Source of the DNA: Methanobrevibacter sp.
Lineage (GTDB): Archaea; Methanobacteriota; Methanobacteria; Methanobacteriales; Methanobacteriaceae
Direction: 5' to 3'
NCBI RefSeq assembly: GCF_015062935.1
Contig: NZ_SUTM01000004.1
Span: forward strand, 25,106-89,105
Length of the DNA stretch: 64,000 nucleotides
The position numbers were made by a program, and so were the translations under genes. Positions 1 to 64,000 of this stretch are shown here, piece by piece (the first letter of the stretch is position 1; each line of letters opens with the position of its first letter). Under the pieces are notes generated by a model that saw only the letters and a program-made list of their open reading frames with translations, had not been told where the DNA came from and did no database searches.

Positions 1-1
1 C

Positions 2-3000
2 ATTTCTCTATTGTTCAATGACCCAACTATCAGAAAACTTGCAGCCGAAATTGAAAGCAGCGATAAAGACTCTGATATAAGTGAAATTATTGAAATGGCA
101 AACAGCATGGATTACCTGCCGATGACTGACAACCAAATTGGTGTATACTACGAATGTATGCAAAGTCCCGGCGAAATCAAATATACCATGCCTACTACCA
201 TGAGACTGGGCTGTGATGTTGATGCAGATAAATTAAAAGAAGCAGTAATTGAAACTGTCGAAGCCCATCCATATCTCAAAACAAGAATTGTCATTGACGA
301 TGAAGGTGAACTGAAACAGAAGAGATGTGATGATGTTGCCATAGATGAAATTGAGATTGTAGAAGTCGATTCCATTAGCGATGAAGAAATGATGAAAAAT
401 GACGTAAAAGCATTTTCATTCGGTGATGAACAGTTATTCAGGGCTAAAATATATAAAACACCTGATGAAACAGTACTCTTCACTGATTTCCACCACATAA
501 TTACTGATGGTGTGTCTCAAATCAATTTCTTCGACGATATAGCTAATGCTTATGAAGGAAAAGACCTTAATGGTGAAATCGTTGACGGATATGTTTACAG
601 TCTGCTTGAAGATAATCTTAAAAACAGTGACGCTTACGGAAAAGCTAAAGAATTCTTCGATGAAAAACTTTCACAGGAAGTTGAATCAACAGTTCTTACT
701 CCAAACCTTAACGGTAATCCTGATGAGGGTAAATTAAAAGCATTTATTGATACTATTGATGCTGAAGAAATTAAAGAATTCTGTAATCGTAATTCATTTA
801 GTCAAAACTCATTATTCCTGGCTGCCCTCACATTAACATTGAATAAATACACTTTCAGCGATAAGACACTGATTACAACTATATTCAATGGTAGATCCAA
901 TCCATTGTATTATGACACTCAAGGATTCCTGGTAAAAACACTTCCATTGATATTCAACAATGAAAACAGACAGGAAACTATTAAAGAATTCATTAACGGC
1001 ATTGATGATGTCTGGAAAGACACTATGGCCAACAGCATTTACCCATACACAAATGTTGCACAGGAATATCAACTAAAACCCGAATTCTTCTTTACATATC
1101 AGGAATTTTATGATTCAGGACCTCGTGTAATAAATGGAAATCTTTGGGAAGAAAGGGAATTAGTTTCTGAAGATTTGGCTACAACTGAATATAAGATTAA
1201 CTTTGATATAGATGTTTCAGAAGATAAAATAGACTTTGTAATCATATATAATGATGAATTATACACTGAAGACTACATTAAAACATTTATCAAGTCCATG
1301 CAGCTTGTCTTAAATCAGTTCCTGGAAAATGATGTCAATGAATTATGCATCGGTGAAGTGGAATTGGAAACCACCAAAGAAATACCTACCTTCAGCCATG
1401 TGGAAACTCCATTCATCCACAAACGCTTTGAAAAACAGGTTGAAGCAAATCCTGACAACATTGCTCTTGTTGCAACAGATGCTACATTAACCAATGAAGA
1501 GCTTAACATCAAATCAAATCGTATAGCTAATGCACTTATCAGAAAAGGTGTTGAGCCGAGAAGCAACATCTTAGCAATGCTTCCAAGGGACAGCAACCTG
1601 ATAGCAACAATAATCGGTATCTTAAAGGCAGGATGTACATTTATCCCTATTGATTTGGAATATCCTAAAGAACGTATTGATTATATCTATGAAAACAGTC
1701 AGGCAGATTATATCATAACCTCTGACGGAAAAGCAGATAATGAATTGGACATTTATGAATTGCTTGAAGAGAAAAACACTTCAAATCCTAATGTTGAAAT
1801 TTCACCTAATGACTTGGCATACATGATTTACACTTCCGGTTCAACAGGATTGCCTAAAGGTGTAATGATTGGACATAAAAATGCATGTAACCAGGCCGAA
1901 TCCAATCCAAAATGCGAATACGATAATCTATTAAGTATTGCAACAATTGCATTCGATACATCTCTGGAGGATATCTTAACAGGTATTACAAACGGTATCA
2001 GAATAATATTCGCTAATGATTCAGAAATCAAGAATATTGTTGATTTAATCAGATTAATCAGGGAACACGAACCTCAAGTAATGGAATTCACTCCTTCAAG
2101 ATTGATATCCTATCTTGAAGTTGAGGAGTTCTGTGAAGTGATTGGCTGTGCCAAATGTATCGTTATGGGTGGAGAGCAATTCTCAGCTAAAGCATTTGAA
2201 GGCGTTAAAAAATACTGTGACGCTAAGGTCTACAACAGTTACGGACCAACTGAGGCAACAATTGCATCCAACTATAAAGAAATCACAGATCCAGAAAACA
2301 TTACAATCGGTAAAGCTCTTAAAAACTATGTAACCGAAGTAAGGGATATCGATGGAAAACTCCTGCCTCAAGGAGTAATGGGTGAGCTGTACATCGGTGG
2401 TGTCGGTGTAGGTAAAGGATACTACAACATGCCTGACAAAACAGAAGAAGTATATCTTACAATTAACAATATCCCATACTACAAGAGTGGGGACTATGCA
2501 ATAGAGCTTCCAGACGGAGACATTGACATTAAAGGAAGAATCGACAACCAAATCAAGCTCAGAGGATTGAGAATTGAAATTGGTGAAATCGAATCAAGCA
2601 TTAACAAATTCCCTAATGTCAAAAATGCAGTTGTTGTAATTAAGGAAATCAACAACAACGACCATTTATGTGCTTATTTCACAGCTGAAAATGAAATCGA
2701 TAAGGATGCATTGAAAGAATTCCTTAAAGAAAGATTAACATATTACATGGTTCCAACAGTGTTCATGCAATTGGATGAAATTCCACAATTGCCTAACGGT
2801 AAAACAGATACCAAAAAACTGCCAGAACCTAAATTAGAACTGGAAAACATAAAACCTGAAAATGAAACCGAGCAAAAACTGTTCGATATCACTTCAGAGT
2901 TAATCGGAACAGATGAATTCGGTGTTACTGATGATTTATATGCCATTGGATTTACCTCATTAACATTGATGAAATTAAACACCTTAATTTATAAGGAAAT

Positions 3001-6000
3001 GAATGTTAATCTGGACATTTCAATATTGTTCAACAGTCCAACAGTTAGAAAGCTTTCCGATGAGATTTTGAATCATGGTGAACAGTCATCAAAATTAGAT
3101 GAACTCATTGAATTAGCAGATACTCAGGAATATTTCCCATTGACAGAAAATCAACTGGGTATTTACTATGAGTGCATGCAGAGTCCTGGTGAAATCAAAT
3201 ACACCATGCCTGCAATTGCAAGGTTTGACCATGACGTTGATGCTGAAAAATTAAAAGAATCAATCGTCAAAGCAATTGAAGCACATCCATATCTTAAAAC
3301 AAGAATTGTAACTGCTGATGATGGTACATTAAAACAATATAAAAACATTTCTGCTGAAATAGATGAAATTGAAATTGTTAATGTGGATTCAATCAGTGAT
3401 GAAGAAATCATTGAAAATGATGTAAAAGCATTTTCATTTGACGGCGAACAATTGTTCAGATTCAAAATATACAATACTCCTGAAGAAATTTTATTGTTCA
3501 GCGATTTCCACCATATAATTACAGATGGTGTATCACAGGCATTATTATTTGAAGATATAGGAAATGCATATGAAAATAAAGAGATTGAAAAAGAAATCGT
3601 TGACGGTTATGTTTTCAGCTTAATTGAGAATTATCTGCAAAACAGTGAAAGATATGAGGATGCTAAAAAATTCTTTGATGACAAGCTGTCACAGGAAATC
3701 GATTCAACTGTTTTAACACCTGACCTTAACGGAGATCCTGAAGATGGATTAATCAAATTGGTCTATAGCAGAATGGATATTGGTAAAATTGATGATTTCT
3801 GTTTAAAACATTCAATAGGACACAATTCCTTGTTTATGTCTGCAATGATTTTGAGCTTGAACAAGTTCACTTATAGTGATGAGACATTGTTTACTACAAT
3901 ATTCAATGGAAGAACAAATCCTAACTATTTCAATACTCAAGGATTTTTAGTAAAAACCTTGCCATTGATTATTAAAAATGAAAACAGACAACAAACTGTT
4001 GAAAAATTCCTCAAATCTGTAGATAAAACTTGGATTGATTCAATCAACAATAGTATTTATCCATATACCCATATTTCTGATGAATATCAGTTAAAACCTG
4101 AAATATTCTATTCCTATAATGAGGGTTCAGGATCTGAAAGCCTTGTTATAAACGGCAAGGATTATGAAAACTATGAATTGTCTGATGCAACTGAAGAAAC
4201 AGAATATAAAATAGATATTTCAGTGCTTAAACAGGAAACCACACTTGATATAGGAATATCCTACAATGACCAATTGTACTCTGAGGATTATGTAAAAACA
4301 TTCCTGGCTTCAATTGAAACTGTATTGAATCAATTCATGGACAATGATGTTGAGACATTCAGAATATGCGATGTTGAACTTGAAACCACAAAAGAAGAAC
4401 CTACATTCATTCCTCTTGAAAATCCATTCATCCATAAGCGTTTCGAAGCACAAGTGGAAAGCAAACCTGATGAAATTGCATTGATATCAAATGGGAAAGA
4501 GTACACCTACAGTGAATTAAATGAATTAAGTAACCGTGTTGCTAACGGTCTGATTAAACGTGGAGTCGAACCTAAACACAATATTCTGATAATGCTTCCA
4601 AGAACTGCTGATTTAATTGCATCCATATTAGGTATTCTAAAGGCAGGATGCGGATTCATCCCAATCGATTTGGAATATCCTAAAGACAGAATTGAATACA
4701 TTTATGAAAACAGTGAAGCGGATTACATTATCTCAAATGAAACCTTTGATGTATCATTAAATATTAAAGAATTGCTTGAAGAAGACAATGTTGAATCTCC
4801 TGATGTGGAAATGTCTAAGGATGATACTGCATACATGATTTACACTTCAGGTTCCACAGGAAAACCTAAAGGAGTAATGATCAGTCATGAAAATGCATGT
4901 AACGAAACTGAAGGAAATCCTAAATGTGAATATGACAACCTATTGAGTATTGCTACAATTGCATTCGACACATCCCTTGAAGATATCCTTACAGGTTTAA
5001 CTAACGGAATTAAAATAATCTTTGCTAATGACACTGAAATCAAGAATGTGGTTGATTTAATACAGCTAATCAAAACAGAAAAACCGCAGGTCATGGAATT
5101 CACTCCATCAAGGTTACTGTCTTACCTTGAAGTTGAGGAGTTCTGTAACGTAATAGACTGCGCTGAATGTATCGTCATGGGAGGAGAACAATTCTCAGCC
5201 AAAGCGTTCAATGAAGTAAAACAGTACTGCGATGCAAAAGTCTACAACAGTTACGGACCGACAGAAGCAACAATAGCTTCCAACTACAAGGAAATTACTG
5301 ATCCTAACGTTATCACTATTGGTAAAGCATTGCAAAACTACGTAACCGAAGTAAGGGACATTGACGGAAAACTCCTGCCTCAGGGAGTAATGGGAGAGCT
5401 ATACATTGGAGGAACCGGTGTAGGTAAAGGATACTACAACATGCCTGAAAAAACCGAAGAAGTATACTTAACCATAAATGACATTCCATACTACAGAAGC
5501 GGAGACTATGCAATAGAACTTCCTGACGGTGACATTGATATCAAAGGAAGAATTGACAACCAAATCAAACTCAGAGGATTAAGAATAGAAATAGGTGAAA
5601 TTGAATCAAACATCTCCAGATTCCCAAATATCAAACGTGTTGTTGTTGCAATTAAGGAAATGAACAGCAGCGAACATTTATGTGCTTACTTCACAGCTGA
5701 GGAAGACATTGACACCAAACTCCTTAAACGCTACCTGCAAAGCAAGCTAACCCAGTATATGGTTCCAACAGTCTTCATGCAATTGGATGAAATTCCACAA
5801 TTGCCGAATGGAAAAACAGATATGAAATCATTGCCTGAACCTTCATTGGCACTTGATTATGTTGAACCTGAAACTGAAACTGAGAAAAAGCTATTCAAAC
5901 TCGTTTCATCACTTACAAGTGCAGAGGAATTCGGTATTACTGATGATTTATACGCTTTAGGATTCACTTCATTGACATTAATGAAATTGAATTCAATGAT

Positions 6001-9000
6001 TTATAATGAAACTGATGTAAACATTGAGATTACTGACCTGTTCAACAATCCTACAATCCAAAGTCTTGCAGACAAAGTAGACAACAATATTGATACCCAA
6101 ATTGATATTCCTGAAATCATAAAGACTGCTGAGACAATGGAACTGTTCCCATTGACCTCCAATCAGTTAGGTATCTACTATGAATGTATGCAGACACAGG
6201 AAATCAAGTACACAATGCCTTCAGCAATACACTTTGGCAGTGATATTGATCCGTTCAGACTCAAACAGGCAATCATTGATGCTATTGAAGCACATCCATA
6301 TCTTAAAACAAGAATAATCACCACTCCTGAAGGAGAATTAAGACAAAAAAGATGTGATGATATAGAAATTGATGAAATTGAAATTGCAGAAGTTGATTCA
6401 ATTACAAATGAAGAAATGATGGAAAATGACATCAGCTACATTCCAATTGAAGACAATCAGTTATTCAAATTCAAAATCTATAAAACTCCGACCGAAACAG
6501 TGCTGTTCACAGATATTCATCACATTATCACTGATGGTGTTTCACAAGACATTCTCTTTGATGACATTCTCAGCATTTATAACGGTGAAGAAATCGAAAG
6601 TGAAATCGTGGACGGATTTGCTTACAGTTTAATTGAAGAGCAACTCTCTGAAAATGAGGTTTCAAAAGAGTTCTATCAAAATAAATTTGCTCAAGGATTT
6701 GAATCAACTGTTTTAACTCCAAACCTGAATGGAAATCCTGATGAGGCTAAAATTAAGCTGATCGGTGACGGTATCAATTCAAACTTCGTTAGAATGTTCT
6801 GTCAAGACCATTCAATAAGTCCAAATGTACTGTTCATGAGTGCTACAATATTAGCTTTAAATAAATTCACATTCTCGGATAAGGCATTGATTACAACAAT
6901 TTTCAACGGTAGGTCAAACTCCAATTACTACAATACTCAAGGAATGCTGGTTAAAACACTGCCGATAATGGTTGACAGTTCAAATAGGGACATGTTCATT
7001 GAAGACTACATTAAAGTAGTGGACAAATCCTGGAAAGATTCATTAGTGCACAGCAATTATTCATACACTAAACTTTCAGAAGATTATCAATTAAAACCTG
7101 AATTCTTCTATGCATACCATGGAGCATTTGAAACAGATAATCTTGAATTGAATGGAAACACTTACGGTATGGAAGAGCTTGACGGTACTGTAGCAACCGA
7201 TTACAAGATTAACTTGGATGTTTACGATGACGGAGAAAATATTGGAATTTACATTGAATATAATGACCAAATATATACTGAAGAATACGTTAAAAAATTC
7301 TTGGATGCTATTAAATATGTTTTAGTACAATTCTTCGTAAATGACATGGATAAATTAAGAGTTAATGAAATCGAGCTTGCACCTAACTGGCTACTGCCTG
7401 AATTTGAGGAAGTTGTCAATCCGTTCTTACATAAACGTTTCGAAGAACAAGTGGCAGCCAAAGGAGATGAAATTGCGCTTGTTGCAAGTGACGCTTCATT
7501 ATCATATGATGAGCTTAACAGAAAGGCAAATCGCATAGCTAATGCATTAATCAGTAAGGGTGTTAAACCGAGAAGCAATATTTTGATAATGCTTCCTCGT
7601 ACCAGTGACCTGATTGCTTCAATAATCGGTGTATTAAAAGCAGGTTGTGCATTCATACCACTCGATTTAAAGTTCCCTAAAGAAAGAATTGAGTACATAT
7701 ATGAAAACAGTCAGGCAGATTACATAATTAATGTAGATGGCGTTGCACTTAATTCACTATCTATTGAAGAATTACTTGATGAAAGCAATGACGAAAATCC
7801 TGATGTTGAAATTTCATGTGATGATCTGGCATACATGATTTACACTTCAGGTTCAACAGGAAACCCTAAAGGTGTAATGATCAGTCACAAGAATGCATGT
7901 AACCAGACAGAATCAAATCCAAAATGCGAATACAACAACCTGTTAAGTATCGCAACAATTGCATTCGACACATCCCTTGAGGACATTCTTACAGGATTTA
8001 CCAACGGAATAAAAATAATATTTGCAAACGACGATGAAATAAAAAGCATTGTTGAGCTAATCAGATTAATCAAACGTGAAAAACCTGAAGTAATGGAATT
8101 CACACCGTCAAGATTGCTGTCATATCTTGAGTTTGAGGAATTCTGCGATGCAATAAGCTGCGCTAAATGTGTGGTAATGGGTGGAGAACAATTCTCAGCC
8201 AAAGCATTTGAAGGCGTTAAAAAATACGCTGATGCTAAAGTCTACAACAGTTACGGACCAACAGAAATCACAATTGCATCCAGTTATAAGGAAATAACTG
8301 ATCCTGAAAACATTACAATCGGTAAGGCTTTAAGAAATTACATAACTGATGTAAGGGATATTGACGGAAAACTTCTCCCACAGGGGGTAATGGGTGAGCT
8401 GTACATCGGTGGTGTCGGTGTAGGTCAAGGATACTACAACATGCCTGACAAAACCGAAGAGGTATATCTCACAATTGATGATATTCCATACTACAGAAGT
8501 GGAGATTATGCAATTGAACTTCCAAATGGTGAAATTGACATTAAAGGAAGAATTGATAACCAAATCAAGCTCAGAGGATTGAGAATAGAGATTGGTGAAA
8601 TCGAATCCAACATCTCAAACTTCCCAGACATCAAGCAGAATATTGTTGTAATCAAGGAAATAAGAAACAATGAACATTTATGCGCTTACTTCACAGCAGA
8701 TGCACAAATCAATAAAGATGAGCTTAAAGCCTACTTGGGCGAAAGATTAACTCAATATATGGTTCCAACAGTATTTATGCAAATTGATGAAATGCCTCAA
8801 ACTCCTAACGGAAAAACAGATGTAAAGGCATTGCCTGAACCTAAATTGGAATTAACTTATGTTGCTCCTAAAAACCAGCTTGAACAGACAATCTGTGCAA
8901 TTTACTCATCTATCCTTGATATAGAAATTGTCGGTGCAGAAGATAACTTCTTTGAAATAGGTGGAACATCACTTATTGCATCCAAGCTTATCATTGAATT

Positions 9001-10312
9001 GCTCAAGCAGGATTATAATGTGAAATATGATGACATTTTCAGAAACCAAACTCCAAGAGCATTAGCTGACTTCCTCTCAGGTGAAGGAATTTCAGAAGAC
9101 TTGGATGTTGACATCATTGAAAACTACGACTACACTCAAATCCATAAGCTTCTTGAACAAAACACCTTTGAAAACTTTGCCAAAGGTACAAATCTTGAAC
9201 TGGGCAATGTCCTGTTAACTGGTGTAACCGGATTCATGGGTATTCACGTATTATATGAATACATCAAACATGAAGAAGGAACAATTTACTGTATGATTAG
9301 AAAAGGTAAATTCGACAGCTGTGAAGAACGTTTAATTGATTTGATGAATTATTACTTCGAGGAAGACTTCACTGACCTTATCGGATCACGTATAATCTTA
9401 AGCGAAGGGGATATTACCAGTCTGGATGACTTCAAAAAGCTAGAGGATTATCCAATTGACACAATCATAAACTGTGCAGCAATAGTAAAACACTACACTC
9501 ATGATGACTACATATTCAGAGTTAACGTTGACGGTGTGGTCAATGGACTTGAATTTGCTGAAGCAAACAACATCAATTACGTTCAAATCTCAACTACAAG
9601 TGTTTTAGATGAATTTACAGAAGATACTGACATTGAAAATGTTCACTGTGATGAAACAACCCTGTATTGGGGACAAGACTTGTCAAACAAATACTTGAAC
9701 AGTAAGTTCCTTGCAGAAAGAATGGTTCTTGAAAAAGCATTAACAGGCATGAATGTAAAAATAATAAGGGTTGGAAACCTTATGGGCCGTTATTCAGACG
9801 GTAGATTCCAGAAAAACTTTGATACAAACGCATTCTTAAATAACATTAAAGCTATTAAGAACTTAAAAGCAACAATTGCTCCAATTTCCGAGGAACTCGT
9901 TGAATTAAGTCCGATTGATTATGTGGCAAAGGCAACTCTTGCTCTTGCTAAAACACCAAAAGAATCCATGATATTCCACGCTGTAAGCGATAAGCTAATA
10001 CCTAACAGTGACATATTCGATGCTTTAAATTCATTCGGATTTGAAATTGACGAAGTAACTCCTGAAGAATTTAAAGAAATCTATGAAAACAACATGGATG
10101 AAAACATTCAGGGAATGATTACAGCTGATATGAGTATTAATGATTTCGACTTTGAAGATGAAGAAGAAGTTGAAGGAGATTACGGTGAACTTGTTAAAAT
10201 AGACCAAACATTGGATATTCTAAGTTCATTAGGCTTTGACTGGCCTGAATGTGATGAAGATTATCTTGAAAGATTTATAGGTTATTTAAATGAGGTACAT
10301 TATTTTGATTAA
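2..10312 (+). CDS. Non-ribosomal peptide synthetase, 5'-truncated: [end of T]-C-A-T-C-A-T-C-A-T-R (terminal thioester reductase)
   Basis: The frame is open from nt 2 (ISLLFNDPTIRKLA, matching the ends of the internal T domains), so the TTG at 11 is not the real start. Three HHIITDG condensation motifs (nt 491, 3509, 6518; modules ~1005 aa), three YTSGSTGxPKG / YGPTE / GRIDNQIKLRG / NGK adenylation motif sets, T-domain serines in GFTS, GFTS, GGTS (nt ~2957, 5969, 8969), and an SDR-type R domain with TGVTGFMG and YLNSK (~9200-10300). Confidence 0.96.
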   Translation: MSLLFNDPTIRKLAAEIESSDKDSDISEIIEMANSMDYLPMTDNQIGVYYECMQSPGEIKYTMPTTMRLGCDVDADKLKEAVIETVEAHPYLKTRIVIDDEGELKQKRCDDVAIDEIEIVEVDSISDEEMMKNDVKAFSFGDEQLFRAKIYKTPDETVLFTDFHHIITDGVSQINFFDDIANAYEGKDLNGEIVDGYVYSLLEDNLKNSDAYGKAKEFFDEKLSQEVESTVLTPNLNGNPDEGKLKAFIDTIDAEEIKEFCNRNSFSQNSLFLAALTLTLNKYTFSDKTLITTIFNGRSNPLYYDTQGFLVKTLPLIFNNENRQETIKEFINGIDDVWKDTMANSIYPYTNVAQEYQLKPEFFFTYQEFYDSGPRVINGNLWEERELVSEDLATTEYKINFDIDVSEDKIDFVIIYNDELYTEDYIKTFIKSMQLVLNQFLENDVNELCIGEVELETTKEIPTFSHVETPFIHKRFEKQVEANPDNIALVATDATLTNEELNIKSNRIANALIRKGVEPRSNILAMLPRDSNLIATIIGILKAGCTFIPIDLEYPKERIDYIYENSQADYIITSDGKADNELDIYELLEEKNTSNPNVEISPNDLAYMIYTSGSTGLPKGVMIGHKNACNQAESNPKCEYDNLLSIATIAFDTSLEDILTGITNGIRIIFANDSEIKNIVDLIRLIREHEPQVMEFTPSRLISYLEVEEFCEVIGCAKCIVMGGEQFSAKAFEGVKKYCDAKVYNSYGPTEATIASNYKEITDPENITIGKALKNYVTEVRDIDGKLLPQGVMGELYIGGVGVGKGYYNMPDKTEEVYLTINNIPYYKSGDYAIELPDGDIDIKGRIDNQIKLRGLRIEIGEIESSINKFPNVKNAVVVIKEINNNDHLCAYFTAENEIDKDALKEFLKERLTYYMVPTVFMQLDEIPQLPNGKTDTKKLPEPKLELENIKPENETEQKLFDITSELIGTDEFGVTDDLYAIGFTSLTLMKLNTLIYKEMNVNLDISILFNSPTVRKLSDEILNHGEQSSKLDELIELADTQEYFPLTENQLGIYYECMQSPGEIKYTMPAIARFDHDVDAEKLKESIVKAIEAHPYLKTRIVTADDGTLKQYKNISAEIDEIEIVNVDSISDEEIIENDVKAFSFDGEQLFRFKIYNTPEEILLFSDFHHIITDGVSQALLFEDIGNAYENKEIEKEIVDGYVFSLIENYLQNSERYEDAKKFFDDKLSQEIDSTVLTPDLNGDPEDGLIKLVYSRMDIGKIDDFCLKHSIGHNSLFMSAMILSLNKFTYSDETLFTTIFNGRTNPNYFNTQGFLVKTLPLIIKNENRQQTVEKFLKSVDKTWIDSINNSIYPYTHISDEYQLKPEIFYSYNEGSGSESLVINGKDYENYELSDATEETEYKIDISVLKQETTLDIGISYNDQLYSEDYVKTFLASIETVLNQFMDNDVETFRICDVELETTKEEPTFIPLENPFIHKRFEAQVESKPDEIALISNGKEYTYSELNELSNRVANGLIKRGVEPKHNILIMLPRTADLIASILGILKAGCGFIPIDLEYPKDRIEYIYENSEADYIISNETFDVSLNIKELLEEDNVESPDVEMSKDDTAYMIYTSGSTGKPKGVMISHENACNETEGNPKCEYDNLLSIATIAFDTSLEDILTGLTNGIKIIFANDTEIKNVVDLIQLIKTEKPQVMEFTPSRLLSYLEVEEFCNVIDCAECIVMGGEQFSAKAFNEVKQYCDAKVYNSYGPTEATIASNYKEITDPNVITIGKALQNYVTEVRDIDGKLLPQGVMGELYIGGTGVGKGYYNMPEKTEEVYLTINDIPYYRSGDYAIELPDGDIDIKGRIDNQIKLRGLRIEIGEIESNISRFPNIKRVVVAIKEMNSSEHLCAYFTAEEDIDTKLLKRYLQSKLTQYMVPTVFMQLDEIPQLPNGKTDMKSLPEPSLALDYVEPETETEKKLFKLVSSLTSAEEFGITDDLYALGFTSLTLMKLNSMIYNETDVNIEITDLFNNPTIQSLADKVDNNIDTQIDIPEIIKTAETMELFPLTSNQLGIYYECMQTQEIKYTMPSAIHFGSDIDPFRLKQAIIDAIEAHPYLKTRIITTPEGELRQKRCDDIEIDEIEIAEVDSITNEEMMENDISYIPIEDNQLFKFKIYKTPTETVLFTDIHHIITDGVSQDILFDDILSIYNGEEIESEIVDGFAYSLIEEQLSENEVSKEFYQNKFAQGFESTVLTPNLNGNPDEAKIKLIGDGINSNFVRMFCQDHSISPNVLFMSATILALNKFTFSDKALITTIFNGRSNSNYYNTQGMLVKTLPIMVDSSNRDMFIEDYIKVVDKSWKDSLVHSNYSYTKLSEDYQLKPEFFYAYHGAFETDNLELNGNTYGMEELDGTVATDYKINLDVYDDGENIGIYIEYNDQIYTEEYVKKFLDAIKYVLVQFFVNDMDKLRVNEIELAPNWLLPEFEEVVNPFLHKRFEEQVAAKGDEIALVASDASLSYDELNRKANRIANALISKGVKPRSNILIMLPRTSDLIASIIGVLKAGCAFIPLDLKFPKERIEYIYENSQADYIINVDGVALNSLSIEELLDESNDENPDVEISCDDLAYMIYTSGSTGNPKGVMISHKNACNQTESNPKCEYNNLLSIATIAFDTSLEDILTGFTNGIKIIFANDDEIKSIVELIRLIKREKPEVMEFTPSRLLSYLEFEEFCDAISCAKCVVMGGEQFSAKAFEGVKKYADAKVYNSYGPTEITIASSYKEITDPENITIGKALRNYITDVRDIDGKLLPQGVMGELYIGGVGVGQGYYNMPDKTEEVYLTIDDIPYYRSGDYAIELPNGEIDIKGRIDNQIKLRGLRIEIGEIESNISNFPDIKQNIVVIKEIRNNEHLCAYFTADAQINKDELKAYLGERLTQYMVPTVFMQIDEMPQTPNGKTDVKALPEPKLELTYVAPKNQLEQTICAIYSSILDIEIVGAEDNFFEIGGTSLIASKLIIELLKQDYNVKYDDIFRNQTPRALADFLSGEGISEDLDVDIIENYDYTQIHKLLEQNTFENFAKGTNLELGNVLLTGVTGFMGIHVLYEYIKHEEGTIYCMIRKGKFDSCEERLIDLMNYYFEEDFTDLIGSRIILSEGDITSLDDFKKLEDYPIDTIINCAAIVKHYTHDDYIFRVNVDGVVNGLEFAEANNINYVQISTTSVLDEFTEDTDIENVHCDETTLYWGQDLSNKYLNSKFLAERMVLEKALTGMNVKIIRVGNLMGRYSDGRFQKNFDTNAFLNNIKAIKNLKATIAPISEELVELSPIDYVAKATLALAKTPKESMIFHAVSDKLIPNSDIFDALNSFGFEIDEVTPEEFKEIYENNMDENIQGMITADMSINDFDFEDEEEVEGDYGELVKIDQTLDILSSLGFDWPECDEDYLERFIGYLNEVHYFD

Positions 10313-10327
10313 ATAAGGTGGTTTTAA

Positions 10328-12004
10328 ATGAATTTCAAAATAGCAGATAGTAAATTTAAGGAATTATTATTACCTACATTGCTTATCGTAATGGCTTTGA
10401 ACATAAGTTCAGTTGTCGACACGTTTTTTGTAGGTACATTCATAGGTGAAAATGCAGTTGCTGCAATTGATCTTTTGGAGCCTATGATTCTATTAGTAAC
10501 CGTTTTAGAATGGTTGTTTGGACTTGGTGGTCAAATTTTGGCGTTGAGTAAAAAATCAGAATTTGATATTGATGGAAGTAATCGTTTCTTTACAACATCA
10601 ATAGTTGTATCAGTTATTGCTTCACTTGTAATGGCATTGGTGTGTTTAATATTTCTTGATCAATTGGCTGTAGTTTTAGGTTCAAATGCTGCTACAAAAC
10701 CTCTTGTTATGCAATATTCCACATATCTGTACGGATGCTTCTTTGTATCTACAGTTGTAGGAATACTTGCTCAATATATCCGTGTGGACGGTCAGCCAAA
10801 CTTCGCATCAGTCGTAATTATAGTCGCAAATATAGTTAATATCATTTTTGATTATATTTTCTTATCTTCAGGCATGGGTATGGCATCCGCTTCACTTGCA
10901 TCATTTATAGGGTACAGCGTAGGAATCGTTATCTGTTTATTTTACATTCGCAATCCTAAAAGAACATTCAGATTTGTCAGATCTGCACTTGAAATTAAAA
11001 CCTTCATTAAAACCACTTGGGAAATGATTAAAGTGGGATTCCCTGGTGCAAGTATAGGTGCTTTTGATGTAGTGTTTGTTTATCTTTTAAACCTGTTTTT
11101 GGCTTCAACACTGGGAAATACTGGATTGACTACCTATATGGTATGTACTGATGCATTGGTTATTGCAAGTATTGTTGATGTTGGTGTTTCAGAGACATTG
11201 ACGTCAATTGTTCCGGTATACTATTCAAAGCATGATTATCTTAATTTAAACCACCTTGTAAAAAATTCACTTCTGATAAGCGGGTCATGTGCAATAATAT
11301 TGATGGGTGTCATGTGGGTATGGCCTCAAGGATTCCTGGCACTTTACAACTTTAATCATAGTGAAATAGCTGACTTTGTGATAAATGCGCTTAGATTATA
11401 TTCATTATTCTTTATAGTTTCAGTGCTTCCTAATTTACTGGTATTCTATTATGAAGCAATAGAAAGGCCGGTATTGTCATCAGCAATATCCATTCTTTAT
11501 ACTCTTGTAATGCCGTTTATTTCCATTGTAATATTATATAACTTGATTGGATCTAATGGAATATGGCTAGGATTTACTGTAGGAACTATAATTTCTATGG
11601 GAATTGCCCTTGTAGTTATTAAGCTAATTCAAAAAAGAGAGCCGCAATACAGCGGATTATTCTTCATTGAGCATGATTTGATACCTAAAACCCGAAATTT
11701 TGTCTTAACTGATAATGACTTGAATGCAAGAAAAGAATGTTTAAACCATTTGAAAGATTTAAATGCCGATGATAAGTTCTGTGATAACACAAATAAGATT
11801 TTTGATGTGATTTTCGATACAAATCCTCACGGCACCTATGTGGAAGTGTTAGTCATTGATTATGATGATAATATACATCTTGATGTTAAGTATGATGGGG
11901 AACATGAAAATCTTGAACATCTTAAACATAACTTCCCTGAGGGTCTTTTAAAATATGCAGAAGTTTTAGGATTCAACACTATTGAATATGTGATGAAAAA
12001 ATAG
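10328..12004 (+). CDS. MATE-family efflux transporter with a ~120-aa soluble C-terminal extension
   Basis: About 12 hydrophobic segments with MATE-like motifs (VDTFFVG, RVDGQPNFAS, NIVNIIFDYIF); 15 nt after the NRPS stop. Confidence 0.9.
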   Translation: MNFKIADSKFKELLLPTLLIVMALNISSVVDTFFVGTFIGENAVAAIDLLEPMILLVTVLEWLFGLGGQILALSKKSEFDIDGSNRFFTTSIVVSVIASLVMALVCLIFLDQLAVVLGSNAATKPLVMQYSTYLYGCFFVSTVVGILAQYIRVDGQPNFASVVIIVANIVNIIFDYIFLSSGMGMASASLASFIGYSVGIVICLFYIRNPKRTFRFVRSALEIKTFIKTTWEMIKVGFPGASIGAFDVVFVYLLNLFLASTLGNTGLTTYMVCTDALVIASIVDVGVSETLTSIVPVYYSKHDYLNLNHLVKNSLLISGSCAIILMGVMWVWPQGFLALYNFNHSEIADFVINALRLYSLFFIVSVLPNLLVFYYEAIERPVLSSAISILYTLVMPFISIVILYNLIGSNGIWLGFTVGTIISMGIALVVIKLIQKREPQYSGLFFIEHDLIPKTRNFVLTDNDLNARKECLNHLKDLNADDKFCDNTNKIFDVIFDTNPHGTYVEVLVIDYDDNIHLDVKYDGEHENLEHLKHNFPEGLLKYAEVLGFNTIEYVMKK

Positions 12005-12032
12005 ATATTCAAAGATATAAGGCGTTGTTAAT

Positions 12033-12905
12033 ATGGAATTCAAAAAATTGAATAATAATGAAAAAATGCCATTTATAAGTTATGGCGTTTATGAAATAAG
12101 TCCTAGAAAAACAAAAAAAGCTGTTATTAATGCTTTAAATGCAGGATATACTTCAATTGATAATGCGCAAATCTACTATAATGAAGAAAAAGTTGGTGAA
12201 GCAATTTCTGAATCAGGAATTCCCAGGGAAGAACTATTTTTGACCAGTAAAAACTGGGTAAGCAATTCAGGATATGAAAAAACAATGAAAGCCGTTAATA
12301 AAACATTAGATGATTTGCAAACGGATTATCTTGACTTGTTGCTTATTCATCAGCCATTTGGAGATTATTACGGGTCATACAGAGCATTTCAGGATTTGCA
12401 AAAAGAGGGAAAGGTATTGTCAATTGGTGTTTCAAATTTTGATTCTGTTCGTCTGGTTGACTTATGCATGAATTTTGACATAGTTCCTCAAGTCAATCAG
12501 GTTGAAACAACACCTTATTACCAGCAATATGAAGCTAACAAGATAATGAAGGAGTGGGATGTGACTCATCAGAGTTGGGGCCCTCTTTCCGAAGGGTTAG
12601 ATAATCTATTTGAAAATCCGATTCTTTTGGAAATAGCTGAAAAATATGACAAGAGCGCCGCACAGGTTATTTTAAGATGGTTGATTGACAGGGATATTCC
12701 TCTCTCATGCAGATCTGTTAAAACAGAAAGGATGGAAGAAAATATTGATGTTTTTGATTTCACTTTAAATAAAAAGGAAATCGAAAAAATTAAGGAATTG
12801 GACAGAGGCAAAAGTCCTTTCAATGATTATAATGACCCTGAAATTGCAGAGGAGTTTATTTCAGAAGTGATTTCTGATTCAAAATTCAGTTTTGATCTGT
12901 TTTAA
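12033..12905 (+). CDS. Aldo/keto reductase (2,5-diketo-gluconate reductase-like)
   Basis: IDNAQIYYNEEKVG, LFLTSK, LDLLLIHQP, SIGVSNF, PQVNQVE, AQVILRW and SVKTERMEEN motifs. Confidence 0.92.
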   Translation: MEFKKLNNNEKMPFISYGVYEISPRKTKKAVINALNAGYTSIDNAQIYYNEEKVGEAISESGIPREELFLTSKNWVSNSGYEKTMKAVNKTLDDLQTDYLDLLLIHQPFGDYYGSYRAFQDLQKEGKVLSIGVSNFDSVRLVDLCMNFDIVPQVNQVETTPYYQQYEANKIMKEWDVTHQSWGPLSEGLDNLFENPILLEIAEKYDKSAAQVILRWLIDRDIPLSCRSVKTERMEENIDVFDFTLNKKEIEKIKELDRGKSPFNDYNDPEIAEEFISEVISDSKFSFDLF

Positions 12906-12940
12906 TAATTTTAAAAATATTTTCTTGCAAACTCAAATTA

Positions 12941-12978
12941 AATTGTTGATTTTTATCAACATTTTACTTATTTTTTTA
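12941..12978 (+). terminator. Probable terminator of the NRPS-MATE-AKR transcript
   Basis: TGTTGAT-tttt-ATCAACA hairpin followed by T-rich tracts. Confidence 0.55.
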
Positions 12979-13200
12979 ATATATTATATTGTATGAAATA
13001 TTCCAACTAAAATTGAATTGATTGGATAATTTCACCTTTTCGGTGTTCTAAATGTGATTACTTTAAATATCATGTTAAATATACATAACAATAATATATA
13101 ATGTTCAATGTAATTCTTTAAAGATAATATATCTTTTATTTTGTATCTTCGATTTTCTATTCAATGAAAATTTAGTTTAGTGAATATTATTATAACATAA

Positions 13201-15096
13201 ATGAAATTAAGGAAATTAAATATGAAAATATATAAAGATTATAGGCGATTGGAAGATATTGATGAACTCCGTATTTATGATATTGACCAAAAAGAATTGT
13301 ATAATCCAACACCTCTTGAATTCAGCGTAGATGATGTTCCTTTTCCACAGCTGATAAGTAATATCCCAATGGATGTAAATATTTTAATACCTCACAATGA
13401 CGGAAATGATTTTATAATAAAATCTTTGGGAAGTTTTATACTGGGACATTTTAATCTTCAGTTGGATGATGTGAGAGGAAGGCTTTTAAGTAAAATTTCA
13501 CCTGTTTTCTATGAAATGTTTCATGAATATTTCAGAGAAGTCTATAAAACTCAAAAAACTAAAGTGGTTCATGTTTTTTATTATGGAAAACATAATTTAT
13601 CAAGAATTACTATTGTTAAAATCGTTTATGAACTGAACAGGTTATTTGTTTTTGCAGACCATATCAATAAAGATGCCAATGTTTCAGATGAATTTGATAA
13701 AATCAAGTATTCCGAAGATAAAGTGAGTATGATGGAATATTTCACTCAGACAGGAAGTTATCGTAGGGTTGATGGAAAATATACCTGGACACAAGGGATA
13801 TATAATATTATAAATCGTCCTAGGGAGGAACGTGATGAATATTATAATATTGTATTTGATTTAGCCATTCCTGAAGATAAGGATCTGATTGAAAAAATCT
13901 TAAATATCATGGATACCGATACAAGCCATCATGAGGATATTATAAGGATTAGAACTGAAGATGGAGTATTAAAATATCTTGAGATTAATCTTTATTCAAA
14001 TTTTGATGAAGAAGGTAATCTGATTAGTCGTTATGGATTATTTAATGATATAACTACCTATTCAAAACAATCATCTATAAAACCTGTCGATTTTCTATTG
14101 CAAGGATTTAAAAACAGTAAAAAATTGGCTTTGTTAATTGAACCGTTAAATTTTAAACATTTTGAATTTTCAGAAGGCTATTATTATTTCATTGACCAAG
14201 ATCCATCTGAGTATGTTCATTCCCTTGATTTAATTAACAATATTGTTGAGGATGAAACAAAAAAACAAATCATTCGATTGGTTGATGGAGAAATAAACAG
14301 AATTGATGAAACATTCAGATACAATGTTGGCGGTGATGAATCCAATCAGAAAATCTGTGAACTGTACATTGAACGATTTGAGTTCAGTAACAGTAATCAC
14401 AGTTTGGGTTTTCTAGCTGACATTACCGATGAAAAGAATAAACAACTGGAATTGCAAGATGCCAACGAGCATAAGGCCGTATTAATTAAAGAAGTTCATC
14501 ATAGAGTCAAAAACAATCTGCAAGTTCTCAACAGTTTCTTAAATCTTGAAAGAAGAGCATATAAAGATAAACCTGAAGTAATCATAGATCATATGCAGTC
14601 ACGTCTGACTTCACTTGCTTTATTGCATGAAAAAACATACAATACTCATGACTTTAAAAACATCAATCTTAATGATTTTATTCAGGATCAGGACAGTCAA
14701 ATTAGAAATTTGGTTGGCATGAAGAATGGTGTCGAATTTGAATCTGAAGTTGACAAAGATCTTAACCTGACAATTGAGGTTATTACTCCTTTATTGTTGA
14801 TTATCGATGAATTGAATATGAATGCCATAAAACATGCATTTCCGGATAAAACAGTTCCTGACAAAAAGATTATCAAAAAAATTGTTAAAATTGATGAAAA
14901 TACTGCCGAATTAACATTCAAGGATAATGGTGTAGGTATTGAAGACCCTAAAAAGATTAAAAAGAATTTAGGGTGCATAATAATTCAAAATCTTACTAAA
15001 CAGTTGGACGGCAAAATCCAATTGGTTGAGCATAAAAATGGAACTGAATATAAATTGGTTTTCCCTATTCATATGCAACATACAATACATGGATGA
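13201..15096 (+). CDS. Soluble sensor histidine kinase, HisKA_2/HWE type, with PAS-like input region
   Basis: H-box EVHHRVKNNLQ, N-box ELNMNAIKHAF, G1 box DNGVGI, QLDG tail; no transmembrane segment seen. Start may be the ATG at 13222. Confidence 0.9.
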   Translation: MKLRKLNMKIYKDYRRLEDIDELRIYDIDQKELYNPTPLEFSVDDVPFPQLISNIPMDVNILIPHNDGNDFIIKSLGSFILGHFNLQLDDVRGRLLSKISPVFYEMFHEYFREVYKTQKTKVVHVFYYGKHNLSRITIVKIVYELNRLFVFADHINKDANVSDEFDKIKYSEDKVSMMEYFTQTGSYRRVDGKYTWTQGIYNIINRPREERDEYYNIVFDLAIPEDKDLIEKILNIMDTDTSHHEDIIRIRTEDGVLKYLEINLYSNFDEEGNLISRYGLFNDITTYSKQSSIKPVDFLLQGFKNSKKLALLIEPLNFKHFEFSEGYYYFIDQDPSEYVHSLDLINNIVEDETKKQIIRLVDGEINRIDETFRYNVGGDESNQKICELYIERFEFSNSNHSLGFLADITDEKNKQLELQDANEHKAVLIKEVHHRVKNNLQVLNSFLNLERRAYKDKPEVIIDHMQSRLTSLALLHEKTYNTHDFKNINLNDFIQDQDSQIRNLVGMKNGVEFESEVDKDLNLTIEVITPLLLIIDELNMNAIKHAFPDKTVPDKKIIKKIVKIDENTAELTFKDNGVGIEDPKKIKKNLGCIIIQNLTKQLDGKIQLVEHKNGTEYKLVFPIHMQHTIHG

Positions 15097-15097
15097 T

Positions 15098-15472
15098 TTA
15101 GTCAAGTAACTGTTTTTTAAAGCCTTCTTTAGCTTTAACAGCAGTTTCTTTATTATATAAATCTTTATTGTTGTCTAGAGTATATTCAACCAAATAATAT
15201 ATTATTTTATTTAATGATTTTCCTTTCTCTGTTAGGAAATATTCAATATTTGCATCATCAACCACCTTTTTGATAAGGTCTTGTTCTTCCATGAATTTCA
15301 AACTTCTTGATAATGCTTTGTTGGACAGTTCAGGCCTTCCTTCTTTAAACTCACTAAAACGTGTTTTTCCAAAAAACATGTCGCAAATAATTTGCAAAAC
15401 CCATTTTCTATTTAAAATATCAAGGGATAATTCCACAGGACAGTGAGTAAGTTCAAAATCAAAGTATGTCAT
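15098..15472 (-). CDS. HxlR-family winged-helix transcriptional regulator
   Basis: CPVELSLDILNRKW...RFSEF...LSNKALSRSLKFMEEQDLI...EYFLTEKGKSL pattern; divergent from an AKR gene. Confidence 0.9.
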   Translation of the reverse strand: MTYFDFELTHCPVELSLDILNRKWVLQIICDMFFGKTRFSEFKEGRPELSNKALSRSLKFMEEQDLIKKVVDDANIEYFLTEKGKSLNKIIYYLVEYTLDNNKDLYNKETAVKAKEGFKKQLLD

Positions 15473-15566
15473 ATGCTTTAAACATTTTTATTTTGTTTTA
15501 TTTTTAATTTTTGGTGTCATAGCTGTCACTTTAATTTTTTATATTTTCTTTTAAAGATATAATTTC

Positions 15567-16508
15567 ATGACTTTAAAAGACAACCTTCCAAAAATTGCTC
15601 TTGGTGCATGGGCATGGGGTAATGATGGAACTTTCGGAAATGAGCATAAAGTTGACGATTTAAAACCAATTTATGATAAAGCAATGGAATTAGGTCTTAA
15701 TCTATGGGATACTGCTTATGTCTATGGAATGGGAACTTCAGAAGAGGTTTTAGGAGAATTTCTAAGGACATCAAATCGTGATGATTTTGTAATTTCAACA
15801 AAATTCACACCTCAGCTGGCTGAAATGTTTGAGGCAAATGAAGTAACTTCAATGTATGAAAACAGTGCAAAAATTTTAGGTGTGGACGATATTGATATAT
15901 TTTGGATTCACAATCCTGTTGGAGCACCTGAATGGACTAAAAAACTGGTGGAAACAGCTAAAGAGCATGATATTAAAATGATTGGTGTTTCAAACCATAA
16001 TCTTGCAGAAATCAAGGAAGCTAATGAAATCCTAAAAGAAGCTGGATTAAAGCTTGGTGCTGTACAAAACCATTACAGTTTACTTAACAGATCATCTGAA
16101 GACTCAGGAATTCTAGAATATTGTAAAGAGAATGATATTGTTTTCTTTGCATACATGGTTCTTGAACAAGGGGCATTATCAGGTAAATATGATACTGCTC
16201 ATCCATTCCCTGAAGGATCTGACAGAGCAAATGCATATGGAGACAGTTTAGCTGAAATTGAAGAGTTAAACAATGCATTGGCTGAAATCGCTGATGCTCA
16301 TGATGCAAAAATAGCTCAGCTTCCAATCGCTTGGGCAGTTGCAAAAGGAACTCTTCCAATTATTGGTGCAACAAAAGTTCATCACGTAGAAGATGCTGCT
16401 GAAGCGGTAAATATTGAATTAAGTGATGATGAGATTAAAACAATGGAAGAATTGGCTGATAAAGCTAATGTAAATGTTATAAGAGTCTGGGAAAAAGAAA
16501 TGAAATAA
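15567..16508 (+). CDS. Aldo/keto reductase (second subfamily)
   Basis: LGAWAWG, WDTAYVYGMGTSEEVLG, ISTKF, DIFWIHNP, IGVSNHN, VQNHYSLL, LPIIGATKVHH motifs. Confidence 0.92.
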   Translation: MTLKDNLPKIALGAWAWGNDGTFGNEHKVDDLKPIYDKAMELGLNLWDTAYVYGMGTSEEVLGEFLRTSNRDDFVISTKFTPQLAEMFEANEVTSMYENSAKILGVDDIDIFWIHNPVGAPEWTKKLVETAKEHDIKMIGVSNHNLAEIKEANEILKEAGLKLGAVQNHYSLLNRSSEDSGILEYCKENDIVFFAYMVLEQGALSGKYDTAHPFPEGSDRANAYGDSLAEIEELNNALAEIADAHDAKIAQLPIAWAVAKGTLPIIGATKVHHVEDAAEAVNIELSDDEIKTMEELADKANVNVIRVWEKEMK

Positions 16509-16558
16509 TTTCTTTTCCTTTAATTTTTTTAAAAATAAAATAAAATAAGAGAGCAGAA

Positions 16559-16801
16559 TTATTCTGCTGCAATTTCAGTCACAAAGGTCATATTTTCGAT
16601 AGTTTCACTTTCACCGGATTTGATGGTGTAAAGAGGAGAACCGAGTAAGATTAATCCGTTACAAACTTCTCTGATTTTGTTGTCGGTTACTTCTTGCATG
16701 TGGGTTCCTTCGTATGTGAAACCTGCGTCTCTGTCGCCTTCTAATGCGAATGAAATTACTTCGCCACTATTTTTATTAGTTGCTTTTACATTTACAATCA
16801 T
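16559..16801 (-). CDS. Small hypothetical protein (80 aa)
   Basis: ATG at 16801 preceded by a GGAGA RBS; many C-ending Phe/Tyr/Asn/Ile codons; T-rich terminator shared with the convergent AKR. Confidence 0.75.
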   Translation of the reverse strand: MIVNVKATNKNSGEVISFALEGDRDAGFTYEGTHMQEVTDNKIREVCNGLILLGSPLYTIKSGESETIENMTFVTEIAAE

Positions 16802-16858
16802 AATTAAATCTCCAATTAATTTGATAATTATATTTTTGTAAGTTAACATTTTTAAATA

Positions 16859-17614
16859 ATGCGGTTTAAACTTATCAACATGGAAATTCCACTATATTTT
16901 TATCAGGCTTATAGAGATTTGGACAGATTGTCGCCGGGTAGTGAAGATACAACGTTAAAGGCAATTGATAAGATTGACATTAACATTAACGATGAGCTAT
17001 ATGTACTTGATATTGCATGCGGTGTTGGCACATCAACAATACAACTTGCAAAATACTTTGAAAATGCTGAAATTGAAGCGTTTGACTTGTTTAAACATTA
17101 TATAGTATCATTGGATGAAAAAATAGCCGAAAATGCTCTTGAAGATAGGGTATTCAGCAGTGTTGGCGACATGAAAGATCCAGATTTTGCAAATGAGGAA
17201 TTTGATATTGTTTTCTGTGAAGCGTCTGTAGAAATAATGGGCTTTAAGAGAGCTTTGGATGAATGGCGGAGGTTACTGAAGCCTAACGGGTATATGGTAA
17301 TTTCTGATGTTTCATGGATTTCACGGCCTAGTGGAGAAAGTGTAAAATTCTGGAAAAATATCTATGATGAAGTTGACACTATTGAAAATAAGATTAAACA
17401 GATTGAAAGTGCAGGTTATGAGTTCATTGATTATGTAATTGTCCCGAAACGTGATTGGAACAATTATTATCAGAAATTAGAGAAAAATTTAAACTCTTTA
17501 AGCGGTGATAAATCTGCAAAGGACTTTGTAAAACAGCTGAAAAAGGAAATGGATTTCTATAGAAATCACAGTGACGATTACAGTTATGTATTTTATGTTA
17601 TGAAGAAGTGTTGA
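16859..17614 (+). CDS. Class I SAM-dependent methyltransferase
   Basis: Motif I VLDIACGVG, EAFDLF, GDMKD, FDIVFCE, LLKPNGYMVISD. Start may be the ATG at 16880. Confidence 0.9.
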   Translation: MRFKLINMEIPLYFYQAYRDLDRLSPGSEDTTLKAIDKIDININDELYVLDIACGVGTSTIQLAKYFENAEIEAFDLFKHYIVSLDEKIAENALEDRVFSSVGDMKDPDFANEEFDIVFCEASVEIMGFKRALDEWRRLLKPNGYMVISDVSWISRPSGESVKFWKNIYDEVDTIENKIKQIESAGYEFIDYVIVPKRDWNNYYQKLEKNLNSLSGDKSAKDFVKQLKKEMDFYRNHSDDYSYVFYVMKKC

Positions 17615-17616
17615 AT

Positions 17617-18657
17617 ATGGATTATGTAAAACTTGGAAACTCAAATTTAAATGTAAGTAGAATTTGTATGGGATGTATGGGATTCGGAGACCCTCAAAAT
17701 GGAATGCACACATGGACATTGCCTGAAAAGGAATCTCTTGAAATCATTAAAAAGGGAATGGATAATGGAATAAACTTTTTTGATACTGCCATAGGATATC
17801 AGAACGGAACTTCAGAACAGTATGTGGGTCGTGCGATAAGGGAATATGCTTCACGTGAAGATATAGTGCTTGCAACTAAGTTTCTTCCAAGAACAGAAGA
17901 GGAAATAAAAAACAATGTCTCAGGTCAGGAGCACATTCATAATTTTGTAGATAAAAGCCTTGAAAATTTAGGTCTCGACTACATAGACTTATATATTTAT
18001 CACATGTGGGACTACAATACTCCGTTGTATGATATTCTTGAAGGACTGACTGAGGTCATTGATGAAGGAAAAGTAAAATACATCGGTATTTCAAACTGTT
18101 TTGCATGGCAGCTTGCAAAGGCAAATGCCCTGGCTGAAGCTGAAGGTTTTCACAAATTCGTATCAATTCAGGGTCATTACAACCTGATTTTCAGAGAAGA
18201 GGAACGTGAAATGATTCCTCTTTGTGCAGCGGATAATATCGCAACAACACCTTACAGTTCACTTGCTTCCGGAAGACTTTCAAGACTTCCTGGTGAAGAT
18301 TCAAAAAGATTAAACGAAGACTTTTATGCCAAACTGAAATATCAGAATAGTGAATCACAGGATTTGGAAATCATTAAAAGGGTTGATGAACTGGCCAATA
18401 ATTATGATGTTTCAATGACTGAAGTTTCACTGGCATGGCTTTTGGAGAAGGTTACCTCTCCAATTGTAGGTGCAACCAAAGCTCACCATGTTGATGGAGC
18501 AGTCGGCGCAGTTGATTTAAAACTGACTTCTGATGACATCAGCTATCTTGAAGAGCCTTATGTAGCTCATGATCTTGTTGGTGTGATGGCGGATAATAAA
18601 ATCTCAGCCAGTGACAATGAAAAAGTCTGGCAGAAGCATACTAAAGATAAAATTTAA
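17617..18657 (+). CDS. Aldo/keto reductase (YajO/aryl-alcohol dehydrogenase-like, third subfamily)
   Basis: LGNSNLNVSRICMGCMGFG, FDTAIGYQNGTSE, VLATKF, IDLYIYHMWD, KVKYIGISN, QGHYNLIFREEERE. The ATG at 17617 lies 2 nt after the methyltransferase stop (the track starts at TTG 17608). Confidence 0.92.
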   Translation: MDYVKLGNSNLNVSRICMGCMGFGDPQNGMHTWTLPEKESLEIIKKGMDNGINFFDTAIGYQNGTSEQYVGRAIREYASREDIVLATKFLPRTEEEIKNNVSGQEHIHNFVDKSLENLGLDYIDLYIYHMWDYNTPLYDILEGLTEVIDEGKVKYIGISNCFAWQLAKANALAEAEGFHKFVSIQGHYNLIFREEEREMIPLCAADNIATTPYSSLASGRLSRLPGEDSKRLNEDFYAKLKYQNSESQDLEIIKRVDELANNYDVSMTEVSLAWLLEKVTSPIVGATKAHHVDGAVGAVDLKLTSDDISYLEEPYVAHDLVGVMADNKISASDNEKVWQKHTKDKI

Positions 18658-19070
18658 GAGTATCTCTTAAATTACAATTTTTTTTATTTATCTCAATTTA
18701 ATTAATTTAAAAGAATTTTTTCTTTTTAAATCAATTTAATATTCTAAAAACTTTTTATTTTAAATATCATGCGGAATAAATCTTTTATAGTAGGTTTTGA
18801 CCACTAAAATAAAAATACATAACAATTCAGAAGGGATAATCTTGAAAAAAGATACTCGTTTTTTAATTAAAATGACTATCGAATTAATTAGAATCATTTT
18901 AATGTTTTTTAAATGATTCGCAGAGTATAATTAGGTTGTTGAATGCAAAGAAAGAAGTTTTTAGCATTTTTTCTTTAGTGGGGTTCTCCTTACATTATAA
19001 AATAAGAAATATTATATATGATAAAATTAAAATAAGTATTCAAGAGATTATTCTCGATGAATTGTTTACA

Positions 19071-19104
19071 AATAAAGTTAAGATCTTTTGATTTTAACTT
19101 TATT
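19071..19104 (-). terminator. Hairpin terminator downstream of cobQ
   Basis: AATAAAGTTAA/TTAACTTTATT perfect 11-bp arms, extendable through GATC-tttt-GATT, 10 nt after the cobQ stop. Confidence 0.65.
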
Positions 19105-19113
19105 ATGTTTAAA

Positions 19114-20649
19114 TTATTCTTTTTTTCCAAATATTAATTCATCGATGATATCCATATCCAGATTTTCTTCAACGATTTCAGCCAGTCTGTTTAAAGAATA
19201 ATCCTTTTGGGTTTCGTAAGGATCTTCACCGTATTTTGCTTCAAGACCTTTTTTAACTCTTAAATAATTTAAAAATTCTCTTCTGAAATTATAGTTATGG
19301 AATATTCCATGGAAATAAGTTGCAAATACGTTATCTGAAGAGGCACCGTCAACAAGTCCGTCTTCATTGTTTCCCTGTCCTTTTTTAATGTTTAAAAGAG
19401 GATTTGATTCTAAAAGTTTAGTGGTTCCTTCATGAATCTCATATCCTGTCACCTCTTCACCGGCTATGTCTTTAAATATTTCTCCGACTAATCCTTTCAA
19501 ATCATCAGGTATTGTTGCAACGGACTGTGTCACGATTTTACCTGCTCTTGAAAACTCGGATTCAATATCTAAAAGTCCAAGTCCGTTTAAGGTTCCATGC
19601 TTGGATTCACGTTTGTCATCATCATGAATTACATTTCCCAAAATCTGCAGGCCTCCGCATATTCCAACGATTGGAATTTCTGATGATTTTTCAATAATCT
19701 TGTCAGCAAGGCCACTTTGGCGAAGAGCAAACATGTCTTCTGTTGAGTTACGGGTTCCTGGAATTAGAATTGCATCAACATCACCTATATCGTCATTGAT
19801 ACCAATCATTTTAAGCGCAACGTCCTCTTCGTACTCAAACGGGTCGATATCTGTGAAATTAGCTATTTTCGGTAATCTGATTACTCCTATTGTTATGTCC
19901 TTGTCTTCTGCAAACACATGTGTTGTCAGTGATGCTGAATCCTCTTCAGGCAGTTTCAATGTTTCATCATAAGGAAGCACTCCCAGTACAGGTTCGCCGG
20001 TTATCTCTTCGATTCTGTCAAGCCCTGGCTTTAAAATATCCAAATTACCTCTGAACTTGTTGATTACAGTTGCTTTAAGACGGGACCTGTCATAATCATC
20101 AAGTAAAACGTATGTTCCGGCAATGGCTGCAAAAACTCCTCCCATTTCAATGTCTGCTATTAGAATAACGTTGGCATCGGCAAGATGTGCGATTTCCATA
20201 TTTGCTATATCCTGGTCTCGCATGTTAATCTCGGCCGGTGAACCTGCCCCTTCAATTACGATTATGTCATATTCCTCAGATAGTATTTTGAAGCTTTCTT
20301 TTATTGCATTGAATGCTGTATCATGGTATTTGTGCTGGTAATCATAAAAGTTCATGTCACCTATTGATTTTCCCTGAATGATTACGTTTGATGTGAAATC
20401 TCCTTTTGGTTTTAATAAAACGGGATTCATATGTATGCTGGGTTCAATCATTGCCGCTTCCGCCTGCAGCATCTGAGCAATTCCAATTTCACCATTTTCT
20501 TTTGTGGTGTATGAATTTAAAGACATATTTTGGGATTTGAATGGAGCTACTTTATATCCTCTGTTCTTATATATTCTACATAATGCTGCTACAAGCATAC
20601 TTTTTCCGGCGTTTGAAGAGGTTCCCTGAACCATGATACATTTTGACAT
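19114..20649 (-). CDS. cobQ: Cobyric acid synthase
   Basis: IMVQGTSSNAGKS, PFKSQNMSLNS, MNPVLLKP, IEGAGSPAEIN, ISNFTD-like IANFTD, GICGGLQ and ATYFHG motifs; 511 aa. Confidence 0.97.
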   Translation of the reverse strand: MSKCIMVQGTSSNAGKSMLVAALCRIYKNRGYKVAPFKSQNMSLNSYTTKENGEIGIAQMLQAEAAMIEPSIHMNPVLLKPKGDFTSNVIIQGKSIGDMNFYDYQHKYHDTAFNAIKESFKILSEEYDIIVIEGAGSPAEINMRDQDIANMEIAHLADANVILIADIEMGGVFAAIAGTYVLLDDYDRSRLKATVINKFRGNLDILKPGLDRIEEITGEPVLGVLPYDETLKLPEEDSASLTTHVFAEDKDITIGVIRLPKIANFTDIDPFEYEEDVALKMIGINDDIGDVDAILIPGTRNSTEDMFALRQSGLADKIIEKSSEIPIVGICGGLQILGNVIHDDDKRESKHGTLNGLGLLDIESEFSRAGKIVTQSVATIPDDLKGLVGEIFKDIAGEEVTGYEIHEGTTKLLESNPLLNIKKGQGNNEDGLVDGASSDNVFATYFHGIFHNYNFRREFLNYLRVKKGLEAKYGEDPYETQKDYSLNRLAEIVEENLDMDIIDELIFGKKE

Positions 20650-20708
20650 GTTAGAATATATTTAGTTAATATTATAAATAATTTAAAAATGAGATTTTTT
20701 TAATTAAA

Positions 20709-20829
20709 TTTGAAGGAGAGTCATGCCGTATTGTCTGGGGCTTAATAATGAACTGACTGTGCGACAATAATGTTCGGTTCTCCTTCAAAAATCGAGTGAC
20801 AAGATATAATTATCGAAAATTTATCTTGT
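20709..20829. other. GC-rich structured intergenic element (candidate sRNA or MITE-like element)
   Basis: Perfect 11-bp arms TTTGAAGGAGA (20709-19) / TCTCCTTCAAA (20779-89) enclose inner pairs GCCG/CGGT and TATTGTC/GACAATA; a second hairpin ACAAGATA/TATCTTGT follows (20799-20829); the flanks are very AT-rich. Confidence 0.45.
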
Positions 20830-21138
20830 AATTAATATTATTGAGATTATATTTAATATATCTTTACTTTTTTCAATATATAATCATATTTTTCTATTTA
20901 TTCAATTTTATTTTATTAATTTTTTATTTGGGTTTTATTGTTCTAAAATTATATTTTTGATATGTTTTAATGTGCAATTCGATGTGATTTATTATATGGA
21001 AATAATGCAAATATTTTACTTACTTTTATTTACTAAAATAGAAAGCTTTTTATATGTCCTAAAATTAAATAAATATTAAATAGTATATGAAACTTAACTT
21101 TTAATGATGAATTTATTACAAGAAGTGAGGTTAATTTT

Positions 21139-23115
21139 ATGAAATTTGAAGAACAAGAATCAATCGAAGATTCTTTAGAAGAAGTCACTGAAAAACCAGT
21201 CGAAGAGGAAGCTTCTGGTGAAGAAACAATTCACATGCTGGATTATGATAACATAAAAAGCTCACAAGATATTGAGGTTCCACCTTTATTAATTGATCAG
21301 GTTATAGGACATGAAGAGTCCATTGAAACAATTAAAAAAGCAGCAAAACAAAGAAGGAATGTTTTGTTAATAGGTGACCCTGGTGTGGGTAAATCCATGC
21401 TTGCAAAAGGAATGGCACAAATCCTGCCTCATGAAACCCTACAAGATGTTTTGGTCTATCCTAATATGGAAGATAACAACCATCCTCTGGTAAGAACAGT
21501 CCCTGCAGGTGAAGGTAAAAAAATTGTAAGGGCAACAAAAGGGTCCGCCAAAGGTCATGAAGAGAGAAAAACAATTATTACAATGTTTGCTATTGGTGGT
21601 ATCCTGGTTATAGGATTCATGTACGGCAGATTGCTCGAATCCATTATTGCAGCTGCTTTAATCTTACTTATATCAATACAGATTAAACCTAAAACCAATA
21701 ACATGTCTCCAAAATTATTGGTTAACAATGAAGAATCCAGATTTGCACCATTCATGGATGCGACTGGTGCTCATGCAGGTGCACTTTTAGGAGATGTACG
21801 TCACGACCCATACCAATCCGGAGGATTAGGAACTCCTGCACACGAACGTGTCGAAGCAGGTATGATTCACAAGGCAAACCGTGGAGTTTTATATATTGAC
21901 GAAATAGGTACAATGAGTATGAAAACCCAGCAGGAGCTTTTATCTGCAATGCAGGAAAAGCAATATGCAATCACAGGTCAAAGTGAAAACTCCAGTGGTG
22001 CAATGGTAAGGTCACAGGCAGTTCCATGTGACTTTGTGCTTGTAGCATCAGGAAACCTTCAGGTATTGGAAGGAATGCACATAGCAATGAGGTCAAGAAT
22101 CAGAGGATACGGTTACGAAGTTTTCATGAAAGATTACATGGAAGATACAACCGAAAACCGAGAAAAACTGGTTCAATTCGTAGCTCAGGAAGTTAAAAAC
22201 GATGGAAGAATTCCACACTTCGCTCCTGATGCATTGGATGAAATTATCCTTGAAGCTAAAAGAAGATCAGGTAAGCAAAATGCATTGACCTTAAGGTTAA
22301 GGGACTTAGGCGGTTTAGTCAGGTCCGCTGGTGATGTAGCTATTGAAAAAGGTGCAGAGCTTGTTACTGCTGAGCATGTTGTTGAAGCTAAAAGATTTGC
22401 AAGAACCCTCGAACAGCAAATAGCTGACAGATCCATTATCCAAAGAAAAGATTACAGTATGGTATCTGCTGAAGGTGGAAGAGTTGGTCTTATCAATGGT
22501 CTTGCAGTAATTGGAGATAGAAGCGGTATTGTATCACCAATTGCAGCTGAAGCAGCACCAACACAATCTAAAAACGGTGGTCAAATCATAGCTACCGGTA
22601 AACTTGGTGAAATCGCTCAGGAATCTGTTCAAAACGTAAGTGCACTGATTAAAAAATACACTAACAAGGACATTTCAGATTATGACATTCACATTCAGTT
22701 TATACAAACCTATGATGGTGTTGAAGGCGACTCAGCCAGTGTAAGTATTGCTACTGCGGTAATTTCAGCTGTTGAAGAGATTCCGATTGACCAGACCGTA
22801 GCATTGACCGGTTCACTTAATGTTCGTGGAGATGTAATGCCTATCGGTGGTGCAACAGCAAAAATTGAAGCGGCTGCAGAAGCGGGAATGAAAAAAGTAT
22901 TGATTCCTAAATCTAATTTAAAAGATGTTATGATTGAGAAAAAATACGAAGACATGATTGAAATCATTCCAACCGAAACTTTAAGTGATGTTTTAGAAAA
23001 TATCTTAATCAGCGGTTCTAAAAAAGATAACTTGATTGCAAAAATGAAGAATTTAGGTTCCAGAGTCGCTGAAAAAGTTCCACAAACAACAATTAATAAT
23101 CCAACTACAAATTAA
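21139..23115 (+). CDS. lonB: Archaeal membrane-anchored Lon protease
   Basis: LIDQVIGHE, Walker A GDPGVGKS, two TM helices inserted in the AAA domain, LYIDEI, catalytic GDSAS and [10 protein letters not shown] Ser/Lys dyad. Confidence 0.96.
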
Positions 23116-23186
23116 AATGGGATTATTTATTTTTTCTATTTTTTTCATACAAATTTTTATATATTTATATATTCAAAAGGTAAAAT

Positions 23187-24605
23187 ATGAGTTTTAAAGT
23201 TAGTGTTGCAAAACTTGTAGCTAAAGTAGGAGGACCATTTTCAAAATTCGGATCTGGAAGTGGAAAAAGTTTTGCAGGAATTTTATTTACAAAGATTGCA
23301 GGTATTGATGCAATTTCAGAATTATCAAAGCAATTGGGTATAGGTTCAATTATTCTTACAGGAACAAACGGAAAGACAACAACTACAACACTTTTAATTA
23401 AGTTATTATCAACTGATGTTCCAATCAGAAGCAGTTTTGAAAGTAACACTATCAATGCTATAGCTTCAGCTTTCATCCAGCAAAAAGGGGACATTGGTGT
23501 TTTTGAATATGGAATCCGTAATATCAAATACGGAATTCCGGACACAGTTCAGAGAGTCGTTGACCCTGTTGGTGTAGTATATACGACCATTTCCCAGGAA
23601 CATACTCAGGTTGCCGGTGTTAAAAACCCATTTGAAGATTATTATAAAGCTAAAAGATTGCTGTCTCAGGGCATGAAGCGTGGAGTTATCATAACCAATG
23701 GTGATGACCCAAGAACAGCACTGTTAGGGATTGACAAAGAAAAGGATGTCCATGTAAACTATTATGGAATTGAAACCGATGGAATTGAAGATATCAACGG
23801 TGAAGCGGTAAACTGTCCGAAATGCGGTGAAACATTAACATATTCCAAATATTATCTCAATCATAGAGGCATCTATTCCTGCAGCTGCGGATTCAAACGT
23901 CCTGACTTGAATGTTAAACTAACAGATATTGAATTTGCTCCTGATTCATGGAAACTCACAATTGAAGGAGATTTGTTCAATTACACTGTTTCAAAAAACA
24001 TTAACTTTAACATAGACATTACTGTACCTCCATACGGTTTCCACAATATATACAATACTCTGGCCTCCATTACAACCTACGCATCATTCACTCCTAAGGT
24101 GGAAAACATTGAATCCACGGTTAAAAAAGTATTCAACAATCTGGACATGTCATTTATTCCGCCTGGAAGATTTGAAGTTGTTGATATAGGAGGCAAATTC
24201 GTCGGATTGGGTCAGGGTGATAATGGTGATGCGCTTAAAATCAATGCAATGTTCATGAATCAGTTCGTTGATGCTCCATTGGAGTTCATCTATACAACTC
24301 CGGATGTGGATGAAGAGGAAATCTTTGAAGACCACTATAAGGTAATAAAAAGCATGAATCCGGAACATGTTATTGTTGTTCCTGGAAGGCATTCCATTGA
24401 GAAAGCCGAAGAATACTATAATATTATAAAACAGGATTTCCCCGATGCCGAGTTTTACCCTCTCAGTTATGAGGAAATGGACGTCAGAATTGAAAAGTTA
24501 AATGAACTGGCCAGAAATTCAGACTATAAATATGTAATCATGACAGGTTGCGGTGAAGAACAGGCAATGTGGGAAGAAATCAAAAAGAAAATGATTAATA
24601 GATAA
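23187..24605 (+). CDS. MurT-like Mur-ligase family protein (probable pseudomurein biosynthesis)
   Basis: P-loop TGTNGKTTTT, CPKC...CSCG zinc-finger insertion, GFHNIYN, PPGRFE. Confidence 0.8.
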   Translation: MSFKVSVAKLVAKVGGPFSKFGSGSGKSFAGILFTKIAGIDAISELSKQLGIGSIILTGTNGKTTTTTLLIKLLSTDVPIRSSFESNTINAIASAFIQQKGDIGVFEYGIRNIKYGIPDTVQRVVDPVGVVYTTISQEHTQVAGVKNPFEDYYKAKRLLSQGMKRGVIITNGDDPRTALLGIDKEKDVHVNYYGIETDGIEDINGEAVNCPKCGETLTYSKYYLNHRGIYSCSCGFKRPDLNVKLTDIEFAPDSWKLTIEGDLFNYTVSKNINFNIDITVPPYGFHNIYNTLASITTYASFTPKVENIESTVKKVFNNLDMSFIPPGRFEVVDIGGKFVGLGQGDNGDALKINAMFMNQFVDAPLEFIYTTPDVDEEEIFEDHYKVIKSMNPEHVIVVPGRHSIEKAEEYYNIIKQDFPDAEFYPLSYEEMDVRIEKLNELARNSDYKYVIMTGCGEEQAMWEEIKKKMINR

Positions 24606-25077
24606 TTTTACTATCTATTATCTCTTTAATTTTTTTGTAAAAATCAAGTTCGGAAGGTTCAATTTCCTTAAATGCCGCATCGATGCTGCATCCGCACAAA
24701 TCACAGCTTCCGATTATATATTCATCTGTGCCCTTTTTAATCAATATTCCAAAAACACGCTCTTTTTCATTTGCATATTTTTCAAATTCTTCTTCGGATA
24801 ACTTCAAATTGCAATCCTCAGTTGAATAGATGTCGCATTCATTGATTATCGGCACGAAAGTGTACATGCCTATGTTGAGGAATATGTTTTCATGTTTTAG
24901 TATTTTCAGGATTTTTTCTTCAAAGGAATCCTCTTTTTTGAGGTCAAATTTGTCCAGTTCATGGATGTTGCTTGAGCCCATGTAGTAATTGTCATGAATT
25001 ACTGTGGCAACTAAATCAGGGTCTACATAATTATTGCATGTAGCCCTAATATTTTTAATAGTTTCTTTAACATTCAT
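24595..25077 (-). CDS. Hypothetical protein (160 aa)
   Basis: ATG at 25077 with a GAGG RBS, overlapping the upstream gene's stop (translational coupling); its 3' end overlaps the convergent ligase by 11 nt. Confidence 0.7.
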   Translation of the reverse strand: MNVKETIKNIRATCNNYVDPDLVATVIHDNYYMGSSNIHELDKFDLKKEDSFEEKILKILKHENIFLNIGMYTFVPIINECDIYSTEDCNLKLSEEEFEKYANEKERVFGILIKKGTDEYIIGSCDLCGCSIDAAFKEIEPSELDFYKKIKEIIDSKIIY

Positions 25078-25972
25078 CACAAAACGCCTCGAATTTTTCA
25101 CATAATGACATTACCTTGTCAAGATGCGGAATTGATTCAATCCAATCTATAGGTATTGCATCATATCCGTAAAAAATTCCTGCAAGTCCTCCGCAAATAG
25201 CTGCAGTAGTATCTGTATCTCCGCCCAGATTCACTGCTTTAAGGACTGCATCACTGTAGGTGTCTGTATTTTTTAAACAATAGATGACACTTTCAATGGT
25301 GTCAATAACATAGCCTCCACTTCTGATTTCTCCGGTAAAATCATCGTCAAGTATTCTTTTAAAGTGGATTAGCTCTTCGTTTCCTTCATAATATGAAACA
25401 ATTTTATTGCAGGCATTTTTCACATGCTCATCTATGGTCAGGTCATTTTCAAGCATTGATTTTGCAATTTCAATATATAAAACGCAGGCTATTTTTGACC
25501 TGTCATGGGCATGGGTTAGGCCTGATACGTTTTCAATTGTTTCATGGTTGATATCCGGAATAAAAGCAAGGGGCAATATCCTCATAAGTGATCCGTTTCC
25601 GTTGTCATGTGTTGATGTTCCTCCGCTTGACATTGCATCTGCACTATTTTTATATCTTGTAAGGCTCCTTCTGGTTGTATTTCCAATATCAAAAGTATCG
25701 TTATACTGTGTGAATTCACTTTCAAAGGCCCATTTGCAGAAATTTATCATGATGTCTTCATAGTCAATTCCTTTCTTGTCTACAATGCTTCTCATAGTTG
25801 CAATGGTCATTGAGGAGTCATCAGACCAGGTGCCCTTGGGCATATTGTATGTTCCATTGCCTCTCATCTCATTTACCGGATCTTCTGCAAGTTCCGCTCT
25901 TGAGTAAAATTCAACAGGAACTCCAAGTGCATCTCCAACAATAAAACCGCATATTCCGTCTTTAACCTTCAT
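25067..25972 (-). CDS. ADP-ribosylglycohydrolase (DraG/ARH family)
   Basis: GDALGVPVEF, WSDDSSMT, DIGNTT, NGNGSLMRI, THAH, GGDTDTTAAICG metal-binding motifs. Confidence 0.94.
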   Translation of the reverse strand: MKVKDGICGFIVGDALGVPVEFYSRAELAEDPVNEMRGNGTYNMPKGTWSDDSSMTIATMRSIVDKKGIDYEDIMINFCKWAFESEFTQYNDTFDIGNTTRRSLTRYKNSADAMSSGGTSTHDNGNGSLMRILPLAFIPDINHETIENVSGLTHAHDRSKIACVLYIEIAKSMLENDLTIDEHVKNACNKIVSYYEGNEELIHFKRILDDDFTGEIRSGGYVIDTIESVIYCLKNTDTYSDAVLKAVNLGGDTDTTAAICGGLAGIFYGYDAIPIDWIESIPHLDKVMSLCEKFEAFCDEC

Positions 25973-26061
25973 GTTTAATAATAGGTTTTTGAAAATTATT
26001 AATATATTCGTTAAAATTATGTTACATCATTTTTAAGTATTTCAAAAACAATTCTTATATA

Positions 26062-26571
26062 ATGATTTTAAAAACTCAAAACCTCCTTTTAAGGCCTTGG
26101 CGCGAAAGCGATGCTGAATGTTTATATCACTTTGCAAAAAATCCCAATGTAGGTCCGATTGCAGGATGGCCACCTCATGAAAGCGTTGATGATAGTTTAA
26201 ACATTATCAAAACAGTCTTTTCCAAAAGGGAAACCTATGCAGTTGTCAGGAATGACATTCCAATAGGCTGTGTGGGACTACTGTTTCACCCGGATACAAA
26301 CCATTGGTGGGGGGAAGGAGCATGTGAACTTGGCTACTGGATAGCTGAGGAGTTCTGGGGAAATGGCTATGCGGTAGAAGCATCAAAAGCAATAATCAAA
26401 AGAGCATTTGATGATTTGAATGTAACCCATATTTACGCTTCATATAGAATTGAAAATTCCCAGTCAAAAAGGGTTTTGGAAAAATTGGGCTTTAAATATT
26501 ATACAGAATTGGTTAACCAAAATTATTTAGGTGAATATTTTAAAGAAATTGCAATGATTTTAGAAAAATAA
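26062..26571 (+). CDS. GNAT N-acetyltransferase (RimJ/RimL family)
   Basis: LLLRPW, ELGYWIAEEFWGNGYAVEA, NSQSKRVLEKLGF. Confidence 0.9.
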   Translation: MILKTQNLLLRPWRESDAECLYHFAKNPNVGPIAGWPPHESVDDSLNIIKTVFSKRETYAVVRNDIPIGCVGLLFHPDTNHWWGEGACELGYWIAEEFWGNGYAVEASKAIIKRAFDDLNVTHIYASYRIENSQSKRVLEKLGFKYYTELVNQNYLGEYFKEIAMILEK

Positions 26572-26600
26572 TTTATATTAAGAAATATTAATGTTAACTA

Positions 26601-26972
26601 ATGACAAGAATATGTGAAAATTGCAAATTTGAAAATCAGGATGATTATGATTTCTGCGCAAAATGCGGAACTCCACTGGTGGAAGGTGTTCAGCCTAAAA
26701 ATTTCATTGTGTTTCGCAACGAATTGCCTCCGGTAAACAACAAGGCGATTATAGCCTCATATATAGTTACAATATTTTTGTCCTGGAGCGGATTTATCGT
26801 TGGAACATTTCTTAAAAACACAAATCTTTCTTTTTTTACATTCTTTGGTTTTTTCATGCCTTTCTATCTTGTCCAGTCAAGACATCCGACAATTAAAAAG
26901 CACGGAATAGTAATGTTAATTATTTCACTTGTTGGTGTGGCTCTCTCATTTTATACTGTGCTTCACAAATAG
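26601..26972 (+). CDS. Zinc-ribbon membrane protein
   Basis: N-terminal CENC...CAKCG followed by three hydrophobic helices. Confidence 0.8.
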   Translation: MTRICENCKFENQDDYDFCAKCGTPLVEGVQPKNFIVFRNELPPVNNKAIIASYIVTIFLSWSGFIVGTFLKNTNLSFFTFFGFFMPFYLVQSRHPTIKKHGIVMLIISLVGVALSFYTVLHK

Positions 26973-26987
26973 AAAAAAAGGGGAAAA

Positions 26988-27506
26988 TTAAACGAAAATG
27001 AATTTAATGTTTCCCATTAAAATGTTTGTTGGAATAGCTATAGGATTGAAAGTACCGCTGTTCATTGCAGTATCCACTGCGTCCCCTCTTGACATGGTAC
27101 CTTGGACATTTTCACTGCCTGAATAACCGTTGTATGCATCATTTGCCCTTATATTGTCAATCAAACCAGCACCAAAGATGCCTTCAGCAGCTTCAGGATT
27201 TACACTAATGATTAAATGTGGTGAAAACTGATATGAGTATTCCATAATGTCTCTTGCAGCTCCATAAGGGTCATCTGGTGAATCCTGGTGAACATTATGC
27301 AATGTTTGTCCATTTGCATTTACTGAACTTCCAGGATAAATCCAATCAAAACCGCCTAATGCAGTGAATTTTGCAGCCATATCTATTCCCGGCGATCCTT
27401 CGGTAGTATCTTCAGCAATAATCAATATCGGACTTGTTATTGTAAATAACAAAAGCGCAATAAGAATTACCACTATGATTGCCAGTATTACTTTTACTTT
27501 GCTCAT
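26988..27506 (-). CDS. Hypothetical membrane-anchored/secreted protein
   Basis: N-terminal KVK plus long hydrophobic signal/anchor; convergent with the zinc-ribbon gene. Confidence 0.75.
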   Translation of the reverse strand: MSKVKVILAIIVVILIALLLFTITSPILIIAEDTTEGSPGIDMAAKFTALGGFDWIYPGSSVNANGQTLHNVHQDSPDDPYGAARDIMEYSYQFSPHLIISVNPEAAEGIFGAGLIDNIRANDAYNGYSGSENVQGTMSRGDAVDTAMNSGTFNPIAIPTNILMGNIKFIFV

Positions 27507-27596
27507 GATTTTTTTTATTAATGCTTTTTATATTAATAATTAACTTTTTTAATTATCACCAACAAATATAATGTCATATATATTATTGGTGATATT

Positions 27597-28511
27597 GTGA
27601 TTATAGGTGGTTCAGCTTCACAAGATTTAGCAGCTCATGTAGCTCGTGAACTCGGAGAAGAATTATGTTATGTTGAAACTCGTAAGTTTCCGGATGGAGA
27701 AAGGTATTTAAGAATTGATGGTGAGATTTCTGATGAAGTAACTGTTATCCAGTCAACAGGATATCCTCAGGATGAAAATCTGATGGAATTGTTATTCTTA
27801 ATATCAAATCTAAAGGATTTGGGAGCTAAAAAAGTTCGTGCAGTGGTTCCATATATGGGATATGCAAGACAGGAAAAACGTTTCAATCCCGGCGAGACAG
27901 TTTCCGCAAAAATAATCTGCGAATTGATTCAAGCAGCAGGTGCAGATGAGTTTATCACATTCAATATTCATGAGGAATGTGTATTGAACTTCTTTGACAT
28001 TCCGGCAAGAAACATCTCAGCAATGCCTGCAATTGCCGAATATCTGGACAAGAAATTCTTCAAAAAAGAAGATCTAAAACCATTAATTATAGCTCCGGAT
28101 AAAGGTGCTTACGGTTTTGCTCAGGAAATTTCTAAAATTATCGGTTGTGACTGTACATATTTAACAAAAGTTCGTTTAGGACCTGATAAGGTTGAAACAA
28201 AAATTGTAGATGTCAGATGCGATAGTGAAAGTGAAAATACTGTAAATATCGATTCAGTTAAAGGCATGCACGCTGTCATTGTTGATGATATTATTGCAAC
28301 CGGAGGAACAATTGTCAATGCAATAAACATTTTAAAACAGTATGGTGCATCTGCAATTGACGTATGCTGTGTGCATCCGATTCTAACCAATAACGGCGCT
28401 ACCAGAATCTATGCTGCAGGTGCCAACAAAATCATTGGTACAAACAGTTTATCATCTGACACTTCACGTGTATCCATTGCAAAAGCTATTGCAGATGCAT
28501 TGAGGGATTAG
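27597..28511 (+). CDS. prs: Ribose-phosphate pyrophosphokinase
   Basis: KFPDGE, PYMGYARQEK, APDKGA, PRPP motif VIVDDIIATGGT; GTG start after a GGTGAT RBS. Confidence 0.97.
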   Translation: MIIGGSASQDLAAHVARELGEELCYVETRKFPDGERYLRIDGEISDEVTVIQSTGYPQDENLMELLFLISNLKDLGAKKVRAVVPYMGYARQEKRFNPGETVSAKIICELIQAAGADEFITFNIHEECVLNFFDIPARNISAMPAIAEYLDKKFFKKEDLKPLIIAPDKGAYGFAQEISKIIGCDCTYLTKVRLGPDKVETKIVDVRCDSESENTVNIDSVKGMHAVIVDDIIATGGTIVNAINILKQYGASAIDVCCVHPILTNNGATRIYAAGANKIIGTNSLSSDTSRVSIAKAIADALRD

Positions 28512-28512
28512 G

Positions 28513-28803
28513 ATGGATAAGGAAAAGTTAAAATCAGAACTAATTGACAAATCAAATAATATTTTAGCTAAATATGAGGAAATGGATGTTGTTGAAGATA
28601 TTTCAGTTATGAATATGGCTGCTAAAACAATATTCCTGGGGTCTCTTAAGGTTTATAACAATGCAGTTATTCCGAATATCATGAGAGATTTGCAAAAGGA
28701 AATGAAAGGTTACGGAGAGCTTGTAATCAGGGATCAGAGAGTAACTCCATGCTGTTCTCCAAGCTATACTCATATTAGTTTCAACATTACTATTCTAAAC
28801 TAG
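28513..28803 (+). CDS. Hypothetical protein (96 aa)
   Basis: Fills the gap between prs (1 nt) and uvrB (5 nt); GAGG RBS; probably co-transcribed. Confidence 0.8.
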
Positions 28804-28808
28804 AAATC

Positions 28809-30776
28809 ATGAAAGAATTTAAGCTCAAGTCACCTTATAAACCGTTAGGTGACCAGCCAAAAGCAATCAACTCTCTGGCTGAGGGTATAAAAAAAGGCAT
28901 TAAGGAACAGACACTTCTGGGTGTGACCGGTTCAGGTAAGACTTTTACAATGGCAAATGTCATTGAAAAGGTTCAAAAGCCTACTCTTGTTATTTCACAC
29001 AATAAAACTTTAGCTGCACAGCTGTATGAAGAATTCAAGGAATTTTTCCCGGACAATGCAGTAGAGTATTTTGTCAGCTATTATGACTATTACCAGCCGG
29101 AAGCCTATGTTCCACGTACAGATACCTTTATCGATAAGGAAGCATCCATCAACGAAGATATTGACATGATGAGACACTCTGCAACACAGTCTCTGCTTTC
29201 AAGGGATGACGTTATTGTTGTAAGCAGTGTAAGCTGCATTTATGGTATTGGTTCACCGGAGGATTATGGTGAGTTTGCTTTTGGAATTGCAGTGGGAGAC
29301 ATTTATGAGAGATCTGAAATTCTCTCACGTTTGGTTTTTATGCAGTATGAGCGCAATGACATTGAATTTGACCGTGGTCAGTTCAGGGTTCGAGGGGATG
29401 TCATTGAAATCAATCCTGTTCACGGAACACCACCGATAAGAATAGAGCTTTTCGGTGATGAAATCGATGCAATCAGCATTATAGACAAGGTCACAGGAAA
29501 AAAACAGGAATCACTTCAAAGATACATGATTTTCCCCGCAAAGCACTTTGTAGTTGGCCAGGACAAGATGGATGTGGCTCTTGCAAACATCAAACAGGAA
29601 CTTGATGAAAGACTTAATGAGCTGAATTTAACCGGAAAACTCCTTGAAGCACAAAGACTGGAGCAGAGAACCCGCTTTGACATTGAAATGCTTCAGGAGA
29701 TGGGATACTGTCCTGGTGTAGAAAACTATTCAATGCATTTGTCAGGTCGTAACTGGGGAGACAAACCTTATTCCCTTTTAAAATATTTCCCTGATGATTT
29801 CCTGACAATAATCGATGAATCTCACGTTACTGTTCCTCAAATCAGGGGAATGTATAATGGTGACAGGGCACGTAAGGAAACCCTGGTTGAATACGGTTTC
29901 AGACTGCCTTCCGCTAAGGAAAACCGTCCTTTGAGATTTGATGAGTTTGAATCATCCGTCAATCAGGTAATCTATGTATCTGCAACACCTGCACAATATG
30001 AACTTGCAAAATCAAGAAACGTTGTTGAGCAGATTATCAGACCTACAGGACTGGTTGACCCTGAAGTTATCATAAGACCGGTTACAGGACAAGTTGAAGA
30101 CTTGCTTGAAGAGGTTAGAAAAACAGCCAAAAAGGACGAAAGAGTACTTGTAACCACATTAACAAAGAGAATGGCTGAAGATTTAACAGATTATTATGCA
30201 AGAATTGGCGTTAAAGTAAGATATATGCATTCTGAAATCGACACATTGGAGAGAATTGACATTGTTGATGATTTGAGACGTGGTAAATTCGATGTGCTGG
30301 TCGGTGTAAACCTTTTAAGGGAAGGTCTGGATTTGCCTGAAGTGTCTCTGGTAGCTATTCTGGATGCTGATAAGGAAGGATTTTTAAGAAATCAGACTTC
30401 ACTGATACAGACTATAGGGCGTGCTGCAAGAAACGTCAACGGCCGTGTAATAATGTATGTGGATGAAATGACTGATTCAGTTCAAAATGCATACGACATC
30501 ACTCTCAAAAGGCGTAAGCTGCAGATGAAATACAATGAAGTTCATGGAATCACACCAAAATCCACTCAGAGAACCTTAAAAGAAAAAATTGCTGAGGAAG
30601 AGGAAAAATACAAAGGCCTTACAGGTGCCGAAGTTGATAAAATGCCTAAGGATGAACTTCGCTTATTGATTAAAGATCTGGAAAAGGACATGAAGGAAGC
30701 AGCTGCAAGGCTTGACTTTGAAAGAGCTGCTGAGCTGAGAAACAAACTTTATGCTTTAAAGGGTTTTGACAAGTAA
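28809..30776 (+). CDS. uvrB: Excinuclease ABC subunit B
   Basis: [31 protein letters not shown] beta-hairpin, [20 protein letters not shown]-terminal [10 protein letters not shown]. Confidence 0.98.
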
Positions 30777-30967
30777 TTGTCTCTGTATTTTAATTTTTAA
30801 TTATTTTTTTAAGTTAAAATAATTTTTATTTTTCTTTAAAATATTATTAAAAGATTATAATTTTGTTTTAGCTTTATATAGAAATATATATTAAGTTTAA
30901 AGTTAAACTAATAATTATAATCAATTTTGAGTATTTTTTAAGTATTATTTTTAATTTTAGTATTTTT

Positions 30968-30998
30968 ATATTTTAGGAAATATTACTTTCTAAAATAT
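30968..30998 (+). promoter_or_regulatory. Inverted repeat upstream of the antitoxin gene; candidate autoregulatory operator
   Basis: ATATTTTAG(G)AAA-tattac-TTTCTAAAATAT, about 40-70 nt before the antitoxin ATG. Confidence 0.4.
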
Positions 30999-31037
30999 TA
31001 AATATTAGGAATTTTAAACAATTAGATAAGTGATATT

Positions 31038-31280
31038 ATGGATGGCATTGTCAGTTCAAAAATATATAAGGGATTTCAGACAGTTATTCCAAGTAAAATT
31101 AGGGATGAGATTGGAATAACTTTAGAAGATACTCTTAATTGGAGAGTTGAAAAGGATGTGATTATTGTGGAAGTGGAAAAACAAAGACCTTTATCTGATT
31201 TAGCGAAATTTGCAATTTCTCTTGATGAAGAAACTGATGTTGTTGATTTGAAAAGAAAATCAGGTAGAGGGGAATTATAG
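31038..31280 (+). CDS. vapB: AbrB/MazE-fold antitoxin
   Basis: KIYKGFQTVIPSKIRDEIGITLEDTLNW swapped-hairpin pattern; stop overlaps the toxin GTG (TAGTG). Confidence 0.85.
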   Translation: MDGIVSSKIYKGFQTVIPSKIRDEIGITLEDTLNWRVEKDVIIVEVEKQRPLSDLAKFAISLDEETDVVDLKRKSGRGEL

Positions 31281-31675
31281 TGATATTTGTTGACACTACA
31301 TTTTTGATAGCATTATTGATTAAAACAGATTCTCATCATGAAACTGCTTTAAAGATAAGCGATTCTATTCATGAGAGGAAAGTCATTAACAATACTGTAC
31401 TTAATGAAACATTAAATTCTTTTACCGGTAAAGGCGGAAAGGTTGGAAAAGAATTATTCAGAGTAATTAATGAAATGTTTGATATCAAATATTTGTCTGA
31501 TTCAGATTATGAAGCTGCGATTGATATCTATTTGAACTATGATTCTGCTATAAATTATTCCGATTGTACAATTTTGACTACTATGTTTCAGAATGGGATT
31601 AGTAAAATTGTTACTTTTGATTCTGATTTTGAAAAAATTAAAGGTCTCACAATTTGGGACGAAAATTTTGAATAG
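31280..31675 (+). CDS. vapC: PIN-domain ribonuclease toxin
   Basis: IFVDTTFLIAL, NTVLNET, YSDC, VTFDSDF: the four acidic PIN positions are present. Confidence 0.9.
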   Translation: MIFVDTTFLIALLIKTDSHHETALKISDSIHERKVINNTVLNETLNSFTGKGGKVGKELFRVINEMFDIKYLSDSDYEAAIDIYLNYDSAINYSDCTILTTMFQNGISKIVTFDSDFEKIKGLTIWDENFE

Positions 31676-31750
31676 TTGTCAAGTGCTCTCTCAAATACTT
31701 TATAAGTAAGTTTGTTCTAATATTATATAACTAATTTTTAGGAGTGTATT

Positions 31751-34639
31751 ATGGCAGAAGATTCTAGAAAAAAAATTGTCATCAAGGGTGCGCGTGAGCA
31801 CAATTTGCAGGATATTGATGTCAGTGTCCCTCGTGATGAATTTATTGTAATTACAGGTCTCAGTGGGTCTGGAAAGTCATCTTTAGCTTTTGATACTATT
31901 TATGCTGAAGGACAGCGTAGATATGTTGAATCCCTTTCTGCTTATGCAAGGCAATTCCTGGGGCAGATGAAAAAACCTGAAATGGAATCCATTGAGGGTT
32001 TGTCTCCGGCCATTTCAATTGACCAGAAAACAACAAGGGAAAACCCGAGATCAACTGTAGGTACAATTACAGAAATTTATGATTATCTAAGATTATTATT
32101 TGCAAGGATTGGTATTCCTCACTGTCCTAACTGTGGAAAGGAGATTTCCCATCAGACCATTGGCCAGATTGGAGATTCCATCATCGAGGAAGGTGAAGGA
32201 TTAAAAATCCATATCCTGGCACCAATTGTTCGTGATAAGAAAGGTCAGTTCAAGGATGTTCTTGAAGACCTCAGAAACAAAGGTTTTGTAAGGGTTCGTG
32301 TTGATGGGGAAGTCAGGGACCTGGATGAGGACATTCAGCTTGCAAAGACATATAGGCACGATATTGATGTTGTGGTTGACAGGCTGAAAATAAGAAAGAA
32401 TGTTGATTTTAAAAGAAGACTTGTTGATTCTTTGGAAACTGCAACTGAGCTTACAGAAGGGCTTGTTACAGTTTTATTTGACAATGGTGAAAAGGAGTAT
32501 GAGAAAAAATACTCAGAACACTTTGCATGTGTTGACTGTGGAATAAACTTTGAAGAGCTTACTCCAAGGATGTTTTCATTCAACGCTCCGCAGGGGGCAT
32601 GTCCTGAATGTAACGGTATTGGTTCAAAAATGGAAATCGACCCTGATTTGGTTGTTCCAGACAAGTCATTGTCACTCAATGAGGGAGCTATTGTTCCGTG
32701 GGCAAGTTCCAAAAAACGGGAAAATTACTACTATCAGATGCTTGATGCGGTATCAAAGCACTTCAAATTCAGTATGGACACTCCTTTTGAAGAGCTTTCA
32801 AAAGCCCATCAGGATGCAGTCCTTTTCGGATGTGATGAGAAAATTCCGTTCACATTTAAAAGAAGAAACAAATCATATATGGTCAACCGCAGATTTGAAG
32901 GTGTTGTTCCAAGAATGCAAAGGTTATACTTTGAGACAAAATCAAGCTATTCAAGAAAATACCTTTCAAAATTCATGTCTGACAGAAAATGTTATGTCTG
33001 TGACGGTAAAAGGTTAAGGCCTGAAATATTGGCCGTTACTGTTGGTGGAAAATCAATCATTGACGTTTGTGATTTGGCAATTAAGGATTCATATCAGTTC
33101 TTCCAGGATCTTGAACTTACGGAACGTGAAAATTTCATTGCAAAAGAGGTTTTAAAAGAAATTAAGGAACGTTTAAGCTTTTTGGTTGAAGTAGGTCTGG
33201 ATTATCTGTCAATGTCAAGGTCTTCAGGTACTCTTTCAGGTGGGGAAGCTCAAAGAATCAGACTGGCTACCCAAATAGGTTCAGGTCTTGTAGGTGTTCT
33301 ATACATTCTCGACGAGCCAAGTATAGGTCTTCACCAAAGGGATAATATCAAGCTGATTGAAGCTTTAAAAAGACTTAAAGATCTGGGAAATACTTTGGTT
33401 GTTGTTGAACACGATGAAGAGACAATTTTATCTGCTGACCATGTTGTTGATATAGGTCCAGGTGCAGGTGAGCATGGGGGTAAGGTTGTTGCTCAGGGAA
33501 CACCTCTGGACATAATGAACAATCCTGATTCAATAACAGGCCAGTACATTTCAAGAACTAAAAAGATAGAAATTCCTAAAGAAAGACGTCCTGGAAACGG
33601 CAAATTCATAAAGATTATTGGTGCTGAGCAGAATAACCTGAAAAATATTGATGTGGAAATTCCATTAGGTAAATTTACATGCGTAACAGGTGTGAGCGGT
33701 TCAGGTAAAAGTAGTCTAATCAATGAAATCCTCTACAAGGGCGCTCACGGCAAGTTATCCAAAAAATTCATGTTCGCAGGCAAGTACAAGGAAATTGAAG
33801 GACTGGAGAACATTGATAAAGTTATTGCAATTGACCAGAAACCAATTGGAAGAACTCCAAGATCAAACCCTGCAACATACACAGGTGTATTCACTGATAT
33901 TCGTGATTTGTTTGCAAATACTCCAGAATCAAAAGCCAGGGGATACAAACCTGGAAGATTCTCATTCAACGTTAAAGGCGGAAGATGTGAAGCATGTTCC
34001 GGTGACGGTATTGTACAGATTGAAATGCACTTCTTGGCTGACGTTTATGTTCCATGTGAAGTCTGTGGCGGTAAAAGATACAATGAAGAGACTCTGGATA
34101 TAAGATACAAAGGTAAAAATATCTATGAAGTCCTTGAAATGACTGTTGAAGAGGCATTGGAATTCTTTGAAAACATTCCAAAAATCACCAAAAAACTTCA
34201 GACTTTATATGATGTGGGATTGGGCTATATGAAGATAGGTCAGCCTGCAACTACACTGTCCGGTGGGGAAGCTCAAAGGATTAAACTTGCTAAGGAACTT
34301 TCAAGAACAAGTACTGGTAAAACACTGTATATTCTGGATGAGCCTACTACAGGTCTTCACTTTGCAGATATTAAAAGATTACTGGAAGTATTGGCCAGAT
34401 TAACTGATGCCGGAAACTCTGTAGTTGTTATTGAACATAACTTGGATGTTATTAAAACTGCAGACCACATTATTGACCTTGGTCCTGAAGGAGGGGATGG
34501 CGGTGGTGAGGTCATTGCTACTGGAACTCCTGAAGAGATTGCCGAAGCAGGAACCTACACTGGTCAGTTCTTAGAGCGTATGCTTGATGAAAACATTACT
34601 CCTTATGCAAAAGAATTGGTAGAAGATATCGGTAAATGA
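31751..34639 (+). CDS. uvrA: Excinuclease ABC subunit A
   Basis: GAREHNL, two Walker A motifs ([16 protein letters not shown]), two LSGGE signatures, zinc fingers, LDEP. Confidence 0.98.
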
Positions 34640-34679
34640 TTTCTTCTATTTTCTCTATTTTTTTTAATTTTTCTTAACA

Positions 34680-34728
34680 TTTATATACTATCTTGTTCAA
34701 TATATTTTTATCGGAAAGTATCTTCCGA
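34680..34728 (+). promoter_or_regulatory. amtB-glnK promoter: TATA box plus NrpR operator
   Basis: TTTATATA at 34680-87 and the palindrome TCGGAA-agtatc-TTCCGA at 34711-28, matching the methanogen NrpR consensus GGAA-N6-TTCC and lying over the expected transcription start. Confidence 0.85.
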
Positions 34729-34762
34729 CAATATTATTCCTATTAATAATTTGGTGTTTATT

Positions 34763-35971
34763 ATGGTATTAAGTACAGGTAATACTGCTTGGATGCTTGT
34801 TGCAACAATAATGGTTTTATTGATGAGCGTTCCAGGTATAGCATTTTTTTATGGTGGTTTATCAAAAAGAAAGAATGTATTGAACTCAATGTTTTTATCG
34901 CTTATTGCATTTGCAATAGCTAGTATAATATGGATTTTATACGGATATCAGATTGCATTTTCCCCTGATAGTCTTTCAGGAATAATTGGAATTCCTCAAA
35001 GCTTGCTTATGGAGGGAATCGGTGTTGACTCTCTTACAGGAACCATTCCGACATTTGTTTATGCAGGTTTTCAGCTAACATTTGCGGCACTGACAGCAGC
35101 TGTAGTTTCAGGTGCAATCGTTGGAAGGATGAAAACCAAATCATGGATTCTCTTTACCGTATTATGGGTAACATTGGTCTATATTCCTATATGTCACTGG
35201 ATATGGGGTGGCGGATGGCTGATGAATATGGGAGCAATTGATTTTGCAGGAGGAGTTGCAGTAGAGGTCAACTCAGGTTTTTCAGCTCTTGCACTTGCAC
35301 TTATATTAGGTAAAAGAAGAGACACTTCACTGCTTCCACACAACTTGGGATATTCAATTTTAGGAGCAGGATTTCTATGGTTCGGTTGGATGGGATTCAA
35401 TGGAGGTTCAGCTCTTGCAGCAAACGGACTTGCAGGTTCAGCTATCCTTGTTTCCAACACTGCAGCGGCAGTGGCAATGATTGCATGGGTAATACTTGAT
35501 GTAATGAAAATCGGAAAACCAACAGTTCTTGGCGCAATAACCGGTGCAGTTGCAGGTCTTGTTGCAATCACTCCGGCTGCAGGTTTTGTTTCCCTTTCAG
35601 GATCAATTGTCATAGGTTTAGGTGCAGCTCTTATATCTTATTATGCAGTTTACAATCTCAAGGACAGATTCGGATATGATGATGCTTTGGATGTATTCGG
35701 TGTTCATGGTCTTTCAGGCGTATGGGGAATGATAGCAACAGGACTGTTTGCATCTCCGGCAATTAACGGCGTTGCAGGATTATTCTATGGAAATCCTGAC
35801 CAGCTGATTATTCAGCTTATAGCAGTTGTTGCAACAGCGACATACACATTTGTGGTAAGTATTTTAATAGCAAAAGCATTAGATATAACTGTAGGATTAA
35901 GAGTTGAAGATAAGGAAGAAATCACAGGCCTTGATTCAGCATTGCACAAGGAATCAGGTTACAGAATTTAA
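34763..35971 (+). CDS. amtB: Ammonium transporter
   Basis: [58 protein letters not shown] at 34763 chosen over the track's TTG at 34751. Confidence 0.96.
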
Positions 35972-35988
35972 TAATTATTGGTGATAAT

Positions 35989-36327
35989 ATGAAAAGGATT
36001 ATAGCTGTTATCAGAGAAGAGATGTTTGACAATGTAAAAGCGGCTCTTTTAAAAGCCGGATGTGAAGGAATGAATGTCTCTACAGTCAAAGGAAGGGGCA
36101 GACAAATGGGCATTCGCGAATCCTACAGGGGTTCAAGCTACTGTGTGGATTTGATTCCTAAAACAAGGGTTGAACTTATTGTAAACGAGGATGATCTGGA
36201 CAGGATTATTGACGTTATTATCGAAAGCGCAAGAACTGGCGAAGTCGGTGACGGTAAGATATTTGTCTCTGATGTTGAAGAGGTAATAAGAATCAGAACC
36301 GGTGAGCGAGGTTCTGATGCAGTTTAG
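35989..36327 (+). CDS. glnK: P-II nitrogen regulatory protein
   Basis: 112 aa; VKGRGRQ, T-loop YRGSSY, PKTRVELIV, TGEVGDGKIFV, IRIRTGERG. Confidence 0.96.
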   Translation: MKRIIAVIREEMFDNVKAALLKAGCEGMNVSTVKGRGRQMGIRESYRGSSYCVDLIPKTRVELIVNEDDLDRIIDVIIESARTGEVGDGKIFVSDVEEVIRIRTGERGSDAV

Positions 36328-36343
36328 CTGAAAAATTTTAATG

Positions 36344-36380
36344 AGTGGAATAATTTTTCCACTTCAATTTTTTATTTTAT
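36344..36380 (+). terminator. Terminator hairpin after glnK (also matches GGAA-N6-TTCC)
   Basis: AGTGGAA-taattt-TTCCACT followed by T tracts. Confidence 0.6.
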
Positions 36381-36519
36381 TCAACTATTTTTATATTCAT
36401 TAAACATTTAACAATCTCTTTTTTGCTTTAAAAAATTATTTAAACAAATTTAAATAATATGGTGAATAATTTATTATTATCTAAGAGTATATTTTGCTCT
36501 TATTACCTAGGTGATAAAA

Positions 36520-38019
36520 ATGAGAGAGTTATATGAAAAAATGATAAACGAGTCAATGGCTGCTCAAAAGGCAGATGTTGCCGTTATATCAGAAAATAGA
36601 TACAATGACTTTAAAATTACTGATGCAAAACCTTATGCAGATGCAGTAGCCGGCATGACTGCACTTGACAACCAGGCAGAATCAGTAATCAACTTGCACA
36701 AGGAATCTGTAAAAAACCATTACGAAATACTGTCTTCAATTACAGACACATTAAAATGTGAAGATGACCCGTTCATTGAACACTTCCAGACTCCTCCTGT
36801 ACTTGAAATCTTATGTGAAGAAGACGGCGAATTTGCAGACAGTGTAGACAAATTCATTCAGGCAATCGCAGATAATGAAGCCCTTGTTGCAAAAGAATCA
36901 ATCAGAAGATACGGAGGATTCTACGGACCAACATGTGTAGTGGACTTTGCTTTGATGCCTGGAAGTACCAGTAATGTTGTAAATCAGATACTTCAAAAAA
37001 CTGACATTCCTGAAGATCACAAACAAGCGATTCTATCTGCAAAATCATGGGGTATGAACACTTCCTATGGTATTGGTGATGCATTTGCAAATGCTATTGA
37101 AGCTGGAGCAACTGCAGCTGAAGCAACAGAAAAGGAAATTGCGGCATTGCAGATGATTTATAAAACTCCTATCGAAGGACAAGGAACCTTAATGGATGAT
37201 GCTGACCATTCATCATTTGACGTAAGGGACTACATGAACAAATACAAAAAGGCAATGACTTCAACAGTTAAAGCCGCAATGGATGACGGCGTACACTATG
37301 GAAACATTGTAACAGTACCTGCATACTGTGTAGGTGATATTGGACACCACATAGGTCAATCAACCTACAACATGTGTAAGGATGACGTAACTTTAGCTAT
37401 CGTTCAGGCAACTGCAGATGTTATCGGAAACACATTAACATCAAACCTTGATAACTATAAATCTGAATTCGATGTGCTTAAATTAGCTACCGGTTCATCA
37501 GCATGCGCCACAGAATTCATCCTGGAACTTGATGGATTCAATGCTCCAATGGTAGTGGACTTGTTCTCCAAAAGATTCCACAACTTTGTACAGCAATATC
37601 CAACAAGAGGTGCAGCAGCTGAGTTGCATAACTGTGACTTCATGGACATGATTTACAGAGGATTTAATGCAATCAGTGCAGCCCGTAAGTTCAGAGCAGG
37701 AATCGGCGGTGAATTAGTGCCAAAAATCAATGGATTTGCAGTTGACTTAAGTCCAATTCTTGAAAGTGAAATCGTAATGAACCCACAAAGATACACTTAT
37801 CCTGCATGTGCAATTACAGTAAGATTCTCTTCACTCATGAGATTAGCAGACTATCCATGTCTTTTAACTTCAGAACCAATTACAGCAACCATGATGACAA
37901 ACATCATTGCACTTAACAAAGGAGCACCAGGATCACCTGTAAGAGGTTGTAAAAACTGTGCTGCTGCTTCACTTGTGGACAACAAACACGAATACTGTCA
38001 ATGGAGAGAAGCTGTATAG
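36520..38019 (+). CDS. Conserved methanogen protein of unknown function (DUF2193-like)
   Basis: MRELYEKMINESMAAQKADV N-terminus, GFYGPTCVVDFAL, Cys-rich C-terminus; family assigned from memory. ATG at 36520 follows an AGGTGAT RBS. Confidence 0.7.
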   Translation: MRELYEKMINESMAAQKADVAVISENRYNDFKITDAKPYADAVAGMTALDNQAESVINLHKESVKNHYEILSSITDTLKCEDDPFIEHFQTPPVLEILCEEDGEFADSVDKFIQAIADNEALVAKESIRRYGGFYGPTCVVDFALMPGSTSNVVNQILQKTDIPEDHKQAILSAKSWGMNTSYGIGDAFANAIEAGATAAEATEKEIAALQMIYKTPIEGQGTLMDDADHSSFDVRDYMNKYKKAMTSTVKAAMDDGVHYGNIVTVPAYCVGDIGHHIGQSTYNMCKDDVTLAIVQATADVIGNTLTSNLDNYKSEFDVLKLATGSSACATEFILELDGFNAPMVVDLFSKRFHNFVQQYPTRGAAAELHNCDFMDMIYRGFNAISAARKFRAGIGGELVPKINGFAVDLSPILESEIVMNPQRYTYPACAITVRFSSLMRLADYPCLLTSEPITATMMTNIIALNKGAPGSPVRGCKNCAAASLVDNKHEYCQWREAV

Positions 38020-38028
38020 GCGATTAAT

Positions 38029-38802
38029 ATGACATGTAATATTAGAAAAAAATTCTTTGCAGAACTTCTGGGAACATTTTTCCTGGTATTTTTCGGTACA
38101 GGTGCTGCTGTTGTAACCCTTCTGATTTCAGAAGATATTACTCCGGGTGCTGCTGGAATTGGACTTTTGGGCGGATTAGGTGACTGGATTGCCATAGCTT
38201 TGGCATTTGGTCTAACTGTAATGATATGTATTTATGTATTCGGTAAGATATCTGGTGCACATTTAAATCCTGCTGTAACCATCGGACTGCTTGTTACTAA
38301 AAACATTGACCTGGTTGACAGTATATATTATATAGTTGCACAGGTAATCGGTGCTTGTATAGGAAGTCTATGTCTTTACTTATGTCTCGGAGCTCCTGCG
38401 GTAACAATAGGAGGACTTGGTGCAACAGCACCTGGACTTGGCGTAAGCTATCTTCAGGCAATGTTTGCAGAATTCTTGGGTACATTCTTCCTTATGATGG
38501 TTGTAATGGGTGTTGCAGTAGACAAAAAAGCGGAACCGGGCTTTGCTGGAATTTCAATCGGTATGACTGTAGCTGCCGTTATTGTTGTTTTAGGTGCATT
38601 TACAGGTGCTTCAATCAACCCTGCACGTACATTCGGACCATATCTTATGGATATGATTCTAGGAGGTCAAAATCTCTGGGGATTATTCCCAATTTATTTG
38701 GTTGGACCTATTCTTGGTGCAATCTGTGCAGCATTCGCATATGCATATCTTGCAAAAGATAGTGGAGTCTGTGAACTTCCACAACCGTTCAACGATGAAT
38801 AA
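38029..38802 (+). CDS. aqpM: Archaeal aquaporin (MIP family)
   Basis: AELLGTFFLVFFG, SGAHLNPAVT and GASINPARTFG NPA boxes; 9 nt after the DUF2193-like gene. Confidence 0.93.
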   Translation: MTCNIRKKFFAELLGTFFLVFFGTGAAVVTLLISEDITPGAAGIGLLGGLGDWIAIALAFGLTVMICIYVFGKISGAHLNPAVTIGLLVTKNIDLVDSIYYIVAQVIGACIGSLCLYLCLGAPAVTIGGLGATAPGLGVSYLQAMFAEFLGTFFLMMVVMGVAVDKKAEPGFAGISIGMTVAAVIVVLGAFTGASINPARTFGPYLMDMILGGQNLWGLFPIYLVGPILGAICAAFAYAYLAKDSGVCELPQPFNDE

Positions 38803-38837
38803 TTCTTTTTAGAATTATTCTTCATTTTCTTTTTTTG
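38797..38837 (+). terminator. Terminator after aqpM
   Basis: GAATAATTCT-tttt-AGAATTATTC perfect 10-bp stem followed by a T tract. Confidence 0.7.
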
Positions 38838-38895
38838 ATAATCTATTTAAAACAGTTCAGCCTAATATTTATATAATTACTATTTGGGTGATAAA

Positions 38896-39768
38896 TTGAA
38901 TTTTAATATTAAGGAAGCTATTTTAATTTTCATTCGCGGAGTTCTGATGGGCTCTGCAGATATTGTTCCGGGTGTTTCAGGAGGAACAATAGCTTTAATT
39001 ACAGGTATTTATGGCCACCTGGTTGAAGCAATCAGTAAAATCAGTTTTGGATTTGTAAAACCTCTCTTTAAAGGGGATTTAAGGGGATTTTGGTCCAAAC
39101 TGCTTGAAGAAATTGATTTTAAGTTTTTCATTCCGTTAATCTTGGGTATTGGAGTTGCATTTCTGACTTTAGCTAAAGTCGTTACCTACTGTATGGATGT
39201 TCACACTGCACTTACATATTCATTCTTTTTGGGACTGATTATAGCTTCAGCGGTAATCTTATTTAAAAAGATTAAAAAAATCAACATTAAACATGTGGTT
39301 TTTGCAGTAATAGGTATGATATTAACATATATCTTTGTAAGCCTCAATCCAATAGCAGCTAACCATTCCCTGCTTGTTTTATTCATTTCAGGTATGATTG
39401 CAATCTGTGCAATGATTCTTCCAGGTATTTCAGGTTCATTTCTGCTGTTGCTGTTAGGTCAGTATGAATACATGCTGAATGCACTTCACCAGTTTCACCT
39501 GTCTGAAATCATAGTGTTTGTAGTTGGTGCCCTAATCGGTATTCTAGGATTTTCCAAAATCCTCAACTTCCTTTTAAAAAATCATGAGGAAGTTACAATG
39601 GCATTTCTTATTGGTGTAATGCTTGGATCACTTAAGGTTCCGGCTGTAGAGGTAACAAATGCAGTAAGTTTAAACTTTGCAGGACTCCTGCCTTGCCTGA
39701 TTGTTGCCGTAATAGGATTTGTTTTAATTATCATATTGGAAACCAGATTTGATTACATCGAACAGTAA
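38896..39768 (+). CDS. DUF368 membrane protein (polyprenyl-phosphate translocase family)
   Basis: Twin MGSADIVPGVSGGTIA and AICAMILPGISGSFLLL re-entrant motifs. TTG at 38896 follows a GGTGAT RBS (the track starts at 38884). Confidence 0.88.
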   Translation: MNFNIKEAILIFIRGVLMGSADIVPGVSGGTIALITGIYGHLVEAISKISFGFVKPLFKGDLRGFWSKLLEEIDFKFFIPLILGIGVAFLTLAKVVTYCMDVHTALTYSFFLGLIIASAVILFKKIKKINIKHVVFAVIGMILTYIFVSLNPIAANHSLLVLFISGMIAICAMILPGISGSFLLLLLGQYEYMLNALHQFHLSEIIVFVVGALIGILGFSKILNFLLKNHEEVTMAFLIGVMLGSLKVPAVEVTNAVSLNFAGLLPCLIVAVIGFVLIIILETRFDYIEQ

Positions 39769-39835
39769 TCAAATTTAAAACTTTTTTTTTAAATTTATTT
39801 AAATTTATTAACAATTAAAAATATATCTTAATATA

Positions 39836-42427
39836 ATGCTAGTTTTAAAGAAAATCAAAAAACAGTGGAGGCTATATCCGATAGGTTCTCCGAAAGGCGC
39901 ACTCAACCATAAGAGAAAACCTGAATTTGTCGGCAACATCAAATTTTCACATGATGGCGATTCACTGTCAATTGCAAGGTTTGTAGCGGATTATAATTTC
40001 AATGACAATTCCACATTGAATGAAAAGCTGGTTCCTCCAGGCGAAGTCATTAAACTGCTCAGATCTCAGGCTGTTTTTCTAGCAACTAAAGATGAAAAAG
40101 TTGAAAAATACCTGAAATCCCTTAACATCAAGGTCAGGCACACTCAGGTATGTGACTACTGTGCATATGAAGGAAATATTACAATAGTCAATTCAGATTA
40201 TTCCTATAACTTTAACAATCAGCTGATTTGTAAGGACTGTGCTCATGACACTATAAAACAGGAATTAAAGCTCCAGGGATTTGATAAGGCAATCTTTAGA
40301 AACCTGCAAAACACCTTGGAAAAAACCGGAAGTCTTGAAAAGACATTGTCTGTTCTAGATCCTCATTTTGATGCGATAAAAAACAGAAAACTGACATTAT
40401 TCGATAAGACTAAAAAATCAAGACATATCGTACCTCCTGTTGACATGAAGAGGCTTAAAATTCCTAAGGACTTCAAAAAGGTATTGCTTGATTCAGGAAA
40501 CACAAAGCTATTGCCTGTGCAATATCTCTCCATTAAGGAAGGGCTACTTAAAGGCGAAGACCTGCTGGTTGTAAGTGCCACAGGTTCCGGTAAGACTCTC
40601 GTAGGGGAGCTTGCAGGAATCACAGAAGCCCTGAAAGGCAAGAAATTCGTATTTCTAACCCCTCTGGTCGCACTTGCAAACCAGAAATACAGGGATTTTA
40701 AAAAGAAATATTCTCAGCTGGGTTTAAAGGTGGCCATCAAGGTTGGAAGAAACCGTGTCAAGGCAAAAGGGGAATTGAATCTTCCCGATTCTGACGTTTC
40801 CAAGGCTGATATTGTGGTTGCTACCTATGAAGGTATTGATTATCTTTTAAGAAACGGAAATTCCTCATCACTATCCAATCTGGGTGTTGTTCTGATAGAT
40901 GAGATTCACATGATTGATGATGAGGACCGTGGAACAAGACTGAACGGTTTGATAAAGCGTATTAAACATTTATATCCCAAAACTCAAATCATCGGATTGT
41001 CAGCAACAGTTAAAAATCCTGAATTTTTAGCAGATGAGTTCAACATGAAGCTGGTAAAATATGACGAGCGTCCGGTTCCTCTGGAAAGGCACCTTGTTTA
41101 TGTTAGAAACGAGTCTCAAAGACGCCATCTTATGCAGAGACTGGCCAAAAGGGAATTCAATACAAAATCCAAAAAAGGCTTCAGGGGCCAGACAATAATA
41201 TTTACAAATTCAAGAAGAAAAACTCACCAGATTGCCAATTTCCTGACAAATAAAAGGGTCAATGCAAAGGCATATCATGCAGGACTGTCCTATTATAAAA
41301 AGGAAAAGATTGAAAAGGACTTTGACAAGGGTAAGATTTCATGTGTTGTAACAACAGCAGCTCTTGCAGCGGGAGTGGACTTTCCGGCTTCACAGGTAAT
41401 ATTCGACTCCCTGATAATGGGAAACAAGTGGATCAATCCAAACGAGTTTTCACAGATGCTTGGCCGTGCAGGAAGACCGTCCTATCATGACCGGGGCATA
41501 GTTTATTTAATTCCTGAGATAGGCAATGATTTTCAGGGAGAATCTGAAGAGGCAATGGCATTGGAGCTTTTGGAAAGCAATAGTGAAGATGTATTCATTG
41601 AATATGATGAGGAGTCAGCATATGAGCAGATACTTGCAGACATTTCCTCAACTTCAATTAAATCACTGGATGAGCTTAATAAATTTTATAAAAATATTGA
41701 TGTTCCTATAAGCATTAAGATAGCAGTTGACGAGATGGAAGAGTTAGGATTAATTAATAGGAGCATAAATAATAAATTAGATGTAACAAAATATGGCCGG
41801 GCAACTTCGGTATCATTTTTATCTATAGATGATGCGGAATTCATCAAGAATACACTGCATGACTATAATTATCTTAAAAGGTATGTCGGTTTGTCTCCGA
41901 TGTACAAGAAAAAGGATAAGTATGATAAATTGAAGGTTTTAATCCTTGCAATGGCACTGGATTTGGAGATGTTTGAAAATGCATATCTGTCAAATGTTAT
42001 TCACAATCAGATATCAAATGCATTAAAAATCAAGTTTTCAACCAGACTGTTCGCAGAATCAACCTTGGATATCATTTCCAGTGGTGAAGCAATCGAAAAG
42101 GTTGACAAAAAATTCCAGGATGCGCTGATTGCGCTTCAAACGGATTTCATGCAATGCAGATGTCAGGACAGGCCATTCTGTTCATGCATGCAGAGGGGAA
42201 TCTCTGAGGTGATAGTTCACGAAAGGCTTAAAGGCAAGGACCCTCAAGACATATCAAATAAGCTGTTTAGAAAATATCAGATTCAGGTATATCCGGGAGA
42301 TATATTCTCCTGGCTGGATAATTTCGTAAAAAATTTGGATGCAATCAAAAGGATTGCAAAAGCGTTTAATCGACAGAATATTGTTAAAAAGACTAATTGG
42401 TTAATTAAAAAAATAGAAAACGGGTGA
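39836..42427 (+). CDS. Archaea-specific Ski2-like SF2 helicase (ASH-Ski2/COG1202 type)
   Basis: SATGSGKT, DEIH, GLSAT, QMLGRAGR; N-terminal CxxC...CxxC and C-terminal CxC...CxC Cys clusters. Confidence 0.9.
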   Translation: MLVLKKIKKQWRLYPIGSPKGALNHKRKPEFVGNIKFSHDGDSLSIARFVADYNFNDNSTLNEKLVPPGEVIKLLRSQAVFLATKDEKVEKYLKSLNIKVRHTQVCDYCAYEGNITIVNSDYSYNFNNQLICKDCAHDTIKQELKLQGFDKAIFRNLQNTLEKTGSLEKTLSVLDPHFDAIKNRKLTLFDKTKKSRHIVPPVDMKRLKIPKDFKKVLLDSGNTKLLPVQYLSIKEGLLKGEDLLVVSATGSGKTLVGELAGITEALKGKKFVFLTPLVALANQKYRDFKKKYSQLGLKVAIKVGRNRVKAKGELNLPDSDVSKADIVVATYEGIDYLLRNGNSSSLSNLGVVLIDEIHMIDDEDRGTRLNGLIKRIKHLYPKTQIIGLSATVKNPEFLADEFNMKLVKYDERPVPLERHLVYVRNESQRRHLMQRLAKREFNTKSKKGFRGQTIIFTNSRRKTHQIANFLTNKRVNAKAYHAGLSYYKKEKIEKDFDKGKISCVVTTAALAAGVDFPASQVIFDSLIMGNKWINPNEFSQMLGRAGRPSYHDRGIVYLIPEIGNDFQGESEEAMALELLESNSEDVFIEYDEESAYEQILADISSTSIKSLDELNKFYKNIDVPISIKIAVDEMEELGLINRSINNKLDVTKYGRATSVSFLSIDDAEFIKNTLHDYNYLKRYVGLSPMYKKKDKYDKLKVLILAMALDLEMFENAYLSNVIHNQISNALKIKFSTRLFAESTLDIISSGEAIEKVDKKFQDALIALQTDFMQCRCQDRPFCSCMQRGISEVIVHERLKGKDPQDISNKLFRKYQIQVYPGDIFSWLDNFVKNLDAIKRIAKAFNRQNIVKKTNWLIKKIENG

Positions 42428-42433
42428 AATGCA

Positions 42434-44050
42434 ATGTATGCGGAAGATAAAATATTGATTGGTTGCAATGAAAACGTTTGTGTTGAATTGCTTCCGAAGC
42501 TGGCTAACCGTCACGGTCTGATAGCTGGTGCAACAGGTACAGGTAAAACAATAACTTTGAAAACATTGGCTGAATCATTTTCAGACATGGGCGTTCCTGT
42601 ATTTTTGGCTGACATGAAAGGAGACATTTCAGGACTTGCCAAAATAGGTTCTGAAACAGATAAAATCAAAACCAATGTTGAAAAATATGGTCTTGCTGCA
42701 AAAGGATTCAAATATCAGGCATATCCTGTAGAGTTCTGGGATCTGTTTGGAGTTAAAGGACTGCCTGTCCGTGTTTCATTATCTGAAATGGGCCCTACAC
42801 TTCTGGGAAAAATCCTAAACCTGTCCGAAGCACAGCAGGGAGTCCTTAATATAGTATTTAAAGTGGCTGATGAAAAATCTCTTTTAATCATTGACATGAA
42901 GGATTTAAAGTCAATGATCAATCATGTTGTTGAAAACAAGGCCGAATATGAAAGTGAATACGGAGCAATTGCCGATAAGTCAGCTAATACAATTCTGAGA
43001 AGTCTCATTACTCTGGAAGATCAGGGAGGAAACGATTTCTTCGGTGAACCTGCACTGGTTTTGGATGACTTTATGAGAGTGGACGACAACGGAAAAGGTA
43101 TCATCAACATTCTTGATGCTCAAAAATTATCCCTGTCACCTGAAATATACTCAACATTCCTTTTATGGATGCTGTCCGAATTGTTTGAAAACCTGCCTGA
43201 AGTAGGGGACATGGATAAGCCAAAATTCGTATTCTTCTTTGACGAGGCACATCTTCTGTTTGATGACATGTCACCTGAATTCGGCAAAAAAATCGAACAG
43301 ATTGTAAGGCTGATCAGGTCAAAAGGCGTTGGACTGTACTTCATATCACAGTCTCCTGCAGACATTCCTGACGATATCCTTGCACAGCTTGGAAACCGTG
43401 TACAGCATGCGCTTCATGCATACACACCAAAAGACCAGAAAGCCGTTAAAGTGGCTGCCGAAACATTTAGGCCAAACCCTGATTTCGACACATCAACAGT
43501 GATTTCCGAGCTTGGAATAGGTGAAGCACTGGTTTCAGTTCTGGATGAAAAGGGTGTTCCAAGCATTGTTGAAAAGGTTGACATTGTTCCTCCTCAAAGC
43601 TTCATCGGAGCGATTGACGATACAATGCGCTCTGAGCTGATTAACCTTTCAGAGTTGAAATCCAAATACTGGGAAGCTGTAGATGGACTTTCCGCTTATG
43701 AAATGCTTTTAAACAAGATTGATTCAAATCCTAATGTTGAAAGTGAAGTTCCGCAGGTTGACATGGAAGTAATCGAAGAGGCAAAGGTTGAAGTTCAAGC
43801 TGAACCTGCTCCAGAACCTGTCCAGCCGGAAGCGGAAGAAGCTCCTCAGCAGCCTCAGCAGGGTGCCGGCGGAATTCTTGGTGATATTATAGGTAGCGTT
43901 CTTGTTGGTCAAACACAGACTGCAGGCAAAAAAACCAAAAAGACCGCTCAGCAAAAGGCAATTGAAAAGGCAGCTTCACAGGCAATGAACACAGCCGCAC
44001 GTGAAGTTACAAAAGGTCTTATGAGAGGAATATTCGGTCAGATGAAATAA
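42434..44050 (+). CDS. HerA-like ATPase (DUF853/YjgR family)
   Basis: NRHGLIAGATGTGKT, DMKGDISG, FFFDEAHLLF, IRSKGVG, QLGNRVQHALHAYTPKDQKAV; Pro/Gln/Glu-rich linker near the C-terminus. Confidence 0.9.
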   Translation: MYAEDKILIGCNENVCVELLPKLANRHGLIAGATGTGKTITLKTLAESFSDMGVPVFLADMKGDISGLAKIGSETDKIKTNVEKYGLAAKGFKYQAYPVEFWDLFGVKGLPVRVSLSEMGPTLLGKILNLSEAQQGVLNIVFKVADEKSLLIIDMKDLKSMINHVVENKAEYESEYGAIADKSANTILRSLITLEDQGGNDFFGEPALVLDDFMRVDDNGKGIINILDAQKLSLSPEIYSTFLLWMLSELFENLPEVGDMDKPKFVFFFDEAHLLFDDMSPEFGKKIEQIVRLIRSKGVGLYFISQSPADIPDDILAQLGNRVQHALHAYTPKDQKAVKVAAETFRPNPDFDTSTVISELGIGEALVSVLDEKGVPSIVEKVDIVPPQSFIGAIDDTMRSELINLSELKSKYWEAVDGLSAYEMLLNKIDSNPNVESEVPQVDMEVIEEAKVEVQAEPAPEPVQPEAEEAPQQPQQGAGGILGDIIGSVLVGQTQTAGKKTKKTAQQKAIEKAASQAMNTAAREVTKGLMRGIFGQMK

Positions 44051-44059
44051 GGTGGTTAA

Positions 44060-44551
44060 ATGGCACATCCTCATAAAGAGGCTATTGCAAATATGCCTGC
44101 TTCATCTCTGGTAGGTATAATTGAAGAGTCTAAGGTGACTTACGTTAGGGAAAATTTAAGTGTATTTCTGCATGAAAGCCAAATCAAACTCTTAAAACAG
44201 GTCAAAAAGCATGAAAAGCCTCATCACAAAAAGATTAGGATAAAACAGTTTGAAAGGGCTAAAAAAGACGACTTGTTTAACCTGCATTTAGGTCTGTATT
44301 TAAAGAAATATAAGAAACTTGAAAAGCTTGGTTTGATTGAAATAGATTTGAATCCCGGAAACGGACTGGAATATGACTGCGCTTTAACACCTAAAGGCCT
44401 AGGGGTTTTGGATGAAATAGCGGACCTTGAAAGTAAATGGGAAGGCGTTGTCGGCGTTACAGACGATGATTTGGAAGTCCTTAAAAAACTTGCACTTGAT
44501 TCATTTGAAATATCCTACAGACACAAGAAAAACAGGGAATTTATTTTCTAG
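44060..44551 (+). CDS. Hypothetical protein, degenerate MarR-like winged helix
   Basis: KLEKLGLIEI...ALTPKG wing pattern; AGGTGG RBS; 9 nt after the HerA-like gene. Confidence 0.6.
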   Translation: MAHPHKEAIANMPASSLVGIIEESKVTYVRENLSVFLHESQIKLLKQVKKHEKPHHKKIRIKQFERAKKDDLFNLHLGLYLKKYKKLEKLGLIEIDLNPGNGLEYDCALTPKGLGVLDEIADLESKWEGVVGVTDDDLEVLKKLALDSFEISYRHKKNREFIF

Positions 44552-44723
44552 GTAATTGTTTTTTTCAATTACTTACTTTTTTTATTTTTAAAACAGTATT
44601 TATTTTACTTTATTTTTTTATATTCTAATTATAAAATTGTATTTTAAAAAATAGAATAGTTTAATAATTAGTTTTCTTAAATGAATAATTACAATCAAAA
44701 ATTAAACAATTTAAGGTGTAATT

Positions 44724-45545
44724 ATGGTGTCTAATATTAGTGAAAAGTCAATATTGCTTTCTGATAAAGCTATGGAATGCTGTATGAATGGAAATTTTGA
44801 AAATGCTTTGAAATATTTTGATGAAGGTCTGAGTGTAGATGAAGACAACATTTTGCTTTTGTACAACAAAGCGGGGTGTCTGGTTAACATGGGTGAAATC
44901 GAACAGTCAGATCCTATTTTTAAAAAAATAATCGGTCTTTGCGACGAGATGGACAAATCAGAACTGGTTTTAAATATCAAGGCAAATTCATATACTTACT
45001 TGAGGGACTTCGACAGTGCAAGGGAAGTCTTTGAAGAAATATTGAAAGATTTCCCAAACAACGTTGACGGTCTGCTTTCAAGGGCGATTTATCTAAAAAG
45101 GGAATGCATGTATGATGATTCTCTTGAAGTATTCAGAAAAGTCCTGAATCTGGACCCGGACAATTTTGAAGCAAACATGTATATGGGGGAACTGCTGCTT
45201 GATTTGGGAGGTCATGAGGAATGCAAAAAGTTCATTGACAAAGCCTTTGAATTATGTCCGGACTTTCCATATATTCTATATATTAAAGGATGTTACTTTG
45301 CAGCGGTTTGTGAAGATTACAAAAAGGCTATTGAGTATTATGATAAAGCTATAAATATTGAACCGGGTTTAGTAAAGTGTTACTTTGAAAAGTCCAAATG
45401 TCTTGTTCTTTTGGGAAAGGCTGATGAGGCTAAAAAAAGTTTCAATAAGATATATGAACTCAATCCTGAGTTTTATGATGAATCTCATAAGGAATTGCTG
45501 GACGATATAATTGAAATGCTGGCCAATCATTATTTCATGGATTGA
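44724..45545 (+). CDS. Tetratricopeptide repeat protein
   Basis: Repeated ~34-aa units (YFDEGLSVDEDN, FRKVLNLDPDN, YDKAINIEPG). Confidence 0.9.
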   Translation: MVSNISEKSILLSDKAMECCMNGNFENALKYFDEGLSVDEDNILLLYNKAGCLVNMGEIEQSDPIFKKIIGLCDEMDKSELVLNIKANSYTYLRDFDSAREVFEEILKDFPNNVDGLLSRAIYLKRECMYDDSLEVFRKVLNLDPDNFEANMYMGELLLDLGGHEECKKFIDKAFELCPDFPYILYIKGCYFAAVCEDYKKAIEYYDKAINIEPGLVKCYFEKSKCLVLLGKADEAKKSFNKIYELNPEFYDESHKELLDDIIEMLANHYFMD

Positions 45546-45957
45546 TTATTCTAAAATCAATTGCCAGTGAGTCATATGCATATTTAACTGTTTGAACTGC
45601 TTGATTTTTGCTTTCAAAGTAATAAAGGTGGCTTTCACAATCACAATCGCTGCAGCCGAAACCCTCAATTCCATAGGCTTTTGATGTTAGAAATTGTGAA
45701 AGTTCACATTCAATTTTTTTAGGTGAGACATTGCATATTACTTTTTCAATTTCAGATTCCTTTAGAAAGTAGTCTATGTGCCAGTGAAGCTTTTTTTCAT
45801 CGCTTAGATGTCTTTTAATTCTTGATTCAAGTGAATTCATGGCTGAGCCTACATAGACATAATAACCTTTCTTAAACTCTATTTTTCCGAGTTTTTTTCC
45901 TATCTTGACAGTTCTATCATTATTTAATTTGATTATCAAACAGTAACAGCCTTTCAT
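45535..45957 (-). CDS. GIY-YIG (Uri superfamily, DUF123-like) endonuclease
   Basis: GCYCL...YVYVGSA...RIKRH...HWHIDY...IECEL...GFGCSDCDCESHL. Confidence 0.87.
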   Translation of the reverse strand: MKGCYCLIIKLNNDRTVKIGKKLGKIEFKKGYYVYVGSAMNSLESRIKRHLSDEKKLHWHIDYFLKESEIEKVICNVSPKKIECELSQFLTSKAYGIEGFGCSDCDCESHLYYFESKNQAVQTVKYAYDSLAIDFRIINP

Positions 45958-46055
45958 CAGTTTTGAATATGTCTTTTTAAGTATAAATTTTTAAAGTGAG
46001 TTGATTATTTATATTATTATAAATATAAATTAAATTAATGTAAATTAAATTTTAG

Positions 46056-49000
46056 TTGAGATCAAATATGTTTAAAAAGGATAGGATTTTATTTAATATA
46101 TGCTTGACATTATTGTTTTTATTGATAATAATTCCTGCAAGCTTTGCTTCTGATAATTCTGAGGATATATTAAATAACAATGATTTTAATGAAACCTTAT
46201 ATCTTTCAGCAAATTTAGATGATAATATCCTAAGGGCATCCAATGATTATTATTTCAATGCTTCAGCTGAAGATGATGGGGACGGATCTATAAACAATCC
46301 GTATAAATATCTAACTGCAGATAGAATTAAATCAAACTGTAATATATATCTTGCAGATGGGGAATATGAACTGGATTCTAATAAAAATATTGAAAGAGTC
46401 AATATTTATGGTAGTGATGTTGAAAAAACCATAGTAAGCTATGCAGGTGTCGGATTCTTTGTAAGTACCTCTTTGACAATACAAAATGTAACTTTCGTTG
46501 ATATGTCAATTACCAATTATGGTAAAATTGCAGCCAATAACACTGTCTTTTCCTATGGATATGGCTCACGTTCTGATTCCTATGGGAATAATTTTGGAGG
46601 GGCAATTTACACTCCTTCTGATTACTCCAATGCAGTTTTAACACTTAATAACTGTACTTTTAATGACAATTATGCGGTTTATGGCGGTGCAATTTATATG
46701 GCTAGCGGCAGTCTAGAAATTACAGATTCACTGTTTATCAACAATCTTGCATATAATTATGGTGGGGCCATTGCATGTGAAAATACCGCCAGTGTAGTCA
46801 TTTCAAAATCCAAGTTTTATAATTCACGTTCAGTGGATGATGCGGGTGGAGCAATTTACCTTAAATATTCTTCATTTGAAGGGAAAAACATTGATTTTAT
46901 TAATTGTTCTGCAACATTCGGAGCAGCAATAACTTCTTTAAAATCAATTTTTTCCTTAAATAATGGATATTTTGAAAACAATTCTGCAAAATGGAATGGT
47001 GGAGCAATTTACCACATGTATGATGATTTTACAATGACAAGTTCAAAATTCATCAACAATTCTGCCAGAAAGGGTGGGGCTGTATTTATAGACAACTGCA
47101 CTTCTCTTTATCTGAGAGCAAATATATTTACAGCTAATAGTGCATCTTTTGTCGGAGGTGCAGTGTATTCTCTTTTAAACATAGTTAAAGTTCCAATACT
47201 GGGATTTAATAAATTTTCAGATAATCAAGCATATCTAAGTGAAAATCTTTTTGACTCTTCAAATATTAATCTGACAATGGGTAGTGGAAATTATTCCATG
47301 GTTAAATTTAATGACAGTCCGATAGATGCAATTCCTTCCAGGTATAGTCTGTATGAAAACGGATTTACGACTGTTGTAAAAGACCAGCAAACTTCCGGTA
47401 ACTGCTGGGCATTTACAGCTATTTCCGTTTTGGAATCATGTATACTGAAAGCTACAGGCAATACATATGATTTGTCAGAAGAAAACATGAAAAATCTGGC
47501 CGCTTTATTTTCAGATTATGGATGGAATATGAATACAAATGATGGTGGATATGATTATATGCCGTGGGGATATCTGGCAAGCTGGCTAGGTCCGGTATCT
47601 GAAATGGATGATTTATTTGACGATAAATCAGTACTGTCTTCCATATTCAACAGTATTTTCCATGTTCAAAATATACTGTTCTTATCACGTGACAATTACA
47701 CTGATAATGATGCTATAAAGGAAGCTATATTGAAATATGGGGCCGTTGGAACATCAATGGCATATTACAGCAACTATTATGATGACACAACCAAGGGATA
47801 TTACTGTTTTTCAAATGTGGCAAGCAATCATGCAGTAACAATTGTAGGATGGGATGACAATTATTCAAAATCCAATTTCAAATGGGCAAACTATATTGAA
47901 GGTGACGGTGCATGGATTGTAAGAAACAGCTGGGGACCTTCCTGGGGTGAAAACGGATACTTCTACGTATCATATTATGATATGAAATTTGCACAGCCTG
48001 GAGTAAACGCCTCATCATACACAATAATCTTCAATGACACAAAAAGATATGATAAAAATTACCAGTATGATATAGCAGGAATTACAGATTTCTTCTGCAA
48101 TTCTTCAAATGCTGTATGGTATAAAAATATATTCACTGCCGGTGCTGATGAATATCTTGCAGCTGTTTCTACATACTTTGAAAAAATAACCAATTGGACA
48201 GCATCTATATATGTAAATGATGAGCCGGTACTGGTTAAAAAAGGAATCTCCAATCCCGGTTATTACACCTTTGATTTAGGTCAGTTAATACCATTAAAAG
48301 CCGGTGACGTATTTGAAGTTGTTTTCAATATTTTAGTTGGTGGTGAAGCAAATTTCCCAATCTCCGAAGCAAAATCTCTAAACAGGATGCTTTATAAACC
48401 CGGAATTTCATTTGTAAGCTATGACGGCAAGCAATGGCAGGATTTATATGACCTTGAATGGGCATATTCAACTCATTCGTATAAATCTCAGGTAGCAAGC
48501 ATTAAAGCGTTTACAATCTTAAATCCGATTGCTGTAAACACTTCTTTAAATGTCAGCTATGACGGTTTCAATCCGGTCACCCTTACTGCAAAAGTCATAG
48601 ATGAATATGGAAACCTTTTAGATGGTGAAGTTTTATTCAATATCAATGGTGAAGATCACTACGTTAATGCAAGTAAAGGGCAGGCTGTTTTAGAATGTGA
48701 TTTAAACCAGACAACCAATTTCATCTCAGCAAAATTCATTGCTCCGGGCTATATTTCATCCGCAGATTACAAATCCGTTGAAATCAGTGTCCGTCAAATA
48801 AATCTGACTTCAAGCATTTCAAGAGTTCTAAACAACGTAACTATAGAAGTAATGGCAAATGAAACACTTAACATAACTGTCAGTGTGGTTGTAAATGATG
48901 ATTCATATGAGATTGAATTAATCAATGGTCAATCCAGTCTTAACTTATCTAATCTTTTAAATGATGTCTATACTGTAACTGTCTATTCAGCAGAGCAGAT

Positions 49001-52000
49001 TTACTCTTCAAATATTATTGAAGACAGCTTTACTGTAGATGTTAGAAATACTACAATTTCTGCTGATGATTTGACTATATATGACAGTCAGTTAATTTAT
49101 AACATTACATTGACAGATTCTGAAGGCAATCTCCTGTCCGATAAAAATATCAGATTTGTCATAAACAATGAAACTTACAATGCAACTACTGATAACGGTA
49201 TTGCAACACTTGTTTTAAACCTTGAACTGGGCAAATATATAGTTGATATTGATTTTGAAGGAACCAATGATTATCTTAAATCAAATTCCTCTAAAACAGT
49301 AATCGTTAAAGACATAGTTGAGATGAATGTCAGCTATGAGAAATATCAGGACACTGCGGTTGTTCATGTGAATATTTCAAAACCGCTTAACGAGACCCTG
49401 TCAGTTAAGATTAACAATAATACTCAAAACATAACCTCCATAAACGGAATTGCAATTTTAAACTTAACCTCTCTTGAAAACGGCAAATACGATATTGAAA
49501 TCAGTATTGCAAATGAAAATTACTTCTTCAATCAGACAGTTATTGAATTTGTCATTGATGTCTTTGACACTGTTATTGCTGCTGATGATTTGATATGTGA
49601 TGATAGTAATGTGGTAAATTACACAGTACGTTTAACTGACATTAAAGGAAATCCTTTAGCTAATAAGTCAGTAGAATTTATTTTAAATAATAACAGTTAC
49701 ATTTCTTTAACAGATGATAATGGTGAAGCCAGCATATTGGTTAATCTGACTGCAGGTGCTTATGATGTTTTAGTAAACTTTAACGGTGAAGATAATTTCT
49801 TCTCTTCATCTGAAAAATCACTCATTTCTGTTCATCCTAAGGTTGATATTGCATTGGAAGTTGAAAAGTACCAGAACAAGGTCTCTTTAAACATTTCCCT
49901 GTCAAAAGCAATTAACGAAACATTAACAGTCATAGTTAACGATAATAAATTCAATATCACATCCCATAATGGTTTGGCCAGTATGGATTTGTCAAATCTT
50001 GATAATGGCATTTACGATATTGAAATCCGATTGGACAATGATTCTTATGTATTTGAAGCTTGTAAAACTTCATTTGAGGTTAATGTAAGTGAAAGCAAAA
50101 TCATTTTGGATAATTTGACTCTAACTGATGATGCTGAGATGAATTTTACAGCTATTTTGGTGGACGGTAAAAATCAGCCAATTTCCAATAAAACCCTGGA
50201 ATTCACTTTAAACAATGAAACCTACAGTATCATAACAGATTCCAATGGAAAATCATCTATTCCTCTAAATCTGCCTCTCGGCAAGTATGATGTTTTAGTT
50301 AAATTCACAGGTGATGACAGTTACTTTGATTGCGAGTCTACTTCTCAAATCAAAGTAAAATCAAAAGTTACAGTCAGTTTGGACGTTGAAAAATATCAAA
50401 ATACTGCAAAAATCAATGTTGGTTTATCCAAAGACATTGATGGTCCGGTTACAGTTATTGTAAATGGTAAAAGATATGATGTTAATTCTATTTTAGTTTT
50501 AAACAGTCTTGAAAACGGTATTTACAATGTTTCCGTTGAGCTTAATGACAGCTATGAATTCAATAATGTATATGATCAGTTCACTGTAGATGTCTGTGAA
50601 ACAATAATCGTTGCAAATGACTTGACTATTGTTGAAAATCAGTTTGCTGAATTTAACATAACTTTAATGGATGTTAACGGCACAGCTGTATCTGGACGTT
50701 TGATTGATATTGTAGTGGATGGAAAAACATATGGTGTTGAAACAGATTTAAATGGGCTTTGCCAAATTCCTGTTAACCTGACAAATGGACTTTATGATGT
50801 TCATATTTCATTTGCGGGAGATGACAATTACTTTAACTGCTCAAAAAATGTATCAATTAAAGTTAGAGAAAATGTTTTAATTGAGATGAACATTAATGTT
50901 GAAACAAATAACGTATATATTAATATCTCATCATCAAAAACTGTCAATGGAACATATGTTGTCAAAATCAATGATGAAACTTTCAGATTCAACACCAATG
51001 GAACATCAAATATTGTTTTACTTAATAAAACTAAAGGAAATTATGTTGTTGAGGTTTATCTTGAAAATGAAATGGATTATAATGTGAATAACCTTTCAGA
51101 TGATTTTGAAGTTCAAGCCAAACAGGCATTTTTAAAATCAGATATCTCACAGGTATATGTTGGAGGTTTTTATAAAGTAACATTATCAAATTCAATGGGA
51201 TTGCCTTTATCAGACAGTAAAATCAGATTTGAGTTCAACGGCAACTCTTACACTGTTAATACTGACAGTAACGGTGAAGCTTATTTAAGGTTAAATTTAA
51301 CTGAAGGCAATTATTCTATCAATGTTTACTTTGCAGGCGATAACTATTATGATGGAGCAAATTTAACTGCTGATTTTGAAGTTAAATCAACAATATTGAA
51401 CAATAACACTTCAGATAAGACCTATAATTCCAAATATACTGTAATCTTTTTGGACAGTAATGGAAATCCTTTGAATAATTCAAATGTTAAATTCATTATA
51501 AATGATAAGGAATATGTAGCGACAACTGATGAAAATGGTTTGGCATCTCTTCAGATTCAGGAGGGTGTCGGTAATTATAATCTGACCATTATTAACCTGA
51601 AGACTGGTGAAACTCTAATTCACTCAATTAAGGTCTCACCAAGGATAACAAATAACAAAGACATGACAATTTATGCATTAAGTGGCAAAAAGTTCACAAT
51701 CAGAGCTTATGATGATAATGGAAATCCTGCAGGATTGGGTGAAAATATAGCTGTTAAAATAGCTGGAAAGACATATACGATTACAACCAACGCAAATGGT
51801 TATGCATCCCTTAAAATAAATCTGATAAATAAAAAATATACAATCACAGCAACATACAAAGGATTTAAGGTATCCAATGTCCTTACTGTAAAACCTGTTT
51901 TGATAACTGTCAATAAGGTTTTCAAAAAGGCAAAATCCTATAAATTCCGTGCGAAATTGGTAAATGGCAATGGAAAAGCATTAAAGAATAAGAAAATTAC

Positions 52001-52154
52001 CTTTAAAATTAAAGGTAAAAAATATGTTGCCAAAACCAACAAGTATGGAAAAGCCACTATAACCATTAAACTTAAACTTAAAGTGGGATCATATAAAATC
52101 TATTCAATTTATGGAAAATCCAAAATCAAAAACACTATCAAAATTAAAAAATAG
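46056..52154 (+). CDS. Adhesin-like protein with beta-helix repeats, papain-family (C1A) cysteine protease, lectin-like domain and Ig-like repeats
   Basis: Signal peptide; GGAIY repeats; QQTSGNCWAF (Cys at nt 47403), NHAVTIVGWDD (His at 47829), VRNSWG (Asn at 47925); many Big_3-like units; Lys-rich C-terminus. Start may be the ATG at 46068. Confidence 0.9.
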   Translation: MRSNMFKKDRILFNICLTLLFLLIIIPASFASDNSEDILNNNDFNETLYLSANLDDNILRASNDYYFNASAEDDGDGSINNPYKYLTADRIKSNCNIYLADGEYELDSNKNIERVNIYGSDVEKTIVSYAGVGFFVSTSLTIQNVTFVDMSITNYGKIAANNTVFSYGYGSRSDSYGNNFGGAIYTPSDYSNAVLTLNNCTFNDNYAVYGGAIYMASGSLEITDSLFINNLAYNYGGAIACENTASVVISKSKFYNSRSVDDAGGAIYLKYSSFEGKNIDFINCSATFGAAITSLKSIFSLNNGYFENNSAKWNGGAIYHMYDDFTMTSSKFINNSARKGGAVFIDNCTSLYLRANIFTANSASFVGGAVYSLLNIVKVPILGFNKFSDNQAYLSENLFDSSNINLTMGSGNYSMVKFNDSPIDAIPSRYSLYENGFTTVVKDQQTSGNCWAFTAISVLESCILKATGNTYDLSEENMKNLAALFSDYGWNMNTNDGGYDYMPWGYLASWLGPVSEMDDLFDDKSVLSSIFNSIFHVQNILFLSRDNYTDNDAIKEAILKYGAVGTSMAYYSNYYDDTTKGYYCFSNVASNHAVTIVGWDDNYSKSNFKWANYIEGDGAWIVRNSWGPSWGENGYFYVSYYDMKFAQPGVNASSYTIIFNDTKRYDKNYQYDIAGITDFFCNSSNAVWYKNIFTAGADEYLAAVSTYFEKITNWTASIYVNDEPVLVKKGISNPGYYTFDLGQLIPLKAGDVFEVVFNILVGGEANFPISEAKSLNRMLYKPGISFVSYDGKQWQDLYDLEWAYSTHSYKSQVASIKAFTILNPIAVNTSLNVSYDGFNPVTLTAKVIDEYGNLLDGEVLFNINGEDHYVNASKGQAVLECDLNQTTNFISAKFIAPGYISSADYKSVEISVRQINLTSSISRVLNNVTIEVMANETLNITVSVVVNDDSYEIELINGQSSLNLSNLLNDVYTVTVYSAEQIYSSNIIEDSFTVDVRNTTISADDLTIYDSQLIYNITLTDSEGNLLSDKNIRFVINNETYNATTDNGIATLVLNLELGKYIVDIDFEGTNDYLKSNSSKTVIVKDIVEMNVSYEKYQDTAVVHVNISKPLNETLSVKINNNTQNITSINGIAILNLTSLENGKYDIEISIANENYFFNQTVIEFVIDVFDTVIAADDLICDDSNVVNYTVRLTDIKGNPLANKSVEFILNNNSYISLTDDNGEASILVNLTAGAYDVLVNFNGEDNFFSSSEKSLISVHPKVDIALEVEKYQNKVSLNISLSKAINETLTVIVNDNKFNITSHNGLASMDLSNLDNGIYDIEIRLDNDSYVFEACKTSFEVNVSESKIILDNLTLTDDAEMNFTAILVDGKNQPISNKTLEFTLNNETYSIITDSNGKSSIPLNLPLGKYDVLVKFTGDDSYFDCESTSQIKVKSKVTVSLDVEKYQNTAKINVGLSKDIDGPVTVIVNGKRYDVNSILVLNSLENGIYNVSVELNDSYEFNNVYDQFTVDVCETIIVANDLTIVENQFAEFNITLMDVNGTAVSGRLIDIVVDGKTYGVETDLNGLCQIPVNLTNGLYDVHISFAGDDNYFNCSKNVSIKVRENVLIEMNINVETNNVYINISSSKTVNGTYVVKINDETFRFNTNGTSNIVLLNKTKGNYVVEVYLENEMDYNVNNLSDDFEVQAKQAFLKSDISQVYVGGFYKVTLSNSMGLPLSDSKIRFEFNGNSYTVNTDSNGEAYLRLNLTEGNYSINVYFAGDNYYDGANLTADFEVKSTILNNNTSDKTYNSKYTVIFLDSNGNPLNNSNVKFIINDKEYVATTDENGLASLQIQEGVGNYNLTIINLKTGETLIHSIKVSPRITNNKDMTIYALSGKKFTIRAYDDNGNPAGLGENIAVKIAGKTYTITTNANGYASLKINLINKKYTITATYKGFKVSNVLTVKPVLITVNKVFKKAKSYKFRAKLVNGNGKALKNKKITFKIKGKKYVAKTNKYGKATITIKLKLKVGSYKIYSIYGKSKIKNTIKIKK

Positions 52155-52264
52155 TGATTTTCCATTAATTTTTTTCTTTTTTTCAAATAAACTTGAAAAG
52201 TTTATATATGTAAATTAACATAAATACTTAACATATTTTAATTTATTATCAAATAGGTTTAATT

Positions 52265-55200
52265 ATGATGTCATATAAGAATTTTTTCTATTTAGCAATG
52301 ATTATGCTATTGATTGTAAGTATTGGTAGCGTATGTGCTAATGAACTGGAAAATACTACTTTAAATCAAAATAATGGAGAATTGGAGGTCAGTATAAATG
52401 GCACTCCAATTCTTGAAAGTCAAAACAGTGATGTGATTGAAGAAACATCAGATGAAATTACTGTGGATAATTGGGATGATTTGCAATATTACTGTTCTTT
52501 AAATGATAAGAATTATGTTTTAAATCTAAAAGAGAATACAAATTATTATCCGACAAATCCAAAAGAGGAAAGCTATCAGATTCAGGTAAATAATAATGTA
52601 ACTATTGTTGGAAGTTCAGGAGCTTACTTTGGAGATTCTTCTCAAAATGCAAGAAGCATTAGCTATCTGCCAATCAATGTTCCTGAAAACTCCGGTATTG
52701 GAATTACATTGAAAGGAATCACATTTAAATGGATTAACTGTGAATACCAGCCTAATGCAATATTCCTGCAGATTGCTGGAAATACAAATAACCTGATTGA
52801 AAACTGTATATTTAATAATTGTACAGTAACCGGAGGTCACTCCTCTTTCATTCATGTAGTCAGAGGTAATTTGACATTAACCAATTCCACATTTACAAAC
52901 ATGACTTCAGATTTTGGCTGCTTAAGTTTATATGACCCTAAGGATGACCCGACTGATATATGTACTCACGCAAGAGGTACTGTAAGTAACTGTTACTTTG
53001 AAGGTAACTATGCAAGAACTGAACCTGGATGTATCAATAACTGTGGAGTGCTTGTTGTTAGAAATTCAACATTCTATAGGAATACTGCATTCTGGTGGGC
53101 AGGTGCAATACATACTCATGGTGGAGCTAATACTACAATATATGATTCCAACTTCACAGATAATGTTGCTGGTTGGAATGGTGGTGCACTATATACATAT
53201 AGTTATTTACAGATATATAATACAATTTTTAAAGGTAATAACTGTACTACTAATAATGGTGGTGGTGCAATAGGTGCTTGTAAGTATTTACACTCACCAT
53301 ATATTCATATTGAAGATTCACTATTTGACAGTAATGAAAACTTATGCTGGGCACTCACTGAAGAGTCAACTAGCGGACTAGGTCGTGGTGGTGCTATATC
53401 CATTATGGATGAAGGTGGACTAACTGTATTGAACACTACTTTTATTAAAAATAGTGCTTCTATAGGTACTGCCATATGTGCTATAACTCAGGGAGCTAAC
53501 TATGGATCACCTGGTGTTACTATTGTAGGAAACAGATTCATTAATCATACCAGAATTAGTGATGTGCTGGTAATCAAGTTGGATTATGATTCTCTATGCA
53601 ATATAAGTGATAATTATTATTATGGAAATTCAATTGAATTTTCAAAACTGAAACTCATAGCTGATGATAGGGTTGGGGATGAAGTAGCTTTACACATTGA
53701 TGCAACTTTAAAGAATGCGAATTACTATGATTCTGACATTTTAGATAAATCTGACTATCTTGTTTACGTGGATGGTTCATATCTCAAAACAGTTACTGGT
53801 CTTGATTTTACTTTAAATCTAAAAAACATCGAAAAAGCCCAAGTTTATGTTGTCCCATCTATATCAACCACTAAAAGTAATGAAGTTTCTGTCGGTATGC
53901 CTAAGGAATATATTTATGTGTCACAAAAATCCGGAAATGATGTCAATGATGGGGTGAGTGATGAGACTCCTGTGGCAACATTGTCAAAGGCAATTGAACT
54001 TGCAAACTCTACCGGAAATATATTTATTATGGACGGAACATTCAGTGATGCTAATCTGGTAATAAATTATGATTTGTCAGTTTCCGGAAATGATGGCGTA
54101 GTTATTGCATCAACAGGAAATATTTTTGATATTGGTGATGTGGAGGTTGAATTTAAAAATATCATATTCAAAGGTTCTAAACAGTCATCCTCATCTTCCG
54201 ATAGAATCATAAAACAGGGCAACGGTATTTTAAATATTAATAATTGTACATTTGAATCCAATTCCTATGTAACATTAATTGAAACATCCGGTTTCCTTCA
54301 AATGACAGATTGTGAATTCAATAGCAATTCAGGTATTTTAATCCGGGCCAACAGTTATCAAATTTCATCTTCACAATTCAAAAGCAATACTGCAACAACA
54401 ACCAAAACTCCTGCATTAATTAAATCAGCAAGCGGACTGAAAGCTAGCATCGACAGTTCAGAATTTTCAGACAATGATGTAAAAGAAGGATGTATAAACT
54501 TTGCTGCCGGAAACAGCAATCAGAACACTTTAACAATTACAGACTGTGAATTTGTTAAAAACAAGGGTAATGACGGATCTTCAGCTATACTGATTTCCGG
54601 AGGTCTTCTTGATTTAAGTTCAACATTATTTATTAACAATACCGATACCGGAAGGTCATCTGCAGTGATTGTAACATCTACCGAAATTCATGTTTCAGAC
54701 TCTATATTTATAGGAAATACCTATAACAATAATAATAAATTATTAATCAACTCAAAATCTTCAACAGGCTTAAAGAAAATTTACTGTACAGGAAACTGGT
54801 TTGGAAACAATCAGAATGATTATAATATTGCTCCGGCAATCAGTTCATCATCCAACTGTGAAAATTGGATATTCCTGAATGCAACAGCAGATGCAACTTC
54901 AATGTTTATGGGTGAAAACACTGTTGTTGAGTTTAATTTGAATAACGCATACAACAAGTTTGGAAATGTTACATACTGGGACAGCAGTAACCTTCCTTTA
55001 GTAAGACTTTCAATTTTAACTGAAGGGGGAAGTTCAGACAAAAATGAAGTAGCTTTAGTAAACGGAATCGGAAAACTCACATTCACATTAAATGATGTCG
55101 AAGCTAACTTAAAAGCAGGATATAATGGTGCAGAGGATGTAATTAACTTTACAGAGGCTAAAGTAAAACCTCAAATGGATGTTGAATATGCAAACATCTC

Positions 55201-58200
55201 TGTAGATGATGATGAGATTATTACAATTACATTGCCTGATAATGCAACAGGTGAGATAACTCTTAATCTGGCAAATGTGACTCAAACACAAATAATAAAT
55301 GGGGTAAAAAGCACATTCACATTATCTGATTTGGCATCAGGTGAATATGTGGGAACAGTAACATATTCCGGTGATGATTATTACTCTTCAGTTGTAAAAG
55401 ATATTAAATTCAATGTCGACAAGTATAATTCAACTACAAGTATTTCAATTGGTGATATTGAGGTTGGTCATGATGTATTGATAACCGTTACAGTATCTCC
55501 GAGTGTTACCGGAAACGTAACTTTGATAATAAATAGTAAAGAGGAAACTCTGAATCTTGTTGATTCAAAAGCTACATACACAATTAAATCCATTACTCGT
55601 GGAGATTACACTATTAAAGCTCAGTACAATGGAAACTATAAATTCCTTGAAAGTGGAGATGATGCTAAATTCAGTGTAGATAAACTCGATACAGACATCT
55701 CTATCAGAGCAGAGGATATTGTTTATGGTGAAAATGCAAAAGTTGAAATTACATTAAATGATGATGCTGGTGGAAACGTTACTGCATGTGTCGACGGCAG
55801 AAATTTCACTTCAAACGTTGAAAACGGCAAAGCATTAATCAATATTTCAAATTTGAATGCAGGATATAAACAGTTCACTGTCAGCTATAGTGGTGATAAT
55901 GTATACAATCCTAATAACGCATCTGCTTCATTTAATGTGGCCAAAGCCAATACTCCATTAACAATCCGTGTTGATGATATTAAGATCGGCCATGATGTAA
56001 CTATTGAAGTAACTGTTAAAAATGGAGTTACCGGAAACATTACAATCACATGCAATAATCAGAATGTAGTAAAATCAATTCCGCGTACCGGAAAAGTTTC
56101 ACTGACAATTTCAGATTTACTGGTTGGAACCTATGAAGTCTCAGCAGCATTAATGAGTGAAAATTATGAAAATGCTGAAAATAACACTTTATTTGAAGTA
56201 TCTGACTATCAAACTCCTCAATGGCCTGATGAAGGCTATGACAGTAAAAACACCGGAAAATCTCCATATGTATCTGATTCAAATGGAGAAATTCTATGGA
56301 CATATTCTGTAAACGGTGATGTTGTTGGAAACCTTGCAATAGATGCAGCCGGAAATATCTATCTGATAACTTCTAAAGCAATATACTCAATCGACAATAA
56401 TGGAAAAGCATTATGGAACAGGTCTTTAAATGGGGATGGAAACCTGTCTGCAATAGCAATCAGCCGTGATGTAGTTATTGTTCCTCAGGCAGGCAACACT
56501 ATAAATTTCATAAATCAGACTACCGGCGAGAAGTTTGGAAACTCCAATATCTATCTTGGATCAAGCTTATTTGCTCCGGTTGTCGATTCAAATGCAAATA
56601 TTTATATCTCCAGTGAATACCAATACGGCTCTGAAGACTATAAACTTGTAATCATTCCATATAAACTATGGGAAAAAGGTGGAAATCCAATACTAATCAG
56701 TTTGGGTAAATCCTGTCCGCTTTCAGCACCTGTTATAGTAGATGATTCTACTGTAATTGTGGGATGTGATGACAGTCTAAAAATAATTGACATTTCAAAC
56801 AATCAGGTATTGTCAAGTGTCAAAGGCAATACTAAATCAATAAGACCTGTCGTTGGACCGGGAAACATGATTTACGTTGTTTTAGATGACAACATTTGTC
56901 AAATCACTCCTCAGGGAAGTGCTGTCTGGAAGACCAAAATTACGGATGGAACTGGCAAATATCTGGTATTGGATGAAGAATCAGGGTTATATTCCATAAA
57001 TTCAAAAGGAAACTTATATAAATACGATTTAATTGATGGCAGTGAGTCATTAATATCCCATTCAACATTTACATCAGGCATTTTAGTTGGAAATGAGGGC
57101 AATGTATATGTCGGATGCAATGACGTGCTTTATTCTTTCGATAGTGATGGAAACATGTTATGGAAATCTGATATTAAATCAGAAATCATAGGCAGTCCTA
57201 TAATTGGTGAAAATGGCTTAATTTATGTTCAGACTAAGAATTCTATAGTGGCATTAACCGATTCACCATTGAAAAATCCGGAAATCAGTATCAACGTTAG
57301 TGATGCTGTTTTCGGTGATGATGTAACTGTCAGTGTTGGAATTGATTCACAATGTGTGGGTGAAATAACTCTTAAAATAGATAATGAACTATATAATGAA
57401 GCAATCAGCTCACAGGGATTAATCGTTAAAAACATTTCTAATTTAAATGCGGGCATTCATACAGTTGAAGTAACTTTTGCAGGTGATGCCCGTTTCACTC
57501 AAAAGACATTGCTTTTTAATTTCACAGTTAAAAAAGCTAAAGCAAGTATTGCTGTAAGCTCTAATGATATTTTCGTTGGTGAAAATGTAACTGTTAAAGT
57601 TGAAATGCCTCAAGGTGTTGACGGTACGGTTTCATATGAGCTTAACGGCAAAACTTACACATCAAATGTTGAAAATGGTTTTTCAGATATAATAATATCT
57701 GATTTAGAATCAGGAAACTACACAATAGTCATCAAATTCAAAGGAAACGACTATGATGACTGTGAAAATACCACATCATTTAAAGTTTTAAAAGTGGAAA
57801 TTCCTGATGATAGTGAAACTATAGATTTCAATGTTTCTGAATCAGGTGAAGCTTCAAATTATAGTATTTCTCTTCCTGCTGATGCAACAGGTACATTAAC
57901 AGTAAGTGTTGATGGTGCAGAATATACTGAAAGTTTGGTTAATGGTAAAGCTACTGTTAATGTTCCTGAATTATCCAATGGAACTCATAACATCAGTGTT
58001 TCTTATTCAGGTGATTCAAAATATGCTCCAATTTCTAAAAGCGCTGTTGTTAATGTTACAAAAGATGGGCCTGTTGAAAAGTCATCTGTTGGTCTTGAAA
58101 TTTCAGTATCCGATATCACTTTAGGTGAGGATGCAGTGATTGATGTTGTATTTTCTGATAATGTGACTGGAGAAGTAACAATAACTGTTGATAGTAAGGA

Positions 58201-59662
58201 TTATGAGGCTGTTATTGATAATAATAAGGCTAGTGTTACTGTTTCAGGATTAGCTGTAGGTGAATATGATGTGGTTGCAAAATATGTGGGAAATGATTAT
58301 TATAAAGAATCTGTTAATTCAACTGGATTTAAAGTGTTGAAAGTTGATATTCCGGTTGGTGATGAGACTATTGTCATTCCGGAGTCTGGTGAAGAGTATA
58401 GTATTTCTCTTCCTGCTGATGCAACAGGTACATTAACAGTGACTGTTGATGGTATAGATTACACTTGTGATGTTGTCAACGGTAAGGCCAGCGTTAATGT
58501 TTCTGAATTGTCCAATGGAAGTCACAATATTACTGTTTCTTATTCAGGTGATTCAAAATATGCTCCAATTTCTAAAAGCGCCGTTGTTAATGTTACAAAA
58601 GATGGGCCTGTTGAAAAATCAGTTGTTGGTCTTGAAATTTCAGTATCCGATATCACTTTAGGTGAGGATGCAGTGATTGATGTTGTATTTTCTGATAATG
58701 TGACTGGAGAAGTAACAATAACTGTTGATAGTAAGGATTATGAGGCTGTTATTGATAATAATAAGGCTAGTGTTACTGTTTCAGGATTAGCTGTAGGTGA
58801 ATATGATGTGGTTGCAAAATATGTGGGAAATGATTATTATAAAGAATCTGTTAATTCAACTGGATTTAAAGTGTTGAAAGTTGATATTCCGGTTGGTGAT
58901 GAGACTATTGTCATTCCGGAGTCTGGTGAAGAGTATAGTATTTCTCTTCCTGCTGATGCAACAGGTACATTAACAGTGACTGTTGATGGTATAGACTACA
59001 CTTCTGATGTTGTCAACGGTAAGGCCAGCGTTAATGTTCCTAAATTAAGTGGGGGAAGCCACAACATTACAGTTGCATATTCAGGAGATTCCAAATACTC
59101 TCCTATTATTAAAACTTCAACTGTTACAGTTCCTGTAGTTAAACTAACAGGATATGATTTATCCATGCTTTACACAAGCGGTAAATATTATAAAATCAGA
59201 CTAACCAAAGATTCTAAAGGATTTGCAAATCAAACAGTTAAAATTGTTATTAATGGAAAGACATACACACGAACAACAGACGCTAACGGTTATGCTTCAG
59301 TTAAGATAAGTTTACCTCCTAAAACATACACTGTAACTGCTGTTTACGGAGAACTGAAGGCAAAAAATAAAGTTGTTGTTAAAACAATAATCACCGCTAA
59401 AAACATCAATGCTAAAAGATCTGCCAAAACAGTTAAAGTATCTGTAACTCTTAAAAAAGTTAACAGCAAATATCTGAAAAACAAGAAAGTTACATTGAAG
59501 TTCAACAAAAAGACATTCAAAGTCAAAACCAATAAGAAAGGTGTAGCTACATTCACAATTAAAAACAGTGTTTACAAAAAACTTAAAACTGGTAAAAAAT
59601 ACACTTATCAGGTTACTTACCTTAAAAACACAGTTAAAAAGACTATAAAGTTTAAAAAGTGA
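52265..59662 (+). CDS. Adhesin-like protein with beta-helix, Ig-like stalk and PQQ-like beta-propeller
   Basis: Signal peptide; GGA repeats; YVSQKSGNDVNDG unit; YSGD-type Ig repeats; WPDEGYDSKNTGKSPY...ILWTY...MLWKS propeller (~56220-57270); Lys-rich C-terminus. Confidence 0.9.
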   Translation: MMSYKNFFYLAMIMLLIVSIGSVCANELENTTLNQNNGELEVSINGTPILESQNSDVIEETSDEITVDNWDDLQYYCSLNDKNYVLNLKENTNYYPTNPKEESYQIQVNNNVTIVGSSGAYFGDSSQNARSISYLPINVPENSGIGITLKGITFKWINCEYQPNAIFLQIAGNTNNLIENCIFNNCTVTGGHSSFIHVVRGNLTLTNSTFTNMTSDFGCLSLYDPKDDPTDICTHARGTVSNCYFEGNYARTEPGCINNCGVLVVRNSTFYRNTAFWWAGAIHTHGGANTTIYDSNFTDNVAGWNGGALYTYSYLQIYNTIFKGNNCTTNNGGGAIGACKYLHSPYIHIEDSLFDSNENLCWALTEESTSGLGRGGAISIMDEGGLTVLNTTFIKNSASIGTAICAITQGANYGSPGVTIVGNRFINHTRISDVLVIKLDYDSLCNISDNYYYGNSIEFSKLKLIADDRVGDEVALHIDATLKNANYYDSDILDKSDYLVYVDGSYLKTVTGLDFTLNLKNIEKAQVYVVPSISTTKSNEVSVGMPKEYIYVSQKSGNDVNDGVSDETPVATLSKAIELANSTGNIFIMDGTFSDANLVINYDLSVSGNDGVVIASTGNIFDIGDVEVEFKNIIFKGSKQSSSSSDRIIKQGNGILNINNCTFESNSYVTLIETSGFLQMTDCEFNSNSGILIRANSYQISSSQFKSNTATTTKTPALIKSASGLKASIDSSEFSDNDVKEGCINFAAGNSNQNTLTITDCEFVKNKGNDGSSAILISGGLLDLSSTLFINNTDTGRSSAVIVTSTEIHVSDSIFIGNTYNNNNKLLINSKSSTGLKKIYCTGNWFGNNQNDYNIAPAISSSSNCENWIFLNATADATSMFMGENTVVEFNLNNAYNKFGNVTYWDSSNLPLVRLSILTEGGSSDKNEVALVNGIGKLTFTLNDVEANLKAGYNGAEDVINFTEAKVKPQMDVEYANISVDDDEIITITLPDNATGEITLNLANVTQTQIINGVKSTFTLSDLASGEYVGTVTYSGDDYYSSVVKDIKFNVDKYNSTTSISIGDIEVGHDVLITVTVSPSVTGNVTLIINSKEETLNLVDSKATYTIKSITRGDYTIKAQYNGNYKFLESGDDAKFSVDKLDTDISIRAEDIVYGENAKVEITLNDDAGGNVTACVDGRNFTSNVENGKALINISNLNAGYKQFTVSYSGDNVYNPNNASASFNVAKANTPLTIRVDDIKIGHDVTIEVTVKNGVTGNITITCNNQNVVKSIPRTGKVSLTISDLLVGTYEVSAALMSENYENAENNTLFEVSDYQTPQWPDEGYDSKNTGKSPYVSDSNGEILWTYSVNGDVVGNLAIDAAGNIYLITSKAIYSIDNNGKALWNRSLNGDGNLSAIAISRDVVIVPQAGNTINFINQTTGEKFGNSNIYLGSSLFAPVVDSNANIYISSEYQYGSEDYKLVIIPYKLWEKGGNPILISLGKSCPLSAPVIVDDSTVIVGCDDSLKIIDISNNQVLSSVKGNTKSIRPVVGPGNMIYVVLDDNICQITPQGSAVWKTKITDGTGKYLVLDEESGLYSINSKGNLYKYDLIDGSESLISHSTFTSGILVGNEGNVYVGCNDVLYSFDSDGNMLWKSDIKSEIIGSPIIGENGLIYVQTKNSIVALTDSPLKNPEISINVSDAVFGDDVTVSVGIDSQCVGEITLKIDNELYNEAISSQGLIVKNISNLNAGIHTVEVTFAGDARFTQKTLLFNFTVKKAKASIAVSSNDIFVGENVTVKVEMPQGVDGTVSYELNGKTYTSNVENGFSDIIISDLESGNYTIVIKFKGNDYDDCENTTSFKVLKVEIPDDSETIDFNVSESGEASNYSISLPADATGTLTVSVDGAEYTESLVNGKATVNVPELSNGTHNISVSYSGDSKYAPISKSAVVNVTKDGPVEKSSVGLEISVSDITLGEDAVIDVVFSDNVTGEVTITVDSKDYEAVIDNNKASVTVSGLAVGEYDVVAKYVGNDYYKESVNSTGFKVLKVDIPVGDETIVIPESGEEYSISLPADATGTLTVTVDGIDYTCDVVNGKASVNVSELSNGSHNITVSYSGDSKYAPISKSAVVNVTKDGPVEKSVVGLEISVSDITLGEDAVIDVVFSDNVTGEVTITVDSKDYEAVIDNNKASVTVSGLAVGEYDVVAKYVGNDYYKESVNSTGFKVLKVDIPVGDETIVIPESGEEYSISLPADATGTLTVTVDGIDYTSDVVNGKASVNVPKLSGGSHNITVAYSGDSKYSPIIKTSTVTVPVVKLTGYDLSMLYTSGKYYKIRLTKDSKGFANQTVKIVINGKTYTRTTDANGYASVKISLPPKTYTVTAVYGELKAKNKVVVKTIITAKNINAKRSAKTVKVSVTLKKVNSKYLKNKKVTLKFNKKTFKVKTNKKGVATFTIKNSVYKKLKTGKKYTYQVTYLKNTVKKTIKFKK
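57861..59095 (+). repeat. 537-bp (179-aa) tandem duplication, about 2.3 copies, inside the adhesin gene
   Basis: ATAGTATTTCTCTTCCTGCTGATGCAACAGGTACATTAACAGT starts at 57861, 58398 and 58935 (spacing 537); the copies are nearly identical in DNA. Confidence 0.93.
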
Positions 59663-59690
59663 TGAATTCACTTTTTTTTTATTTTTTTAT
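59654..59690 (+). terminator. Terminator overlapping the adhesin stop codon
   Basis: AAAAAGTGA-tgaat-TCACTTTTT followed by a long T tract. Confidence 0.7.
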
Positions 59691-60059
59691 TATTTTACAT
59701 TATTTTGAAGTTTTGATATATCCTAATTCGAAACAGAATATTAAAAATACTAGTTTTTTCATTGATTTTAATTTGAGCTATCATTATTATGATGATTGCA
59801 TTATAATCATTTCATATAATTAATTGTATCTTGAAGTAAATGCAATTCAAAATTGGTGTGTTATTTTTCTTTGTTGTTGTGTTATTTTCAATCTTGTTTT
59901 ATATTTTATCTAAAAAAATTTTATATATTATATTTTATTTTTTTTCAATTTTAAATTAATTTATATATTAGATTTCACATATATTAAGAATGTAAAGTTA
60001 AATTTATTTTTTCTTATGTTAACTTTATTATTTAATAAAACATTGAATCGAGTGATTGA

Positions 60060-63000
60060 ATGAAGAAAATGAATAAAAATATTCTTATTTGTGCACTTTT
60101 GGTCGTAATGATGCTGTTTTGCGTCAGTACGGTCAGTGCAGAAGATAATGCACTTGATAACAATTTAGCTAGCTCTGATGCTGGTGATGTTATTAGTGCA
60201 GAGGGGGATACTATCTATGTAGATAGTTCTTCGACAAGTGACGACGAACAAGGAACGGAGAGTAGTCCTTATAAAACAATTTCTTCCGCTGTTAACTCAG
60301 AAAAGGTTACTGGTGGGGAAACTATTTTTATAAAAAATGGAAACTACTCTGAAAGTACCATTACTTTTACAAAAAATTTAAATCTTGTTGGTGAAAGTAA
60401 GGATGGTGTATCTATAAAATCTACATCAACTAGTGCTGAACTATTTGTAGGTACTAATGATGGTCTTACACTTTCATTTAATAATTTAATTATTGAAGAT
60501 TCATCAAAAACTGGTGGAACTGGTATTTTAAGATTCACTGGTGGAAAAGTTTTAAATATAGATTTTAATAATTGTACTTTTGATAATATTACAAATAAAT
60601 ATGGTGTAATGCAACTTGCTTCAACTGGTACAATAAATATTGCGGATTGTACTTTTAAAGATATTAAATCTTCTGTTTCTAATGGTGCAGGTGCAATATA
60701 TGTAAGTGATGGTGGAACATATAATATTAAAAATACTGTTTTTGAAGATATTTCTTATACTCTTAGCACTGGTCAAGTGGGTGGTGTAATTTACATATCT
60801 AAAGCTGCTGCGAATTTAAATATGGAAAATGTTACTATCCAAAACTGTAAATATCCTGGAAATAGTATTGTACGTTCAACCGGTACTGTTGTTATTAAAA
60901 AATCTAAATTTGTAGATAATGATGTTGAATTGTCTTCTAGTGGTTATGTTGGGGACAGTTTATTCTACATTGGAGGCAGTGGAAAATTGACCATGGAACA
61001 ATCTGTTCTTGCAAACAACACTGTTGCTAAAAATGTATTTTATTTAGGTTCCAGTGCTCAAGCAACCATGAACTATAATAATATTTATAACAACACATTC
61101 AATACTAGTTATGAATCAGGAATCAAAACTACCAATGGTGTGCTTGATGCAGAAAACAACTATTGGGGATCAAACTCATTACCTGAAGGCGTTACTGCTA
61201 ACATATGGGTTGTTGAAGAAGAAGGTTCATACAAATTAAGCAACGGTAATGAATTAGAAAAAGAAATTCCTGGATTGAATGATGGTGGCGACGAACCTGT
61301 TGTACCAACTGTAAACGACATCATTTATGTTGATTCAGTAAACGGTGCAGATACTAACGACGGTTTCAGTGAAGCTACTGCAGTAAAAACAATCGAAAAA
61401 GCTGTAGCAATTTCCGAAGAAATCACTGATGATTTAGCTGAAGGTCAAATTCCTACCATTGTAATTAAGGAAGGTACTTATGTTGAAAACCCTATTACAA
61501 TTACTGAAAGTGTCATTATCAACACTACAGGTCCTGTAACATGGGATGCAAATGGTAAAAGAGCTTTATATGTTCAATATGCTGATGTAAGTCTTTCAAA
61601 CATTACCTTCATTAACGGTAATGAATCCTACAGTGGATCTGTTATCCGTCAGAATTACGGTATTGTACTCATTGACAATTGTGTATTCACAAACAATGGT
61701 GGAGAAAACAGGGAAGCTCTTATTTACAATAATTATGGTGATTTATCAATAACAAACACAGTATTTGATAAAAATACTGCTCATAAGACAAGTACTTCTT
61801 ATGGAAACATTCGTGTAAACAATGGAAACTTATTTGTAGACAACTGTAACTTTACTAACAACTACAATAAATATGGTGTATTCTACATTTCAAGTTCACA
61901 AGCTGAAATTTACAACTCTTCATTTATTGGAAACAATGCTACTTCCTCAAGCGGAGGTTCAGGTGCAGCTATTTATGTAGGTGGCAGTTCCACTACCCAA
62001 AGTGCATCTAGTGGTAAAATCACTAATGGTACTGCTTCCAATTTATTAGTCAAAAACTGTGAATTTATTAATAACACTGCATTTGGCGGTACTTATTATG
62101 GTGGTGCCGGTGGAGCAGTCTATGTAAACAACAACGTAACTGCTGTAATTGAAGATTCATTATTTGAAAACAATGTTGCTATTACCGGTGGAGAATCTGG
62201 TAAAGGTGGAGCAATTTATGCTTCTGCAGGGGACATAACAGTAAACGGCTGTGTATTCAACGACAATGTTGCCGAAGAAGGTTCAGAAATTTATCTTAAA
62301 TACTATGGCGGTTCTTCATACAGTATCATGGTCGCACCTGATGCAATCAATAAAATTAACGTTAAAGATTCAGTCTTTAATGATGATAATAGTGCAATTG
62401 TTGTTTCAGACAATGATAAATATGCCGCTGACGTGAATGAAAACTACTGGGGCAGCAATGACAATCCTGCTTCCAAAGTAGGGGAAAACGTCACTGTTGA
62501 AAATTGGGTAGTAATGGATGCTAAAGTAACTCCAGACAATGCTCAAATCGGAGACAATGTTACTGTTGATGTAACCTTCGACAAACTTCAACATGCTGAT
62601 GACACCGTAAGCGAATATAGTGGAACTTTACCGGAAATGGATATAACTGTTACTTCCACAAGCGGTAAATTAAATGAAATTTTAACTGTTAAAGATAACA
62701 AGGCAAGTGTTGATTACACTATCGATGCTGCTGATGATGCAATTGATGTTGGTGACGTGTCAATACCTTTAGTTGCTGGAATCATTTACGTGTCTCCTGA
62801 AGGTGACGATACCAATGCAGGTACTGAAGAAGCTCCTGTTGCAACTATCGCTCACGCTATTGAAATTTCAGTTAAAGGTAAAATTGTTCTTTTAGAAGGT
62901 ACCCACAAAACCGGTGACTTAGGAACAATCTCAAAAGATTTAACTATCACTGGTCAAGGTAATGCAATCATTGACGCTCAAAACAACAATAGAGTATTAT

Positions 63001-64000
63001 ATGTCGGTTCCACTGGAGATGTTTTAATTGAAAACGTAACATTAATCAACGGATACACTGCTGCTGATGAAAGCGGTGCATTATTAGGAAACTCCGGTAA
63101 ATTAACCCTTCAAGGTTGTACCTTAGCAAACTCCACTTCAAGCAAAAACGGTGGAGCAATCTACAATGTAGCTGAATTAATGGTAATTGATTCAGTATTT
63201 GAAAACAATAAAGCAGCTCAAAATGGTGGAGCAATATTTTCACAGGCTGCTGCAGGTTTTACTCCTGAATTATATGTTGTAGGAACTACCTTTACCAACA
63301 ACAATGCTAAAGGTTCTTCCAACTTTGCAGGAGGAGCAATATTTGCTCAACAAAACTCTGCATTTGATATTATAAACTCTGAATTTGTCGCAAACAGTGT
63401 AGATGCATACGGTGGAGGAGCTATCGAAATTGTAAACACAAATGTTGCTACAATTACCGGTTCCACATTTACTGGAAACTCCGCTAAAGGTGAAGCTGAA
63501 TCAAGTAACTACGGTGGAGGAGCAATCAGTTTCATTGGTGCTTACTCTGATAAAAAAGAAACTTTAACTGTAACTGATTCTTTATTCGAACAAAACACCG
63601 TTGACGGTCTTGGTGGTGGAGCAATTTATGTAAGAACCGCTACTGTAAACGTTGCAAACTCTGTTTTAGTAAGCAATTTCGATGACAGCAATTATGCTGT
63701 TTACTCCAGAATTACCAGTATGGTAACTCCTACCGTAAATGTAAACGACAACTGGTGGGGAAGCAACGATTCACCTAAAGATTTCGTTTCTGATAAAGTG
63801 ACATTAAACAGATGGGCTGTTTTAACTGTTACAAATGACACTCAAATCAAAGCCGGTGAAAACGTAACAATAAACGCAAACATTAACACATACACCACTG
63901 GTACTACAACCGGAGATTTAGCAAAACCTATTGTTGTGCCTCGTGCTGTTACTTTAGAAACTTCCGAAGCTACTGAAGAAGGTGTTTTAGTAGATGGTGA
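60060..64000 (+). CDS. Third adhesin-like protein, 3'-truncated (more than 1313 aa; absent from the ORF track)
   Basis: ATG at 60060 gives MKKMNKNILICALLVVMMLFCVSTVSAEDN (signal peptide). The frame was open wherever checked, including the window end. It contains three IYV..G.D...G....(P)..TI..A beta-helix modules (~60210, 61320, 62780) with GGAIY/GGAVY repeats. Confidence 0.9.
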   Translation, partial: MKKMNKNILICALLVVMMLFCVSTVSAEDNALDNNLASSDAGDVISAEGDTIYVDSSSTSDDEQGTESSPYKTISSAVNSEKVTGGETIFIKNGNYSESTITFTKNLNLVGESKDGVSIKSTSTSAELFVGTNDGLTLSFNNLIIEDSSKTGGTGILRFTGGKVLNIDFNNCTFDNITNKYGVMQLASTGTINIADCTFKDIKSSVSNGAGAIYVSDGGTYNIKNTVFEDISYTLSTGQVGGVIYISKAAANLNMENVTIQNCKYPGNSIVRSTGTVVIKKSKFVDNDVELSSSGYVGDSLFYIGGSGKLTMEQSVLANNTVAKNVFYLGSSAQATMNYNNIYNNTFNTSYESGIKTTNGVLDAENNYWGSNSLPEGVTANIWVVEEEGSYKLSNGNELEKEIPGLNDGGDEPVVPTVNDIIYVDSVNGADTNDGFSEATAVKTIEKAVAISEEITDDLAEGQIPTIVIKEGTYVENPITITESVIINTTGPVTWDANGKRALYVQYADVSLSNITFINGNESYSGSVIRQNYGIVLIDNCVFTNNGGENREALIYNNYGDLSITNTVFDKNTAHKTSTSYGNIRVNNGNLFVDNCNFTNNYNKYGVFYISSSQAEIYNSSFIGNNATSSSGGSGAAIYVGGSSTTQSASSGKITNGTASNLLVKNCEFINNTAFGGTYYGGAGGAVYVNNNVTAVIEDSLFENNVAITGGESGKGGAIYASAGDITVNGCVFNDNVAEEGSEIYLKYYGGSSYSIMVAPDAINKINVKDSVFNDDNSAIVVSDNDKYAADVNENYWGSNDNPASKVGENVTVENWVVMDAKVTPDNAQIGDNVTVDVTFDKLQHADDTVSEYSGTLPEMDITVTSTSGKLNEILTVKDNKASVDYTIDAADDAIDVGDVSIPLVAGIIYVSPEGDDTNAGTEEAPVATIAHAIEISVKGKIVLLEGTHKTGDLGTISKDLTITGQGNAIIDAQNNNRVLYVGSTGDVLIENVTLINGYTAADESGALLGNSGKLTLQGCTLANSTSSKNGGAIYNVAELMVIDSVFENNKAAQNGGAIFSQAAAGFTPELYVVGTTFTNNNAKGSSNFAGGAIFAQQNSAFDIINSEFVANSVDAYGGGAIEIVNTNVATITGSTFTGNSAKGEAESSNYGGGAISFIGAYSDKKETLTVTDSLFEQNTVDGLGGGAIYVRTATVNVANSVLVSNFDDSNYAVYSRITSMVTPTVNVNDNWWGSNDSPKDFVSDKVTLNRWAVLTVTNDTQIKAGENVTINANINTYTTGTTTGDLAKPIVVPRAVTLETSEATEEGVLVDG

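What the first reader, a model, noticed from the sequence alone, without database searches (positions are those of the whole stretch)
2..10312. Archaeal NRPS predicted to make a homo-oligomer of a basic amino acid released as an aldehyde/alcohol
Seen: manual alignment to GrsA-PheA numbering (FDTSLE, MEFTP, VMGGE, NSYGPTExTIA, NGK) gives the same 10-residue code, D-T-E-E-V-G-S-I-A-K, in all three visible A domains. There is no E, MT or TE domain, and the protein ends in an SDR-type R domain. Established: acidic residues at 239/278 with G-S-I resemble Orn/Lys/Dab codes such as DVGEIGSIDK and DAESIGSVCK; R domains release peptide aldehydes or alcohols; Methanobrevibacter NRPS genes are known but their products are, to my knowledge, uncharacterised. 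Inference: with at least one more module upstream, this line makes a cationic oligopeptide aldehyde/alcohol (a protease-inhibitor-like or polyamine-like molecule), an undescribed archaeal natural product.
Basis: partly seen in the sequence, partly recalled or inferred. Interest (0 to 1): 0.82.

Follow-up and report, generated by a model that had tools for sequence, protein, structure and literature searches.

The report
Seven-module methanogen peptide synthetase
The window holds the last three modules of an intact seven-module non-ribosomal peptide synthetase from a rumen-type Methanobrevibacter; it is a new, larger member of an enzyme family known since 2010 whose product is still unknown, and it probably makes an N-capped peptide rich in lysine- or ornithine-like residues rather than a homo-oligomer.

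Summary
Window 2-10312 encodes (T)-C-A-T-C-A-T-C-A-T-R, and all three A domains carry the code DTEEVGSIAK. There is no E, MT or TE domain, and the R domain looks catalytically competent.

The gene runs 11.3 kb further upstream. The full ORF is about 7,214 aa with seven modules: a relic half C domain, then A1-T, six C-A-T modules, and R.
- A1 lacks Asp235 (code VAATSGIGIK).
- Modules 2 and 4 carry a second acidic-pocket code, DVDEFGSITK.
- The line reads x-B-A-B-A-A-A, so it is not a homo-oligomer.

The terminal T-R is about 78% identical to the crystallised PCP-R of Mru_0351 from M. ruminantium M1, whose product is unknown. A MatE exporter follows, as in M1.

The two acidic codes dominate this Methanobrevibacter family: 188 of 270 A domains, in proteins of 2-7 modules. 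Their nearest known codes are Lys/Orn codes, at 6-7 of 10 positions. ScoA and MmaA, with DTEDVGTVVK and DIEDVGSVVK, activate L-Lys experimentally.

A cationic peptide aldehyde or alcohol is therefore plausible but unproven. Module 3 differs from its orthologue through gene conversion of the specificity subdomain.

Verdict: real, intact, a new member of a known kind, of moderate interest.

The parts
2..61 (+). C-terminal tail of carrier domain T4. The gene continues 11.3 kb upstream of the window; full ORF is G000:C14:13767-35417, with ATG at C14:13773.
107..1327 (+). Condensation domain C5 (HHIITDG motif)
   Evidence: Pfam PF00668, 3 stretches; motif positions
1430..2803 (+). Adenylation domain A5, code DTEEVGSIAK
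   Evidence: TIGR01733 325 bits, above its cut-off; PDB A-domain hits
2903..3061 (+). Carrier domain T5 (GFTSL)
3125..4345 (+). Condensation domain C6
   Evidence: best stretch aa 1042-1448
4442..5815 (+). Adenylation domain A6, code DTEEVGSIAK. Its core is 98-100% identical in protein to the core of upstream module 3, the donor or partner of a gene-conversion tract.
5915..6073 (+). Carrier domain T6
6134..7354 (+). Condensation domain C7
7442..8815 (+). Adenylation domain A7, code DTEEVGSIAK
8915..9073 (+). Terminal carrier domain T7 (GGTSL)
9215..10312 (+). Terminal thioester reductase (R) domain, SDR fold, ending in the stop codon
   Evidence: PF07993 at 8e-32; full-length alignment to PDB 6VTJ, Mru_0351 PCP-R, E 7e-208; AusA-R is next best
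10328..12004 (+). MatE-family exporter, 15 bp after the NRPS stop. Conserved behind orthologous NRPS genes.
12033..12905 (+). DkgA-like aldo/keto reductase, 28 bp after MatE. Conserved only in the closest relative, G013, so its link to the pathway is weak.

Best explanation
This is the 3' half of one intact gene of about 7,214 aa for a seven-module non-ribosomal peptide synthetase in a Methanobrevibacter. The layout is a relic C-terminal half of a C domain, then A1-T1, then six C-A-T modules, then a terminal NAD(P)H-dependent thioester reductase.

Proposed mechanism (inferred from domain order and codes):
- An AusB-like PPTase encoded elsewhere in the genome primes the seven carrier domains.
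- A1 has Val in place of Asp235, so it loads a starter that is not an alpha-amino acid, most likely an alpha-keto, alpha-hydroxy or other carboxylic acid.
- Modules 2-7 add six L-alpha-amino acids in the order B-A-B-A-A-A. A is the code DTEEVGSIAK and B is DVDEFGSITK.
- Both pockets hold two acidic residues, at 239 and 278. They most likely select cationic diamino-type residues: Lys/Orn-like for A, Orn/Arg/Dab-like for B.
- The R domain releases the N-capped heptapeptide by reduction, as a C-terminal aldehyde that may cyclise with a side-chain amine, or as an alcohol.
- The co-transcribed MatE pump exports the product.

The enzyme belongs to the Mru_0351 family. That family is diversifying inside the genus by module gain and loss and by gene conversion of the specificity-conferring A subdomain.

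Shown here: architecture, motifs, codes, family membership, mosaic structure. Inferred: substrates, extent of reduction, role of the AKR, biological function.
For: - Full ORF and seven A3, six HHxxxDG, seven T-Ser and one R motif; Pfam on both halves.
- Codes for all seven A domains.
- N-terminal residues 21-212 are homologous to the C-terminal C subdomain only (29% identity, E 2e-18), with no His motif.
- T7-R aligns end to end with PDB 6VTJ, Mru_0351 PCP-R (E 7e-208).
- MatE lies directly downstream, as for mru0352, and is conserved in orthologues.
- A PPTase is present in the genome; its best named match is AusB.
- Nearest known codes are Orn (DVGEIGSIDK: 7/10 to B, 6/10 to A) and Lys (DTEDVGTVVK and DIEDVGSVVK: 6/10 to A).
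- ScoA and MmaA, which carry those Lys codes, activate L-Lys in ATP-PPi exchange. Rv0101 carries the same code and puts Orn into kupyaphores.
- The family member P0112 carries DTEDVGSIVK, 8/10 to both the Lys codes and code A.
- Keto-acid-activating A domains typically replace Asp235 with an aliphatic residue (PMC10949194).
- The orthologue Mru_0351 is transcribed in culture.
- Code A is invariant across 67 domains down to 72% identity.
Against: - Code identity to characterised Lys/Orn domains is only 6-7/10, and three of those positions (D235, G301, K517) are nearly universal.
- No specificity predictor (NRPSpredictor, antiSMASH, PARAS) could be run, and no assay exists for any member of the family.
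- No dedicated Orn, Dab or other precursor genes sit in the cluster.
- A1 could be an inactive relic: it scores just under the TIGR01733 cut-off (295 against 317 bits) and has YGCTE instead of YGPTE.
- The AKR is conserved only in one close relative.
- Sequence cannot distinguish 2e- from 4e- reduction.
Confidence: 0.6

Rival explanations
1. The assembly line is functional, but the two acidic-pocket codes select non-cationic polar residues (for example Ser, Thr, Asn, Gln, His or a non-proteinogenic amino acid). The product would then be a neutral N-capped heptapeptide aldehyde or alcohol.
For: The best code matches are only 6-7/10. No exact or near-exact match to either code was found in the searchable literature. 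The closest A domains in the PDB by overall similarity are LgrA Val/Gly, TycA and GrsA Phe, none of them basic.
Against: Two carboxylates at pocket positions 239 and 278, together with Gly301/Ser322, recur in experimentally verified Lys/Orn domains. No non-basic code in my comparison table scores above 5/10. Overall A-domain similarity tracks phylogeny, not specificity.
Confidence: 0.22
2. One reading: a homo-oligomer of a single basic amino acid, with every module loading the same residue.
For: The three modules visible in the window share one code. Some shorter family members do have all-A or all-B architectures (AA, AAA, BB).
Against: The complete gene has three classes of A domain. The starter is VAATSGIGIK without Asp235, modules 2 and 4 are DVDEFGSITK, and modules 3 and 5-7 are DTEEVGSIAK. 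The A and B cores are only 62-79% identical, and each is separately conserved across the family.
Confidence: 0.04
3. The gene is intact but cryptic or decaying in this strain: it is not expressed, or the starter module is dead, so no product is made.
For: A1 has an unusual pocket and YGCTE in the A5 motif, and it begins with a truncated C domain. NRPS presence is patchy in the genus, with R-domain homologues in 16 of 25 genomes, as expected for dispensable genes. Expression could not be checked.
Against: A 21.6-kb ORF has no stop or frameshift, and all catalytic motifs are intact in every domain. The orthologue in G013 keeps the same length (7,212 aa) and the same A1-type code. The relic C subdomain is a conserved family feature, also present in Mru_0351. 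Mru_0351 is transcribed at a high level in M1.
Confidence: 0.1

Closest known systems
Mru_0351 NRPS with MatE mru0352 of Methanobrevibacter ruminantium M1 (Leahy et al. 2010, PMC2812497; PCP-R structures 6VTJ/6VTZ, PMC8024701)
   Same: Same family. T-R is about 78% identical over its full length, and A domains are about 69% identical. Both have a relic half C domain at the N-terminus, C-A-T repeats, a terminal R and MatE directly downstream. The B code DVDEFGSITK is shared. The product is unknown in both.
   Different: Seven modules against four. Mru_0351 reads B-B'-c-B (DVDEFGSITK, DVDDFGSITK, DALTGGIVTK, DVDEFGSITK), starts with an amino-acid-type A domain and has no DTEEVGSIAK module. This gene reads x-B-A-B-A-A-A, with an Asp235-less starter.
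AusA/AusB aureusimine (pyrazinone) synthetase of Staphylococcus aureus
   Same: AusA is the best named NCBIfam match for the A domains and the T-R, and AusB for the genome's PPTase. AusA-R is the second-best PDB match to the R domain (E 1e-49). Release is reductive, to an aldehyde.
   Different: AusA is a two-module A-T-C-A-T-R enzyme that loads hydrophobic residues, and its dipeptide aldehyde cyclises to a pyrazinone through the free N-terminal amine. All scores here are far below the equivalog cut-offs. This enzyme has seven modules, acidic pockets and a probably amine-less starter.
Isonitrile-lipopeptide NRPSs ScoA/MmaA/Rv0101 and myxochelin MxcG (a Lys/Orn-loading module followed by an R domain)
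   Same: They have acidic-pocket codes (DTEDVGTVVK, DIEDVGSVVK) that are 6/10 identical to code A. They load Lys or Orn, as verified experimentally, and release through a terminal R domain.
   Different: They have one or two modules, acylate both amines of a single diamino acid and carry out a 4e- reduction to the alcohol. They are actinobacterial or myxobacterial and show no close overall homology; MxcG scores only 97-209 bits.
Epsilon-poly-L-lysine synthetase Pls (PDB 7WEW)
   Same: An NRPS-like enzyme that makes a polycationic lysine oligomer. It is a distant A-domain hit (E 2e-41).
   Different: Pls has a single A-T followed by membrane-embedded C-like domains that polymerise iteratively through epsilon-amide bonds, and it has no R domain. 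Here there are six discrete canonical C-A-T modules.

Membership tests
Modular type-I NRPS | Repeated C-A-T modules with the catalytic motifs: HHxxxDG in C, cores A3/A5/A7/A8/A10 in A, and the Ser of the T domain | tested here: met
   Pfam finds 3 C, 3 A and 3 T domains in the window and 3 C, 4 A and 4 T upstream. Motif census: six HHIITDG, seven YTSGSTGxPKG, seven GRxDNQIKLRG, seven T-Ser. A5 passes TIGR01733.
Modular type-I NRPS | A phosphopantetheinyl transferase is available to prime the carrier domains | tested here: met
   PF01648 hit above its cut-off at G000:C22:56297-56584. Its best NCBIfam match is AusB.
Terminal thioester reductase (R) domain, SDR superfamily | Rossmann GxxGxxG motif, Thr/Tyr/Lys catalytic residues, and a position directly after the last T domain | tested here: met
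   PF07993 at 8e-32. TGVTGFMG, ISTTSV and YLNSK align with the same residues of 6VTJ. TIGR01746 scores 164 bits, below its 213-bit cut-off.
Terminal thioester reductase (R) domain, SDR superfamily | NAD(P)H-dependent release of an aldehyde (2e-) or an alcohol (4e-) | not testable with these tools
   PMC8024701 states that it remains unclear how R domains set the extent of reduction. Greater similarity to aldehyde-forming AusA-R than to alcohol-forming MxaA-R is only a hint.
Mru_0351-type Methanobrevibacter NRPS family | High full-length similarity of the T-R and A domains to Mru_0351, and occurrence in Methanobrevibacter | tested here: met
   6VTJ aligns at E 7e-208 over residues 2-488. P0025, which is Mru_0351, is 69% identical in the A domain. 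R-domain homologues occur in 16/25 genomes of the same genus and 0/16 outside it. McrB is in the genome.
Mru_0351-type Methanobrevibacter NRPS family | MatE exporter immediately downstream, and an N-terminal relic C subdomain before A1 | tested here: met
   MatE starts 15 bp after the stop and is conserved in G013, G009, G023, G021 and G024. The relic subdomain is shown, and the same N-terminal sequence type appears in Mru_0351 and others.
Lys/Orn-activating A domains | Asp235 and Lys517 present, with acidic residues lining the bottom of the pocket (239/278 or 278/331) | tested here: met
   DTEEVGSIAK and DVDEFGSITK, compared with DVGEIGSIDK (Orn) and DTEDVGTVVK and DIEDVGSVVK (Lys).
Lys/Orn-activating A domains | Demonstrated preferential adenylation of Lys or Orn | not testable with these tools
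   No biochemical data exist for any family member, and the product of Mru_0351 is unknown.
Alpha-keto/hydroxy-acid-activating A domains (for the starter A1) | Asp235 replaced by an aliphatic residue, with the remaining catalytic cores intact | tested here: met
   A1 has SFVAF (Val235), and the orthologues read VAATNGIGIK, VAATCGTGIK and VAVTTGGGFK. The A3, A7, A8 and A10 cores are present. The rule is stated in PMC10949194.
Alpha-keto/hydroxy-acid-activating A domains (for the starter A1) | An associated ketoreductase domain (usual in depsipeptide modules) and demonstrated keto-acid activation | tested here: not met
   Pfam finds no KR domain in module 1. Activation is not testable here. A1 is therefore not filed as a member; the safe statement is only that it probably loads a non-alpha-amino acid.

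The most novel reading that the evidence does not exclude
Rumen Methanobrevibacter species carry a combinatorial family of exported, N-capped, polycationic (Lys/Orn-rich) peptide aldehydes of 2 to 7 residues. New variants arise by module gain and loss and by gene conversion of the A-domain specificity subdomain. In this clade the cap may be an aryl alpha-keto acid such as 4-hydroxyphenylpyruvate, loaded by the Asp235-to-Val starter domain and supplied by a second, cluster-linked prephenate dehydrogenase. These would be the first archaeal non-ribosomal cationic peptides, acting as antimicrobials, protease inhibitors or cell-surface-binding molecules in the rumen.
Probability: 0.3. Interest if true: 0.75.

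Novelty: new member of a known kind. Interest (0 to 1): 0.45.

Why it matters
Methanobrevibacter dominates methane production in ruminants, and its NRPS products have remained unidentified since 2010. The Mru_0351 authors state that identifying the product would bear on methane mitigation.

This gene is the largest member of that family seen here. Comparison across the family yields a concrete, testable prediction: most building blocks are one of two acidic-pocket types, probably diamino acids. That narrows what to look for by mass spectrometry and which amino acids to test in A-domain assays.

The G000/G013 pair is also a clean natural example of a specificity-subdomain swap inside an otherwise orthologous module, which is useful for NRPS engineering.

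Tried and rejected
- Literature searches for the exact codes DTEEVGSIAK and DVDEFGSITK found nothing. Searches for several remembered Lys/Orn/Dab/Arg codes found only two papers, so most of the comparison table rests on my memory of Stachelhaus 1999.
- No paper reporting a product for any Methanobrevibacter NRPS was found.
- mcrA (PF02249) and archaeal 16S (RF01959) were not found in the assembly. mcrB lies 2.3 kb from a contig end, so mcrA is probably lost in a gap. I rejected the idea that the genome is not a methanogen.
- The AKR as a dedicated tailoring enzyme: it is conserved only in G013, so this is left open.
- Prephenate dehydrogenase paralogue as a cluster gene: it lies next to this NRPS in G000 and G001, but next to a different NRPS in G013, and it is absent from G003, which has a Val235 starter. 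I kept it only as a low-probability lead.
- PDB sequence search cannot give specificity: the top A-domain hits are LgrA, TycA and GrsA.
- No structure prediction was run, because the tools do not expose pocket geometry.
Full report
**Observation**

Window 2-10312 (+) is one open frame running in from the window edge, 3,436 aa. Pfam finds three Condensation, three AMP-binding (two with a scored AMP-binding_C) and three PP-binding domains, plus a terminal NAD_binding_4/Epimerase (SDR) domain. It finds no methyltransferase, thioesterase or epimerase-type domain.

Each C domain has a single HHIITDG motif, so none is a dual E/C type. I aligned the A domains to a GrsA-PheA fragment that reproduces the published PheA code DAWTIAAICK.

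**The whole gene**

The window is C14:25106-89105 of a 2.5-Mb, 44-contig genome. The frame continues 3,780 codons upstream to an ATG at C14:13773, preceded by a 378-bp AT-rich spacer. The complete protein is about 7,214 aa with no stop or frameshift.

- It has seven A3 cores, six HHxxxDG motifs, seven carrier-Ser motifs and one R motif. Pfam on the upstream half finds four A, three C and four T domains.
- The first 212 residues are homologous only to the C-terminal subdomain of a C domain (29% identity, E 2e-18) and lack the His motif. No remnant of the N-terminal subdomain lies upstream.
- The same relic begins Mru_0351 and other family members, so it is a family feature and not damage.

**All seven codes**

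| Module | Code | Class |
|---|---|---|
| A1 | VAATSGIGIK | x (no Asp235) |
| A2, A4 | DVDEFGSITK | B |
| A3, A5, A6, A7 | DTEEVGSIAK | A |

The line reads x-B-A-B-A-A-A, so the homo-oligomer inference fails once the upstream sequence is read.

A1 keeps cores A3, A7, A8 and A10, including the Lys517 equivalent, but has YGCTE in A5 and Val at position 235. Its orthologues keep this type: VAATNGIGIK in G013, VAATCGTGIK in G001 and VAVTTGGGFK in G003 and P0006.

Asp235 binds the alpha-amino group. Keto-acid-activating A domains typically replace it with an aliphatic residue (PMC10949194). A1 therefore most likely loads an acid that is not an alpha-amino acid. There is no KR domain, so I do not file A1 as a depsipeptide-type keto-acid module.

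**Family membership**

- That NRPS was reported in 2010 with four modules, a terminal reductase and a MatE gene downstream. The structure paper of 2021 states that its product is unknown.
- Here a MatE gene starts 15 bp after the NRPS stop, and a DkgA-like aldo/keto reductase follows 28 bp after MatE.
- MatE is conserved behind the orthologous genes in five relatives. The reductase is conserved only in the closest one, G013.
- The genome encodes McrB. mcrA and 16S were not found, probably because of contig ends.
- R-domain homologues occur in 16 of 25 genomes of the same genus and in none of 16 outside it.
- A protein search returns hundreds of Methanobrevibacter proteins of about 2,180, 3,180, 4,190 and 5,190 aa, that is 2, 3, 4 and 5 modules. 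The best bacterial hits, Clostridium and Bacillus, are only 37-42% identical.
- G013 has a 7,212-aa orthologue.
- The best named NCBIfam matches are AusA for the A and T-R domains and AusB for the genome's single PPTase. All are far below equivalog cut-offs.

**What the codes mean**

In 85 family proteins with 270 A domains, DTEEVGSIAK is the commonest code (67), followed by DVDEFGSITK (48) and DVDDFGSITK (38). In all, 188 of the 270 domains have Asp235 plus acidic residues at both 239 and 278. Architectures are combinatorial: BBcB (the Mru_0351 type), BAA, BB, AAA, xBBB and others. Code A is unchanged in domains down to 72% identity, so the pocket is under selection.

The nearest characterised codes are:
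- Orn, DVGEIGSIDK (confirmed as an Orn signature in PMC3992020): 7/10 to B and 6/10 to A.
- Lys, DTEDVGTVVK and DIEDVGSVVK: 6/10 to A.

ScoA and MmaA, which carry those Lys codes, activate L-Lys and not Orn in ATP-PPi exchange. Rv0101 has the same code as MmaA but yields an ornithine core in kupyaphores. This acidic-pocket signature therefore marks diamino acids but does not fix chain length.

The family member P0112 carries DTEDVGSIVK, which is 8/10 to both the Lys codes and code A.

A cationic substrate is thus the best-supported reading. It rests on moderate code similarity plus pocket chemistry, not on an assay or a trained predictor. I put it at about 0.6-0.65. I rate "Lys-like for A, Orn/Arg/Dab-like for B" as weaker still.

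**Release**

The R domain has the Rossmann motif and the Thr/Tyr/Lys residues, aligned with those of 6VTJ, so it is not a dead or Dieckmann-type R*. It is more similar to aldehyde-forming AusA-R (E 1e-49) than to alcohol-forming MxaA-R (E 2e-18). The literature says the extent of reduction cannot yet be read from sequence.

If the last residue carries a side-chain amine, the aldehyde could cyclise to an imine. With an amine-less cap, a pyrazinone-type or head-to-tail imine is not possible. Both statements are inferences.

**Evolution**

A sliding comparison of the six C-A-T modules of G000 and G013 shows a mosaic.
- G000 module 3 is 94-98% identical to G013 module 3, except in the stretch from core A3 to about A7/A8. 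There it is 98-100% identical in protein (86-98% in DNA) to G000 module 6.
- The same stretch of G013 module 3 is 100% identical to G013 module 4.
- The A cores of G000 modules 2 and 4 are 96-100% identical, while their C domains are about 50% identical.

The specificity subdomain is therefore homogenised and exchanged by intragenic gene conversion, and one such event changed position 3 from B to A. This kind of recombination is known in bacterial NRPSs. Here it is seen between two closely related archaeal genomes.

**Expression**

Indirectly, Mru_0351, mru_0352 (MatE) and the PPTase mru_0514 are transcribed in M1 and mildly induced by lauric acid.

**Verdict**

The feature is real and intact.
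- Right: archaeal origin, reductive release, a plausible basic-residue pocket, unknown product.
- Wrong: a homo-oligomer.
- Overstated: the novelty, because the family, its MatE partner and its PCP-R structure are already published.

It is a new, largest-so-far member of a known kind, of moderate interest. The family-wide dominance of two acidic-pocket codes makes the long-open question of the product directly testable.

Noticed in passing
G000:C14:12075-13379 (-), 0.4 kb upstream of the NRPS start (outside the window; L001:12072-13379): This is a second prephenate dehydrogenase paralogue, 38% identical to the copy on C40. It exists only in G000, G001 and G013. In G001 it also lies 3.7 kb upstream of the seven-module-type NRPS. 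In G013 it lies 4 kb upstream of a different NRPS, whose first A domain also lacks Asp235 (IVRGIGSIAK). It may supply an aryl alpha-keto acid starter.
   Followed up: partly
G000:C22:42141-49961 (-) and C22:56297-56584 (+) (L036, L032): The genome has a second NRPS of 2,607 aa, of the mru0068 type: C-A-T-C-A-T-R with codes IVRGIGSIAK and DVQIIAMVY-. It has its own MatE downstream and the only PPTase (AusB-like) about 6 kb upstream.
   Followed up: partly
G000:C14 about 19.8-21.3 kb (module 3, upstream of the window), compared with window about 4841-5600 (module 6 A core): A gene-conversion tract runs from core A3 to A7/A8. It is 98-100% identical in protein between modules 3 and 6, and it changes the module-3 code relative to the G013 orthologue.
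   Followed up: yes
window 11640-12004: The MatE protein is 558 aa, about 120 residues longer than the MATE models, which end near residue 435. A sibling first-reader note calls this tail RsbW-like. Pfam and NCBIfam gave no hit for it here.
   Followed up: no
window 12033-16508: Two aldo/keto reductases (a third lies at about window 17650-18555 by tblastn), a PAS histidine kinase (HisKA_2) and an HxlR-type regulator follow the NRPS-MatE pair. Only the first AKR is conserved in G013.
   Followed up: partly
G000:C8:173741-174478 and genome-wide: mcrB sits 2.3 kb from the end of contig C8. No mcrA C-terminal domain and no 16S rRNA were found in the assembly although it is rated 99.6% complete. 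These are probably assembly gaps.
   Followed up: partly
L001:703-12034 (C14:703-12034): The region upstream of the NRPS is unusually rich in efflux-type genes: four MFS transporters and an ABC transporter with two membrane domains, along with MarR and TetR regulators and a DUF169 protein.
   Followed up: no
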